Below, one piece after another: positions 1 to 64,000 of a stretch of 64,000 nucleotides of DNA. This stretch comes from Azolla caroliniana. Taxonomy: Eukaryota > Plantae > Polypodiophyta. The first letter of the stretch is position 1, and each line of letters begins with the position of its first letter. The stretch covers positions 15,190,001 through 15,254,000 of the forward strand of contig JBHGNT010000011.1 of assembly GCA_043228905.1 (NCBI GenBank), written 5' to 3'. The notes below the pieces were generated by a model. The model searched no databases. It was not told where the DNA came from and saw only the letters and a program-made list of their open reading frames with translations. The position numbers and the translations under genes were made by a program.

Positions 1-379
1 AATTTACGGATTATGTACCGACATTTATGCAAGTATTTCTAGATGACTTTACTTCTCATGCAAAAGCATGTGCGCGTCACCCTTTCTTTGGTGTGTGTCT
101 TCTTACTTTCTTTGATGGGCGTCCACATTCTTTCCTTTGTGGGTGTCTTCACTTTATCTGTGACTAGTGCCTTCTTCGTGAGTGTCTTCTTTGTCATCTT
201 TCTAGTCCTCACTCTTCTCCTAAAAAAGCTTCCATAAAATAATATTAACTCCCTCTTCGTGCATGTCTAGACAACAGTACTAAGTCAACAAGAACAACAA
301 CTTTTCAACATAACAATACTAAGTCAAGCACCCCCCCTTTCCAACAAGAAGAAGAAGCAAAGAATATTCAAGCATAGGT

Positions 380-1064
380 CTACATGTTCAAGATTCAAGC
401 ATAACTCAACCCTCAAATGAACACTTCATAAAAACAACAAGAACAAGAACATGACATAATAGTTTGGTCCAAGAAAAACAAATCATAACATGTCATCACA
501 AAATTACTAAATCTCGACTCGCAAATGAACATTGAGAAAAACAATTGCAGCAACATCAACAAAAACAACAAGAACATGACATAATAGTCCAGATCAAGAA
601 CAAAACACTTCTTGGACATGTCATCACAGCAGTATGAAATGAGGCACCCCTTTTCCGAACCTGAACAAGTACAAGATTCAATCTAGCTACATATATAGGG
701 TTTCATATCTCGACTCTCGGATGAACACTGGAGAAAACAAGAACAAGAACAAGAACAATAGATAGAACGAAGTGCAATCTTGAACAACAACAAACATACT
801 AAACAAGAACATGTTGAGGAACATAACATATACATAGCATCATATCATCATAGCACCCCCTTTCCATATGTCAACATGTACAAGAATCAACCATATACAT
901 GTACAAGACTCTCAAATGAACACATTTGAAAAACAAGACAACAAACATGGTCAACAAGAGCATGTTGAGGAAGATAAAATATAAATAGCATTATGATATC
1001 ATCATAACACCCCCTTACCATATGTGAACATGTACAAGACTCGAGCATATTTCTGTACAAGAAT
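380..1064. repeat. Degenerate A/C-rich tandem repeat, units ~110-200 bp (duplicated at 2480-3164)
   Basis: Recurrent CTC(A)AATGAACAC at ~412, 519, 715, 911 with AACAAGAACATG and TAGCACCCCC motifs. Confidence 0.7.
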
Positions 1065-1498
1065 TGTTGAGCGGCAAGCTCAACTGGATGCGGGTCGGCT
1101 GGATAAGCTTGAGCCGGATCGGCATCCAGAAGGATGAAGCCGAATCGGTGAGACAGAGAGACCAGAACCTCAAAACTATATTCAAAAACGATAAAAACAC
1201 TCTGTCACTACAACTGTGCTCAGTAGCACTATTTATACAAGTACTCGTGGGACTGACAGAAGTACCACATACTTCAATGCTCACACGAGCATCTGACACT
1301 TACTACGAGACTATAACTGCCTAGTAGTCTAAACTAATACTAGGCTTCTGGTTACCGATTGGATCCGGCTAACCAGCTCCCTAGCTCATCGGCTCTATTG
1401 CTTGCCGGCTCGGTTGCTCACCGGCTTACCGATCCGTCTCGCTCACCGGCTCAGGCTTATCCAGCCAATCCGGCTCCAGTTGAGCTTGCTGCTCAACA
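1065..1498. mobile_element. Head-to-head chimera of two Copia-1/2-family LTR fragments
   Basis: 1065-~1154 matches the start of the Copia-1 LTR (TGTTGAGCGGCAAGCTCAAC); ~1155-1498 matches the same family LTR on the minus strand (cf. 14090-14423), ending GCTTGCTGCTCAACA. Confidence 0.85.
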
Positions 1499-1499
1499 A

Positions 1500-2152
1500 C
1501 AATGATACAGAGCCGAAAACATTGCTAATAGCAAAAGAGGTGTAGTCGGCCGACAAGACAAGGCTCACCGAACTATTACTTCAATACAGAGATGCGTTTG
1601 CATGTTCGTTCAAAGATATGAAGGGACTAGATCCGGCCTTCTATCAGCATTAGATTAATCTACACAAAGATGCAAAGCTAGTACAACAATGGCGGTATTG
1701 CCTAAATCCGAATTATGTAGTAAAGGTCAAGAGGAAATCAAAAAATTGTTGTGAGTTAGCTTTATACGACTGGTCAAGAAGGCTACTTGGTTGAGCTCGA
1801 TAGTCGTGATGCCCAAAAAGAATGTCAAGGTTAGGGTGTTTGTGGACTATCGGAAGCTGAATGTTGCAACGGTGACAGATGCATTTCCGTTACCTTTCGT
1901 AGATGGAGTCCTTGATGCAGTGGTTGGCCATGAAATATACAATTTCCTCGATGGATTCACTGGATATAATCAGATTCGGATGCATCTCGACGACCAGGAG
2001 AAAACATCTTTTGTCACCAAATGGGGCGTATTTGTAGCAGTCCTGATGATGTTCGGCCTCAAAACGGCTCCGACTACATTGCAAAGGGTAATTATGGAAA
2101 AATTTACGGATTATGTACCGACATTTATGCAAGTATTTCTAGATGACTTTAC
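1500..2152 (+). pseudogene. Degenerate Ty3/Gypsy non-chromovirus (Athila/Tat-like) reverse transcriptase fragment; tail also at 1-52
   Basis: ORF 1791..2267: VRVFVDYRKLN...DAFPLPF...FLDGFTGYNQI...MMFGLKTAP...FLDDF, truncated right after the catalytic DD; stops upstream. Confidence 0.85.
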
Positions 2153-3247
2153 TTCTCATGCAAAAGCATGTGCGCGTCACCCTTTCTTTGGTGTGTGTCT
2201 TCTTACTTTCTTTGATGGGCGTCCACATTCTTTCCTTTGTGGGTGTCTTCACTTTATCTGTGACTAGTGCCTTCTTCGTGAGTGTCTTCTTTGTCATCTT
2301 TCTAGTCCTCACTCTTCTCCTAAAAAAGCTTCCATAAAATAATATTAACTCCCTCTTCGTGCATGTCTAGACAACAGTACTAAGTCAACAAGAACAACAA
2401 CTTTTCAACATAACAGTACTAAGTCAAGCACCCCCCCTTTCCAACAAGAAGAAGAAGCAAAGAATATTCAAGCATAGGTCTACATGTTCAAGATTCAAGC
2501 ATAACTCAACCCTCAAATGAACACTTCATAAAAACAACAAGAACAAGAACATGACATAATAGTTTGGTCCAAGAAAAACAAATCATAACATGTCATCACA
2601 AAATTACTAAATCTCGACTCGCAAATGAACATTGAGAAAAACAATTGCAGCAACATCAACAAAAACAACAAGAACATGACATAATAGTCCAGATCAAGAA
2701 CAAAACACTTCTTGGACATGTCATCACAGCAGTATGAAATGAGGCACCCCTTTTCCGAACCTGAACAAGTACAAGATTCAATCTAGCTACATATATAGGG
2801 TTTCATATCTCGACTCTCGGATGAACACTGGAGAAAACAAGAACAAGAACAAGAACAATAGATAGAACGAAGTGCAATCTTGAACAACAACAAACATACT
2901 AAACAAGAACATGTTGAGGAACATAACATATACATAGCATCATATCATCATAGCACCCCCTTTCCATATGTCAACATGTACAAGAATCAACCATATACAT
3001 GTACAAGACTCTCAAATGAACACATTTGAAAAACAAGACAACAAACATGGTCAACAAGAGCATGTTGAGGAAGATAAAATATAAATAGCATTATGATATC
3101 ATCATAACACCCCCTTACCATATGTGAACATGTACAAGACTCGAGCATATTTCTGTACAAGAATTGTTGAGCGGCAAGCTCAACTGGATGCGGGTCGGCT
3201 GGATAAGCTTGAGCCGGATCGGCATCCAGAAGGATGAAGCCGAATCG

Positions 3248-6200
3248 TGGGCGTGGTGGACGAGGCGGGTCAGCTCGCAATGGTAGCAACCGGCAAGAGC
3301 AAGACCGAAGGCATAGAGAACGTGCCGACAACACTTCTCGACCCTTCACAAGCAGGGGGAGTCAAGGCGGCGCCGGAGGCCAACAAGCAAAGGCCGACAC
3401 GAAATGTTGGTACTGTGGTAAAAAGGGCCATAGAGAAAGCGAGTGCTGGAAAAAGCGCGCCGATTCGGACAGATCCGGATCTGGCAAGGTCGGCAGAGAG
3501 AACTGGCAATACTCGCACTACGTAGAAGGATCCGGAGGATCCAAAACCGGAAAAGCCGGTAAAGGGCCAGCCTTGGTGATGGAACACGAGGCTAACTCGA
3601 TGAAGAAGACCAATGACGTCTGCACTGCTTTGTTCGGCAAAGGACAGAAGACCGAATCAGACATTGATCTCTGGCACAAGCGGATCGGCCACATCAATTA
3701 TCGAAGGCTTCAAGACTTGCAATCGAAACAAGTCATTTTTGGTTTGCCGAAATTTAGTGGCCGGAAGGCCGAAATTTGTGATGCCTGCCAACTCGGGAAG
3801 CAACACTGGCTTCCATTCCCCACCGAACGAAACCATAGCCGGAACAAGCTCGACCTTATTCATTCAGATGTATGGGGACCGACACAGAACGTTAGTCTTA
3901 GTGGGAGTCGATACTTTGTCTCCTTCATTGACGACTACAGCCGACACACATGGATCTACCTCATTGAGCGGAAGAGCGAAGTCTTCGAGTGTTTCCGGAA
4001 CCTGCAAAGCCTAGTTGAACGGGAAATGGACAGGAAAATCAAGTGCCTGCCGTCGGATGGTGGAAAAGAATATTTTTCCGGTCAAATCAACAGTTATCTA
4101 TAGCAAAAAGGAATTCGGAGAGAGTTTAGCTGCAGATACACACCGGAGCAAAACGGTGTGGCCGAATGGAAGAACCCGTCGATTGTCGACGCGGCAAGGG
4201 CAATGCTAGAGGAGAAGAGCATGCCCCATTTCTATTGGGCGGAGGCGGTCTGGACGACCGTCTATATCCAAAACCGGATCGGTGACAAGGTGTACGCGCA
4301 TGAGCTGTATTTCAGATGCAAGCCGAATTTGAGACACCTTCAGATATTCGGTAGCATTGCATATGTGCATGTGCCGGATGAGAAGCGGAGGAAGTTGGAT
4401 GCAAAGTCAGAGAAATGCATCCTGGTCGATTACTCGCATGAGCAAAAGGGGTATAAGTGTTATAATCCCCGGACGAAGCATGTCCGAGTTAGCCGGGATG
4501 TTGAGTTTGATGAGACGACATCATGGTATGCCTTACCGGCTCTGACTACCAACCCTGACCCGATACCGGAGGATGAGGCTAGTGAGCCTGAACCGGTCTA
4601 GATAGAAGATGAAGACCTCGACACTCTTGAAGAGAGTCCAACCTCATTTCGGTTAAGTGGACCAAATGAGCGGCTGAGTCGGGATGACCAGTCGGATGAG
4701 GAACCGGCGAGTAATGGAGACTCTGTCGTGCTCTCCTCGTGCAAGGAACCGAGAAGACGGTTCACGCGCAAAGAGAAGGGGAAGAAGAAGATGCCGGAAT
4801 ACGAAACCGGAAATGTTGAGTCGGATCGGAGCGAATTCGACTCTGGAAAGGATGAAGGTGGATCTTCGAGAATGAAGTCCGACCTGGCCAAGAAGGGCCT
4901 CAAACCGCCTAGAAGTTACGCCGGTCTTCCCGCCTAAAGAACCCCATTACACGGTATGGGTACAATGAGTACATGGCGCATCACTATGCGTACATGACCA
5001 AGGTGGCAGAAGTGCGTGAGCCGGAGAGCTACGCAGAAGCGGCAAGGGACGCAAATTGGCGTGCCGCTATGGAGGAAGAAATGCGGGCACTTGATGCCAA
5101 CGACACTTGATGCCAATGTAAATTGATCGGATGTAAGTGGGTGTACAAGGTAAAGTACAATGCCGATGGTTCAGTTAACCGGTACAAGGCCCAGTTAGTG
5201 GCGAAGGGATACACACAGACCCACAGAATCCACTACGACGAGACCTTCGCTCCAGTAACGAAGATGACTACGGTTCGTGTGGTGCTGGCGGTTGTTGCGG
5301 CAAGGGGGTGGCATCTTCACCAGATGGATGTGAAGAATGCATTTCTTCAAGGCGATCTTGAAGAAGAGGTCTTTATGATCCAACCCCCCGGTTTCCAGTT
5401 GGGGATGAACAAGTCGGCGGTATGCCGGCTGAAGAAGTCACATTATGGCTTGAAGCAAGCCCCCCGATCTTGGAATGCAAAGATCATGGTCCGGTTGCAT
5501 AAGATGGGGTTTGCAGCCTCCAAGTCTGACTCTTCGTTGTTCATCCGGCAAGGTCCAGATGGTCCGGTTTGCATCTTGTTGTATGTTGATGATCTAGTCA
5601 TCGCCGGACCCGGACTCGATGAAATCAGCCGAGTCAAGTCCCAGCTGTCGGACGCATTTGAGATGAAGGACCTGGGGGACCTTCACTATTTCCTTGGGAT
5701 CGATGTGATCCGAACCCCCGACGACATATTTCTCTCACAAAGACACTATGTGTTAAATATGTTGTACAAGTTTGGCATGACGGAATGCCGCCCGATCTCC
5801 ACACCCCTGGACCGGAACCAGAAACTCCGGACCAGCATGTGATGAGAAATGGTTCCAACAAATTGTCGGAAGCCTTATATATTTGACAATCACCCGACCT
5901 GATATCAGTTATCCGGTCGGCATGATCAGCCAATATATGCAAAAGCCGACTGTGGAGCACCTTCTGTGCGCGCATCGAATTTTGCGATATGTGAGCGGCA
6001 CGAAGGAACGAGGATTGTTATACCGGCATGCTATAACCGTTGCTGACTGGGCCGGCGATGCATTGGATCGCTGATCCACCTCCGCCTATATGTTTTCCCT
6101 TGGTAGTGCGGTTGTTGCATGGAGCAACAAAAAGCAGCTAATAGTGACCCTTTCGAGCACTGAGGCTGAATACCGGGGCGCTACCATTGCCACCTGTGAA

Positions 6201-6512
6201 GCCATTTGGCTTCAACGACTGTTGCAAGACCTGCGGATCGAGGTGCTGACCCCGATCCTAATCTACTGTGACAACATAAGCAGCATGCAGCTCGCCAAGA
6301 ACCCCGTATTCCATGCTCGCACAAAGCACATAGAAGTGCACTACCACTTCGTGCGTGAGCGTGTCCTGAGCGGTGAAGTCGAACTTCGGTATGTTCATAC
6401 GGATCGCCAAGTTGCCGACATCTTCACCAAACCACTCGGATCGGACAAGTTGCAACACTTCACCGAAATGCTTGGTGTTCAACGGAGCGGGCAAAGGCAA
6501 AGAAACTGTTGA
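3248..6512 (+). pseudogene. Copia-1 gag-pol remnant (zinc knuckle, integrase, RT, RNase H; protease deleted)
   Basis: ORFs 3234..4103, 4158..4601, 5123..5842, 5883..6074, 6090..6512 carry successive copia domains. Confidence 0.9.
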
Positions 6513-7092
6513 TTGCGCTGGTGAGGGAAGAACCGACAGAGGGAGAGACAAGAAGAATAAAGGAGCCAAGTCGATAAAGGAAGTTGGCACATCCGAACAA
6601 GTCGGAACAAGCGGCAGCGGCGGCAGAGTCAAGAAGGACAGAGCCGACCGGAAGAAGAAGGCCAAGACCCGGACATGGTCCGATGTGGTGAAGGGCTTGG
6701 AACCAGAAGACGAATAGGGAGCGACCGATTCGGACAAGAGCTAGAACGAGTCGAAGACAGCCGATTCGGTTCAATAGACGGATTTGGAAGAACCGGATCA
6801 ACTGAAGGCCAAGCAGACGAGAAGGTAGCGGAAGTCGACGCCAACACGGAGGATTCGACGGGTCGACAAGCCCCGGAGCCACAACAACGAGGGAGTTGAA
6901 TTGGGCCTATTGAGCAGACAAGCCGACCGAGGAGGTCGAGGTGCACAGAATCAGAAGGATCGCGGCAAACAAGACTGGACCGGATGAGGAGCGCGATCGA
7001 GGCGGAGTGACGCCCGAAGGAACCGGGTGGAAGGACCAGCTGCCATGGAGACTGACACTACGATCCGACCTCAAGTTGAGCTTGAGGGGGAG

Positions 7093-7405
7093 TGTTTAGC
7101 GGCAAGCTCAACCGGATCTGGGTCGGCTGAATAAGCCTGAGCTGGATCGGCATCCGGAAGGATGAAGCTGGATCGGTGAGACGGATCGGCGAGCCGGTTA
7201 GCTGCATCAAACAGTAACCGGAAGCCTAGTAGTAGCCTAGACTACTAGGTAGTTAATAGTATCGTTGTTAGTGTCAGACGCTCGAGTGAACATTGAAGTA
7301 CACCGTACTTCTGTCAGTCCACTTAGGATTGTTATAAATAGTGATGTTGAGCACGTTTTATGTACAGAGAACTATTATTGTTTTGTAATAGAACTTTAAC
7401 GTTCT

Positions 7406-7441
<36 letters not shown>

Positions 7442-7534
7442 GTGTACACTCTGTGTGTTAATCTCTCTCTCTCTCTCTCTATTGCTATCCAGCAAAGCTG
7501 GTTTGTTTGACGCTTCTGCACATAATCTTTTACA
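7093..7534 (+). repeat. Copia-1 3' LTR (442 bp) with TATA (TTATAAATA ~7332) and CT microsatellites
   Basis: Starts TGTTTAGCGGCAAGC after the PPT, ends TTTTACA before the TSD. Confidence 0.9.
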
Positions 7535-7890
7535 AGAATCTCAAATGAACACATTTGAAAAACAATACAAATGAAGAGCAGGAACAACAACAAACATGCT
7601 CAACAAGAACATGTTGCGGAAGATAATATATAAATAACATCATATAATCATATCATGTACAAGACTCAAGCATATTTCTGTACAAGACTCTCAAATGAAC
7701 ACATTTGAAAAACAAGACAAATGAAGAGTAGGAACAACAACAAACATGCTCAACAAGAACATGTTGAGGAAGATAATATATAAATAGCATCATATCATCA
7801 TAGCACCCCCGTACCATATATGAACATGTACAAGTCTCGAGCATATTTTTGTACAAGACTCTCAAATGAGCACATTTGAAAAACCACACA
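7535..7890. repeat. Continuation of the same tandem repeat beyond the Copia-1 insertion
   Basis: TCTCAAATGA(A/G)CACATTTGAAAAAC at ~7540, ~7690, ~7860 (spacings ~150 and ~171); joins 3160 via TSD AGAAT. Confidence 0.8.
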
Positions 7891-8395
7891 GAACAACTAC
7901 AAGAAATTTACAAGCATAATTAACAAGAATATACCTCTTCACGAACAGTTGAAGCTTCTCAATGAATATGCGGTAGAGTGACAAATTATTTGCCAACAAC
8001 TTGTTGCAAATCATGCAACAAAACCTACAATAGGAGGAGACCTGAATGTTGTGTCATTTGAAGAGGTCGTTACATGTTCATTGTAGAGGGGTCACAACAG
8101 AGATGGTGTGGACACAATGAGCAGAGGGGACAGAGCGAGCAAAGAATGCCTGGTACACTGTAGAGGGATCACAACAACAACAAAGAGTAGAGAACGCTTG
8201 TTCGTTGTGGATGGGTCAAAACAACCACAACAAGTAGAGGTGGTGGGGACATAGTGATCAAATGGGACAGGGTGAGCAGGGACTGGCTTGAGGTTGCAGA
8301 CGGGTCAAAGCAAACAGAGAACAAGGTTTTCGCCTTGAGTTGTAGAGGCTGTGAAGCGTCGCTACAACCTAAACACTTGTGAATGCAGGAGAATT

Positions 8396-8398
<3 letters not shown>

Positions 8399-8436
<38 letters not shown>
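8399..8436. repeat. (GA)n microsatellite
   Basis: Uninterrupted GA run. Confidence 0.95.
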
Positions 8437-8438
<2 letters not shown>

Positions 8439-8764
8439 CACTCACTATCAATTCAAGAGATTTAACAATATGCACCTTCAACCGCAACTGGAATTGATTA
8501 CACAAGGGACACTTGGACAGAGACATAACACTGGAAGGATGTGTGGATTTATTGTTATTTTAAAACTTGAATGCATTGGATGTGACTTTTATTTTTTTAA
8601 TAAGTGATGATCAACTTTTAAGTCACTTTTATTGGATTTATTTGAAATTATAGTGTTTTTTCTACTCATCGAAATAGTACTAAAATTTTGGCCAAAAGTT
8701 GGTACACCGTAGTTTTCACCCGTATTTAGATTATATATTCTATATGTTTTACATATAGACGTAA

Positions 8765-8886
8765 CATTACAATGGTTAAGGATTTGACACATATATAACA
8801 AGGTTGTGGGTTCAAATCCTTTTGAGGCATCATGTGAGTGTCATCATGACAAGGCATCATCATTATGTGAGTGGCATCATGATACA
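8765..8886 (+). other. Orphan tRNA-derived A-box/B-box module resembling the chromovirus LTR end (decayed LTR or SINE-like head)
   Basis: CATTACAATGG 8765-75 and GGTTCAAATCC 8809-19 (44-nt spacing), followed by TCATGACA-like motifs similar to the reverse complement of the Chromo-3 LTR start. Confidence 0.5.
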
Positions 8887-10089
8887 GAGATCCTTTCCTT
8901 GGAAGACACTTAATGTGTAAAGTAAGACCTCTCCAAGTATGGAAGGCAACCTTGACAAGACATCTGCCACAAAGCTCGATCGACAAGACAAGGGTGAAAT
9001 GTGGTGCAACGGATGAGAGGAAAATCCATTTGATGACTCAGTCAACTTGTTTGGCACAATTAAGGATCCACAAACAACATTATTGAATTTCCCAATATGT
9101 GTTAGTTGGATTGACCGCTAGGAATCGAAGTCATCAAATGGATAGAGTTGAGGTGTGTGTTCCATTAGCACCATTGCACAAAACAAATGAGTCATCAATG
9201 GGAATGAACTTAGAGAGGGGAATGAGAATTCGAAAGCTCAATCCCAATTCCAATGAAGAGGATGCGGAAAATTGCTCCAATAGTCTACCAACTGGCTAGC
9301 TAACCAAGCTCAACACAAAAAGCCATAGTAGAGAAGAAAATGGAAGCTCATCAAATGTCAAGGCTTTGTTTTGTTAGAGTAAATAATGGAATGTACCTAG
9401 CTATTACCAAAGGAGAATAGGGGGTTTTCGTACAACTAAGATGATATTTAGTACTCCTAGAATTTATAAACATCTTTGATCTGAGCTACATGGTTTGCCA
9501 ACTTTGCAATGCTTGATCGCATATTTCCTGGTGTCTTCAATATGAGGTCAATTAGACATTTCAGAAAATGGGTGCCTTATCGAAATAATTACAAAAATTG
9601 TTTACCATAAGCTAATTTACATGCATGACTGGATGACAAAGAGGGTTTCAAAAGAGAATGGGGAAACATAAAACCCACAACATGGTGGCAGTGTATGATA
9701 GCGATGGGTTTACAATCCCCATGTTTAGAGTTAAGATGTTTGTCTAGAGCCTTATGGTTGGGGGTTTACCCATAGGATGTAAAAAGTGGAATATTATTCA
9801 ATGGGTGGAATGTGTTTCTTTTGCAAAGTGTCACTACAACATAGTAGGCATCAATTTATTAGTTTCTCACTCGTAAGGTATATTTGGACGTATACTTCTT
9901 CAATATGGGCTTCTATAGCTAGAATTTCAAAACCTCTATTCCAATGGATATTCTCACAAGTCGATTAAGGTCTCTCTTCTTCCCACTTTTGAATAGTTTT
10001 GTAGGTTCTCAATGCTATGATATGTTCTATGTATGCCTATTAAACACTTTTGTATTTGAGGCACATTTTGTGATGTAAAGAATATTGAC

Positions 10090-10394
10090 AAATTGAAAGC
10101 TAGGTTACTTTGGGATTGGTAATGACAAAAGTCACGCAAGGGCAAAGGTTTCTTGGTCCACGATTTTTAAACTGTTGGATCAGGGAGGATTAGGAATTGT
10201 TGATCCATTACGACAATCAAACACTTTGCTTGTAAAATTGGTGATTAGGGGACCATTACCAATACCAATACCATGGAAACAATTATTATACAAATTGCAA
10301 AAGTTTAGTCCAAAATTGGTGGAGAGTGGAAGCCCAATTTTCGATGGAGTTTTATGGAAGACAAGAAGTTGGCTATTTCCACAAAATGGGAAGA
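10090..10394 (+). pseudogene. L1-type LINE ORF2 remnant (region C-terminal to RT)
   Basis: Reads approximately LW...KVSWSTIFKLLDQGGLGIVDP...LLVKLVIRG..PWKQLL, matching the plant LINE 'VAW....K..GGLG' motif; interrupted by the Chromo-1 LTR. Confidence 0.55.
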
Positions 10395-13300
10395 TGTCAG
10401 AACCAAGAGAGAAGATAAAGTGATAGAAGAAAGATATAAAGAGATCACAAGAAGAGGAATGAAATGATAAGAGAAGAATGAATGTATTAAAGTAGAATAA
10501 GAATTGATACAAGATAAGCGATGAGAGCTTAAGACTGGGTTTGAGAAAAATTGTATGTCCATATTTATAGGTTCCTATAGAATAACCTAGTGATTTCTAT
10601 AATGTTCTAGAATGTTCTAGACCTAGAATATTGTAAGATGTTCTAGAACATTTACAATAATCAGTCTATTACAAGAAGTAGCTTTTATTATTTCATATAA
10701 TCATATGCTATTTTAATGGTTAGGTTCTTTATTATGTATTACAAGGTCTTAGGTTCAAGCCCAAGTGAAGCCACATAATGTTCACGAATTCATGACACTA
10801 TCCCTTCTTTGAAAACGACGAGTGGAAGGAGTTGTTAACAATGCAGGGCCGGGTTTGTTGGGATAGCGATGATGGAAGTCGTCAATAAGAGCTTGAGCAT
10901 TACAAACATTATCGACGGGTTCCCATGTGCGATCACTCGGAGTGTACTCAGAGTGTAGCCTAGCCAATCAACTAGATAATACAACTTATTGCGCACAATC
11001 TTTGAATCAAGAATGGAGGCTACCTCGTACTCTGGGCCATCAGCAAGTTGGAGAGGAGGCGGTGGCGGCACGACACGATTGGGAATCAAGTTGGTGTGGT
11101 AAGGTTCCAAAAGAGAGCTGTGAAAGAACAAGACGGAATGTTGCAGGAAGATCAAGACGGAATGTTGCATCATTAATCCGCTTCGTGATGACAAAAGGAC
11201 CCAAGCGTTTATAATCTAGTTTATCACACGATCGAGTAGTCTTTATGTGACGGGCGTAACAACCATACCCGATCACCAACCTTGAATGGAGACGGAAGAC
11301 GATGTCGATCTGCATGGGCCTTATGTTGGGCTTGAGCTTTCTGAAGATATGAAGACAACTTAGACTGAAGGTGTTGTAGTCGATGGAGGTGTTGCTCTGC
11401 ACTAGGGTTTGGTGAGATCACTGGAATGTCCAAGAGACACCATCGAGGATGGTTGCCAGTATAGGCATAGAAAGGTGTGACCTTGGTAGAAGATTGTATG
11501 GTGTTATTGTATGTAAACTCTGCGAGATGCAATATATGACTCCAATCATCTTGTTGATAACTGATGAAACATCGAAGATACTACTCAAGTGTTTGATTTG
11601 TGCGCTTTGTTTGGCCATCAGTTTTGGGATGATATGTTGAAGAGAGTTTGCAAGAGATTCGGAGCCTGTCACATAGGTGGTTCCAAAAGTGAGAGATAAA
11701 TTGCAGTCCACGATCACTAATTATGTCGTTGGGAAGACCATGATGGCGAAATACTTCACACATAATGATATCTGTTGTTTCTTGACTACTGATGCTTTTT
11801 ACGTAGGGTAGAAAATGTGCCATCTTGGTAAATCGATCCACTACAGTTAAAATAGCATCAAAACCTTGTGAAGGTGGCAGATCAATAATGAAATCCATAG
11901 TAATTGACTGCCATGGCTTGCTCGGAGTCAGCAATGGTTGTAACAACCCATAAGGATGATGCCTAGGAATTTTAGCTCGACAACATGTGTCACATGTGCG
12001 AACATAATCTTCAACGAATTGTTGTAAATGAGGCCACCAAAATGATCCCTTCACTAGCTCCATGGTCTTGGCAATACCAAAGTGTTTGGCCATATGGGCA
12101 TCATGACAGTGCTCCAACACTCGAAGGCGTGGTGATCCATTAGGGACATAAAGTAGATTCTTGTAGAAAAGTAAGTTATCTTGCCACTTGAACTCCTTAT
12201 AGCGTAGAGATGTCCCTGGCAATGTGGAGCAAAATGCATGATTTGGACCAAGGCGGGCGAAGACATCATTAGCAAAATCATTAGAGTTAAGTTATTGTCG
12301 AATAGTATCAAGAAGACTTGAATCCAATGGCGTGGCACAAACCGTGGTTGCTTGTAGCTTTGCTAGACCAAGGAGAACTTGCTTTTGATTGTCGAAAGTT
12401 GGATCTCTAGGGCGAAGTGCCAAATACGAGCGTCGAGATAGAGCATCTGCTTGCCCTTGTTGGTTCCCTAGGCAGAAAATTATCTTGAAATCAAAACGAG
12501 TTAAACATTGCGCCCACCGTGCTGGTCGCCTATTTAGCACTCGAGCCGTTTGAAAATATGTAAGATTTTTGTGGTCACTATAAATGATGATTTGATGAGG
12601 CGAACCTTCAAGGAAATGTCGCCACTGCGCAAAAGAGTCGACCATAGTTAGTAACTCTTTGTCATGCACCTCGTAGTTGATCTCCGCAACATTAAACTTT
12701 CTTGAGTGAAACGCGACTAGATGTAAGTGCCCATCTTCACCTAGTTGTGATAGGATGCTCCCCAATGCAAAGTCGGAGGCATCTACCTCAATGATAAATG
12801 ACTTTTCTGGATCAACATGAGCTAAGACAGGAGCTGATGTGAATGCCTCTTTCAACTAAGTAAAGGCTTTGTCTACTTCAGGAGTCCAAACAAATGCTTG
12901 ATTTTTCTTGGTGAGTTGAGTAAGCTACAATACAATCTTCGAATAATTCCATATGAATTTGTGGTAGAAGTTGGCAAATCCAAGGAAACACTGGACATCG
13001 CGGACGGAACTTGGAGTATGCCATTCCAATACTGTTTGAACTTTTGTTGGATCCATGAAGATACCTTTGGATGAAGTGGTATAACCCAAGAACTCAACTT
13101 CTTTGCAATCAAAACTACACTTCTCTAGTTTGGCATAAAGATCATACTCTCTTAAGTGTTGGAGTACTTTCCGGACATGTATATCATGCTTCGCTTGTGT
13201 TCTAGAGTAAATCAATAGATCATCTAAATAGATGATAAGAAAGATATCTAGAAAATCTCGGAAAATGTCTTTTGCCATATGTTGAAACACGACAGGAGCA

Positions 13301-14031
13301 TTTATGAGCCCAAAAGGCATAACTGTATACTCAAAATGGCCCTATCGAGTGCGAAATGCCATCTTCCACTCGTCTCTCGGTCGAATACGGACAAGATTAT
13401 ATGCACCCCTTAGATCAATCTTGGTAAAATGCTTTGCCCCACCAATGCGCTCTAAAAGGCTGGAAATTAAAGGTAGAGCATACCTATTTCTTATTGTGAC
13501 TTTATTTAATCCCCGATAATCCACGACCAAACGAAGTGAACCGTCCTTTTTCTTCACGAAAAAGATAGGAGCACCAGCTGGAGATTTTGAATGTCAAATA
13601 AATCCACTTGAAAGATTCTCGTCAATGTATGCTCAAAGAACCTCAAGCTCCGTTGGTAACACATTGTAGATTGGACCCCATAGTGGCTCTTTTCCTTGCT
13701 GTAGATCAATGGGACAATCGTATGGCCGATGCTTTGGGAGTACACTAGCTTTGCCTTTGTCGAAGACATTAACATATTCTTGGTACTTTTTAGGAATGTA
13801 GACCTCTGACTTCCCTTGAGTGTCACTAGAAGGTGCAGCTGATATGGCAAATAAGAATAAATCTTCTTTTGCTCCTTCTTGGCATAATTGTTCTAGGGTG
13901 ATGGTTGAAATTTGATGAAGAAGAACAACATGTTTGGTAGAGGGTGAATTGGTAACACTATGTTTTTCAAGGGGAGGATCCTGGGTTCGACCCTTGACTA
14001 CTATGTTTCCTTTTGAAGGGCACCTAATTTC

Positions 14032-17000
14032 TGTAAACGTAAGTGTTTGAGGAAGCGTAAAACAGAGAACAACACAGAGAGAGAGAGAGAGAGCAGAACA
14101 CAATTTCAAAAATTATATCAAGATTCTGTACACACACTATGCTAAGTAGCACTATTTATACAAGTCCTCTTGGGACTGACAGAAGTACCATGTACTTCAA
14201 TGCTCACACGAGCATCTGACACTTACTACGAGACTATAGCTACCTAGTAGTCTATCCTATACTAGGCTTCCGATTGGACTTTCGGTTACGGATTGCACCC
14301 GGCCTCCACTGCTTGCCTGTTCGGTTGCTCACTGTCATACTGATCCGTTTCGCCCGATCCGTCTCGCTTACCGGCTCTGGCTTATTCAGCCGATCCGGCT
14401 CCGGTTGAGCTTGCCGCTCAACACTCCCCCTCAAGCTCAACCTGAGGTGGGGTCGTAGTGTCGACCTCTGTGGCAGTCGGTTCTTCCAACCGACTTCTCC
14501 TGGCGTCAATCCGCCTTGCTCGCGCTCCTCGTCTGGTCCGGTCCCGTTTGCCGCGACCCCTTTGGTTCTGCGCGCCTCGACCCTCTCAGTCGGCATGTCT
14601 GCTCAATAGGCCCATCTCAGCACTCACGTTGCTGTGACTCCGGCGCTTGCAGATCCGTCGGTTCTCCCACGATGGCATCGACTTCCGCTGTGTCCGTGTC
14701 CCCTTGGCCTTCAGTCGATCCGACTCATCCGGATCCATCTGTTGATCCGAGTCAGCTGTCTCCGACTCGTTCCAGCTCTTGTCCGAATCGGTACACTCCG
14801 ATTCGACTTCCGGCTTCAGGCCTCTCACCACATTGGACCACTTCCGAGTCTTGGCCTTCTCCATGCTTCCCTCAGCTTCTTCAGCCGGTGAACCGAAATC
14901 GAATTCTTCATTCGACTCCGCATCATGATCAGTACCGTCGTGATGACCTCCGCACAGCATGCACTTCTCTTCCTGAGTGCACAATTCTTCTTCACAGCCG
15001 CTTGCTCCGACCTGTTTGGATGTGTCGACTTCCTTCGTCGACTCGGCTTCCTTCATCTTCTTGTCTCCTCTTCTTCCGGCTCTCCTCTTACTGACGGGTT
15101 CAACAATTTTTTGGCCTTTGCCCGTTTCGATAGAGACTTTGCCCTTGCTTCTCCCTCTAAGGTGCGGCACGTCGAGATGCTGAATACCAAACATGTCGGT
15201 AAAGTGCTGCAACTTGTCCGATCCGAGCGGCTTGGTGAAGATGTCGGCAACTTGCCGATCCGTATGAACATACCGTAGGTCAACTTCACCACTCAGGACC
15301 CGCTCATGCACGAAGTGGTAGTGCACCTCGATGTGCTTTGTGCGAGCATGGAACACAGGGTTCCTGGCAAGCTGCAGGCTGCTCATGTTATCGCAGTAAA
15401 TCGGGATCGGGGTCGGTACCTCGATCCGCAAGTCTCGCAGCAGTCGCCGAAGCCAGATGGCTTCACAAGTGGCAACGGTAGCGGCCCAGTACTCAGCCTC
15501 AGTGCTTGACAAAGCCACTGTGGGCTGCTTCTTGCTGCTCCACGCAACGGCCGCGCTACCTATGGAGAACATGTATCCGGAAGTGGAGCGGTGATCAGAC
15601 GCATCACTGGCCTAGTCAACATCTGTGTAACCGACAAGCTCTTCGGGTATACCTCGCCGGTATAGCAGTCCCCGGTCCTTAGTGCCGCTGACATACCGTA
15701 ATATTCGTTGCGCGCACTTAAGGTGCTCCACGGTCGGCTTCTGCATGAACTGGCTTACCATGCCGACCAGATAGCTGATGTCGGGTCGGGTGATGGTTAA
15801 GTAGATCAGGCTTCCGACAACCTGTCGGAACCGTTTCTCATTGCAGGCCGGTCCGGAGTTGGGACGAAGCTTCTGGTTCCGGTCCAGGGGTGTGGGGACA
15901 GGTCGACAATCCGTCATGCCGAACTTATACAGCATATTCAACACGTAATGTCGTTGTGAGAGCAATATGCCGTCGGGGGTCCGGATCACTTCGATCCCAA
16001 GAAAATAATGAAGGTCCCCCAGGTCCTTCATTTCGAATGCGTCCGACAACTGGGACTTGACGCGGTTGATTTCGGGAAGACCCGGTCCGGTGATGACTAA
16101 ATCATCCACATACAAGAGTATACATACCGGACCGTCAGAGCCTTGCCGGATGAACAACGAAGAGTCCGACTTAGAGACAGCAAACCCTAGCTGACGCAAC
16201 CGGTACGTGATCTTCACGTTCCAAGCTCGGGGGGCTTCCTTCAAGCCATAAAGCGACTTCTTCAGTCGGTATACTGCCGATTTGTTCATCTCCGATTGAA
16301 ATCCGGGGGGCTGAGTGATAAAGACTTCTTCTTCAAGCTCTCCTTGAATGAAGGCGTTCTTCACATCCATCTGGTGAAGATGCCACCCCCTTGCCGCAGC
16401 AACCGCCAGTACCACACGAACCGTCGCCATCTTCGCCACAGGAGCGAAGGTCTCGTCGTAGTCGATGCCGTGGGTCTGCGCGTATCCCTTCGCCACTAAC
16501 CGGGCTTTGTACCGGTTAACAGAACCGTCGGCGTTGTACTTGACCTTGTACACCCACTTGCATCCAATCGGTTTACAATGACGGGGAGGATCAACTAGGT
16601 CCCAAGTTTCGTTGGCATCGAGTGCCCGCATTTCTTCGTCCATAGCGGCACACCAATTTGCGTCCTTTGCCGCTTCTGTGTAGCTCTCCGGCTCACGCAC
16701 TTCTGTCACCTTAGTCATGTACGCATAATGATGCGCCATGTATTCATTGTACCCGTACCGCACGACGGGATCCTTCTGACGGGTTGATCGGCGCAACGCA
16801 CCGTCACCTAATTTGAGGCCCTTCTTGGCTAGTTTGGTCTTCGTTGCCGAAGATCTGCCTTTCTCCTTTCCGGAGTCGGATACGCACCGATCCGACTCAT
16901 CGTTGCCGGTTTCGAATTCCGGCATCTTCCTCTTCCCCTTCTCTTTGCGCGTGAACCGTTTCCTCGGTTCCTTGCGCGGGGAGAGCACGGCAGAGTCTCC

Positions 17001-19986
17001 ACCACTTGCCGTCTCTTCATCCGACTGGTCTAACCGACTTAGTCGCTCGTTCGGTCCACTCAACCGAAATGATTCCGGACTCTCATCTTGAGTCCCGGCT
17101 TCATCATCCTCTGCTAGGGCTGATTAAGGCTCACTGGCCTGATCTTCCGGCATTGGGTCGGGATCGGAAGTCGGAGTCGGTACAGAGTACCAGGATGCCG
17201 ATTCGTCGAACTCGACATCCCGGCTAACTCGGACTTCCTTCGTCCGGGGGTTATACCACTTATACCCCTTTTGCTCTTGAGCATAGCAGACTAGGATGCA
17301 TTTTTCCGATTTTGCATCCAGCTTTCTCCGCTTCTGATCCGGCACATGCACATAAACTATGCTGCCGAATATCCGAAGGTGTCTTAAGTTCGGCTTGCGC
17401 CCGAAATACAGTTCATGAGCTGACACCTTGTCACCAATGCGGTTTTGTATGTAGACGGCCGTCTGGACCGCCTCCGCCCAGTAGAACCGGGGCATGCTCT
17501 TCTCCTCGAGCATTGCCCTTGCCGCTTCGACGAGTGTCCGGTTCTTCCTTTCGGCCACACCGTTTTGCTCCGGTGTGTATCTGCAACTGAACTCTCGCCG
17601 AATTCCCTTCTGTTGCAGATAACTAGTGAATTGGCCGGAAAAATATTACTTTCCGCCATCCGACCGAAGGCATTTGATCTTCCTCTCTGATTCCCGTTCC
17701 ACCATCTTCTGGAGGCTCCGGAAACAGTCGAAGATTTCTCTTTTCCGCTCAATGAGGTAGATCCAAGTATGTCGTGTATAGTCGTCGATGAAGGAGATGA
17801 AGTATCGGCTCCCGCCAAGGCTTACACTTTGTGCCGGTCCCCACACATCCCAATGGATGAGATCGAGCTTGTTACGGCTCCAGTTCCGTTCGGTGGGGAA
17901 TGGAAGCCGGTGTTGCTTCCCAAGTTGGCAGGCTTCACAAATTTCGGTTCTCCGGCCGCTGAACTTCGGCAAACCGAAAACGACTTGTTTCGTTTGCAGG
18001 TCTTGAAGCCTCCGGTAGTTGACGTGGCCTATCCGCTTGTGCCACAGGTTGATGTCCGACTCGACCTTCCTTCGTTTCGTGAACAGAGCGGTGCCAAAGT
18101 CATTGGTGTTGAGGATAAACATCCTCCCGTCTCTGCGCCCTTGCGCAATGACTTCGCCCTCATCCTCAATGAAGCACCCGAGGTGCGTAAACCGCACCTG
18201 CATCCCCTGGTCGACAATCTGACCGACGGACACCAGGTTCTTCGTGATTGTCGGAACGTGTAATACGTTCATCAGCTTCCCTTTCTGTCCGACGTGGCTT
18301 AGAGGGACTTCTCCGACGTGCACGATTCGGTGAGGAGTGTCGTCTCCGGTTTCGACTACTCCTGGTTGATCCGGTTTCTCCAGAAAGGAGAACCACTCTT
18401 TGTGGCTCGTCATGTGGTTCGACGCGCCGGAATCAACATACCACACTTCCTCCATTTTGGAAGTGGTCTTCTTCATTGAGTTTGCCTTGTGATTCATCAC
18501 CAAGGCTGGCCCCTTACCGGCCTTTCCGGTTCTGGATCCTCCTGATCCGTTTGCGTAGTGCGAGTTTTGCCGGCCATCCTTACCGGTCTTGGCGGATCCG
18601 GATTTGTCCGAATCGGCACGCTTTCTCCAGCACTCGCTTTCCCTGTGGCCTTTTTTGCCACACTACCAACATTCCGTAGCGGATTTGTCTTGCCAGCCTC
18701 CGGCACCGCCTTGACTCCCCCTGCTTGTGGAAGTCCCGGAACTGCTGTCGGCACGCTCATAGTGCCTCCGTTCCTGCTCTTGTCGGCCGCCTCCATTGCG
18801 TGCCGACCCACCTCTTCCACCATGCCCACGGAGCCGATCCGTTCCCGTGTACAACATTCGGCTGTCCGGGGATGCACTGTTAGATGCACCGGCGTGGTTC
18901 TCCTCTACAAGGAGCATCGACTGTAAGTCGAAGAATGAGGGGGTATTCTCCCTTGTACACACCGCAGTCCGGAACGCTCCGAACTTGGACGCCAGGCCTC
19001 CGAGACATACCTGCGCCATCTCGTCTTCCTCTACGGTAACATTGATAGAGGCGAGTGAGTCACAGATCTCCTTTATCCGGCTCGTGTAGTCTGTCACGGA
19101 CATGTTCTTCTGTCGAACATTGCTCAACTCCTGTCTGAGTTGCAGCTTCCGGGCAGTGGTGCTTGCGGTGAAAACCTTTTTCAGGTTCCCCCAAGCATCC
19201 TTCGGTGTCTTGGCGTCACGGATGTGGCTGACCAGCTGATCGCCGACACTGGACGCGAAGCAGTACATCACCCTGCTTGCCGCCTGTTCCCATACCGGGA
19301 AGTCCTTGTGTGCCGAGTCTGGCGCCGCATCATTCGCTCCTTCGACATAACTCCAGTACCCGTGTCCAAGCAGGTACTGGTGCATCTTGTAAGACCAGGA
19401 TGCGTAGTTGCTCCTGTCGAGCTTCTCCACCGGGAGCGACGTAGCCATGCCTCTATCCATGTCTTCTACTGTGTCTATTTTCGACCTGTTAGGGTTTTCT
19501 TCTCAAGAGTAAATGTCTGCAGCAGAGGTTCCCAACCCTCGCGCTCTAATACCATGTAAACGTAAGTGTTTGCGGAAGCGTAAAACAGAGAACAACACAA
19601 AGAGAGAAAGAGAGAGAGAGAGACAGAGACAGAGAGAGACAGAGAGACAGAGAGAGTAGAACACAATTTCAAAAATTATATCAAGACTTTGTACACACAC
19701 TATGCTAAGTAGCACTATTTATACAAGTCCTCTTGGGACTGACAGAAGTACCATGTACTTCAATGCTCACACGAGCATCTGACACTTACTACGAGACTAT
19801 AGCTACCTAGTAGTCTATCCTATACTAGGCTTCCGATTGGACTTCCGGTTACGGATTGCACCCGGCCTCCACTGCTTGCCGGTTCGGTTGCTCACCGTCA
19901 TACCGATCCGTTTTGCCCGATCCGTCTCGCTTACCGGCTCCGGCTTATTCAGCCGATCCGGCTCCGGTTGAGCTTGCCGCTCAACA
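14032..19986 (-). mobile_element. Copia-2: full-length Ty1/Copia element, same family as Copia-1
   Basis: TSD ATTTC (14027-31, 19987-91); LTRs 14032-14423 and 19555-19986 (length difference from GA microsatellite); PBS TGGTATTAGAGC (tRNA-iMet-like, 19543-54); PPT next to 14424. Confidence 0.97.
14586..19460 (-). pseudogene. Copia-2 gag-PR-IN-RT-RH polyprotein, interrupted, with long extension after RNase H
   Basis: ORFs 18663..19460 (gag), 17646..18503 (WYVDSGAS protease, integrase N-term), 17124..17558, 15612..17063 (RT YVDD), 14586..15572 (RNase H plus extension). Confidence 0.92.
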
Positions 19987-21476
19987 ATTTCTCGTCGTCT
20001 CCAATCAATTCTTGGGTTGTGTAGCTCGAACCATGGCAAACCAAGGACAATTGGATGCTCAAGGCTATGCATTATGTTAAAGGAGACTACACATCCTAAA
20101 TCACCTAAGAGTATGTATATCGGCTCAGACTCCTCGAATATCTTTCCAGAAGCTATGGGACGTCCATCAATTACTACTACAGAAACTGGGCAAGGAAGTT
20201 TATGCAAGGCTATTTGATGTTTTCAAGTGCCAAAATCTCTATCCATGAAACAAGAATTGGCTTCGGTATCTAAGAGAGTTGGGACATGAAGTTGACAACT
20301 TGGTGTCCTAACTTGTACTTGGCTTGAGAAAACTCTACTAACATGCTTGGAAGAGATGGAACCCACACTAGGCTGTATAGATCTAGGACTAACCAACCAA
20401 ATGGCTCCGATTTTGGCCGGACTTATTCGTTTGACTCCTCTTCTAATTGGCTTAGGACCTCAAACTTTTTGGATAGAGTTGGATTACTAGAAACACTAGT
20501 TGGCACACTTTCAACAATGTTAGACTCATTTCTATTATGAAAAATGCTAGACTCATTTCTATTATCGACAATGAATGGCAATATGTCCTGGACCTCCACA
20601 ATATAAGCATAGTCGATTTGCTCGACGACTTTGTTTCTCTTCATCTGATAAAGGTCCTCGTCGCCGGGTCATATCAATCTCCATTGGTGTCGGGCAATCC
20701 ATTGGTGTGGGGCTACGTGCTTGCCGTGGAGTTGGGACGGGGCTATATTGTTGCCTTGAATATTGTGCCCTCACTAATGCATAAGTTGGTGTAAATCTTG
20801 ATCTTGTTTGTTGTTGTTGTCGCTCGGACCAACGCTCAAAAAGCCGATTATCACACTGTATTGCTCGGCTAATAGCTTCTGTAAGGGATTTTGGATCCTC
20901 AAGGAAGGTAAGAAGTAAATCTTTTATATATTGTTATTCCTTAGGGCTGTCATGATATGGCAAGACTCGAACCCATGACCTTATGCTACATGGGTCGAGC
21001 TCTTGACCATTAGACTATACATTGTAATACGTAGAATATTATTTTCATTTATGTTTTATTATAGAAAATTGATGTATATTCCAGATTTCTCTGGAACATT
21101 CTAGAAACTTCAGGAGTATTTCTTAGAACACTATAAAAGGAGGTACGAGGCATTATTTCGAACCAAATCGGTTCAACGCCAGTCTTAAGCCTCCTAGCTA
21201 CTACTGTACATTCTCTTCACATAATATATATCTTTTCTTATCATCTCTCTCTCTCTCTCTCTCGATCTCTCTCTCCCTCCCTCTCACTCACTCTTTCCTT
21301 CTCTCGAGAGTTCTTCACTTCTCTTAGTACTAATACTTCTTTTAGTACTAATTCCTTCTCTGTCTTAGTACTGTTCCTGACAGTTTGAATCGATTTTGAT
21401 CGATCTTCCTTTCCTCCTCTTCCTTTCCTCCTTTTCCTTTTATCTTCTTATTAATCCTCTTATCCTCCATAGTAAA

Positions 21477-22619
21477 ATGGAAACTGTTAGCGCTCAGGAA
21501 TACCAATCTGTTTTCTCGGAGCTCCAGTGCTTAAAAGAGAAATTTGTAGCACTAGAACAAGAAAATCATCGCTTGTTGGGGGATCTTCAACAAATAGCGC
21601 TGGAAAAACAACAACAACACTGGGAGCTGACACTACGTGTACAACAACTCGAAGCAACTATCATATCATTACAACAACAAGGATCAAGCACTCAAGGGAT
21701 TCACAAAGAACCCAAGATCGGTCTTCCTGCAAAATTTGATGGGACCCGATCACAGTTTAGAGGGTTTTTGAATCAGGTACGTTTAGTGATACAAATGCAT
21801 CCTTCTCGATATCCCACTGATGCATCACGAGTGGGACTAGTAGGCACTCTCCTTAGTGGCTCAGCGTTAGCATGGTTTGCTCCATTGTTGGAAAAGGATT
21901 CTCCATTATTAAACAGTTTTGAAGAATTTATAAGTGAGTTTAAGGCCTGTTTTGGAGATACTGACAGCATAAGGACTGCAATCAACAAAATCCGGCGATT
22001 ACGCCAAGGTGATCGTCTAGCTTCCGCATATGCTGCAGATTTCTGCCTACTCGTTGCCGATATCCCTTGGGATGATCACGCATTGATGGAGCAATTCCGT
22101 TATGGCTTACGCAACGATGTCAAGGATTTACTCTTGACCTTCCCCGAAGAGCCAAAGTCATTAACAGAAGCAATTAGTCGCGTGGTGAGATGCGACAACC
22201 GCCTCTTCAAACGATGTTCGGAACGACAATTCCAGATTCTGAGGGCAAGATCAGAGCCTACCTATGCCTCAGTGGTAGCGAAACCTTTTCCGAGGGAATC
22301 ATATAATGCGCCTCCAGCAAGTACTCCAACTCCGATGGAAATTGACACCACACGTCGTTGTGGACCGCTATCGGAAGAAGAAAAGCAACGACGCCGAGCA
22401 AACCGACTATGTCTTTATTGCGGTGGACCAGGGCATATCGCGGTAAACTGTCCCCATAGGACAAGAAGGCAGGTAAACCAAATAGTTGCTTGTTCTGATT
22501 GTGCTAAACCCGAGTCTATTTCAGTAGGGATATCTGATAGTCCTAATAGTACTAATAGCCCAAATCTAGCGAACAAATTTGATGTCCTTAGTCAGTTAGA
22601 AGAAGAGTTAAACAACTAA
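21477..22619 (+). CDS. gag: Chromo-2 Gag (N-terminal coiled coil, capsid, CCHC knuckle)
   Basis: First in-frame ATG 21477 (METVS...); PAKFDGTRSQFRGFLNQ, LRQG motif, CLYCGGPGHIAVNC. Confidence 0.9.
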   Translation: METVSAQEYQSVFSELQCLKEKFVALEQENHRLLGDLQQIALEKQQQHWELTLRVQQLEATIISLQQQGSSTQGIHKEPKIGLPAKFDGTRSQFRGFLNQVRLVIQMHPSRYPTDASRVGLVGTLLSGSALAWFAPLLEKDSPLLNSFEEFISEFKACFGDTDSIRTAINKIRRLRQGDRLASAYAADFCLLVADIPWDDHALMEQFRYGLRNDVKDLLLTFPEEPKSLTEAISRVVRCDNRLFKRCSERQFQILRARSEPTYASVVAKPFPRESYNAPPASTPTPMEIDTTRRCGPLSEEEKQRRRANRLCLYCGGPGHIAVNCPHRTRRQVNQIVACSDCAKPESISVGISDSPNSTNSPNLANKFDVLSQLEEELNN

Positions 22620-23197
22620 GTCCAGCCAAAATAGGAGCCGTTTGGTTGGACAGCCCTAGATCTGTGCAACCCATTAGTGGTTCCATTCCCTCTAAGCAAG
22701 TTAGCAATGTGTTCGTAGCCCAAGTAACAGTTAGTACTAAAAGTACTCCTCCAGTACATGTCTTAGCACTTCTAGATTCTGACGCTAATTCTTGCTTCAT
22801 GGATAGGAAATTTGCCCAAGCTCATCAGATATCTCTCAGAAAACTCCCGTGTCCTGCCCTTGTAGTAGTCGTCGATGGTCGCCATTGCCTCAGGAAATAT
22901 CATAGAAGAGTCAGAGCCCGTTAATGTTGTCCTAGATAATCTAGCATGTGTCATATCATTTAATATAATTAGCATCCCAGAACACCCCATTGTCTTAGGA
23001 TTAACATGGTTCAAATTACATAACCCAGACATAGATTGGCGGACAAGAGAAATCCGGCATCGAAAAGCCCGAGGGTCTACTCATGAGATTGCAATGATTT
23101 CACTACATCAGTTGCGTGAGGAAGGATGCAAGGAAGAAATGTTCCTCTTCGCAATATCAGTAAACCCCTCCAGCACCACTAAAGAGGATTCCACCGT
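22620..23197 (+). pseudogene. Chromo-2 pol 5' part (protease, LLDSDANS), frameshifted and interrupted by TrpGy-1
   Basis: ORFs 22646..22924 and 22875..; homologous to the Chromo-3 pol N-terminus. Confidence 0.85.
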
Positions 23198-26100
23198 TGT
23201 CGTGAAGAAAAACGTCCCTTGGCGCAATTGGTGCATAGCGCGCGCGAACCGGCTCTTCACGCGTGCGCGCCCCTTAATGTATATAATAGGGAATTAGGTA
23301 CATAGGTATATCTTGGGTAGTTAGATTCGGTAGGTAGGAAGTAAATGAGGGAAACAGCTCCCTTCTTGAAGATATAAAAAAGAGGGAGACGCAGGGAGAG
23401 GGATATAGCGCATTGAGGAGGACGAAGTGTTGTCGGACCGTAACTGAACGCTTCTCCTCTGTTCGTTCTCCATCGCTCTTCTCTGCAGGTTTTCGGGAGG
23501 CTCGCGCTGCTTCGAGGAACGCCCGTGTGCTTCCGGCAGCACCCCCATCCTACCCCCTTTCGTGTGCAGACGAACAGGCATCGGCATCTGTTCGCCAGCC
23601 TGTTCGGTTGTAACCTCTCGCGTGCTCTGTTGTTTATTTGTCATTCGTTAATATACAAACATTTGTGTCTCTCTATCTCTGTGTCCATTCGCGTCTTCTA
23701 CGTTGACGGGTCGTGCCCCTGTGTTTCTTTGCTCATACGTAACCGGGCGTCTCTCTCTTTCTCTTTCCCCTTCTAACACCTGCTCTTCGGTTCAAGACCC
23801 CGGTGGTCCCGCCTCGTTTCTCCACGCACGCGCGTAGTAACGCGAACTCTTTGGTGAACCCGACGTGAAAAAGGCTGCAGAGGAGCAGAAGATGAGGGGG
23901 TCGGATCTTGCAGAGGCCATGGCTTCGGCCGTGGACCAGATAGAGAGCGCGCGCGAGGGCACCGGCGCCCTTGACAGGGCTATTGAGGCGATCGTCGGTA
24001 CGATCGGCCGTTTAAGTGGAAAGGATGCCACGAGTTATTTGGCGTCCTACCGGGCGGAGATGTTGATGAGGGATATTCCGGAAGAGAGGCGTCTTGCCGG
24101 ATTCCCTCGAGTGGCGATGCCGGGCATCCATGCGGAGGTGCTCGAGGTCCGGGCGGAGAGCCGGACCTGGGAGGAGTTCGAAGTACGGCTCCTGGAGAAA
24201 TACGGGCTGGATGACGCGCTTCGGCTTTCGAAGCGGGGCTTCATGGAGTGGGTGGAGTCCCCCAACAAAGGAAGAAATGCGTCGGTACTCTTCCGGGAGT
24301 TTGAGGAACGCTTTGCGCGCCTTTCGGCGCTCGATCGGACCGTTCTAGACACAAGTCATGTCCTACTGTTTGTCAAATCGGTTGACGCACGGGATCGGGA
24401 GCAAGTGGGTTCCTTACTGGAAACCGAAGACGGGCTGACGGCCGACTGGGCCGCGGTAAAAAGAGTCTGCGGCTGTTTTGACAAACGGTGGGAGTGGGCT
24501 GATACAGGGGCGGGTCCTGTCGCAGCAAGGAAGCTCGAACCAATACCACAGGCGCGAAGGGAAGAGACCCGGGAGTGGCTCAAAACCGGTTCGGCTTCGG
24601 CCGGCGTGGTCAGAGGCTCGTCCGGGGGAACAGCTTTGGAGGAGTTGACACGGGCGGTAAAGGATCTCCAGATCGCCTAGGCTTGGAGGGAAGGCGGCGA
24701 ACAAGCTCGTGACCGACGGCCTTCGGCAGGAAATAGGTGCATGTGGTGCGACGAGGTCGGCCACATCCGGAAAGACTGCGGGGACTTTGCGGAGGCTTTG
24801 AGAAGCCGGGTAGTGTACCTATGGGAAGGTCAGGTGCACGCCAGCGATACCCGGAGGGCCCTGAACCGAAACGACGGGCGAGGAGGAATGAAAAGGCTGA
24901 TGGAAGAGACGGCGGCCCGGCACGCGGAGACCGTCCACTACTCAGCGTCAGCCCGTATTCGGGTCGGAGGCAGCGATGCCCGGAAGGAGAGCAAAGCCGG
25001 GTTCTGGCCGACGGTGCTGGAAGGCCTCGTCGGTGCCCGACTAAAGAAAGACGAGGCGGACCGCGCGGAGAAGCAGGTTCAGGAGTTAACCGAGTGGAGT
25101 GACCCGGTCAAAGAAAAGACGGGTTTCGTCGAAGCAGCTTGCCAGAACTACGAGGCGATGGTTGAAGACAAACGGGTAGGTAAGACCGGAAGGGTCGGAC
25201 CCTCACAAAGATACGAAACCCGATTCGGGCTAAAACAGAACGAGGCCGGTGAGACCAGTGCCCGGGATAACCACAGGAAGGGCGGATACCGGTTGGGCAC
25301 GGAGATCGAAAGGACCACGGACCTACGAAAGGTCCTGGAAGAACGAATCCTCGACAGCAAGGTGGAATTGTCGTTGCGGGAGGTGCTCAGAATCGCCAAG
25401 AAGGAGTTCCACGACTCCATCGTAGACTTGGTGAAGAGGAAGAGGCTGTCGACGGAGATAGAACCGGAAAGGCCGGTGGAGGTGCGGACGACGCACATAG
25501 AGGACATGCCGCTGGAAGACGAGTGGGCGGAGAGCCACTATTCGAGGCCACACTAGGCCCGAGCGACCACGGAAACCCCGGTGAAGATCGGAGATGTTCA
25601 TGAACCGGTGGTGGCGTTGGTGGACCACGGCTCGGAAATAAACATGATGTCCATGGACTTCTATAAGAAGGGGAAATGGCTGGTCAACACCAAGCACGGG
25701 TGGAAGATACGGGCGGCGACGCGCGCCACCAAGGAACTACACGAGGCCTGCCCAAACGTGCGAGTCAAGATCGGCGACGTCGAGATAGACTAGCACTTCT
25801 TTGTACAGGAGACGTCCTCGCACCCGGTCATACTAGTAGGACCGTACATTACGGCAGCGCGAATGGAGACCAAGGTGTTGGACAACGGTGTCGAGGTTTT
25901 CCTCGCGGATGCGTGGAATGAGGCGGGACCTCAGGGGTCCTGTACCGAAGAGCAAGAGAGAAGGGACAAGAGACCCACTACGTGCGAGCGTAGATTCACA
26001 GGGACACGGCCCTTCGACACAAAGACGCGAGTGGGACAGCGACACAGAGAGACACGAATGTATGTATGTATTAACAAAGACAACAACAAGAACACGGAAG

Positions 26101-29100
26101 CAACAAAAACACGAAGTCGGTTACAACCGAACAGGCCGGCGAACAGATGTCGATGCATGTTCGTAAACGCACAGAAAGACAAGAGCAGGTTGGAGGTGCT
26201 GCCGGAAGCACTCGGGCATTCCTCAGAGCAGCGCGAGCCTCCCGAAACCTGCACAGAAGGAAGCTATGGAGTTTGCGAACCAGAGAGAGAGAGAGAAGCC
26301 TTCGCACGCAAACCGACAGCACTTCGTCCTCGACTCTCCGCGATCCCCTCCCCCTTCTCGTCTCCCTCCTTTTTATAGGCAAGGAAGGAGCTGTTTCCCC
26401 TTTACTTCCTACCCACTAAATCTACCTGCCTAGGATCTTCTATGGACAACATTCGAGAAGAGCCGGCTCCTACGCTCCTGTGCACCAATTCCGCTTGTGG
26501 ACGGTTTTCTTCACGACAACGGGTCGGCTTACGCGAGGGTCAAGAGTCAAGACGGGCATCACTCGGTCCAGTTCCTGACGGTGCGACCGAACCACGAGCG
26601 AAACCGTGAGTCCCTCGGTGGCGAGAACCGAGAGGATTTTTAGAGAGGGCTGTCAAGCCGTGGGGCCGCGATAGTCCGGACACTCCGGTAAAAACCCACA
26701 AATGTACGATAGAGGCGAAACCGAAGAAACCCGTGTGCTCGTCTCGCCACTCGAATTTTCGCCCTTTCTTCAGCAACCCGTATAGCGGCTCCGCAACGTG
26801 GGCGTAATGCGGGATCCATATGTGGTAGAACGCGCATGCCCCCAGGAACCTCCGAACTTCCGTAACCGAGCTACAATCGGTCTTCATCGCGGAGATGGCT
26901 TCTACCTTTGCCGGAGACGGCTTCCGGCCATAAGGTCCACATAGGTGTCCGATTGCCCGAAGGCCGATTTCTCCCCGGAGAAGGTGAGCCTCGCATCCTC
27001 TAGCCTCTGTAGCATCTTCTCGCAGTCGTCGATGTGTGTCACCACGAATCGCCGGCATCTGTCCGGCCCGAGTGTCTCGTCCTTCTCCTCCACCGGGCAC
27101 CCCTTGATCGGGATGTCATCTAGAAACGGCATGGTGATGTCCGGGATGCAATCCCTCAGTACCTTGTTCATTGCATTCACCATGTGGGCTACCGAGTTGG
27201 TCCCTCCTTGTGGCAGGGTACACATACGCACTAGGCCGAGGGGGGTTCGCATCGTCGTAATGTCTCTGCTCTCCACGGCTAGCTGGAACTGGTCGTACCC
27301 CGAGTACAGATCACCGACCGAGTAAATCGACCTTCCGGCGAAGGCCTCTGCGAATTCGTCTATGGTCAGTCCGATTCCTGCGTTCCAAATGGTCACTCTG
27401 TTGACCGGCTGCAGGTCCTGAATGAAGCGCAATGTTCCGTTTTTCTTTGGTACGGTAAACCATCGGTTCGAGTATGGGGCACTCGACGGTTCGAGAATGC
27501 CCATATCGACTTTTTGCCTCAATAGCTCCATCAACTTCGGGATGTGGGCTCTCAGTACTGGACTCGGCTTGAGATTCCACGGCACATGTGGTACCGTGAA
27601 TATCACCATCGACTCCACAATCGTCGGGTCTACGCACCCGATCTCTTCCGGTGAAAACGCGAAGGCTTTCCCGTGCCTTCCGAGCATTCTCCGAAACCGG
27701 TCTTCCTCCGCCGGCAGTAGGAACCCGCCCCCACCGATCTTGAGCTCCTGGAGCGTCCCGTCGGTGAAGGTGTGTCCTATGCAGGCCGGATCTCGTAAAC
27801 TGGGGTCCGACGCAACCCCTCTGATTCGGGACTCGCTGCCCTCTGGTAAGGGTGCCGCGACGGGCCTTACCTTCCGGTCCACAGTCTTGTACTTCGTGCT
27901 AACTCGGGCCGTCCGATCCGACCCGAGCCCCCGACTGAAGTTCGCGATGACTTTGTACATCTCTTCGGAATATAGCGGAATCGTCCGGTCTTCATTAAGG
28001 TCTTCTCCGGCTACCTCCCTCAGCATTCCCAAGGTGTCGTCGAAGGAGACCACCTCCACGGCTCCGCTGTTTTCCTCGTCCGGGCCGAGAACTCCGCACG
28101 CTCGAAGTCGCACTTCCGCCCTTGTCTTTTCTCGGCCGACGATGCCGACTATCATACACCCTCCGTTGTTGGAGAAGCAGAATTTCCTACTTATCGTACA
28201 GGGTTCCTTCGGTTTCGGTTCTATCGTACAGTTGTGGGGTCTTTCCCGAGTGTCCGGGCTGTCTCGGCCCCATGCCTTGGCAGCCCTCTCTAAAAATCCT
28301 CCCGGTTCTCACCACCGAGGGATTCGCGGTTTCTCTCGTGGTTCGGCCGCACCGTCAGAAATTGAACCGAATGGCGCCCGTCCTGGCTTTCGGGCAGGCC
28401 CCGTGCAGTTCCTCGGTGGCGCGCGTCGCCGCCCGTATCTTCCACCCGTGCTTGGTGTTGATCGGCCACTTTCCCTTCTTATAGAAGTCAATGGACATCA
28501 GGTTTATTTCCGAACCGTGGTCCACCAATGCCACCACCGGTTCCTGAACATCTCCGATCTTTACCGGGGACTCTGTGGTCGCTCAGGCCCAGTGCGGCCT
28601 TGAATAGTGGCTCTCCGCCCACTCATCTTTCAGCGCCATGTCGTCGATGTGTGTCGTCCGCACCTCCACCGGTCTTTCCGGTTCCGTCTTCGTCAACAGC
28701 CTCTTCCGTTTCACCAGGTCCACAATGGAGTCGAGGAACTCCTTCTTTGCGATCCCTAGCACCTCTCGCTATGACAGCTCCACTTTGCTGTCGAGGATCC
28801 GTTCTTCTAGGACCTTTCGTAGGTCCGTAGTCCTTTCTATTTCCGTCCCCAGTCGGTATCCACCCTTCCTGGGGTTATCTTGCGCGCTGGACCCACTGGC
28901 ATCGTTCCGTCGTTGCCCGAATCGGGTCTCGTACCGTTGTGAGGGCCCGGCCGCTCCGGCTTTCCCCACTCGTTTGTCTTCTACCAGAGCCTTGTAGTTC
29001 CTGCAGGCGGCTTCTACGAAGCCCGTCTTCTCCTCGACCGGATCGCTCCACCCGGTTATTTCCCGGACCCGCCTCTCAGCGCGGTCCGTTTCATCTCTCC

Positions 29101-32100
29101 TTAGCTGTGCGCCAGCAAGACCTTCCAGCATTGCCAACCAGAATCCGTCTTTGCCCTCTGTTCGGGCCTCGCTGCCCCCGACCCGAATTCCAGCCGACGC
29201 CGAGTAGTGGATGGCCTCTACGTGTCGGGTCCCTGCCTCTTCCATCAGTCTCTTCATACCTCCTCGCCCGTCGTTTCGGTTCAGGGCCCTCCTAGTGTCG
29301 CCGGCGTGCACCCAGCCTTCCCACAGGTACACCACCCGGTTCCTCAACGCCTCTGTGAAATCGACGCAGTCCTTCCGAATGTGGCCGACCTCGTCGCACC
29401 ACATGCACCTGTTCCCCGCTGCCGGCCGTCGGTCACGAGCCGGTTCGCCGCCTTCCCTTCGAGTCTGGGCGATCTGGAGATCCTTTATCGCCGGCGTCAA
29501 CTCCTCTAGCGTTGCTCCTCCGGACGAGCCATTGACCATGCCGGTCGAAGCCGGACCGGTTTCGAGCCATTCCCGGGTTTCTTCCCTTCGCACTTGCGGT
29601 GCCGGTTCAAGCCTCCTTGCTGTGACAGAGCCCGCACCGGCCGCCCCGTTGTCAGCCCATTCTCGCCGTTTGTCGAAACGGCCACAGACTCTCTTAACCG
29701 CAGCCCAGTCGGTTGTCAGCCCGTCTTCGGTTTCCAGCAAGGAGCCGACTTGATCTCTGTCCCGCTCGTCCACCGACTTGACGAACAATAGGACCCGGCT
29801 AGTATCCAGAACGGTTCGGTCAAGCGCCGAAAGGCGCGCAAAGCGTTCTTCGAACTCCCGGAGGAGTGCCGACGCGTTTCTTCCCTTGCCGGGGGACTCC
29901 ACCCATTCCATGAAGTCCCGTTTCGAAAGCCGGAGCGCGTCGTCCATCCCGTATTTTTCTAGGAGTCGCCCTTCGAACTCCTCCCAGGTACGGCTCTCCG
30001 CCCGCACTTCAAGCACCTCTGCATGGATGCTCGGCATCGCCACTCGAGGAAACCCGGCAAGACGCCTCTCTTCCGGAATGTCCCGCATCAGCATTTCTGT
30101 CCCGTAGAACGCCAAATACTTCGTGGCATCCTTTCCGCTGAACCGGCCGATCGTACCAACGACCGCCTCAATGGCTCTGTCGAGGGCGCCGGTGCCCTCG
30201 CGTGCACTCAATATCCGATCCACGGCCAAAGCCATGGCCTCTGCAAGATCCGACCCCTTCATCTTCTACTCTTCTGCCGCCTCCTTCACGTCGGGTTCAC
30301 CAAGATGTCGAGGTTTTCCTCGCGGATGCGTGGAATGAGGCGGGACCTCAGGGGTCCTGTACCGAAGAGCAAGAGAGAAGGGACAAGAGACCCACTACGT
30401 GCAAGCGTAGATTCACAGGGACACGGCCCTTCGACACAAAGACGCGAGTGGGACAGCGACACAGAGAGACACGAATGTATGTATGTATTAACAAAGACAA
30501 CAACAAGAACACGGAAGCAACAAAAACACGAAGTCGGTTACAACCGAACAGGCCGGCGAACAGATGTCAATGCCTGTTCGTAAACGCACAGAAAGACAGG
30601 AGCAGGTTGGAGGTGCTGCCGGAAGCACTCGGGCATTCCTCAGAGCAGCGCGAGCCTCCCGAAACCTGCACAGAAGGAAGCTATGGAGTTTGCGAACCAG
30701 AGAGAGAGAGAGAAGCCTTCGCACGCAAACCGACAGCACTTCGTCCTCGACTCTCCGCGATCCCCTCCCCCTTCTCGTCTCCCTCCTTTTTATAGGTAAG
30801 GAAGGAGCCGTTTCCCCTTTACTTCCTACCCACTAAATCTACCTGCCTAGGATCTTCTATGGACAACATTCGAGAAGAGCCGGCTCCTACGCTCCTGTGC
30901 ACCGATTCCGCTTGTGGACGGTTTTCTTCACGACAACGGGTCGGCTTACGCGAGGGTCAAGAGTCAGGACGGGCGTCACTTGGTCCAGTTCCTGACGGTG
31001 CGACCGAACCACGAGTGAAACCGTGAGTCCCTCGTTGGCGAGAACCGAGAGGATTTTTAGAGAGGGCTGTCAAGGCGTGGGGCCGCAATAGTCCGGACAC
31101 TCCGGGAAAAACCCACAAATGTACGATAGAGGCGAAACCGAAGAAACCTTGTACCATAAGTAGGAATTTTTTGTTTCTCCGACAACGGAGGGTGTACGAT
31201 AGTCGGCGTCGTTGGCCGAGAAAAGTCGAGGGCGGAAGAGCGACTTCGGACGTGCGGAGTTCTCGGGCCCAGCGAGGAAATCAACGGAGCCGTGGAGGCG
31301 GTCTCCTTCGACGATACCTTGGGAATACTGCGAGAGGTGGTCGGAGAGGGCCTTAAAGAGGATCGGACGATACCGGTTTGTTCAGAAGAGATGTACGAAG
31401 TCATCGCGGACTTCAGTCAAGGGCTCGAGTCGGATCAGACGGCCCGGGTTAACACGAAGTACAAGACTATGGACCGGAAGGTAAGGCCAGTCGCGGCACC
31501 CTTACCGGAGGGCAGCGAGTTGCGAATCAAGGGGGTCTCATCGGACCCCAGTTTACGAGATCCGGCCTGCATAGGACACACCTTCACCGACAGAACGCTA
31601 CGGGAGCTCAAAATCGGTGGGGGCGGGTTCCTACTACCGGCGGAAGAAGACCGGTTTCGGAGAATGCTCGGAAGGCACGGGAAAGCCTTCGCATTCTCAC
31701 CGGACGAGATCGGGTGCGTAGACCCGACAGTCGTGAAGCCGATGGTGATATTCACGGTACCGCATGTGCCGTGGAATCTCAAACCAATTCCGGTACCGAG
31801 AGCTCACATCTCGGAGCTGATGGAGTTGTTGAGGCAGAAAGTCGATATGGGCATCCTCGAACCGTCGAGTGCCCCGTACTCGAACCGGTGGTTTATAGTA
31901 CCGAAGAAGAACGGGACGTTGCGCTTCATTCAAGACCTGCAACCGGTCAACAAAGTGACCATTCGGAACGCAGGAATCGGACCAACGATAGACGAGTTCG
32001 CGGAGGCCTTCGCCGGAAGGTCGATCTACTCGGTCGGTGATCTGTACTCGGGGTATGATCAGTTCCAACTAGGCGTAGAGAGCAGAGACATTACGACGAT

Positions 32101-35100
32101 GCGGACTCCTCTCGGCCTAGTGCGGATGTGTACCCTGCCACAAGGAGGGACGAACTCGGTGGCCCACATGGTGAATGCGATGAACAAGGTGCTGAGGGAT
32201 TGTATCCCGGACATCACCATGCCATTCTTGGACGACATCCCGATCAAGGGATGTCCGGTGGAGGAAAAGGACGAAACGATCGGACCGGACGGATGCCGGA
32301 AATTCGTGGCGACACACGTTGACGACTGCGAGAGGGTGCTGCAGAGGCTAGAGGACGCGAGGCTCACCTTCTCCGGGGAGAAATCGGCCTTCGGGCAATC
32401 AGATATCATGGTCGTCGGACATCTATGCGGACCGTATGGCCGGAAACCGTCTCCGGCTAAGGTGGAAGCCATCTCCGCAATGAAGCCCGACTGTAACTCG
32501 GTCACAGAGGTACGGAGGTTCTTGGGAGCATGCACGCTCTACCACATATGGATCCCGCATTACGCCCACGTTGCCGAGCCGCTATACGGGTTGCTGAAAA
32601 AGGGGCGAAAATTCGAGTGGCGAGGCGAGCATACGGAGTCGGTCCGAAAGATGAACGAGGCTCTTGCTGCAGCTCCGGCACTCCGGAAGGCTGTCTACGA
32701 GAAAGGCACTCCCATCTACATAACGGTAGATACAAGTCCGACCGGGATCGGATGGGTCGTCAACCAAGAAGATGAGGACGGGATTCGGTTCCCAATCCGG
32801 TTCGGCGCGAAGGTCCTCAGCGAGTGACAGCGAGGATACGCCCAGGTTAAACGCGAACTCTGGGGTATCGTTTCGGCGGTGAAGGCCAATAAAGACTATC
32901 TGATCGGGACAGAGGTGATTATCGAGACGGACTGCCTGCCGATTCTTGGCATGGTTTCCGGATGCGCAACCCCGGACCTGGCAATGCTCAGATGGATAGC
33001 GTACATCAAGTCCCTGGATCTGGAAATACGACACATTTCCGGGAAAGACAATGCCATGGCCGACATGCTTTCGAGGGCGCGATTCGACAACGAGGGCGGC
33101 ATGGTTTCGGAGGACGAGGAAGTCGGCGTGGACTTCTTCGAGGTGGCTTACGTAACAACCGAGGGGAGCACTTCGGTGCTTAACGATTTCAACGAGAGCA
33201 AGTACGACGGGGAGTGGTTGCGGATTGGGGGATTCTTAAGAACGATGACGCCGGACGCGTCATGGACAAAGGACGAGGCCAACCGGATCCGGAAGAAAGC
33301 GTACCGGTTCTTTCTCCGGGACGGATACTTGTGGAAGCACCCGAAGAAGAGAAACGGCATCCCGCTCCGAGTAGTGGCGATGGAGGAGGAACAGAAGGAG
33401 TTGCTGAAGCCCTACCACGATAGCCCCTGGGCCGGACACCGTGGGACGTGGGCCACGTTCGAGAAACTAAAGGGAAAGTACTGGTGGCCGGGACTGTACC
33501 GGGACATGCATCGGTTCGTGACAACTTGTGAGAGCTGTCAGATTCACTCCATAGTCCGACATCGGGACGAGCTTCACCCTACATACCCTCCGGTCATCCA
33601 CTTCAAATGGATGGTAGATTTGGTGACGATGCCGATGGGCGTAGGGCAGATGCGATATCTGGTGCTGGCCCGGGAGGACCTAACGAACCAGGTGGAAGGC
33701 CGAGCCCTGTAGAACAAAACGACTGCGGTCGTGTGTCGGTTCCTGATTGAGGACGTGATATGCCGGTACGGGTGCGTCGGGAAGATCGTGGCTGACCACG
33801 GGGAGTTGGACGCCGAAGAGGCCGAGGAGCTATTCGACCAGTTAGGGGTCAAGCTCTCGCTCACCATAGCGTACAATCCGGAGGCGAACGGGAAGGTGGA
33901 GCGCGGACACGGACCGATCGTCAAAGCACTAGTCCGGGCATGCGGAGGCCAGGTCGGGAACTGGCCACGACTGTTACCTTATGCCTTGTGGGCGGACCGG
34001 ACAACGCACAGTTCGGTAACCGGGTTCATGCCGTCAGAGCTCATGTTCGGACAGAAGCCGATCATGACGATGGAACGGACGATCTCCTCTTGGGCAACGG
34101 TGGACTGGAGAGACGAGATGAGTCGGGAAGAACTGCTAGCGGCGCGTATACGGCAGCTCGAGCGGAGGCCAGAGGACGTGGAACGAGCGGCGGAGAGACT
34201 TCGAACGGCAAGGATGACGAACAAAGCCCGGTTCGACCGAACGCACCGGCTCCGACCAAAGAAAATCGAGGAAGGCGACTGGGTGCTAGTCTACGACAGC
34301 AGCCTCGACAACCAACACCGAGCAACACGGAAGTTTGCAAAGCGGTGGTTCAGGCCTTACGTGGTAACGAGCGCCAACGACAACGGGACGCATCACCTGG
34401 CGAAACTCGACGGTACGAGGATGGCGATACCAGTAGCAGGGAAGCGGATCAAAGTGTTCAAGAAGCGCCACGACGGCGAACCGGATCTAAGAGGCCTGGA
34501 CAGCGACGACGGACAGTCCGAAATGGAGGACGAACCGATGGACGAAGAACCGGAACTCGGACCGGTTTTCTCCAACCAGAGCGCAATTTTGGCGCATACC
34601 GATAGATGCGCGGTTAGGTGGGGGCGGATGTCGTGAAGAAAACCATCCCTTGGCGCAATCGGTGCATAGCGCGCGCGAACCGGCTCTTCACGTGTGCGCG
34701 CCCCTTAATGTATATAATAGGGAATTAGGTACATAGGTATATCCTGGGTAGTTAGATTCGGTAGGTAGGAAGTAAATGAGGGAAACGGCTCCCTTCTTGA
34801 AGATATAAAAGAGAGGGAGACGCGGGGAGAGGGATATAGCGCATTGAGGAGGACGAAGTGCTGTCGGACCGTAACCGAACGCTTCTCCTCTGTTCGTTCT
34901 CCATCGCTCTTCTCTGCAGGTTTTCGAGAGGTTTGCGCTGCTTCGAGGAACGCCCGTGTGCTTCCGGCAGCACCCCCATCCTACCCCCTTTCGTGCGCAA
35001 ACGAACAGGCATCGGCATCTGTTCGCGTCTTCTGCGTTGACGGGCCGTGCCCCTGTGTTTCTTTGCTCATACGTAACCGGGCGTCTCTCTCTTTCTCTTT

Positions 35101-35181
35101 CCCCTTCTATCACCTGCTCTTCGGTTCAAGACCCCGGTGGTCCCGCTTCGTTTCTCCACGCACGCGTGTAGTAACGCGACA
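23198..35181 (+). mobile_element. TrpGy-1: tRNA-Trp-primed Ty3/Gypsy element (degenerate), containing TrpGy-2
   Basis: LTRs 23198-~23847 and 34629-35181 (3' LTR lacks ~98 bp); PBS TGGTGAACCCGACGTGAA 23852-69; PPT GGTGGGGGCGGA; 4-bp TSD CCGT/TCGT; gag-PR 23865-25888 + 30936-31060, RT-RH-IN 31292-34636 with several nonsense codons. Confidence 0.93.
25889..30935 (-). mobile_element. TrpGy-2: rearranged tRNA-Trp-primed gypsy element (integrase and most of RNase H missing)
   Basis: LTRs 25889-26518 and 30306-30935 (630 bp); PBS 30285-30302; TSD ACGG; gag 28769..30262, RT 26902..28155; host flank duplicated at 26519-~26729. Confidence 0.92.
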
Positions 35182-35185
35182 TCGT

Positions 35186-38179
35186 TCAACTTCCAAAGAA
35201 GTATCATAGTATGCCGATGTGTTTGATAAAGTACAAGCCAGTACGCTTCCTCACCATCGACCATATGATTGCCCCATCAATTTACAACCGGGGAAAGAGC
35301 CACCTTGGGGACCGATCTACAATTTGTCACCAACCGAACTGGAAGTCCTTCGAGCCTATATAGAGGAGAATTTGGAGAATGGTTTCATACGACATTCGAA
35401 ATCTCCAGCCGGTGCACCCATTTTCTTTGTCAAGAAAAAGGATGGCTCACTTCGGCTCGTTGTAGATTACCGTGGCTTGAATAAGGTTACAATCCGAAAT
35501 AGGTATGCACTCCCCCTTATCTCAAGTCTTTTAGAACGAATCAATGGTGCCAGGTTCTTCACGAAGATTGACTTACGGGGAGCCTATAACCTCATACGGA
35601 TCCGACCAGGAGATGAATGGAAGACCGCGTTCCGCACCAGATATGGGCACTTCGAGTATACGGTCATGTCGTTCGGCCCCACTAATGCGCCAGCAGTCTT
35701 CCAGCACATGGCAAATGATATTTTCCGAGATCTGTTGGATGTGTGTCTAATCATTTATTTGGATGATCTACTGGTTTACTCGAAGACCCAAGAAGAGCAT
35801 GATTCTCATGTACTGTTAGTACTAAAACGACTTCGAGAACATGGTCTCTATGCAAAGCTGGAAAAATGTAGTTTCGGGTGCAACCAGGTGGAATTTCTCG
35901 GCTATGTCATTTCCTCAGAAGGCATCTCCATGGACCCAGCTAAGGTCAAAACGGTGGTAGAATGGCAGACTCCGCGTTCGGTGCGGGATGTGCAATGCTT
36001 TCTAGGCTTTGCCAATCTTTACCAGAAGTTTATAAAGGATTACTCAAAGCTCGTTTTGCCTCTTACACAACTTACTAGGAAGGGACAATCGTTCGTTTGG
36101 TCTGAAGAAGCGGACATGGCTTTTGAGAATCTTAAACAGGCATTTACATCGGCTCCGATTCTAGCTCACGTTGATCCAGAAAAACCATTCATCATTGAAG
36201 CGGACACATCGGATTTTGCATTGGGAAGCATTCTATCACAACGAGGTAATGATGAAAAGCTACATCCTGTGGCTTTTCACTCACGCAAGTTTGACGCCGC
36301 CGAAATCAACTACGAAATTCATGATAAAGAGCTATTGGCTATAGTGGACTCTTTTATGCAATGGAGGCATTTTCTAGAGGGATCTTCTCATCAAGTCACT
36401 GTATTCAGTGACCACAAAAACCTCGCCTATTTTCAAGACGCTCGTGTGTTAAATCGACGTCAAGCTCGGTGGGCCCATTTTCTCACGCGTTTCGACTTCA
36501 AGATTACATATCGACCTGGGAAACATCAAGGGAAAGCAGATGCATTATCACGGCGTTCGTACCTAGCACCGCGTCCCGGCGAGCCAGCTTTCGATAACCA
36601 AAAGCAAGTAATCTTGGGACCGGCACGACTGCAAGCAACACAGGTCTTTGGCATGCCCATGGATTCCCACGTTATCGATATCATACGTGCGGACCTGAAG
36701 ACAGATGCTTTCGCCCAAGCTATACTAGCACAAATTGATCCCTCTCGAGCGTCATGTTCACATCCGCAACCACCAGGTACGGACTATCGGCAATTCAAAT
36801 ACCATGATGGATTACTCTTCTTTAAAGAACTTTTGTATGTTCCTAATGGTTCTTCCCGCCTTCAAGTAGTACAAAATTGTCATGACACATATACAGCTGG
36901 GCATTTTGGTAGTACTAAAACATTAGATTTAGTACAACGATCATTCTGGTGGCCCCGTATGCGACAATTTGTCGAAGATTTTGTTCGGACTTGTGACACA
37001 TGCTGCAGAGCGAAAATGCCAAGGCATCATCCATATGGTTTATTAGAACCATTACCAATTCCAAGCAAGCCGTGGCAATCCATTGCTCTAGACTTCATCA
37101 CAGATCTTCCAGTCTCTAAGGGGTTCAATGCGATTCTAACAGTGGTAGATCGATATACGAAGATGGCTCATTTTTTGCCATGTACTAAGGAAATCTCCAG
37201 TGAAGACACCGCCGAAATTGTCATGCGTGAAGTATGTCGGCATCATGGACTTCCCGATAGTATCGTCAGCGACCGTGGACCCCAGTTCATGTCAAAATTC
37301 TGGAAGCACCTTTTTAAAATGCTCAAGGTCACTTGTAACCTCTCCTCCGTCTACCACCCACAAACCGACGGCCAAGCCGAACGAACAAATCAAACGCCGG
37401 AGCAGTACCTGCAGTGCTTTCTCATCTATCATCAGGATGACTGGGCAGATATTCTCCACTTCGCCGAATTTGCCTATAATAACTCTATCCACGCATCGAC
37501 TAAAGTTACGCCATTTTATGCTTATACGGGATGTCACCCCCGGTGGTGTGTACTTGAAACCCCAGAGGTGTCCACAAATCCTTGCGCGGAGGATCGTTTG
37601 GAGCGGTTACACAAGATACAAGCGGATTTATCTACTCATCTCCAACAAGCTCAGCAAACACACAAGGTTTATGCGGATTGTCATCGACTCCCATCCAGTT
37701 TTAACATTGGAGATCGGGTATGGCTACTCCGGCGACACATCAAGACTACTCGCCCATGTGAGAAGTTGGATTATCGGCGATTAGGTCCTTTCCGTATCAT
37801 AAGAAAGATTAATGATGTCGCTTTTCGTCTCGATCTACCTCCACAACTTCGGATACATCCGGTGTTTCATAGTTCTCTCCTTGAACCCTATCAAGATAGC
37901 ACCATCCCAGGACGTATTACATAGCCTCCACCCCCGATCGAGCTTGAAGATGAACCTGAGTACGAGGTTGCCGCCATCCTTGATTCCAAGATTGTTTGCA
38001 ACAAGCTCTACTATCTAGTCGATTGGCTAGGATATAGTCCTAGTGATCGTACTTGGGAACCGATAGAGAATGTCACCAATGCTCGTGCACTTCTTGAAGA
38101 CTTCCATCATCAATATCCAGACAACCAAGTCCTCAATCCAAAACGACTAGTTACACTCGTCGTTTTAAAGGGGGGATAG
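35186..38179 (+). pseudogene. Chromo-2 pol 3' part: RT, RNase H, integrase, chromodomain
   Basis: ORF 35219..37924 (YLDD, IVSDRGPQF, RLGPF); chromodomain EYEVAAILDSK...YLVDWLGY follows an in-frame TAG. Confidence 0.93.
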
Positions 38180-38594
38180 TGTCATGATATGGCAAGACTC
38201 GAACCCATGACTTTATGCTACATGGATCGAGCTCTTGACCATTAGACTATACATTGTAATACGTAGAATATTATTTTCATTTATGTTTTCTTATAGAAAA
38301 TTGATGTATATTCCAGATTTCTCTGGAACATTCTAGAAACTTCAGGAGTATTCCTTAGAACACTATAAAAGGAGGCACGAGGCATTATTTCGAACCAAAT
38401 CGGTTCAACGGTAGTCTTAAGCCTCCTAGCTACTACTGTACATTCTCTTCACATAATATATATCTTTTCTTATCATCTCTCTCTCTCTCTTGATCTCTCT
38501 CTCCCTCCCTCTCACTCACTCTTTCCTTCTCTCGAGAGTTCTTCACCTCTCTTAGTACTAATTCCTTCTCTGTCTTAGTACTGTTCCTTAAAAG

Positions 38595-41500
38595 TGTTGG
38601 GATTACGGTCCCTTCGGATGGGATGGTCGGATATCGGAGATGAATGCCGACAAGCCCGGTTTCGGTTTCGGAACCGGATGATGAAGATCCCGGCTTCGGA
38701 GCCGGATGACGAATGTACCCGGAACGAGATCCGGATGCGGGGACATATCTGTGAATATGTTTGCCAAGGGCCCTTGAGGCTATAGATGTAAATAGCCCCA
38801 TAGTCATATGTGTATAAATATGACTTAGGGCAAACAGTTTTGATGTTGCTACTTATTTTTCTGTTTTTCCACTCAAGAGGAGTGAAGAGAGAGCAGCCGC
38901 GAGAGAGATAGAGCGCGAGAGAGATAGAGCGTGAGAGAGGAAGAGGTCGACGCCTCTGTGTATTTCCGCCGCCTGTGGCGAGGACAGCGAGCTCAAGGTC
39001 GTTGCCTTGCAGCTCGCCATTGTATATTTCTCTGTGCATAGTTTTGGTTTGGAGTCTTGTACTCCCGTGGTTTTTCCCGTCTAGGGTTTTCCACGTTAAT
39101 CCCTGTGTATTCGTGTTCTTTCTCTGTGGTTCCTATTTTCTGCTGCATTGATTCGTGCTTACTCGGTTGTGGCCGAGTGGTGAAGGTAAATCGGAGCGTC
39201 GATTTCTCTGCAAACTGGTATCAGAGCGACTGCTGCAGAAAATGGAAGGCGGCGGCAGCGGGCAGCCGGGGATGATGGTGCTGAATGCACAGAATTACGC
39301 CGACTGGAAGATCAAGATGGAGGATCTTCTGATTGTTCGGGACCTGTACGAACCGATTGACAGGTCGGAAATACCGAAGGGGGTACTTGAGTCGGAATGG
39401 AGGCTTCTGAACCGGAAAGCCGTTGCAACCATTCGGCAATACGTAGACGTGAGCGTTCTACAACATGTAGCGAACGACATCAACGCATATGAGATGTGGC
39501 GGAAGCTGTCGGGCCTCTACGAGAGGAAGAATGCGTTGAACCGGACCTCCCTGATGAGGAAGATAGTGAACCTCAAGTACCGGGACGGCGAGAGTATGGT
39601 GGAACACGTAAGCACGTTCATGGGATTCGTGAACCAGCTTGCGGCGATCAAGTTCCCGCTGGAGGATGCAATGCAAGCCATCATTCTGATGTGTACATTG
39701 CCGGAAAGCTGGGAGAACTTGGTGGTGACTCTCAGCACCTCCTGCACGGAAGATAACTTGTCCCTACAAACGGTAAAGACAAGTATTTTGAACGAAGAAG
39801 CGCGTCGGAGAGATAAAGAACCGGCCTCCGATCCGAAGATGTTGTTTACCGAATCGGATCGGGGAAGACAACGGAACCGAAGTCCGCAAAGACGGGAGAA
39901 GTCGGGGACCCGGTCGTAGTCAAGAGGAAGGCCCACATGCTTCCACTGTGGGAAGCCGGGGCACTTCCGAAAGAATTGTCGGCATTACCGAAAAGACAAC
40001 GGAGCCGACGACACCGATTCGAAGAAGTCTTCGGAACGAAACGGGGCTTACCGGGGAGCCACGGAGCGGAATGGTTCGGATCGGCGAGGGCAGGACAGGA
40101 AAGGAACGACGGCACTCGCGGCAAGTGAGGAAGAAATCATGCTCATCACCGAAGAAGGTGAGCTAAACATTGCCGGCGATGAGACGACCTGGGTGGTCGA
40201 TTCCGGAGCGTCGTTCCACCTGACCCCGGAAAGAAGATACTTCTCATCCTACACAGCCGGTGAGCATGGCTGTGTTCGGATGGGAAATGAAGGTACGTGC
40301 CGGATCGCCGGCATAGGAGACGTGTGGTTGACAACCTCGACCGGATGTAAAATGCTGCTGAAGGATGTCCGACACGTTCCGGAGGTTCGATTGAACCTGA
40401 TTTCGGCCGGGAGGCTAGACGATGAAGGCTACACAGGTAGCATCCGGAACGGCGTAATGAAGTTCAGCAAGGGGAGCCTGATAGTGGCTCGGGCCCGAAA
40501 AGTCAACACATTGTACCTGATGAATGCCCGGTTATGTCCGGAAGAGCTGAATGTGGCAGCCGACACTGCCGGTGAGCTGTGGCACAAAAGACTGTGCCAC
40601 ATGAGTGAGAAGGGGATGAAGAGGCTTGCAGAAGACAATCTTATTCCAGTGAAGCATGTGCACCTGGAGAAGTGCACCGATTGCCTGGCCGGTAAGCAGA
40701 ACCGAACCTCCTTCCACTCAAGGCCACCGACGAGACGTAGCGCACCATTGGAGTTGGTGCACACCGATGTGTGTCAGGTAGAAACGAAGTCACATGGCGG
40801 AGCCCAGTACTTCGTAACATTCATAGATGATCATAGCCGAAGACTGTGAACGGCACCGATGAAGACAAAGGACCAAGTGTTGTCCGTCTTCAAAGAACTC
40901 CACGCGAGAGTGGAAAGAGAATCCGGCAAGAAGCTGAAAGCGATACGAGCGGATAACGGAGGGGAATACCGGGGACAGTTCCAGGAGTACTGTCGCTCGA
41001 AGGGAATCCGGCTCGAGTTTGCTGTGCCGAAGACGCCGGAACTGAACGGGCTGGCCGAGAGGATGAACCGGACCATAATGGAGAGGGTCCGGAGTATGCT
41101 GGCGCATGCGGAATTACCCAAGGGGTTTTGGGCTGAGGCGATGTCGACGGCGACATACGTGATAAACAGATCACCCTCAGTACCTTTGGACGGAGACACG
41201 CCGCAGAGAGTGTGGACCGGTAGGGAAGTATCTTACCGGCATCTGAAGGTGTTCGGGTGTCTCGCATACGTGCATGTGGCAAAGGACCGGAGAGGAAAGC
41301 TAGATCCAAAGACCCGGCCATGCATATTCCTCGGTTACGGCGATGACGAGTTCGGCTACCGAGTATGGGACCCGGTCGACAAGAAGATATTCCGGAGTCG
41401 TGATATCATCTTCATGGAGAACAAGACACTCGCCGACTAGGAGTCGGAGAAGAAGATGAAGAGCTCCAAGTCGACCGGTGAGGATCAACTCTACGAGGAG

Positions 41501-43940
41501 CAGTCCCGACCGGCAAGGGACCGGTTAGCACTCGAGGATCCGGCCGAAGACGGTGAAGAAACAGAACCGGCCGAAGAAGATGAAAATGATACCGGAACCG
41601 GCCCCGATCCCGAAATGGATTCGGATGAAGAAGAATCGGAAGAACCGGTTGCCGAAGCTCCGGAACGGAGATATCCTCTAAGAGAGAGAAGGGCCCCCCG
41701 GAGATTTCCGGAACCAGAGCACCTGTTGCTAACCGACGAGGGGGAGCCGGAGAGCTTTGAAGAGGCAAAGCATGACACCCAGAGCCGCAGGTGGTTGAGT
41801 GCCATGCAGGACGAGATGGATTCCCTGCATGAGAACCACACATATGAACTTGTGGAGCTGCCGAAAGGAAAACGGGCACTCCGTAACAAGTGGGTGTTCA
41901 AGCTGAAACCGGGAGATGCCGGAAACCCCCCGAGATACAAAGCCAGGATCGTGGTGAAGGGGTTTCAGCAGAAGAAGGGCGTCGACTTCGACGAGATATT
42001 TGCCCCGGTAGTGAAGATGACCTCCATCCGGACGGTGCTCAGCATAGCGGCAAGCATGGACCTCGAGGTAGAACAGATGGACGTGAAGACGGCATTCCTT
42101 CACGGTGACCTCGAAGAAGAGATCTACATGCAGCAACCGGAAGGATTCGAGAAGAAAGGGAAGGAGCACCTGGTATGCCGGTTGAAGAAGAGCCTCTACG
42201 GACTGAAGCAGGCTCCCCGGCAATGGTACCAGAAGTTCGACTCCTTCATGACCGACGAAGGGTACCTCAAAACGCAGTCCGACCACTGCGTGTTTGTGAA
42301 GAAGTTCGAAGGAGGAGACTTTCTAATACTCCTCCTGTACGTGGACGACATGTTGATCGTCGGACGAGACCAGGTCAAGATACGGATGCTGAAGAAGGCT
42401 CTTCACCGAACCTTCTCAATGAAGGACCTGGGTCCGGCGAGACAAATACTAGGGATGCACATCATCCGGGACCGGAGCAAGAAGCAGTTGTGGCTGTCAC
42501 AGGAAAAGTACGTGACAAAGGTGCTTAAACGGTTCAACATGTCGGAAGCAAGGCCGGTCGGATCACTCCCGGCAAACTGCAAGCTGTCCAACAAGCAAAG
42601 TCCCAAGACAAAGGCTGAAAAGGAGGATATGATGAAAGTGCCGTATGCCTCAGCCGTCGGGAGCTTGATGTACGCCATGGTGTGTACGAGACCAGACATA
42701 GGATATGCAGTCGGAGTGGTGAGCCGGTACATGAGCAATCCCGGCAAAGAGCATTGGAACGCGGCCAAGTGGATACTCCGATACCTGAAGAGCACGACAA
42801 ACGTGTGCCTCCGATTCGGCTCCGGTAAGCCCGAACTCGACGGCTTCACCGATTCGGATATGTCGGCTGATGCAGATACCAGCCGGTCCACATCAGGGTA
42901 TGTGATGACGTATGCAGGGGGAGCTGTTTCATGGCAGTCGAGGCTACAGAAGACGGTTGCGTTGTCAACCACGGAGGCGGAGTACATGGCGGCTGTTGAA
43001 GCCGGCAAGGAAATAATATGGATGAAGGACTTCATTAGAGAGCTCGGTATCCGGCAGGAGGAGTACCGACTCTACTGCGACAGTCAGAGTGCAATCCACC
43101 TTGCAAAGAACGCGGCCTATCACTCCCGGACGAAGCACATCCAGCGAAGATATCACTGGATCCGGGAAAGGATAGAAGACAAGGAGTTCGTGCTGACGAA
43201 GGTCCACACGGACGAGAACGGGTCGGATATGCTGACCAAGGTGCTCACGCCCGACAAGCTGGAAGCATGCCGGAAGAGGATCGGATTGGAGAGACATCCC
43301 ATGCCGAAGTGAAGGGGGAGTTTGTTGGGATTACGGTCCCTTCGGATGGGATGGTCGGATATCGGAGATGAATGCCGACAAGCCCGGTTTCGGTTTCGGA
43401 ACCGGATGATGAAGATCCCGGCTTCGGAGCCGGATGACGAATGTACCCGGAACGAGATCCGGATGCGGGGACATATCTGTGAATATGTTTGCCAAGGGCC
43501 CTTGAGGCTATAGATGTAAATAGCCCCAAAGTCATATGTGTATAAATATGACTTAGGGCAAACAGTTTTGATGTTGCTACTTATTTTTCTGTTTTTCCAC
43601 TCAAGAGGAGTGAAGAGAGAGCAGCCGCGAGAGAGATAGAGCGCGAGAGAGATAGAGCGTGAGAGAGGACGAGGTCGACGCCTCTGTGTATTTCCGCCGC
43701 CTGTGGCGAGGACAGCGAGCTCAAGGTCGTCGCCTTGCAGCTCGCCATTGTATATTTCTCTGTGCATAGTTTTGGTTTGGAGTCTTGTACTCCCGTGGTT
43801 TTTCCCGTCTAGGGTTTTCCACGTTAATCCCTGTGTATTCGTGTTCTTTCTCTGTGGTTCCTATTTTCTGCTGCATTGATTCGTGCTTACTCGGTTGTGG
43901 CCGAGTGGTGAAGGTAAATCGGAGCGTCGATTTCTCTGCA
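38595..43940 (+). mobile_element. Copia-3: full-length Ty1/Copia element (Tnt1/Tork-like motifs)
   Basis: 618-bp LTRs 38595-39212 and 43323-43940 (3 differences seen); TSD AAAAG; PBS TGGTATCAGAGC (tRNA-iMet); PPT GAAGGGGGAG. Confidence 0.98.
39242..43312 (+). pseudogene. Copia-3 single-frame gag-pol with three in-frame stops (39917, 40847, 41438)
   Basis: ORFs 39155, 40139, 40859, 41456 share one frame; CFHCGKPGHFRKNC, WVVDSGAS, HTDV, YVDD, HIQRRYHWIRE. Confidence 0.93.
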
Positions 43941-44469
43941 AAAAGGGCCGGACAATGGCCTAACACAGGGTGTCTACGGAAGACACATCACCAAAGGGGT
44001 GTTACGGCCAGATAACTTAAGATACAACGATTACTCAGACTTTAATTGGTTACTTAGCAATATGGCATTAGACTTGATACACGCGTATGATAGAACAATT
44101 AGCACAGAACGGTAATCAACACTTAAAGATAAAACAAGAAGCTCTATTAATTATCCATCAAAGTTTTACATTATAACCGGGCCTTTATATAGGTCACCGG
44201 TGCTGAGTACAAAACGGTGCCAACCGGCACCTGTTCGGAACCGGTCCGGATCCGGATCGGCATTCCGATACCGGTTCTTCCGTTCGCGTCTCATAAACTA
44301 CTTAATTATTGTCATGAAGACATACATCTTGGCTTATCATGACATTCATCTTGGCGAACCAGGAATCGAACCCATAACCTCTTGGTTTACATATTGTACT
44401 TTAACCATTGTAATAACATATGTGAGATGTAATCATAATAATTATATGTTTAGTTATTACGAGATATTT

Positions 44470-44594
44470 AGAACATTCTAGATTATTCTAGAATGTTCTT
44501 GAATATTTCATGATTATATTTATTATTATTATTATTCATAAATATCTAAAATATTCTAGAACATTCTAGAATACTCCATAAGGGCCTATAAATA
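44470..44594 (+). promoter_or_regulatory. Heat-shock-element arrays and TATA box in Chromo-3 U3
   Basis: AGAAC-ATTCT-AGATT-ATTCT-AGAAT-GTTCT-TGAAT (44470-504), ATTCT-AGAAC-ATTCT-AGAAT (44553-72), TATAAATA 44587. Confidence 0.75.
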
Positions 44595-44860
44595 AGAGTC
44601 CATACACTCATCACAACTCATTCGGTTCAACACCAGTCTTTAGCCCTTAGCCTACTCCTTGTAATCTTCTTTCTCATAATATAATCGCATTCCCATTTCT
44701 TATCTCTCACTTATACTTTTCTCTCTCTCGCACTCTCTCCCTCTTTCACTCTCTTTCTATCACTATCGCTATCTCTACCGCTCTCGCCATCTCTATCGTT
44801 ATCGTTATCTCTATCGCCATCGCTCTCTCTCTCTGCTTCCTACTCAAGAGTCACGACAGT

Positions 44861-44871
44861 TTGAACCGAAT
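44861..44871 (+). promoter_or_regulatory. Self-priming PBS of Chromo-3
   Basis: TTGAACCGAAT is the exact reverse complement of ATTCGGTTCAA (44620-30), which lies 33 nt after the TATA start. Confidence 0.85.
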
Positions 44872-44943
44872 ATTTCTTTTCCCTTTCTTCAATAACTCTA
44901 GCAAGCTTTCTTCTTTATCCTTCTTTCTTTTTCCCCCGCGGTT

Positions 44944-46071
44944 ATGGAGTCGGTCAGCAAGCAAGAGTATATGCGTGTCCTTTCGGAGCTCGATATGCTC
45001 ACCACTAAGTTTGTGGCATTAGAGCACGAAAATCAAAGGCTACTCGGGGATCTTCAACAAGTCAGTACTGAGAAAGCTCATCAATATGAGGAGTTATCAC
45101 AACGGGTTCATCAACTTGAGGCTACTATATTAACATTACGAGAACAAGCGGCGGGGGTTCAAAACTCCCCAAGGGAACCAAAGATTAGCCTCCCTGCCAA
45201 GTTTGATGGTACCAGATCTCTCTTTCGAGGTTTCCTGAATCAAGTTCGTTTGGTGATTCAGTTACATCCCAATCGGTATCCAACTGATGCTGCCCGTGTG
45301 GGATTAATAGGAACCTTGCTAAGCGGTACAGCGTTAGCATGGTTTGCACCACTTCTTGAGAAGAAATCACCATTACTGGAGGATTTCGAGGCATTCGTTA
45401 AGGAGTTTCAAGCTAGTTTTGGAGATACGGATAGCACTAGGACTGCAATAAACAAGATTCAAAGACTCCGACAAGGAGATCGTCCCGCTTCAGCTTATGC
45501 CGCAGATTTCCGTCTCTTGGCATGCGACATCCCTTGGGATGAGGCAGCCTTAATGGATCAATTCCGTCAGGGTTTGCGTAACGATGTCAAAGATCTTCTT
45601 CTTACTTTCCATGAAGATCCAAAGTCTCTTACTGAAGCTATTAGCCGAGCTGTGCAATGTGATAATCGCCTATTTGAGCGACGTTCTGAACGTCAACAAA
45701 TGTTACGCCGCCAACCGGAACAGACATACGCTTCTATAGTCGCCACACCGCCACAAGGTTCTAGACCCGTTACGAGGGATGGTCCCACTCCGATGGAAAT
45801 AGAGTCGACACAACGTCGAGGGCCCTTATCAGATGCTGAGAAACAACGACGTCGGGCGCATCGCCTATGCCTCTACTGTGGTGGTCCAGGACATATAGCT
45901 GTGAATTGCCCACATAAACCCAGGCGTCAAGTTTACCAAGTAAGTGCACATGACAACCCTACATCAAGTTCTACTATCACTTCTAATAACTTAAGTACTA
46001 AGCCTACTAGCCCATGCCATGAGAATAGATTTGATGTCTTGAGCCAATTAGAGGATGTGTTAAACGAATAA
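44944..46071 (+). CDS. gag: Chromo-3 Gag
   Basis: 375 aa; PAKFDGTRSLFRGFLNQ, LRQG, CLYCGGPGHIAVNC. Confidence 0.95.
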   Translation: MESVSKQEYMRVLSELDMLTTKFVALEHENQRLLGDLQQVSTEKAHQYEELSQRVHQLEATILTLREQAAGVQNSPREPKISLPAKFDGTRSLFRGFLNQVRLVIQLHPNRYPTDAARVGLIGTLLSGTALAWFAPLLEKKSPLLEDFEAFVKEFQASFGDTDSTRTAINKIQRLRQGDRPASAYAADFRLLACDIPWDEAALMDQFRQGLRNDVKDLLLTFHEDPKSLTEAISRAVQCDNRLFERRSERQQMLRRQPEQTYASIVATPPQGSRPVTRDGPTPMEIESTQRRGPLSDAEKQRRRAHRLCLYCGGPGHIAVNCPHKPRRQVYQVSAHDNPTSSSTITSNNLSTKPTSPCHENRFDVLSQLEDVLNE

Positions 46072-49000
46072 GTCCGGCCAAAATAGGAGCCATTTGGTTG
46101 GACCATCCTAGTTATGTAGAGTCAGTACCTAGTTGTGGTTCCATTTCATCAAATCAAGTTAGTAGAGTTTTTTCTGCACAAGTCGAGCTTAGCACATCTA
46201 CAGGTCATCGCGCCCTAGCCTCTGCCCTCCTAGATTCCGGAGCCAATTCTTGTTTCATGGATCGCGAGTTTGCATTGACTCAAAACATCATCTTGAAAAA
46301 ACTCCCAAACCCAGTAGCTGTAGGAGTCATCGATGGTCGCCCTATAGCATCAGGAGATATAGTCGAAGAGTCTGAACCAATTCGTGTAGTCCTAGGTAAT
46401 TTGGCTAGTGTCATCTCATTTAACATCATTAGTAGTCCGGAGCACTCTCTAGTTCTTGGTCTTCCTTGGTTTGAGTTACATAACCCAACCATTGATTGGA
46501 GAAAAAGAACTATTGAAGAGGTCACCGTACAATCCAAGTCTCTTGAAGCTCCAACTAAGGATCTAGGATCCCCCACAATTTCAACAATCTCTATACATCA
46601 ATTACGAGAGGATGGAAGAAAGGAAGACATGATGGTATTTGCGGTTTTAGCAACTCCCTCATCTAGCTCACAAGAATTGGGGGTCCAACTACCAAAGAAG
46701 TACATAGAATTCTCCGATGTGTTCGATAAGGTGAAGGCTAATAGACTACCAGAGCATCGACCATATGATTGCCCAATTGATTTGCAGCCAGGAAAAGAGC
46801 CTCCATGGGGACCAATTTATAATCTTTCGCCCACGGAGTTAGAGGTTCTTCGAGAATATATCAATGAGAACTTGGCAAATGGTTTTATCCAACATTCAAA
46901 ATCTCCTGCTGGTGCACCCATCTTTTTCGTTAAGAAGAAAGATGGTACGCTTCGTATGGTCGTGGATTATCGAGGCTTGAATAAAGTGACCGTTAGAAAC
47001 CGATATGCTCTCCCATTGATCTCAAGCCTTCTAGAACGCCTCAGTGAAGCAAAGTATTTCACGAAGTTAGATCTTCGAGGTGCCTACAACCTTGTTCGAA
47101 TTCGTCCTGGGGATGAATGGAAGACGGCGTTCCGCACTCGCTATGGTCATTTTGAGTACACAGTGATGCCTTTTGGCCTCACGAATGCACCAGCAGTCTT
47201 CCAACATATGGCGAATGATATTTTTCGAGACTTCCTCGATATCTTCATCATTGTTTACCTGGATGATATCTTGATCTACTCAAAAACTCAAGAAGAACAT
47301 GATATACATGTTCGCCAAGTTTTGCAACGGCTACGAGAGTATGGTCTCTATGCAAAATTGGAGAAGTGTAGTTTCGACCAACGTCAAGTGGAGTTTTTGG
47401 GGTACATAGTCTCTTCAAATGGCATCTCTATGGATCCATCAAAGGTTCAAACAATTTTGGATTGGCAAACACCACAATCCGTGCGAGATGTGCAATGTTT
47501 TTTGGGGTTCGCAAACTTTTATCGCAAGTTCATCAAAGACTATTCAAAAATTGTGTTGCCCCTCACTCAACTGACGCACAAGAATCGATCATTTGTATGG
47601 AGTATAGATGCGAACTCTGCATTTGAGGGTTTAAAGCAAGCATTTACATCCGCACCAATCTTAATCCATGTCGATCCAATGAGGCGCTTTATACTTGAAG
47701 CTGATGCATCGGATTTCGCACTCGGAAGTGTACTATCCCAAATTGGTGATGATGGTGAACTGCACCCGGTGGCTTTTCACTCACGAAAATTTGAAGCCGC
47801 AGAAATCAACTATGAGATTCACGACAAAGAGCTTCTTGCCATTGTGGATTCTTTTCAACAATGGCGTCATTTTCTGGAGGGTTCTTCTCAGCAGATTATT
47901 GTCTACAATGATCATAAAAATCTAACATACTTTCAAAGTGCTCGAGTCTTGAATCGACGACAAGCTCGTTGGGCGCAGTTCTTAACTCGTTTCGATTTTG
48001 TAATTCTATATCGCCCTGGGATGCAACAAGGAAAAGCAGATGCTTTATCTAGACGTTCGTATATGGAACTTCAACCTGGAGAGGCCGCATTTGAAAGCCA
48101 AAAGCAAATCCTCTTAGGTCCTGATCGTCTGCGAATAATGGCAATGCATACCATCAACACACCGGGAGATTCAAGGCTTCTTGATTCCATTCGTGAGCAG
48201 ATTGCGACTGATGCGTTCGCCCAAGAGGTTTTGAGCCATATTATCCCAAATCGTGCATCTAGCTCCCAAACTCAAAATCCTCGTCTAGACTACACCCAGT
48301 TTAGTTGGCATGATGGGTTACTTTTTCGACAAACTCTCTTGTATGTGCCTGACGGTCCTTCTCGACTCAAAGTCATGCAACAATGTCATGACACACCAAT
48401 GGCGGGACACTTCGGCATCCACAAGACTTTTGAGTTGATTTCTCGCCGATATTGGTGGCCACGGCTTCGCCATTTTGTTACGGATTATGTTCGTAGCTGT
48501 GATACATGTTGCCGATCAAAAAAGCCTCGACATCATCCATATGGCTTATTACAGCCAATGCCTATTCCGGAGAGCCCATGGAAATCTATTTCCTTGGACT
48601 TTATTACGGATCTTCCACCTTCCAAGGGATTTGATTCGATTCTCACGGTTGTCGATCGTTTTACGAAGATGGCACATTTCCTTCCATGCACAAAGACCAT
48701 TACTAGTCAAGAGACAGCTGATTTACTCATGTGGGAGGTGTTTCGCCATCATGGTCTTCCGGATGATATTATCAGTGATCGGGGTCCCCAATTCATCTCG
48801 AAATTTTGGCGGCACATGTTCAGACTCTTACATACTTCTTGTAAACTCTCTTCCGGCTACCATCCAGAGACTAATGGGCAGAGTGAGCGCACCAACCAAA
48901 CAGTCGAGCAATATCTACGTTGTTTTGTCAACTATCAACAAGATGATTGGGTGGATTTACTACCTTTGGCAGAATTTGCTTATAACAACTCCGAGCATTC

Positions 49001-49703
49001 TTCTACTGGATATTCCCCATTTTTTGCAAACATTGGGTACCATCCTCGTTGGACGATGCTTGAACATCCTGAACTCCCAAAAAACCCAGCTGCTGAAGAT
49101 CGGCTCACTCGACTCCAAGAAGTTCAGGATATGCTTTTGCATCATTTATGTGAAGCCCAAAACACTCAAAAGAAGATTGCTGACCGTCATCGGCGTGATT
49201 CATCGACTACATTTCAAGTAGGCGATCGTGTATGGCTCTTACAAGGTACCATTAAAACGACCCGACCTTGCTACAAATTGGATTATCAACGTTTTGGCCC
49301 ATATGTCATAAGTGGTAAGATCAATGATGTGACATTTCGTCTTGATCTTCCTCCTCATATGCGTCTTCACCCGGTCTTCCATGTTTCACTTTTGGAGCCT
49401 TACACAACGAGCTCTATTCCGGGTCGTGTTACACCTCCCCCACCTCCAATTGACGTTTCCAATGGCTCTGAATATGAGGTTGCCGCTATCCTCGACTCCA
49501 AGATCATTCGCAACAAACTATACTACTTGGTTGATTGGTTAGGCTATACACCTAATGATCGAACATGGGAGCCTGCCGAACATCTTGCCAATGCCTCCGA
49601 CATGGTTGTTGCATTTCACAACCAATATCCTCATAAACCAAGTCTGAACTCTTTTCTTCCGACTCGTGCAACTCGTCATCGAAAAGGGGGGATAATGTCA
49701 TGA
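46059..49703 (+). CDS. pol: Chromo-3 Pol (PR-RT-RH-IN-chromodomain), probably reached by -1 frameshift
   Basis: LLDSGANS, YLDD, HDTPMAGH...CDTC, ISDRGPQF, chromodomain EYEVAAILDSK...LVDWLGY...TWEP; the -1 frame is open from GTTAAAC (46059) into ORF 46098..49703. Confidence 0.95.
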   Translation, partial: VKRISPAKIGAIWLDHPSYVESVPSCGSISSNQVSRVFSAQVELSTSTGHRALASALLDSGANSCFMDREFALTQNIILKKLPNPVAVGVIDGRPIASGDIVEESEPIRVVLGNLASVISFNIISSPEHSLVLGLPWFELHNPTIDWRKRTIEEVTVQSKSLEAPTKDLGSPTISTISIHQLREDGRKEDMMVFAVLATPSSSSQELGVQLPKKYIEFSDVFDKVKANRLPEHRPYDCPIDLQPGKEPPWGPIYNLSPTELEVLREYINENLANGFIQHSKSPAGAPIFFVKKKDGTLRMVVDYRGLNKVTVRNRYALPLISSLLERLSEAKYFTKLDLRGAYNLVRIRPGDEWKTAFRTRYGHFEYTVMPFGLTNAPAVFQHMANDIFRDFLDIFIIVYLDDILIYSKTQEEHDIHVRQVLQRLREYGLYAKLEKCSFDQRQVEFLGYIVSSNGISMDPSKVQTILDWQTPQSVRDVQCFLGFANFYRKFIKDYSKIVLPLTQLTHKNRSFVWSIDANSAFEGLKQAFTSAPILIHVDPMRRFILEADASDFALGSVLSQIGDDGELHPVAFHSRKFEAAEINYEIHDKELLAIVDSFQQWRHFLEGSSQQIIVYNDHKNLTYFQSARVLNRRQARWAQFLTRFDFVILYRPGMQQGKADALSRRSYMELQPGEAAFESQKQILLGPDRLRIMAMHTINTPGDSRLLDSIREQIATDAFAQEVLSHIIPNRASSSQTQNPRLDYTQFSWHDGLLFRQTLLYVPDGPSRLKVMQQCHDTPMAGHFGIHKTFELISRRYWWPRLRHFVTDYVRSCDTCCRSKKPRHHPYGLLQPMPIPESPWKSISLDFITDLPPSKGFDSILTVVDRFTKMAHFLPCTKTITSQETADLLMWEVFRHHGLPDDIISDRGPQFISKFWRHMFRLLHTSCKLSSGYHPETNGQSERTNQTVEQYLRCFVNYQQDDWVDLLPLAEFAYNNSEHSSTGYSPFFANIGYHPRWTMLEHPELPKNPAAEDRLTRLQEVQDMLLHHLCEAQNTQKKIADRHRRDSSTTFQVGDRVWLLQGTIKTTRPCYKLDYQRFGPYVISGKINDVTFRLDLPPHMRLHPVFHVSLLEPYTTSSIPGRVTPPPPPIDVSNGSEYEVAAILDSKIIRNKLYYLVDWLGYTPNDRTWEPAEHLANASDMVVAFHNQYPHKPSLNSFLPTRATRHRKGGIMS

Positions 49704-51223
49704 AGACATACATCTTGGCTTATCATGACATTCATCTTGGCGAACCAGGAATCGAACCCATAACCTCTTGGTTTACATATTATACTTTAACCATTGTAAT
49801 AACATATGTGAGATGTAATCATAATAATTATATGTTTAGTTATTACGAGATATTTAGAACATTCTAGATTATTCTAGAATGTTCTTGAATATTTCATGAT
49901 TATATTTATTATTATTATTATTCATAAATATCTAAAATATTCTAGAACATTCTAGAATACTCCATAAGGGCCTATAAATAAGAGTCCATACACTCATCAC
50001 AACTCATTCGGTTCAACACCAGTCTTTAGCCCTTAGCCTACTCCTTGTAATCTTCTTTCTCATAATATAATCGCATTCCCATTTCTTATCTCTCACTTAT
50101 ACTTTTCTCTCTCTCGCACTCTCTCCCTCTTTCACTCTCTTTCTATCACTATCGCTATCTCTACCGCTCTCGCCATCTCTATCGTTATCGTTATCTCTAT
50201 CGCCATCGCTCTCTCTCTCTGCTTCCTACTCAAGAGTCACGACAATTATAATAGATTCCGAATATATAATCCCTTTCACATTCTGGTCTTTAACTCCTTT
50301 GCCGGTCGGGTAACACATGGCACGCCCGTGGGACAGTACCTTGTACGTTGTAGAGATATTACGCAAGTGCGTGTGGAATAGAGGCGGGACCGCGGGGGTC
50401 TCGAACCAAAGAGCAAGCGAGGGAGGAGAAAGAGAGAGAACCGGCTACGCAGGACCGGGGATACACAGGGACACGGCCCTTTAGCACGGAGAACGCGAAC
50501 AGACACCGACACAGACGGATGCGAATGACTAAATATGTGTATTAACAAAAAAAATGGCTAACACGACTACAACCCCCGATGGGGCACAGGTTGGTTGCAA
50601 CCGAACAGGCCGGCGAACAGATGCCGATGCCTGTTCGCTTCGACGCACAAACGGGGAAATGGGGGGGGGGTAGCAGGTCGGAGGTGCTGCCGGAAGCACT
50701 CGGGCGTTCCTCGAAACAGCGCGAGCCTCCCCGGAACCCTGCACAGAAAGCTTTGGAGCTCAAGAAGGAAGGAAACAGAGAGAGCGAAGCGTCCAGAAAC
50801 GGTCCGACAGCACTTCGTCCTCTCCGCGCCAGATCCCTGCAACAGCTCTTTCCCGCTCCTTATATAGGCCGACGAACAGGCCGTCGTGTCAGCTTTATTC
50901 CCTGTCCCTTTTGGACAGGGATCCGCTCCGTTTTTCACGGATCCGCGTAGTTACGCCGCCGACTCGTACAGTTCGCGCGCGCGACCGAAAAGACTGTTCG
51001 CGCGGTCTTTGTCTCCACTTGAGTTAGGGCCCGTTCCTGCCGATTATCCTCTCAATTCGTTTCTATGTACAACTCGGAGCGTGCGCGCGTGAAGAACCGG
51101 TTCCCACGCCTTGGTGCGCCGATTCCGCCTATGGACGGTTTTCTTCACGACATCCGCCCCCACCTAACCGCGCATCCTCCGGTATGCGCCAAGAGAGTTG
51201 GGACGGAGAAAACCGGCCCGTCT

Positions 51224-54200
51224 TCATTCCTCGCCCGTCGGTTCTTCTTCATTTTCGGATCGTTCGTCACTGCCGACCAGGAGAGCCGGGTCTGGCTCGT
51301 CGTCGTGTCGCTTCTTGAACGCTTTGATCCGCTTCCCTGCAACCGGTATCGCCATCCTCGTGCCGTCAAGTTCCGCCAGGTGATATGTCCCGTTGTCATT
51401 GGCGCTCCGTACCACGTAAGGCCCGAACCACCTTCGTGCGAACTTCCGTGTGGCTCGGTGCTGGTTGTCGAGGCTGCTGTCGTAGACGAGCACCCAGTCA
51501 CCTTCTTCGATTTTCTTCGGTCGTAGCCGGTGCGTTCGGTCGAACCGGGCTTTGTTCTTTGTCCTCGCCACCCGGAGCTTCTCCGTAGCCAGTGCCACGT
51601 CCTCCGGCCTCCGCTCGAGCTGTCGTATACGTGCGACCAACAACTCCTCCCGGCTCATCTCGTCCCTCCAGTCGACCGTTGCCCACGAGGAGATCGTCCG
51701 TTCAATCGGCATGATCGGCGTCTGGCCGAACATGAGCTCCGTCGGCATGTACCCGGTTACCGAACTGTGCGTGGTCCGGTCTGCCCACAAAGCATAAGGT
51801 AGCAGCCGCGGCCAGTCACCGGCTCGGCCTCCGCATGCCCGAACCAACGCCTTGACGATCGGTCCGTGTCCGCGCTCCACCTTTCCATTCGCCTCCGGAT
51901 TGTACGCAGTGGTGAGCGAGAGCTGGACTCCCAGCCGGTCGAACAGCTCCGCGGCTTCTTCGGCGTCCAACTCCCCTCGGTCAGCCACGATCTTCCCGAC
52001 GCACCCGTACCGGCATATCACGTCCTCGATTAGGAACCGGCATACGGCCGCGGTCGTTTTGTTTGGAAGGGCCCGGCCTTCCACTTGGTTCGTCAGATCC
52101 TCCCGCGCTAGGACCAGGTACCGCATCTGTCCTACCCCCATTGGCATCGTCACCAGATCTACCATCCATTTGAAGTGGATGGTCGGAGGGTACGTGGGGT
52201 GAAGCTCGTCCCGATGTCGGACTATGGAGTGCATCTGACAGCTCCCGCAAGTTGTCACGAACCGATGCACGTCCCGGTACTGCCCCGGCCACCAATACTT
52301 CCCCTTTAGTTTCTCAAACGTAGCCCATGTTCCACGGTGTCCAGCCCAAGGGCTGTCGTGGTAGGCCGTCAGCAGTTCCTCCTGTTCTTCCTTCATCGCC
52401 ACCACTCGGAGCGGGACGCCGTCCCTCTTCTTCGGGTGTTTCCATAGATGCCCATCTCGGAGAAAGAATCGATATGCTTTCTTCCGGATCCGGTTGGCCT
52501 CGTCCTTCGTCCATGACGCATCGGGCGTCATCGTCTTCAAAAACCCGCCGATCTGCAGCCATTCCCCGTCGTACTTGCTCGCGTCGAACTCGTTAAGCGC
52601 CGGAGTGCTCACCCCGTCGGTCGTTATGTATGCCGCCTCGAAGAAATCCACGCCGACTTCTTCGTCTTCCGAAACCATGCCGCCCTCGTCGTCGAACCTC
52701 GCCCTCGAAAGCATGTCGGCCATGGCGTTGTCTTTCCCGGAAATGTGTCGTATTTCCGGGTCCAGGGACTTGATGTACGCTATCCACCTGAGCATCGCCA
52801 GGTCCGGAGTCGCGCATCCGGAAACCATACCGAGAATCGGCAGGCAATCCGTCTCGATGATCACTTCCGTCCCTATCAGGTAGTCTTTGTCGGCCTTAAC
52901 CGCCGAAACAATACCCCAGAGTTCGCGTTTAACCTGGGCGTATCCTCGCTGCCGTTCACTGAGGACTTTCGCGCCGAATCGGATCGGAAACCGATTGCCG
53001 TCCTCGTCTTCCTGGTTCACGACCCATCCGATCCCGGTCGGACTGGTATCCACCGTTATGAATACCGGGGTACCCTTCCCGTAAACCGCCTTCCGGAGTG
53101 CCGGTGCCGCTGCAAGGGCCTCTTTCAGCTTCCGGACCGATTCCGCGTGCTTGTCTAGCCATTCGAACCTTCGCCCCTTTTTCAGCAACCCGTACAGTGG
53201 CTCCGCGACGTGTGCGTAATGCGGGATCCATATGTGGTAGAACGCGCATGCCCCCAGGAATCTCCGTACTTCCGTGACCGAGCTGCAGTCGGGCTTCATC
53301 GCGGAGATGGCTTCTACCTTCGCCGGAGACGGTTTCCGGCCATATGGTCCGCACAGGTGTCCGACCACCATGATTTCTGACTGCCCGAAGGCCGACTTCT
53401 CCCCGGAGAAGGTGAGTCTCGCATCCTCTAGCCTTTGCAGCACCTTCTCGCAGTCGTCGACGTGCGTCGCCACGAATCGCCGGCATCCGTCCGGCCCGAT
53501 CGTCTCGTCCTTTTCTTCCACCGGGCATCCCTTGATCGGGATGTCGTCCAGAAACGGCATGGTAATGTCCGGGACACAGTCCCTCAGAACCTTGTTCATC
53601 GCATTCACCATGTGGGCCACCGAGTTGGTCCCTCCTTGCGGCAGTGTACACATCCGAACTAGGCCGAGGGGAGTTCGCATCGTCGTAAGGTCTCTGCTCT
53701 CCACGGCCAGCTGGAACTGGTCGTACCCTGAGTATAGATCCCCGACCGAGTAAATTGACCTTCCGGCGAAGGCCTCCGCGAACTCGTCTATGGTCGGTCC
53801 GATTCCTGCGTTCCGAATGGTCACTCGATTGACCGGCTGCAGGTCCTGGATGAAGCGCAGCGAACCGTTTTTCTTCGGTACGGTAAACCATCGATTCGAA
53901 TATGGGGCGCTCGACGGCTCGAGAATTCCCATATCAACTTTCTGCCTCAGCAGCTCCATCAACTTCGGGATGTGAGCTCTCGGAACCGGGATTGGCTTGA
54001 GATTCCATGGTACATGCGGTACCGTGAATATCACCATCGGCTCCACGATCGTCGGGTCAACGCACCCGATTTCCTCCGGCGAGAATGCGAAGGCTTTCCC
54101 GTGCCTTCCGAGCATTCTCCGAAACCGGTCTTCCTCCGCCGGCAGTAGGAACCCGCCCCCACCGATTTTGAGCTCTCGGAGCGTCTCGTCAGTGAAGGTG

Positions 54201-54721
54201 TGCCCTATGCAGGCCGGATCTCGTAGACTAGGGTCTGATGCAACCCCTTTGATTCTCGACGCGCTGTCCTCCGGTAAGGGTGCCGCTACTGGCCTTACCT
54301 TCCGGTCCACAGTCTTGTACTTGGTGTTTACGTGGGCCGTCCGAACTGACTCGAGCCCTCGACCGAAGTCCGCGATGACTTCGTACATCTCCTCGGAACA
54401 CACCGGTATCGTCCGGTCGTCGTTAAGGCCTTCTTCGACTACCTTTCCCAGCATTCCCAAGGTGTCGTCGAATGAGACCGCCTCCACGGCTCCGTTGATT
54501 TCCTCGTCCGGGCCGAGAACTCCGCACGCTCGAAGTCTCGCCTCCGTCTTTGTTTTCTCTCGGCCGGCGATGCCGACCATCGCACACGCTCCGTTGTCGG
54601 AGAACAAAAATTCCCTACCTATGGTACAAGGTTTCTTCGGTTTTATCGTACAGGTGTGGGGTTTTCCGGGGGTGTCCGGACTGTCGCGGCCCCACGCCTT
54701 GGCAGCCCTCTCTAAAAATCC
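51224..54721 (-). CDS. pol: TrpGy-3 ORF2: RT-RNase H-integrase, probably reached by -1 frameshift
   Basis: LPQGGTNS, FLDD, ITVDTS, ETDC, YHDSPWAGH...CGSC, VADRGE, WFGPY; no chromodomain; frame open from GGATTTT at 54715-21. Confidence 0.93.
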   Translation of the reverse strand, partial: GFLERAAKAWGRDSPDTPGKPHTCTIKPKKPCTIGREFLFSDNGACAMVGIAGREKTKTEARLRACGVLGPDEEINGAVEAVSFDDTLGMLGKVVEEGLNDDRTIPVCSEEMYEVIADFGRGLESVRTAHVNTKYKTVDRKVRPVAAPLPEDSASRIKGVASDPSLRDPACIGHTFTDETLRELKIGGGGFLLPAEEDRFRRMLGRHGKAFAFSPEEIGCVDPTIVEPMVIFTVPHVPWNLKPIPVPRAHIPKLMELLRQKVDMGILEPSSAPYSNRWFTVPKKNGSLRFIQDLQPVNRVTIRNAGIGPTIDEFAEAFAGRSIYSVGDLYSGYDQFQLAVESRDLTTMRTPLGLVRMCTLPQGGTNSVAHMVNAMNKVLRDCVPDITMPFLDDIPIKGCPVEEKDETIGPDGCRRFVATHVDDCEKVLQRLEDARLTFSGEKSAFGQSEIMVVGHLCGPYGRKPSPAKVEAISAMKPDCSSVTEVRRFLGACAFYHIWIPHYAHVAEPLYGLLKKGRRFEWLDKHAESVRKLKEALAAAPALRKAVYGKGTPVFITVDTSPTGIGWVVNQEDEDGNRFPIRFGAKVLSERQRGYAQVKRELWGIVSAVKADKDYLIGTEVIIETDCLPILGMVSGCATPDLAMLRWIAYIKSLDPEIRHISGKDNAMADMLSRARFDDEGGMVSEDEEVGVDFFEAAYITTDGVSTPALNEFDASKYDGEWLQIGGFLKTMTPDASWTKDEANRIRKKAYRFFLRDGHLWKHPKKRDGVPLRVVAMKEEQEELLTAYHDSPWAGHRGTWATFEKLKGKYWWPGQYRDVHRFVTTCGSCQMHSIVRHRDELHPTYPPTIHFKWMVDLVTMPMGVGQMRYLVLAREDLTNQVEGRALPNKTTAAVCRFLIEDVICRYGCVGKIVADRGELDAEEAAELFDRLGVQLSLTTAYNPEANGKVERGHGPIVKALVRACGGRAGDWPRLLPYALWADRTTHSSVTGYMPTELMFGQTPIMPIERTISSWATVDWRDEMSREELLVARIRQLERRPEDVALATEKLRVARTKNKARFDRTHRLRPKKIEEGDWVLVYDSSLDNQHRATRKFARRWFGPYVVRSANDNGTYHLAELDGTRMAIPVAGKRIKAFKKRHDDEPDPALLVGSDERSENEEEPTGEE

Positions 54722-56838
54722 TCTCGGTTATCGGAACCGAGGGAGTCGCGGTTACGCTCGTGGTTCGGCCTAACCGTCAAAAACTGGACCGAATGGCGGC
54801 CGTCCTGGCTCTTGACCCGCGCATAGGCCGAACCATTGTCCAGCACCTTGGTCTCCATTCGCGCCGCCGTGATGTACGGCTCTCCCAGTATGACCGGATG
54901 CGAAGACGTCTCCTGCACGAAGAAGTGCTGGTCAATCTCGACGTCGCCGATCTTGACTCGCACATTCGGACAGGCCCCGTGCAGTTCCTCGGTGGCGCGC
55001 GTTGCTGCCCTTATTTTCCACCCGTGCTTGGTGTTGATCGGCCATTTGCCCTTCTTATAGAAGTCCATGGACATCAAATTGATCTCCGATCCGTGGTCCA
55101 CCAAAGCTATCACCGGTTCCTGGACATCGCCGATCTTCACCGGGGTTTCCGTGGTCGCTCGGGCCCAGTGCGGTCTCGAATAGTGGCTTTCCGCCCACTC
55201 GTCTCCCAGCGCCATGTCGTCTAGGTGCGTCGTCCGCACTTCCACCGGTCTTTCCGGTTCTGTCTCCGTTGACAGCCTCTTCCGTTTCACCAAGTCCACG
55301 ATGGAGTCGTGGAACTCCTTCTTGGCGATTCCAAGCACCTCCCGTAGCGACAGCTCCACCTTGCTGTCGAGGATCCGTTCCTCCAGGACCTTTCGTAAGT
55401 CCGTGGTTCTTTCTATCTCCGTCCCCAGACGGTACCCGCCCTTCTGGGGTTTATCTTGCGTACCGGCCCTGCCGGCTTCGTCCCGTCGTGGCCCGGACCG
55501 GGTCTCGTATCGTTGTGAGGGCCCGGTCGTCCCGGGTTTTCCCACCCGCTTCTCTTCTACCAGAGCCTCGTAGTTCCGGCAAGCGGCTTCCACGAAGCCC
55601 GTCCTTTCCTCGACCGGGTCGCTCCACCCGGTCATCTCCCGTACCCGTTTCTCCGCACGGTCCGATTCCTCCCTTTTAAGCCCTGCACCGGCAAGGCCTT
55701 CCAGCATCGTCGGCCAGAATCCGGCTTTGCTTTCCTTTCGGGCCTCGCCGCCCCCGACTCGAATGCCGGCCGACGCCGAGTAGTGGACGGTTTCCGCGTG
55801 TCGGGCCGCCGCCTCTTCCATCAACCTTTTCATACCACCCTTTCCGTCGTTTCGGCTCAGGGCCCTTCGGGTGTCGCTGGCATGCACCCGTCCTTCCCAC
55901 AGGTACACCACCCGGTCCCTCAGCGCCTCCGCGAAGTCGCCGCAGTCCTTCCGAACGTGGCCGACTTCATCGCACCACATGCACCTGTTTCCTGCCGCCG
56001 GCCGTCGGTCACGAGCCGGTTCGCCTCCTTCCCTTCGGGCCTGCGCGATTTGGAGGTCCTTTATCGCCTTCGTCAATTCCTCCAGCGCCGCTCCTCCGGT
56101 TGAGCCTCTGACCACGCCGGTCGAAGCCGAACCGGTTTCCAACCACTCCCGGGTCTCTTCCTTGCGCACCTGTGGCGCTGGTTCGAGCTTCCTTGCTGCG
56201 ACCGAGCCCGACCCAGTCGCCCCGTTGTCCGCCCATTCTCGCCGTTTGTCGAAACGGCCACAGACCTTCCTGACAGCCGCCCAGTCGGTAGTGAGCCCGT
56301 CTTCGGTTTCCAGCAAGAGGCCCACTTGCTCCCGATCCCGCTCGTCGACCGACTTGACAAACAGCAAGACCCGGCTCGTGTCCAGGATGGTTCGGTCGAG
56401 CGCCGAAAGGCGCGCAAAGTTTTCCTCGAACTCCCGGAGGAGTGCCGACGCGTTTCTTCCCTTCCCCGGGGACTCCACCCATTCCATGAACCTTCGCTTC
56501 GAAAGCCGGAGCGCGTCGTCCAGCCCGTATTTCTCTAGGAGCCGACCTTCGAACTCCTCCCAGGTACGGCTCTCCGCCCGCACCTCGAGCACCTCCGCAT
56601 GGATGCTCGGCATTGCCACTCGGGGAAAACCGGCAAGACGCCTTTCTTCCGGAATGTCCCGCATCAACATTTCTGCACCGTAGGACGCCAGATACTTCGT
56701 GGCATCCCTCCCATCGAACCGGCCGATCGTGCCGACGACCGCCTCAATAGCTCTGTCGAGGGCACCGGTACCCTCGCGCGCGTTTACGATCCGATCCACG
56801 GCCGAAGCCATGGCCTCTGCGAGATCCGACCCCCTCAT
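54712..56838 (-). CDS. TrpGy-3 ORF1: Gag-protease
   Basis: First ATG 56838 (MRGSDL...); CMWCDEVGHVRKDC knuckle; ALVDHGSEINL and VILGEPY protease motifs. Confidence 0.9.
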   Translation of the reverse strand: MRGSDLAEAMASAVDRIVNAREGTGALDRAIEAVVGTIGRFDGRDATKYLASYGAEMLMRDIPEERRLAGFPRVAMPSIHAEVLEVRAESRTWEEFEGRLLEKYGLDDALRLSKRRFMEWVESPGKGRNASALLREFEENFARLSALDRTILDTSRVLLFVKSVDERDREQVGLLLETEDGLTTDWAAVRKVCGRFDKRREWADNGATGSGSVAARKLEPAPQVRKEETREWLETGSASTGVVRGSTGGAALEELTKAIKDLQIAQARREGGEPARDRRPAAGNRCMWCDEVGHVRKDCGDFAEALRDRVVYLWEGRVHASDTRRALSRNDGKGGMKRLMEEAAARHAETVHYSASAGIRVGGGEARKESKAGFWPTMLEGLAGAGLKREESDRAEKRVREMTGWSDPVEERTGFVEAACRNYEALVEEKRVGKPGTTGPSQRYETRSGPRRDEAGRAGTQDKPQKGGYRLGTEIERTTDLRKVLEERILDSKVELSLREVLGIAKKEFHDSIVDLVKRKRLSTETEPERPVEVRTTHLDDMALGDEWAESHYSRPHWARATTETPVKIGDVQEPVIALVDHGSEINLMSMDFYKKGKWPINTKHGWKIRAATRATEELHGACPNVRVKIGDVEIDQHFFVQETSSHPVILGEPYITAARMETKVLDNGSAYARVKSQDGRHSVQFLTVRPNHERNRDSLGSDNREDF

Positions 56839-57710
56839 CTTCTGCTCTTCTGCCGCCTCTTTCACGTCGGGTTCACCAAAGATGTAGAGATATTACGCAA
56901 GTGCGTGTGGAATAGAGGCGGGACCGCGGGGGTCTCGAACCAAAGAGCAAGCGAGGGAGGAGAAAGAGAGAGAACCGGCTACGCAGGACCGGGGATACAC
57001 AGGGACACGGCCCTTTAGCACGGAGAACGCGAACAGACACCGACACAGACGGATGCGAATGACTAAATATGTGTATTAACAAAAAAAATGGCTAACACGA
57101 CTACAACCCCCGATGGGGCACAGGTTGGTTGCAACCGAACAGGCCGGCGAACAGATGCCGATGCCTGTTCGCTTCGACGCACAAACGGGGAAATGGGGGG
57201 GGGGTAGCAGGTCGGAGGTGCTGCCGGAAGCACTCGGGCGTTCCTCGAAACAGCGCGAGCCTCCCCGGAACCCTGCACAGAAAGCTTTGGAGCTCAAGAA
57301 GGAAGGAAACAGAGAGAGCGAAGCGTCCAGAAACGGTCCGACAGCACTTCGTCCTCTCCGCGCCAGATCCCTGCAACAGCTCTTTCCCGCTCCTTATATA
57401 GGCCGACGAACAGGCCGTCGTGTCAGCTTTATTCCCTGTCCCTTTTGGACAGGGATCCGCTCCGTTTTTCACGGATCCGCGTAGTTACGCCGCCGACTCG
57501 TACAGTTCGCGCGCGCGACCGAAAAGACTGTTCGCGCGGTCTTTGTCTCCACTTGAGTTAGGGCCCGTTCCTGCCGATTATCCTCTCAATTCGTTTCTAT
57601 GTACAACTCGGAGCGTGCGCGCGTGAAGAACCGGTTCCCACGCCTTGGTGCGCCGATTCCGCCTATGGACGGTTTTCTTCACGACAACGTCGAATCCCAC
57701 TATCCGGCCC

Positions 57711-58611
57711 TTAGCCTTCGTCCAAGATATCCAAAATACTCTGCTCCAGGGTGTCCAATCGTTCTTCGGGAATCTGTTGTTGTTGTTGTTGTGGTTGTGG
57801 TTGTTGTTGCTATTGTGGTTGTTGATGTTGTGGCTGCTGTTGTTGTGGTTGTTGCTGTTGTGGTTGTGGTTGTGGTGGTTGTTGCTCCGACTCCGGCTCC
57901 TCCGACTGTTGCTCCTTGGATGGCGTTTGTTCGGCTCCCAATACCGACAGTTGTGGCGGTGATTCCTCCGTCAGCTGCTCTTCCGGATTTGACTCCGGTT
58001 GACTCGCCCCAGCCTTGTCCCCCTCGGGTCCTTGCTCCGGCGATGGCTCCTCATCATTGAGGTTGACGGTCGCCGCCTTCCTTGCTTCTTCTTGACGTAG
58101 CCTAGTCCGCTCATAGCTTTCAAACTGGATTTGAGCATCCAGTCGATCATCGTCCAGTTGTGCTACCAATTGCCGGATCACCGCTGACTGTTCCTCCGCC
58201 AGAGTTACAAAGTCTTCTGCTAACTCATCTCGTACGGCGGTGAAGTCCTCCTTTGTTAGCATGTAGCAGTCGTCGCCATCCTTTTGCCGGTTTTCCACGT
58301 CCGCCCTTAGCAACTAGAGCTCGGTTGTGTGCTTTGCCCATTTGTCCCACCATTGCGCGGAGCTTTCATCAATCAAGCGTTTTGTCTTGTTCCTCCATGC
58401 CTGGACAATGAACTGGATCCACTCAAGTCCCATCTTTGATTTGTCCTCCGCGGCTTGTCGTTCTTCCTTCAATTGCTTGATCAGTGTCACTGTGTCCGCC
58501 TCCTGCTCCCGATAATGTGACAATTGGTTTTGGTAGGTGTTCTGCAACCTCTACAATACCATTGTCGCTCTTTCCTTTTCTTCATAATGTTTCTTATGGA
58601 GCTCCATACGT
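57711..58611 (-). pseudogene. Coiled-coil/acidic/polyQ ORF inside element X (three in-frame TAGs; 5' part displaced by TrpGy-4)
   Basis: ORFs 58314..58547 and 57810..58313 are contiguous in one frame, which continues to ...QQQIPEERLDTLEQSILDILDEG* (TAA 57711-13). Confidence 0.65.
57775..57885. repeat. Imperfect (TTG/TGG)n trinucleotide tract encoding Q/P on the minus strand
   Basis: Direct reading of the sequence. Confidence 0.9.
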
Positions 58612-61600
58612 TGTCGAGGTATTCCTCGCGGATGCGTGGAGTGAGGCGGGACCTCGGGGGTCCTGTACCGAAGAGTAAGAGAGGGAGAGAGAGAGACCCA
58701 CTACGTGCGAGCGTAGATTCACAGGGACACGGCCCTTCGACGCAAAGACGCGAATGGGACATCGACACAAAAAGACACGAAAGTATGTATGTATTGACAA
58801 GACAAACAACAAGAACACGAAGACAACGAACACGAAGTCGGTTACAACCGAACAGGCCGGCGGACAGATGCCGATGCCTGTTCATAAACGTACAGAAAGA
58901 CAGGAACAGGTTGGAGGTGCTGCCGGAAGCACTCGGGCATTCCTCAGAGCAGCGCGAGCCTCCCGAAACCTGCACAGAAGGAAGCTATGGAGTCTGCGAA
59001 CCAGAGAGAGAGAGAGAGAGAAGCCTTCGCGCCCAATCCGACAGCACTTCGTCCTCGACTCTCCGCTATCCCGCCTACTCTCCTCGTCTCCCTCCTTTTT
59101 ATAGGCAAGGAAGGAGCCGTTTCCCCTTTACTCCCTACCTACCGAATCTACCTAGGATCTCCTATGTACAACTTAAGGCGCACGTGCATGAAGAGTCGGT
59201 TTCTACGCTCCGGTACACCGATTCCGCTTGTGGACGGTTTTCTTCACGACATCCGCCCCCACCTAACCGCGCATCCACCGGCATGCGCCAAATTGTGTTG
59301 GGATGGAGAAAACCGGTCCAGCCTTCATTCCCCGCCCGTCGGTTCTTCCTCGGTTTCGGATCGCTCGTCGTCGCGGTCCAAGTCAACCTGATCCGGCTCG
59401 TCGTCGTGACGCTTCTTGAACGTCTTGATCCGCTTCCCAGCTACCGGTATCGTCATCCTCGTACCGTCGAGTTCTGCCAGATGGTACGTCCCGTTGTCGT
59501 TGGCGCTTTGTACCACGTAAGGCCCGAACCACCTTCTTGCGAACTTCCGTGTCGCTCGGTGCTGGTTGTCGAGGCTGCTGTCGTAGACTAGCACCCAGTC
59601 GCCTTCCTCGATCTTCTTCGGTCGGAACCGGTGTGTTCGGTCGAACCAGGCTTTGTTCCTCATCCTTGCTCCCCGAAGCTTTTCCGCAGCCTGCTCCACG
59701 TCCTCCGGTCTCCGCTCGAGCTGTCGTATGCGCGCCATCAATAGTTCCTCCCGGCTCATCTCGTCTCTCCAGTCCACGGTTGCCCATGAGGAGACCGTAC
59801 GTTCGATCGGCATGATCGGCTTCTGCCCAAACATGAGCTCTGCCGGCATGAACCCGGTTACCGAACTGTGCGTAGTCCGGTCAGCCCACAACGCGTAAGG
59901 CAGTAGCCGCGGCCAGTTCCCGACTCGACCTCCGCACGCCCGAACTAATGCCTTGACGATTGGTCCGTGGCCACGCTCCACCTTTCCATTCGCCTCCGGA
60001 TTGTACGCAGTGGTAAGCGAGAGCTTGACTCCTAGCCGGTCGAACAGCTCCTCGGCCTCTTCGGCGTCCAACTCCCCGCGATCAGCCACGATCTTTCCGA
60101 CGCACCTGTACCGGCATATTACGTCCTCGAGCAGGAACCGACATACGGCCGCAGTCGTTTTGTTCTGAAGGGCCCGGCCTTCCACCTGGTTCGTTAGATC
60201 TTCCCGAGCCAGGACCAGATACCGCATCTGTCCTACTCCTATCGACATCGTTACCAGGTCTACCATCCATTTGAAGTGGATGGTCGGAGGGTACGTAGGG
60301 TGAAGTTCGTCCCGGTGTCGGACTATGGAGTGCATCTGACAGCTCTCGCAAGTTGTCACGAATCGATGCACGTCCCGGTACAGTCCCGGCCACCAGTACT
60401 TCCCCTTTATCTTCTCGAACGTGGCCCAGGTTCCACGGTGTCCGGCCCAAGGGCTGTCGTGGTAGGCCGTCAGCAGCTCCTCCTGTTCTTCCTTCATCGC
60501 CACCACCCGGAGCGGAGCGCCGTCCCTCTTCTTCGGGTGCTTCCATAAGTATCCGTCCCGGAGAAAGAATCGGTAAGCTTTCTTCCGGATCCGGTTGGAC
60601 TCGTCCTTCGTCCATGACGCATCCGGCGTCATTGTCCTCAAGAATCCACCGATCTGGAGCCACTCGCCGTCGTACTTGCTCTCGTCGAAGTCGTTAAGTG
60701 CCGGGGTGCTCGTCCCATCGGTCGTCACGTACGCTGACTCGAAGAAGTCCACGCCGACTTCTTCATCCTCCGAAACCATGCCGCCCTCGTCATCAAACCT
60801 TGCCCTCGAAAGTATGTCGGCCATGGCGTTATCCTTTCCGGAAATGTGCCGTATTTCCGGGTCCAGGGACTTGACGTACGCTATCCACCTGAGCATCGCC
60901 AGGTCCAGTGTCGCGCATCCGGAAACCATGCCGAGAATTGGCAGGCAATCCGTCTCGATAATCACTTCTGCCCCGATCAGGTAGTCTTTGTCGGCCTTTA
61001 CTGCCGAAACGATACCCCAGAGTTCACGTTTAACCTGGGCGTACCCTCGTTGTCGCTCGTTGAGGACCTTCGCGCCGAATCGGATCGGGAACCGAATGCC
61101 GTCCTCGTCTTCTTGGTTGACGACCCATCCGATCCTGGTCGGACTCGTATCCACCGTTATGTATACCGGGGTACCCTTCCCGTAAACAGCCTTCCGGAGC
61201 GCCGGTGCTGCCGCAAGAGCTTCCTTCAGCTTCCGGACCGACCCCGTGTGCTCGTCTCGCCATTCGAATTTTTGCCCTTTCTTCAGCAACCCGTATAGCG
61301 GCTCCGCAACGTGGGCGTAATGCGGGATCCATATGTGGTAGAACGCGCATGCCCCTAGGAACCTCCGAACTTCCGTAACCGAGCTACAGTCGGTCTTCAT
61401 CGCGGAGATGGCTTCTACCTTTGCCGGAGACGGCTTCCGGCCATATGGTCCGCATAGATGCCCGACCACCAGGATTTCTGATTGCCCGAAGGCCGATTTC
61501 TCCCCGGAGAAGGTGAGCCTCGCATCCTCTAGCCTTTGTAGCACCTTCTCCCAGTCGTCGATGTGTGTTGCTACGAATCGCCGGCATCCGTCCGGCCCGA

Positions 61601-64000
61601 GTGTCTCGTCCTTCTCTTCTACCAGGCACCCTTTGATGGGGATGTCGTCTAGAAACGGCATGGTGATGTCCGGGATGCAATCCCTCAGTACTTTGTTCAT
61701 TGCATTCACCATGTGGGCCACCGAGTTGGTCCCTCCTTGTGGCAGGGTACACATTCGCACTAGGCCGAGGGGAGTTCGCATTGTCGTAATGTCTCTGCTC
61801 TCCACGGCTAGCTGGAACTGGTCGTACCCCGAGTATAGATCACTGACCGAGTAAATCGACCTTCCGGCGAAGGCCTCCGCGAACTCGTCTATGGTCGGTC
61901 CGATTCCTGCGTTCCGGATGGTCACTCTGTTGACCGGCTGCAGGTCCTGAATGAAGCGCAATGTTCCGTTTTTCTTTGGTACGGTGAACCATCGGTTCGA
62001 GTATGGCGCGCTCGACGGTTCGAGAATACCCATATCGACTTTCTGCCTCAATAGCTCCATCAACTTCGGGATGTGAGCTCTCGGTACTGGAATCGGCTTG
62101 AGATTCCACGGCACATGCGGTACCGTGAATATCACCATCGGCTCCACGATCGTCGGGTCTACGCACCCGATCTCTTCCGGTGAGAATGTGAAGGCTTTCC
62201 CGTGCCTTCCGAGCATCCTCCGAAACCGGTCTTCCTCCGCCGGCAGTAGGAACCCGCCCCCACCGATTTTGAGCTCCCGGAGCGTCCCGTCGGTGAAGGT
62301 GTGTCCTATGAAGGCCGGATCTCGTATACTGGGGTCCGACGCAACCCCTCTGATCCTGGACTCGCTGCCCTCCGGTAAGGGTGCCGCGACTGGCCTTACC
62401 TTCCGGTCCACAGTCTTGTACTTTGTGCTAACTCGGGCCGTCCGATCCGACCCGAGCCCCCGACTGAAGTCCGCGATGACTTCGTACATCTCTTCGGAAC
62501 ATACTGGTATCGTCCGGTCTTCGTTAAGGTCTTCTCCGGCAACCTTCCTCAGCATCCCCAAGGTGTCGTCGAAGGAGACCGCCTCCACGGCTCCGCTGAT
62601 TTCCTCGTCCGGGCCAAGAACTCCGCACGCTCGAAGTCGCTCTTCCACCCTTGTCTTTTCTCGGCCAACGATGCCGACCATCATACACCCTCCGCTGTCG
62701 GAGAAGCAAAATCCCCTACCTATCGTACAATCGTGGGGTCTTTTCCGAGTGTCCGGGCTGTCTCGGCCCCACGCCTTGGCAGCCCTCTCTAAAAATCCTC
62801 CCGGCTCTCGCCACCGAGGGATTCGCGGTTTCTCTCGTGGTTCGGCCGCACCGTCAAAAATTGCACCGAATGGCGCCCGTCCTGGCTTTTGACCCTCGCG
62901 TAGGCCGAACCGTTGTCCAGCACCTTGGTCTCCATTCTTGCCGCCGTGATGTATGGTTCACCTAATATGACCAGATGCGAGGACGTCTCCTGTACGAAGA
63001 AGTGCTGGTCAATCTCAACGTCGCTGATCTTTACTCGCACGTTCGGGCAGGCCCCATGCAGTTCCTCGGTGGCGCGCGTCGCCGCCCGTATCTTCCACCC
63101 GTGCCTGGTGTTGATCGGCCACTTTCCCTTCTTATAGAAGTCCATGGACATTAGGTTTATTTCCGAACCGTGGTCCACCAACGCCACCACCGGTTCCTGA
63201 ACACCTCCGATTTTTACCAGGGTCTCCGTGGTCGCTCGGGCCCAGTGTGGCCTCGAATAGTGGCTCTCCGCCCACTCATCTTCCAGCGCCGAGTCGTCGA
63301 TGTTCGTCGTCCGCACCTCCACCGGTTTTTCCGGTTCCGTCTCCGTCGACAGTCTCTTCCGTTTCACCAAGTCTACAATGGAGTCGTGGAACTCCTTTTG
63401 GCGATCCCTAGCACCTCCCGTACTGACAGCTCCACCTTGCTGTCGAGGATCCGTTCCTCTAGGACCTTTCGTAGGTCCGTAGTCCTTTCAATTTCCGTCC
63501 CTAGTCGGTATCCGCCCTTCCTGGGTTTATCTTGCGAGCTGGACCCACCGGCATCGTTCCGTCGTTGCCCGAATCGGGTCTCGTACCGTTGTGATGGCCC
63601 GGCCGCTCCGGCTTTCCCCACTCGTTTTTCTTCTACCAGAACCTCGTAGTTCCGGCAAGCGGCTTCTACGAAGCCCGTCTTCTCCTCGACCGGATCGCTC
63701 CACCCGGTTATTTCCCGGACCCGTCTCTCAGCACGGTCCGTTTCATCTTTCCTCAGCCGCGCGCCGGCGAGGCCTTCCAGCATTGCCGACCAGAAACCGT
63801 CTTTACTCTCCTTTCGGGCCTCGCTGCCCCCGACCTGAATACCGGCTGACGCCGAGTAGTGGATGGCCTCCACGTGTCGGGCCGCTGCCTCTTCCATCAG
63901 TCTCTTCATACCTCCTCGCCCGTCGTTTCGGCTCAGGGCCCTCCTGGTGTCGCCAGCGTGCACCCGTCCTTCCCACAGGTACACCACCCGGTTTCTCAAC
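58612..64000 (-). mobile_element. TrpGy-4: tRNA-Trp-family gypsy element, 5' end beyond the window
   Basis: 3' LTR 58612-59251 (TrpGy-2-type), left flank ACGT, PPT, pol 59325..62684, gag-PR 62789..63999 with a frameshift near 63398. Confidence 0.95.
59325..62798 (-). CDS. pol: TrpGy-4 RT-RNase H-integrase ORF
   Basis: 1119-aa ORF closely similar to TrpGy-3 ORF2; open back to GGATTTT at 62792-98. Confidence 0.92.
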   Translation of the reverse strand, partial: GFLERAAKAWGRDSPDTRKRPHDCTIGRGFCFSDSGGCMMVGIVGREKTRVEERLRACGVLGPDEEISGAVEAVSFDDTLGMLRKVAGEDLNEDRTIPVCSEEMYEVIADFSRGLGSDRTARVSTKYKTVDRKVRPVAAPLPEGSESRIRGVASDPSIRDPAFIGHTFTDGTLRELKIGGGGFLLPAEEDRFRRMLGRHGKAFTFSPEEIGCVDPTIVEPMVIFTVPHVPWNLKPIPVPRAHIPKLMELLRQKVDMGILEPSSAPYSNRWFTVPKKNGTLRFIQDLQPVNRVTIRNAGIGPTIDEFAEAFAGRSIYSVSDLYSGYDQFQLAVESRDITTMRTPLGLVRMCTLPQGGTNSVAHMVNAMNKVLRDCIPDITMPFLDDIPIKGCLVEEKDETLGPDGCRRFVATHIDDWEKVLQRLEDARLTFSGEKSAFGQSEILVVGHLCGPYGRKPSPAKVEAISAMKTDCSSVTEVRRFLGACAFYHIWIPHYAHVAEPLYGLLKKGQKFEWRDEHTGSVRKLKEALAAAPALRKAVYGKGTPVYITVDTSPTRIGWVVNQEDEDGIRFPIRFGAKVLNERQRGYAQVKRELWGIVSAVKADKDYLIGAEVIIETDCLPILGMVSGCATLDLAMLRWIAYVKSLDPEIRHISGKDNAMADILSRARFDDEGGMVSEDEEVGVDFFESAYVTTDGTSTPALNDFDESKYDGEWLQIGGFLRTMTPDASWTKDESNRIRKKAYRFFLRDGYLWKHPKKRDGAPLRVVAMKEEQEELLTAYHDSPWAGHRGTWATFEKIKGKYWWPGLYRDVHRFVTTCESCQMHSIVRHRDELHPTYPPTIHFKWMVDLVTMSIGVGQMRYLVLAREDLTNQVEGRALQNKTTAAVCRFLLEDVICRYRCVGKIVADRGELDAEEAEELFDRLGVKLSLTTAYNPEANGKVERGHGPIVKALVRACGGRVGNWPRLLPYALWADRTTHSSVTGFMPAELMFGQKPIMPIERTVSSWATVDWRDEMSREELLMARIRQLERRPEDVEQAAEKLRGARMRNKAWFDRTHRFRPKKIEEGDWVLVYDSSLDNQHRATRKFARRWFGPYVVQSANDNGTYHLAELDGTRMTIPVAGKRIKTFKKRHDDEPDQVDLDRDDERSETEEEPTGGE

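Follow-up and report, generated by a model that had tools for sequence, protein, structure and literature searches.

An antisense, apparently tRNA-derived A-box/B-box module at the U3 tip marks a clade of Tcn1-like chromoviruses and is a candidate TFIIIC site

Organization of the locus

The window, which is the whole 64-kb stretch of DNA that was analysed, is a nest of LTR retrotransposons, three of which, here called C1, C2 and C3, are chromoviruses (Table 1). C3 is an intact element of 5.9 kb in which both the gag and the pol frame are open; its LTRs are identical at 548 of 549 positions. It combines Ty3/gypsy pol with a C-terminal group I chromodomain that contains all three cage aromatics, as is characteristic of the Tcn1 clade. 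C1 and C2 likewise encode Ty3/gypsy pol domains, as identified by tblastn, and are broken up by other elements. The LTR boundaries and target-site duplications (TSDs) of C2 (AGGGC) and C3 were confirmed.

The remainder of the window contains additional repeats. A young copia element (38595-43942, LTRs 99.5% identical) abuts the end of the C2 3' LTR and overlaps the C2 target-site duplication. Several nested GC-rich Ty3/gypsy elements that are not chromoviruses occupy positions 23053-35184 and 50349-64000; in one of these, gag includes DUF4100 and the two LTRs of 804 bp (50349-51152 and 56883-57686) are identical. Within positions 1-3247, a 1147-nt repeat is present in copies 2100 nt apart with 99.9% identity, which represents either a tandem duplication or an assembly artefact.

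A profile scan of the window detects six copies of a tRNA-like A-box/B-box module, from four families. A reading of the sequence alone had placed the boxes in C1, C2 and C3, and the boxes, their coordinates and the A-box to B-box spacings of 43 nt (C3), 44 nt (C2) and 43 nt (C1) are all correct on the sequence. The modules of these three elements are antisense to the element and not more than about 110 nt from the TG end, and the module is positioned between the att end and the enhancer/TATA region. The truncated LTR at 8765 is 85-88% identical to the LTRs of L012, L069 and L122, and represents the fourth family. The module copy at this position is an LTR fragment and was rejected as a candidate for a free SINE.

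The TTC/GAA arrays in the 5' LTR of C3 are presumably heat-shock-element-like. Arrays of this type are present in the C1, C2, C3 and F04/F07 families (window 44471-44575 and the matching LTR regions). Some of the other compared LTRs (L011, L049, L030, L008, L054, L028, L066 and L034) contain CATGCA and CAAGTGG/CACGTG words, and L034 has different tandem repeats in its enhancer region. Motifs of these kinds suggest that the LTRs may be stress-inducible.

Table 1. Positions of the modules, their carrier elements and associated features in the window
Feature	Position	Strand	Description
C3 5' LTR module	44352..44415	-	Putative tRNA-derived A/B unit
C3 5' LTR A-box	44415-44405	-	Read from sequence
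C3 5' LTR conserved 44-47 block	44380-44377	-	Read from sequence
C3 5' LTR B-box	44372-44362	-	Read from sequence
C3 5' LTR GCCA remnant	end at 44352	-	Read from sequence
C3 3' LTR module, T8 at 49801	49738..49801	-	Profile scan
C2 5' LTR (20948-21382) module	20958..21017	-	A-box 21017-21007, B-box 20973-20964
C2 3' LTR (38180 to ~38592) module, T8 at 38249	38190..38249	-	Profile scan
C1 3' LTR (10797-10395, minus strand) module	10709..10773	+	A-box 10709-10719, B-box 10752-10762
Fourth-family truncated LTR (~8726-8851, minus strand) module, T8 at 8765	8765..8820	+	Profile scan
C3 intact chromovirus	44310..50244	+	LTRs 44310-44858 and 49696-50244; TSD ATTAT
C3 gag frame	44902-46071	+	Open reading frame
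C3 pol frame	46035-49703	+	RT, RNase H, integrase, chromodomain
C3 5' LTR TTC/GAA arrays (presumably heat-shock-element-like) and TATA box	44471..44594	+	Between module and R
C3 predicted self-primer, start of R	44620..44630	+	Complementary to PBS 44859-44871
C1 pol frame, second tRNA-like A/B unit in protease-RT linker	13937..14005	+	Antisense, in frame

Distribution of the module among related elements

Related loci were collected by a search that is blind to the content of the LTR and keyed on a chromodomain pattern that precedes the 3' LTR by about 170 nt. The metagenome scan provided 123 loci of an estimated 160, and one more was obtained from genome contigs; viral and prokaryote collections contained almost no matches. 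The start of the LTR was located in 88 sequences, including the window copies, and the 78 sequences with at least 140 nt of LTR form 45 clusters. Twenty-five clusters belong to the clade of the window elements, as determined from a short tree or, for five of them, from the C-terminal peptide and polypurine tract. The trees were calculated by FastTree from the loci only, with no named Tcn1 reference among the rows. The families are present at high depth in four coded organisms and also occur in leaf or plant metagenomes. This occurrence and the Tcn1-like features (PMC6317226) point to a moss or another non-seed plant as the likely host.

The module scores more than 20 bits in 40 of the 47 clade rows, a count that is partly circular since the profile was built from clade members, and in which some rows are overlapping loci. 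No clade row scores above 5.9 bits on the sense strand, and the position of the module is the same in all families that carry it, which agrees with the antisense placement at the U3 tip reported before. In the outgroup, two of 41 rows (L014 and L047) score above the null maximum, which is 10.2. A longer integrase tree with 55 rows places L014, together with L042, at the base of one module-bearing clade (support 0.937), and L047 is separate from the module clade. Integrase identity to C3 within the clade decreases to 59%. The sister groups L071 and L077 have no module (for L020, the LTR is outside the covered sequence), and neither do chromodomain-bearing relatives outside the clade. Among the 25 clade clusters, four lack a recognisable module, and in another five the A-box is degraded and the B block is retained.

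The module characterises a single clade of self-priming Tcn1-like chromoviruses, in which it is always antisense at the U3 tip. We infer a single capture of a tRNA or the head of a tRNA-SINE in the ancestor of the clade. The observation that three different LTRs of the window each carry the module is accurate; however, the three families are not independent cases, because the module is shared by descent from one capture.

tRNA origin and loss of tRNA structure

The B-box motif alone occurs eight times in the window, compared to an expectation of 3.3, and two of 100 shuffles reach eight. A count of 22 tRNA invariants, chosen independently of the clade alignment, reaches 19-21 in 18 of 20 family representatives and 17 in the other two, whereas the best sites in 60 shuffles of a 5.9-kb element reach 15-18; a real tRNA gene scores 19. 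The proposed derivation of the module from a tRNA is well supported by these invariant positions and by the spacing.

The cloverleaf is no longer present, as had been noticed from the sequence. Rfam identifies no tRNA, either in the window or among 20 loci that contain LTRs, the modules do not match the covariance model, and ARAGORN with default settings calls no tRNA at the modules or anywhere in the window. In 60 loci ARAGORN calls one tRNA, beside an outgroup element. The chromodomain of this outgroup element is about 1.7 kb away from the intact tRNA-Gln gene of L050 (1456-1527), which provides a real-tRNA control. The isotype calls of relaxed ARAGORN were rejected as indicators of the donor tRNA; they do not agree with one another and are close to the noise level (250 shuffles give 16 hits at threshold 80 and 79 hits at threshold 70).

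The acceptor and anticodon stems pair at 0.36, similar to slid controls, and the pairing of the D and T stems (0.60-0.64) does not exceed that of row shuffles. The p value of 0.034 for the acceptor stem is one of five tests and is inside the range of its slid controls. None of the stems covaries, and RNAalifold provides no consensus fold on either strand. The stem-pairing tests and RNAalifold rule out a conserved tRNA fold or another shared helix. In some families (window 20960-21005, L012, L018, L091 and L049), the B-box region and the spacer complement each other and could form a long hairpin, which is not clade-wide.

The sequence-only reading included a conserved CCA end, which is not supported. 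The GCCA sequence is located at tRNA positions 70-73 or nearer and is present in eight of 24 representatives; it is a patchy remnant of the 3' strand of the acceptor stem with the discriminator, not a CCA tail. No SINE body or tail is visible at the LTR tips. Nothing points to a recent SINE insertion as a separate event, given the constant position of the module and the identity of the copy at 8765 as an LTR fragment. An ancestral SINE origin is possible.

Conservation of the boxes and of their spacing

Conservation was evaluated in 24 representatives, of which 20 were picked for an A score of at least 6/8 and a spacing of 37-38 nt, and four were added later; the four module-less clusters are excluded from the counts. 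Identity is 0.80 at tRNA positions 14-21, 0.84 at positions 44-48 and 0.87 at positions 52-58, compared to 0.36 in the spacer, 0.37 at positions 10-13 and 0.33 at positions 62-73, with a composition expectation of 0.28. When the alignment is anchored on the B-box only and degraded families are kept (21 clusters), the identity is 0.80 at positions 44-48, 0.50 in the A-box and 0.37 in the spacer. With the A-box sought 30-49 nt upstream, A14 and G52 are 37-38 nt apart in 48 of 51 loci, whereas the distance from the B-box to the end of the LTR varies from 21 to 73 nt. The boxes and their spacing are thus more conserved than the neighbouring U3, the check that the sequence-only reading had called for.

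Conserved positions of the B part, counted in the 24 representatives, are T47 (24), G46 (23), G45 (22), A44 (22), G53 (23), T54 (24), T55 (24), C56 (23), A58 (24) and C61 (20). Upstream, T8 is present in 22, A14 in 23 and G19 in 24. G10, which is G3 of the A-box, is retained in eight representatives and C62 in nine; the T, A and G of the A-box are otherwise kept. The conserved block extends over positions 20-23, past the classical A-box, and positions 49, 59 and 62 are variable beside fixed neighbours. The earlier description of the sequence between the boxes as diverged applies to the spacer but not to positions 44-48, which are as conserved as the B-box.

Variation within families has a similar distribution. 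Among 32 variable sites listed for C2 copies in four DNA runs, with five rows of the list not shown, none is in the 18-nt block 44-61 and two are in positions 14-21. The C3 copies contain 15 variable sites, of which one is in block 44-61 (G45), none in positions 14-23 and six in the 19-nt spacer. These read-based tests under-report differences near the ends of contigs and stretches.

The differences in conservation argue that the module is under selection in the LTRs of the clade. A neutral, slowly decaying relic of an ancestral tRNA or SINE insertion would have one origin, which accounts for the sharing of the module among the clade families, and it could explain the residual complementarity of the D and T stems at the column level and the absence or degradation of the module in nine of 25 clusters. 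However, the spacer is near saturation (0.36 versus 0.28) and the blocks are retained at 0.80-0.87 among elements with integrases that are only 59-70% identical. The neutral reading is largely contradicted by this conservation, and we give it hardly any chance.

Further tRNA-like captures

The second tRNA-like unit, in the pol frame of C1, is found in three sub-families of the C1 lineage (L056 at about 5593-5662; L006 near 1000-1080 and 6300-6410). The protease-RT linker that contains the unit is 60-80 nt longer than that of C2. Its invariant scores are 19, 19 and 17 of 22, with a null maximum of 18, and with a threshold of 90 ARAGORN reports just two of 25 sequences, the L056 copy and the real tRNA. 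The unit is likely a separate capture, a conclusion with moderate support; the three related sequences are too few to show selection. P0023, a relative of these elements, has a dUTPase domain in the variable protease-RT linker that also received the second tRNA-like unit.

L047 (4693-5341) contains an antisense tRNA-like unit in U3, at about 4840-4915 on the minus strand, with 21 of 22 invariants, a near-canonical A-box and a T run downstream; the unit is represented by one LTR copy only. L047 is a distant self-priming chromovirus from outside the module clade and has a RIP-like composition. The element is likely fungal, and its U3 unit likely represents a further antisense capture.

Self-priming and RNA-level functions

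The primer and the PBS, which form a complement of 11-12 nt, change together across families, also in relatives without the module. The C1 3' LTR in the window lacks the self-primer stretch, which is present in the family member L006. The co-variation supports the earlier suggestion that the elements self-prime. An obligatory pairing of the self-primer with the B-box complement in U3 was rejected, because the primers of the C1 family, L042, L071 and L077 contain no matching word.

It was proposed from the sequence that the module may be a source of antisense Pol III RNA. If the module is a working outward promoter with an RNA that tunes silencing or copy number, transcripts from the 5' LTR would enter the flank, and those from the 3' LTR would cross the polypurine tract in antisense and reach the end of the integrase. 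Both boxes are kept, including the nearly invariant T8, A14 and G19, the 39 nt upstream are on average 82% AT, and the L047 unit combines a canonical A-box with a T run shortly downstream. However, G10 is mostly lost, a T4 run inside the LTR tip is present in three of 20 representatives (a terminator could sit in the flank), CAA near the start is present in six of 20, there is no conserved RNA fold, and the sequence past the B-box is unconserved. An RNA product of the module is doubtful, because the A-box G10 and the Pol III terminator are mostly missing, and a function of this kind appears unlikely.

The two blocks could instead act in the genomic RNA, close to its 3' end, by annealing to a host tRNA, one block to its D arm and the other to its variable/T arm, in the manner of the U3 half of the bipartite PBS of Ty3, and so aid packaging, dimerisation or strand transfer. 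The U3 of Ty3 contains tRNA-complementary segments of 12 and 11 nt with efficient tRNA binding in vitro, according to the available parts of PMC11381356 and PMC5371799. The blocks of the module are about 10 and 18 nt long, and are located in U3 on the correct strand. When wobble pairing to one best-case RNA partner, which is not a real tRNA, is allowed, all 24 rows have two or fewer mismatches over the 18 nt of positions 44-61, and 20 of 24 rows have none at positions 14-23. In contrast, annealing does not need the spacing of a tRNA gene, positions 49, 59 and 62 vary beside fixed neighbours, and the elements self-prime, with module-less relatives priming alike. From self-priming it had been concluded that the module is not a primer relic, yet a Ty3-like annealing role would be compatible with self-priming. 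We consider the annealing role decidedly unlikely.

Candidate TFIIIC site and chromatin barrier

The conserved positions correspond, by analogy, to the set that is read by TFIIIC. The available parts of PMC11724288 describe, for yeast TFIIIC, that a base upstream of the B-box is contacted and that positions 44-47 influence both binding and transcription. The module is a candidate TFIIIC site because of this contact and of positions 44-47 in the yeast structure, and we expect that TFIIIC probably binds it. According to passages of PMC12409998, tRNA genes and ETC sites act as barriers to heterochromatin in a manner that depends on TFIIIC. The available text of PMC3350952 reports that the group I chromodomain of MAGGY binds H3K9me2/3 and that group I chromodomains direct insertion into H3K9-methylated chromatin, and the nested locus of the window fits such insertion into heterochromatin.

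We tentatively propose that the module is retained as a TFIIIC landing site that acts as a chromatin barrier for the Pol II promoter of the element, a reading with a substantial but uncertain chance of being correct. The chromodomain would first steer insertion into heterochromatin. TFIIIC bound to the module would then keep the chromatin at the edge of the 5' LTR open, and productive transcription by Pol III would be rare or absent. As a speculation, antisense may be the orientation that is tolerated, since nucleases that process tRNAs could cleave a genomic RNA that contains the tRNA-like fold in sense. That tRNA genes act as barriers in plants is an extrapolation from yeast and animals.

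Several observations count against the barrier. The spacing of 37-38 nt is tighter than TFIIIC needs, as it tolerates A-B distances of up to 93 bp (PMC11724288, in the available part). The A-box is imperfect, C62 is mostly lost, and positions 20-23 are conserved beyond the classical A-box. The module is absent or has a degraded A-box in some clade clusters, G45 varies inside the C3 family, and the chromodomain-bearing relatives outside the clade manage without the module. Variation within the blocks is almost entirely wobble-compatible with one RNA partner.

Two further readings were considered. A tRNA relic may have been co-opted as binding sites for Pol II transcription factors. The A block on the element strand reads as words that we assume to be MYB- or W-box-like, the module is in U3 upstream of stress-type enhancer arrays, and the conservation through positions 20-23 is outside the classical A-box. 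However, two blocks at tRNA spacing that track tRNA invariants are left unexplained, and the Pol II enhancer motifs change from one sub-lineage to the next, whereas the module is retained; co-option of this kind is highly improbable. Alternatively, TFIIIC on unintegrated cDNA ends or on a new copy could tether the element to sites rich in Pol III/TFIIIC, and bias integration or positioning. The B-box is close to the att end, and integration of Ty3 depends on TFIIIB/TFIIIC, as stated in parts of PMC7175516. Nevertheless, this distance varies among the LTRs, a chromodomain is already part of the integrase, and tRNA genes are scarce near the elements (none in the window, and the single ARAGORN call in 60 loci). 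Tethering is very unlikely.

A wider form of the barrier reading is that heterochromatin-seeking chromoviruses captured tRNA promoters repeatedly and always antisense, namely at the U3 tip of the clade, in the pol linker of the C1 lineage and in a distant, likely fungal LTR, as a built-in tDNA-type insulator that acts via TFIIIC at the LTR edge, so that the elements would stay expressible in silenced chromatin. Such an anti-silencing device would be the first natural tDNA barrier in plants. This wider form is doubtful, though well conceivable.

Elements that insert into heterochromatin depend on continued transcription for their spread, and a TFIIIC site in the LTR would be a concrete answer to this demand. 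If the barrier reading is true, the barrier function of tDNA would extend to plants, and many potential TFIIIC sites would be spread through host genomes, given the high depth of the families. Under the rival readings too, the module would be a cis-element of autonomous LTRs under long-term selection.

Comparison with known systems

No description of the module in autonomous chromoviruses was found in the open literature, in accordance with what the sequence-only reading had supposed; subscription papers, Repbase entries and supplements, including the additional files of REXdb, were outside the scope of the search. One paper is said to possibly describe a Pol III-like sequence in the LTRs of oomycetes. 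The available parts of PMC2864245, PMC13570524 and PMC7175516 contain no mention of such a module.

The carriers of the module resemble the Tcn1 clade, known from non-seed plants and fungi, in domain order, aromatic-cage chromodomain, predicted self-priming, 5-bp TSD and size, as far as these are described in the available parts of PMC6317226, PMC2864245 and PMC3350952. They differ in that no tRNA-like U3 sequence is mentioned there for the Tcn1 clade, and the module is present in one sub-clade only.

The closest known case in the available text of PMC10886601 is Helenus/TRIMp3, with Cassandra and Ajax. Helenus/TRIMp3 has tRNA-derived boxes A and B in both LTRs, as C3 does. According to the same text, Helenus elements are non-autonomous, 311-1263 bp long and tRNA-primed, have TRGCY in box A, and have a promoter that is proposed to make the template RNA. 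In contrast, the carriers of the module are autonomous elements of 5-6 kb with a TATA-type promoter, a PBS that is self-complementary and not tRNA-complementary, and a module that faces outward and has mostly lost G10. They are not members of Helenus/TRIMp3 by autonomy, orientation and priming. The autonomous partners of Helenus are expected to use Pol II promoters, and an LTR of the kind described here is not reported in the available part of PMC10886601.

The module is also similar to the bipartite PBS of Ty3, in which two tRNA-complementary segments of U3, for the D arm and the T arm, are present in the genomic RNA (available parts of PMC5371799 and PMC11381356). However, Ty3 primes with the annealed tRNA, whereas the elements with the module self-prime and have their blocks at the spacing of a tRNA gene.

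The module shares with the tDNA and ETC barriers described in parts of PMC12409998 and PMC11724288 a B-box with the upstream positions 44-47, a weak A-box, the lack of RNA structure and a likely location at a chromatin boundary. The known barriers in these sources are fixed host loci or SINE copies, whereas the candidate site of the chromoviruses is built into a mobile LTR.
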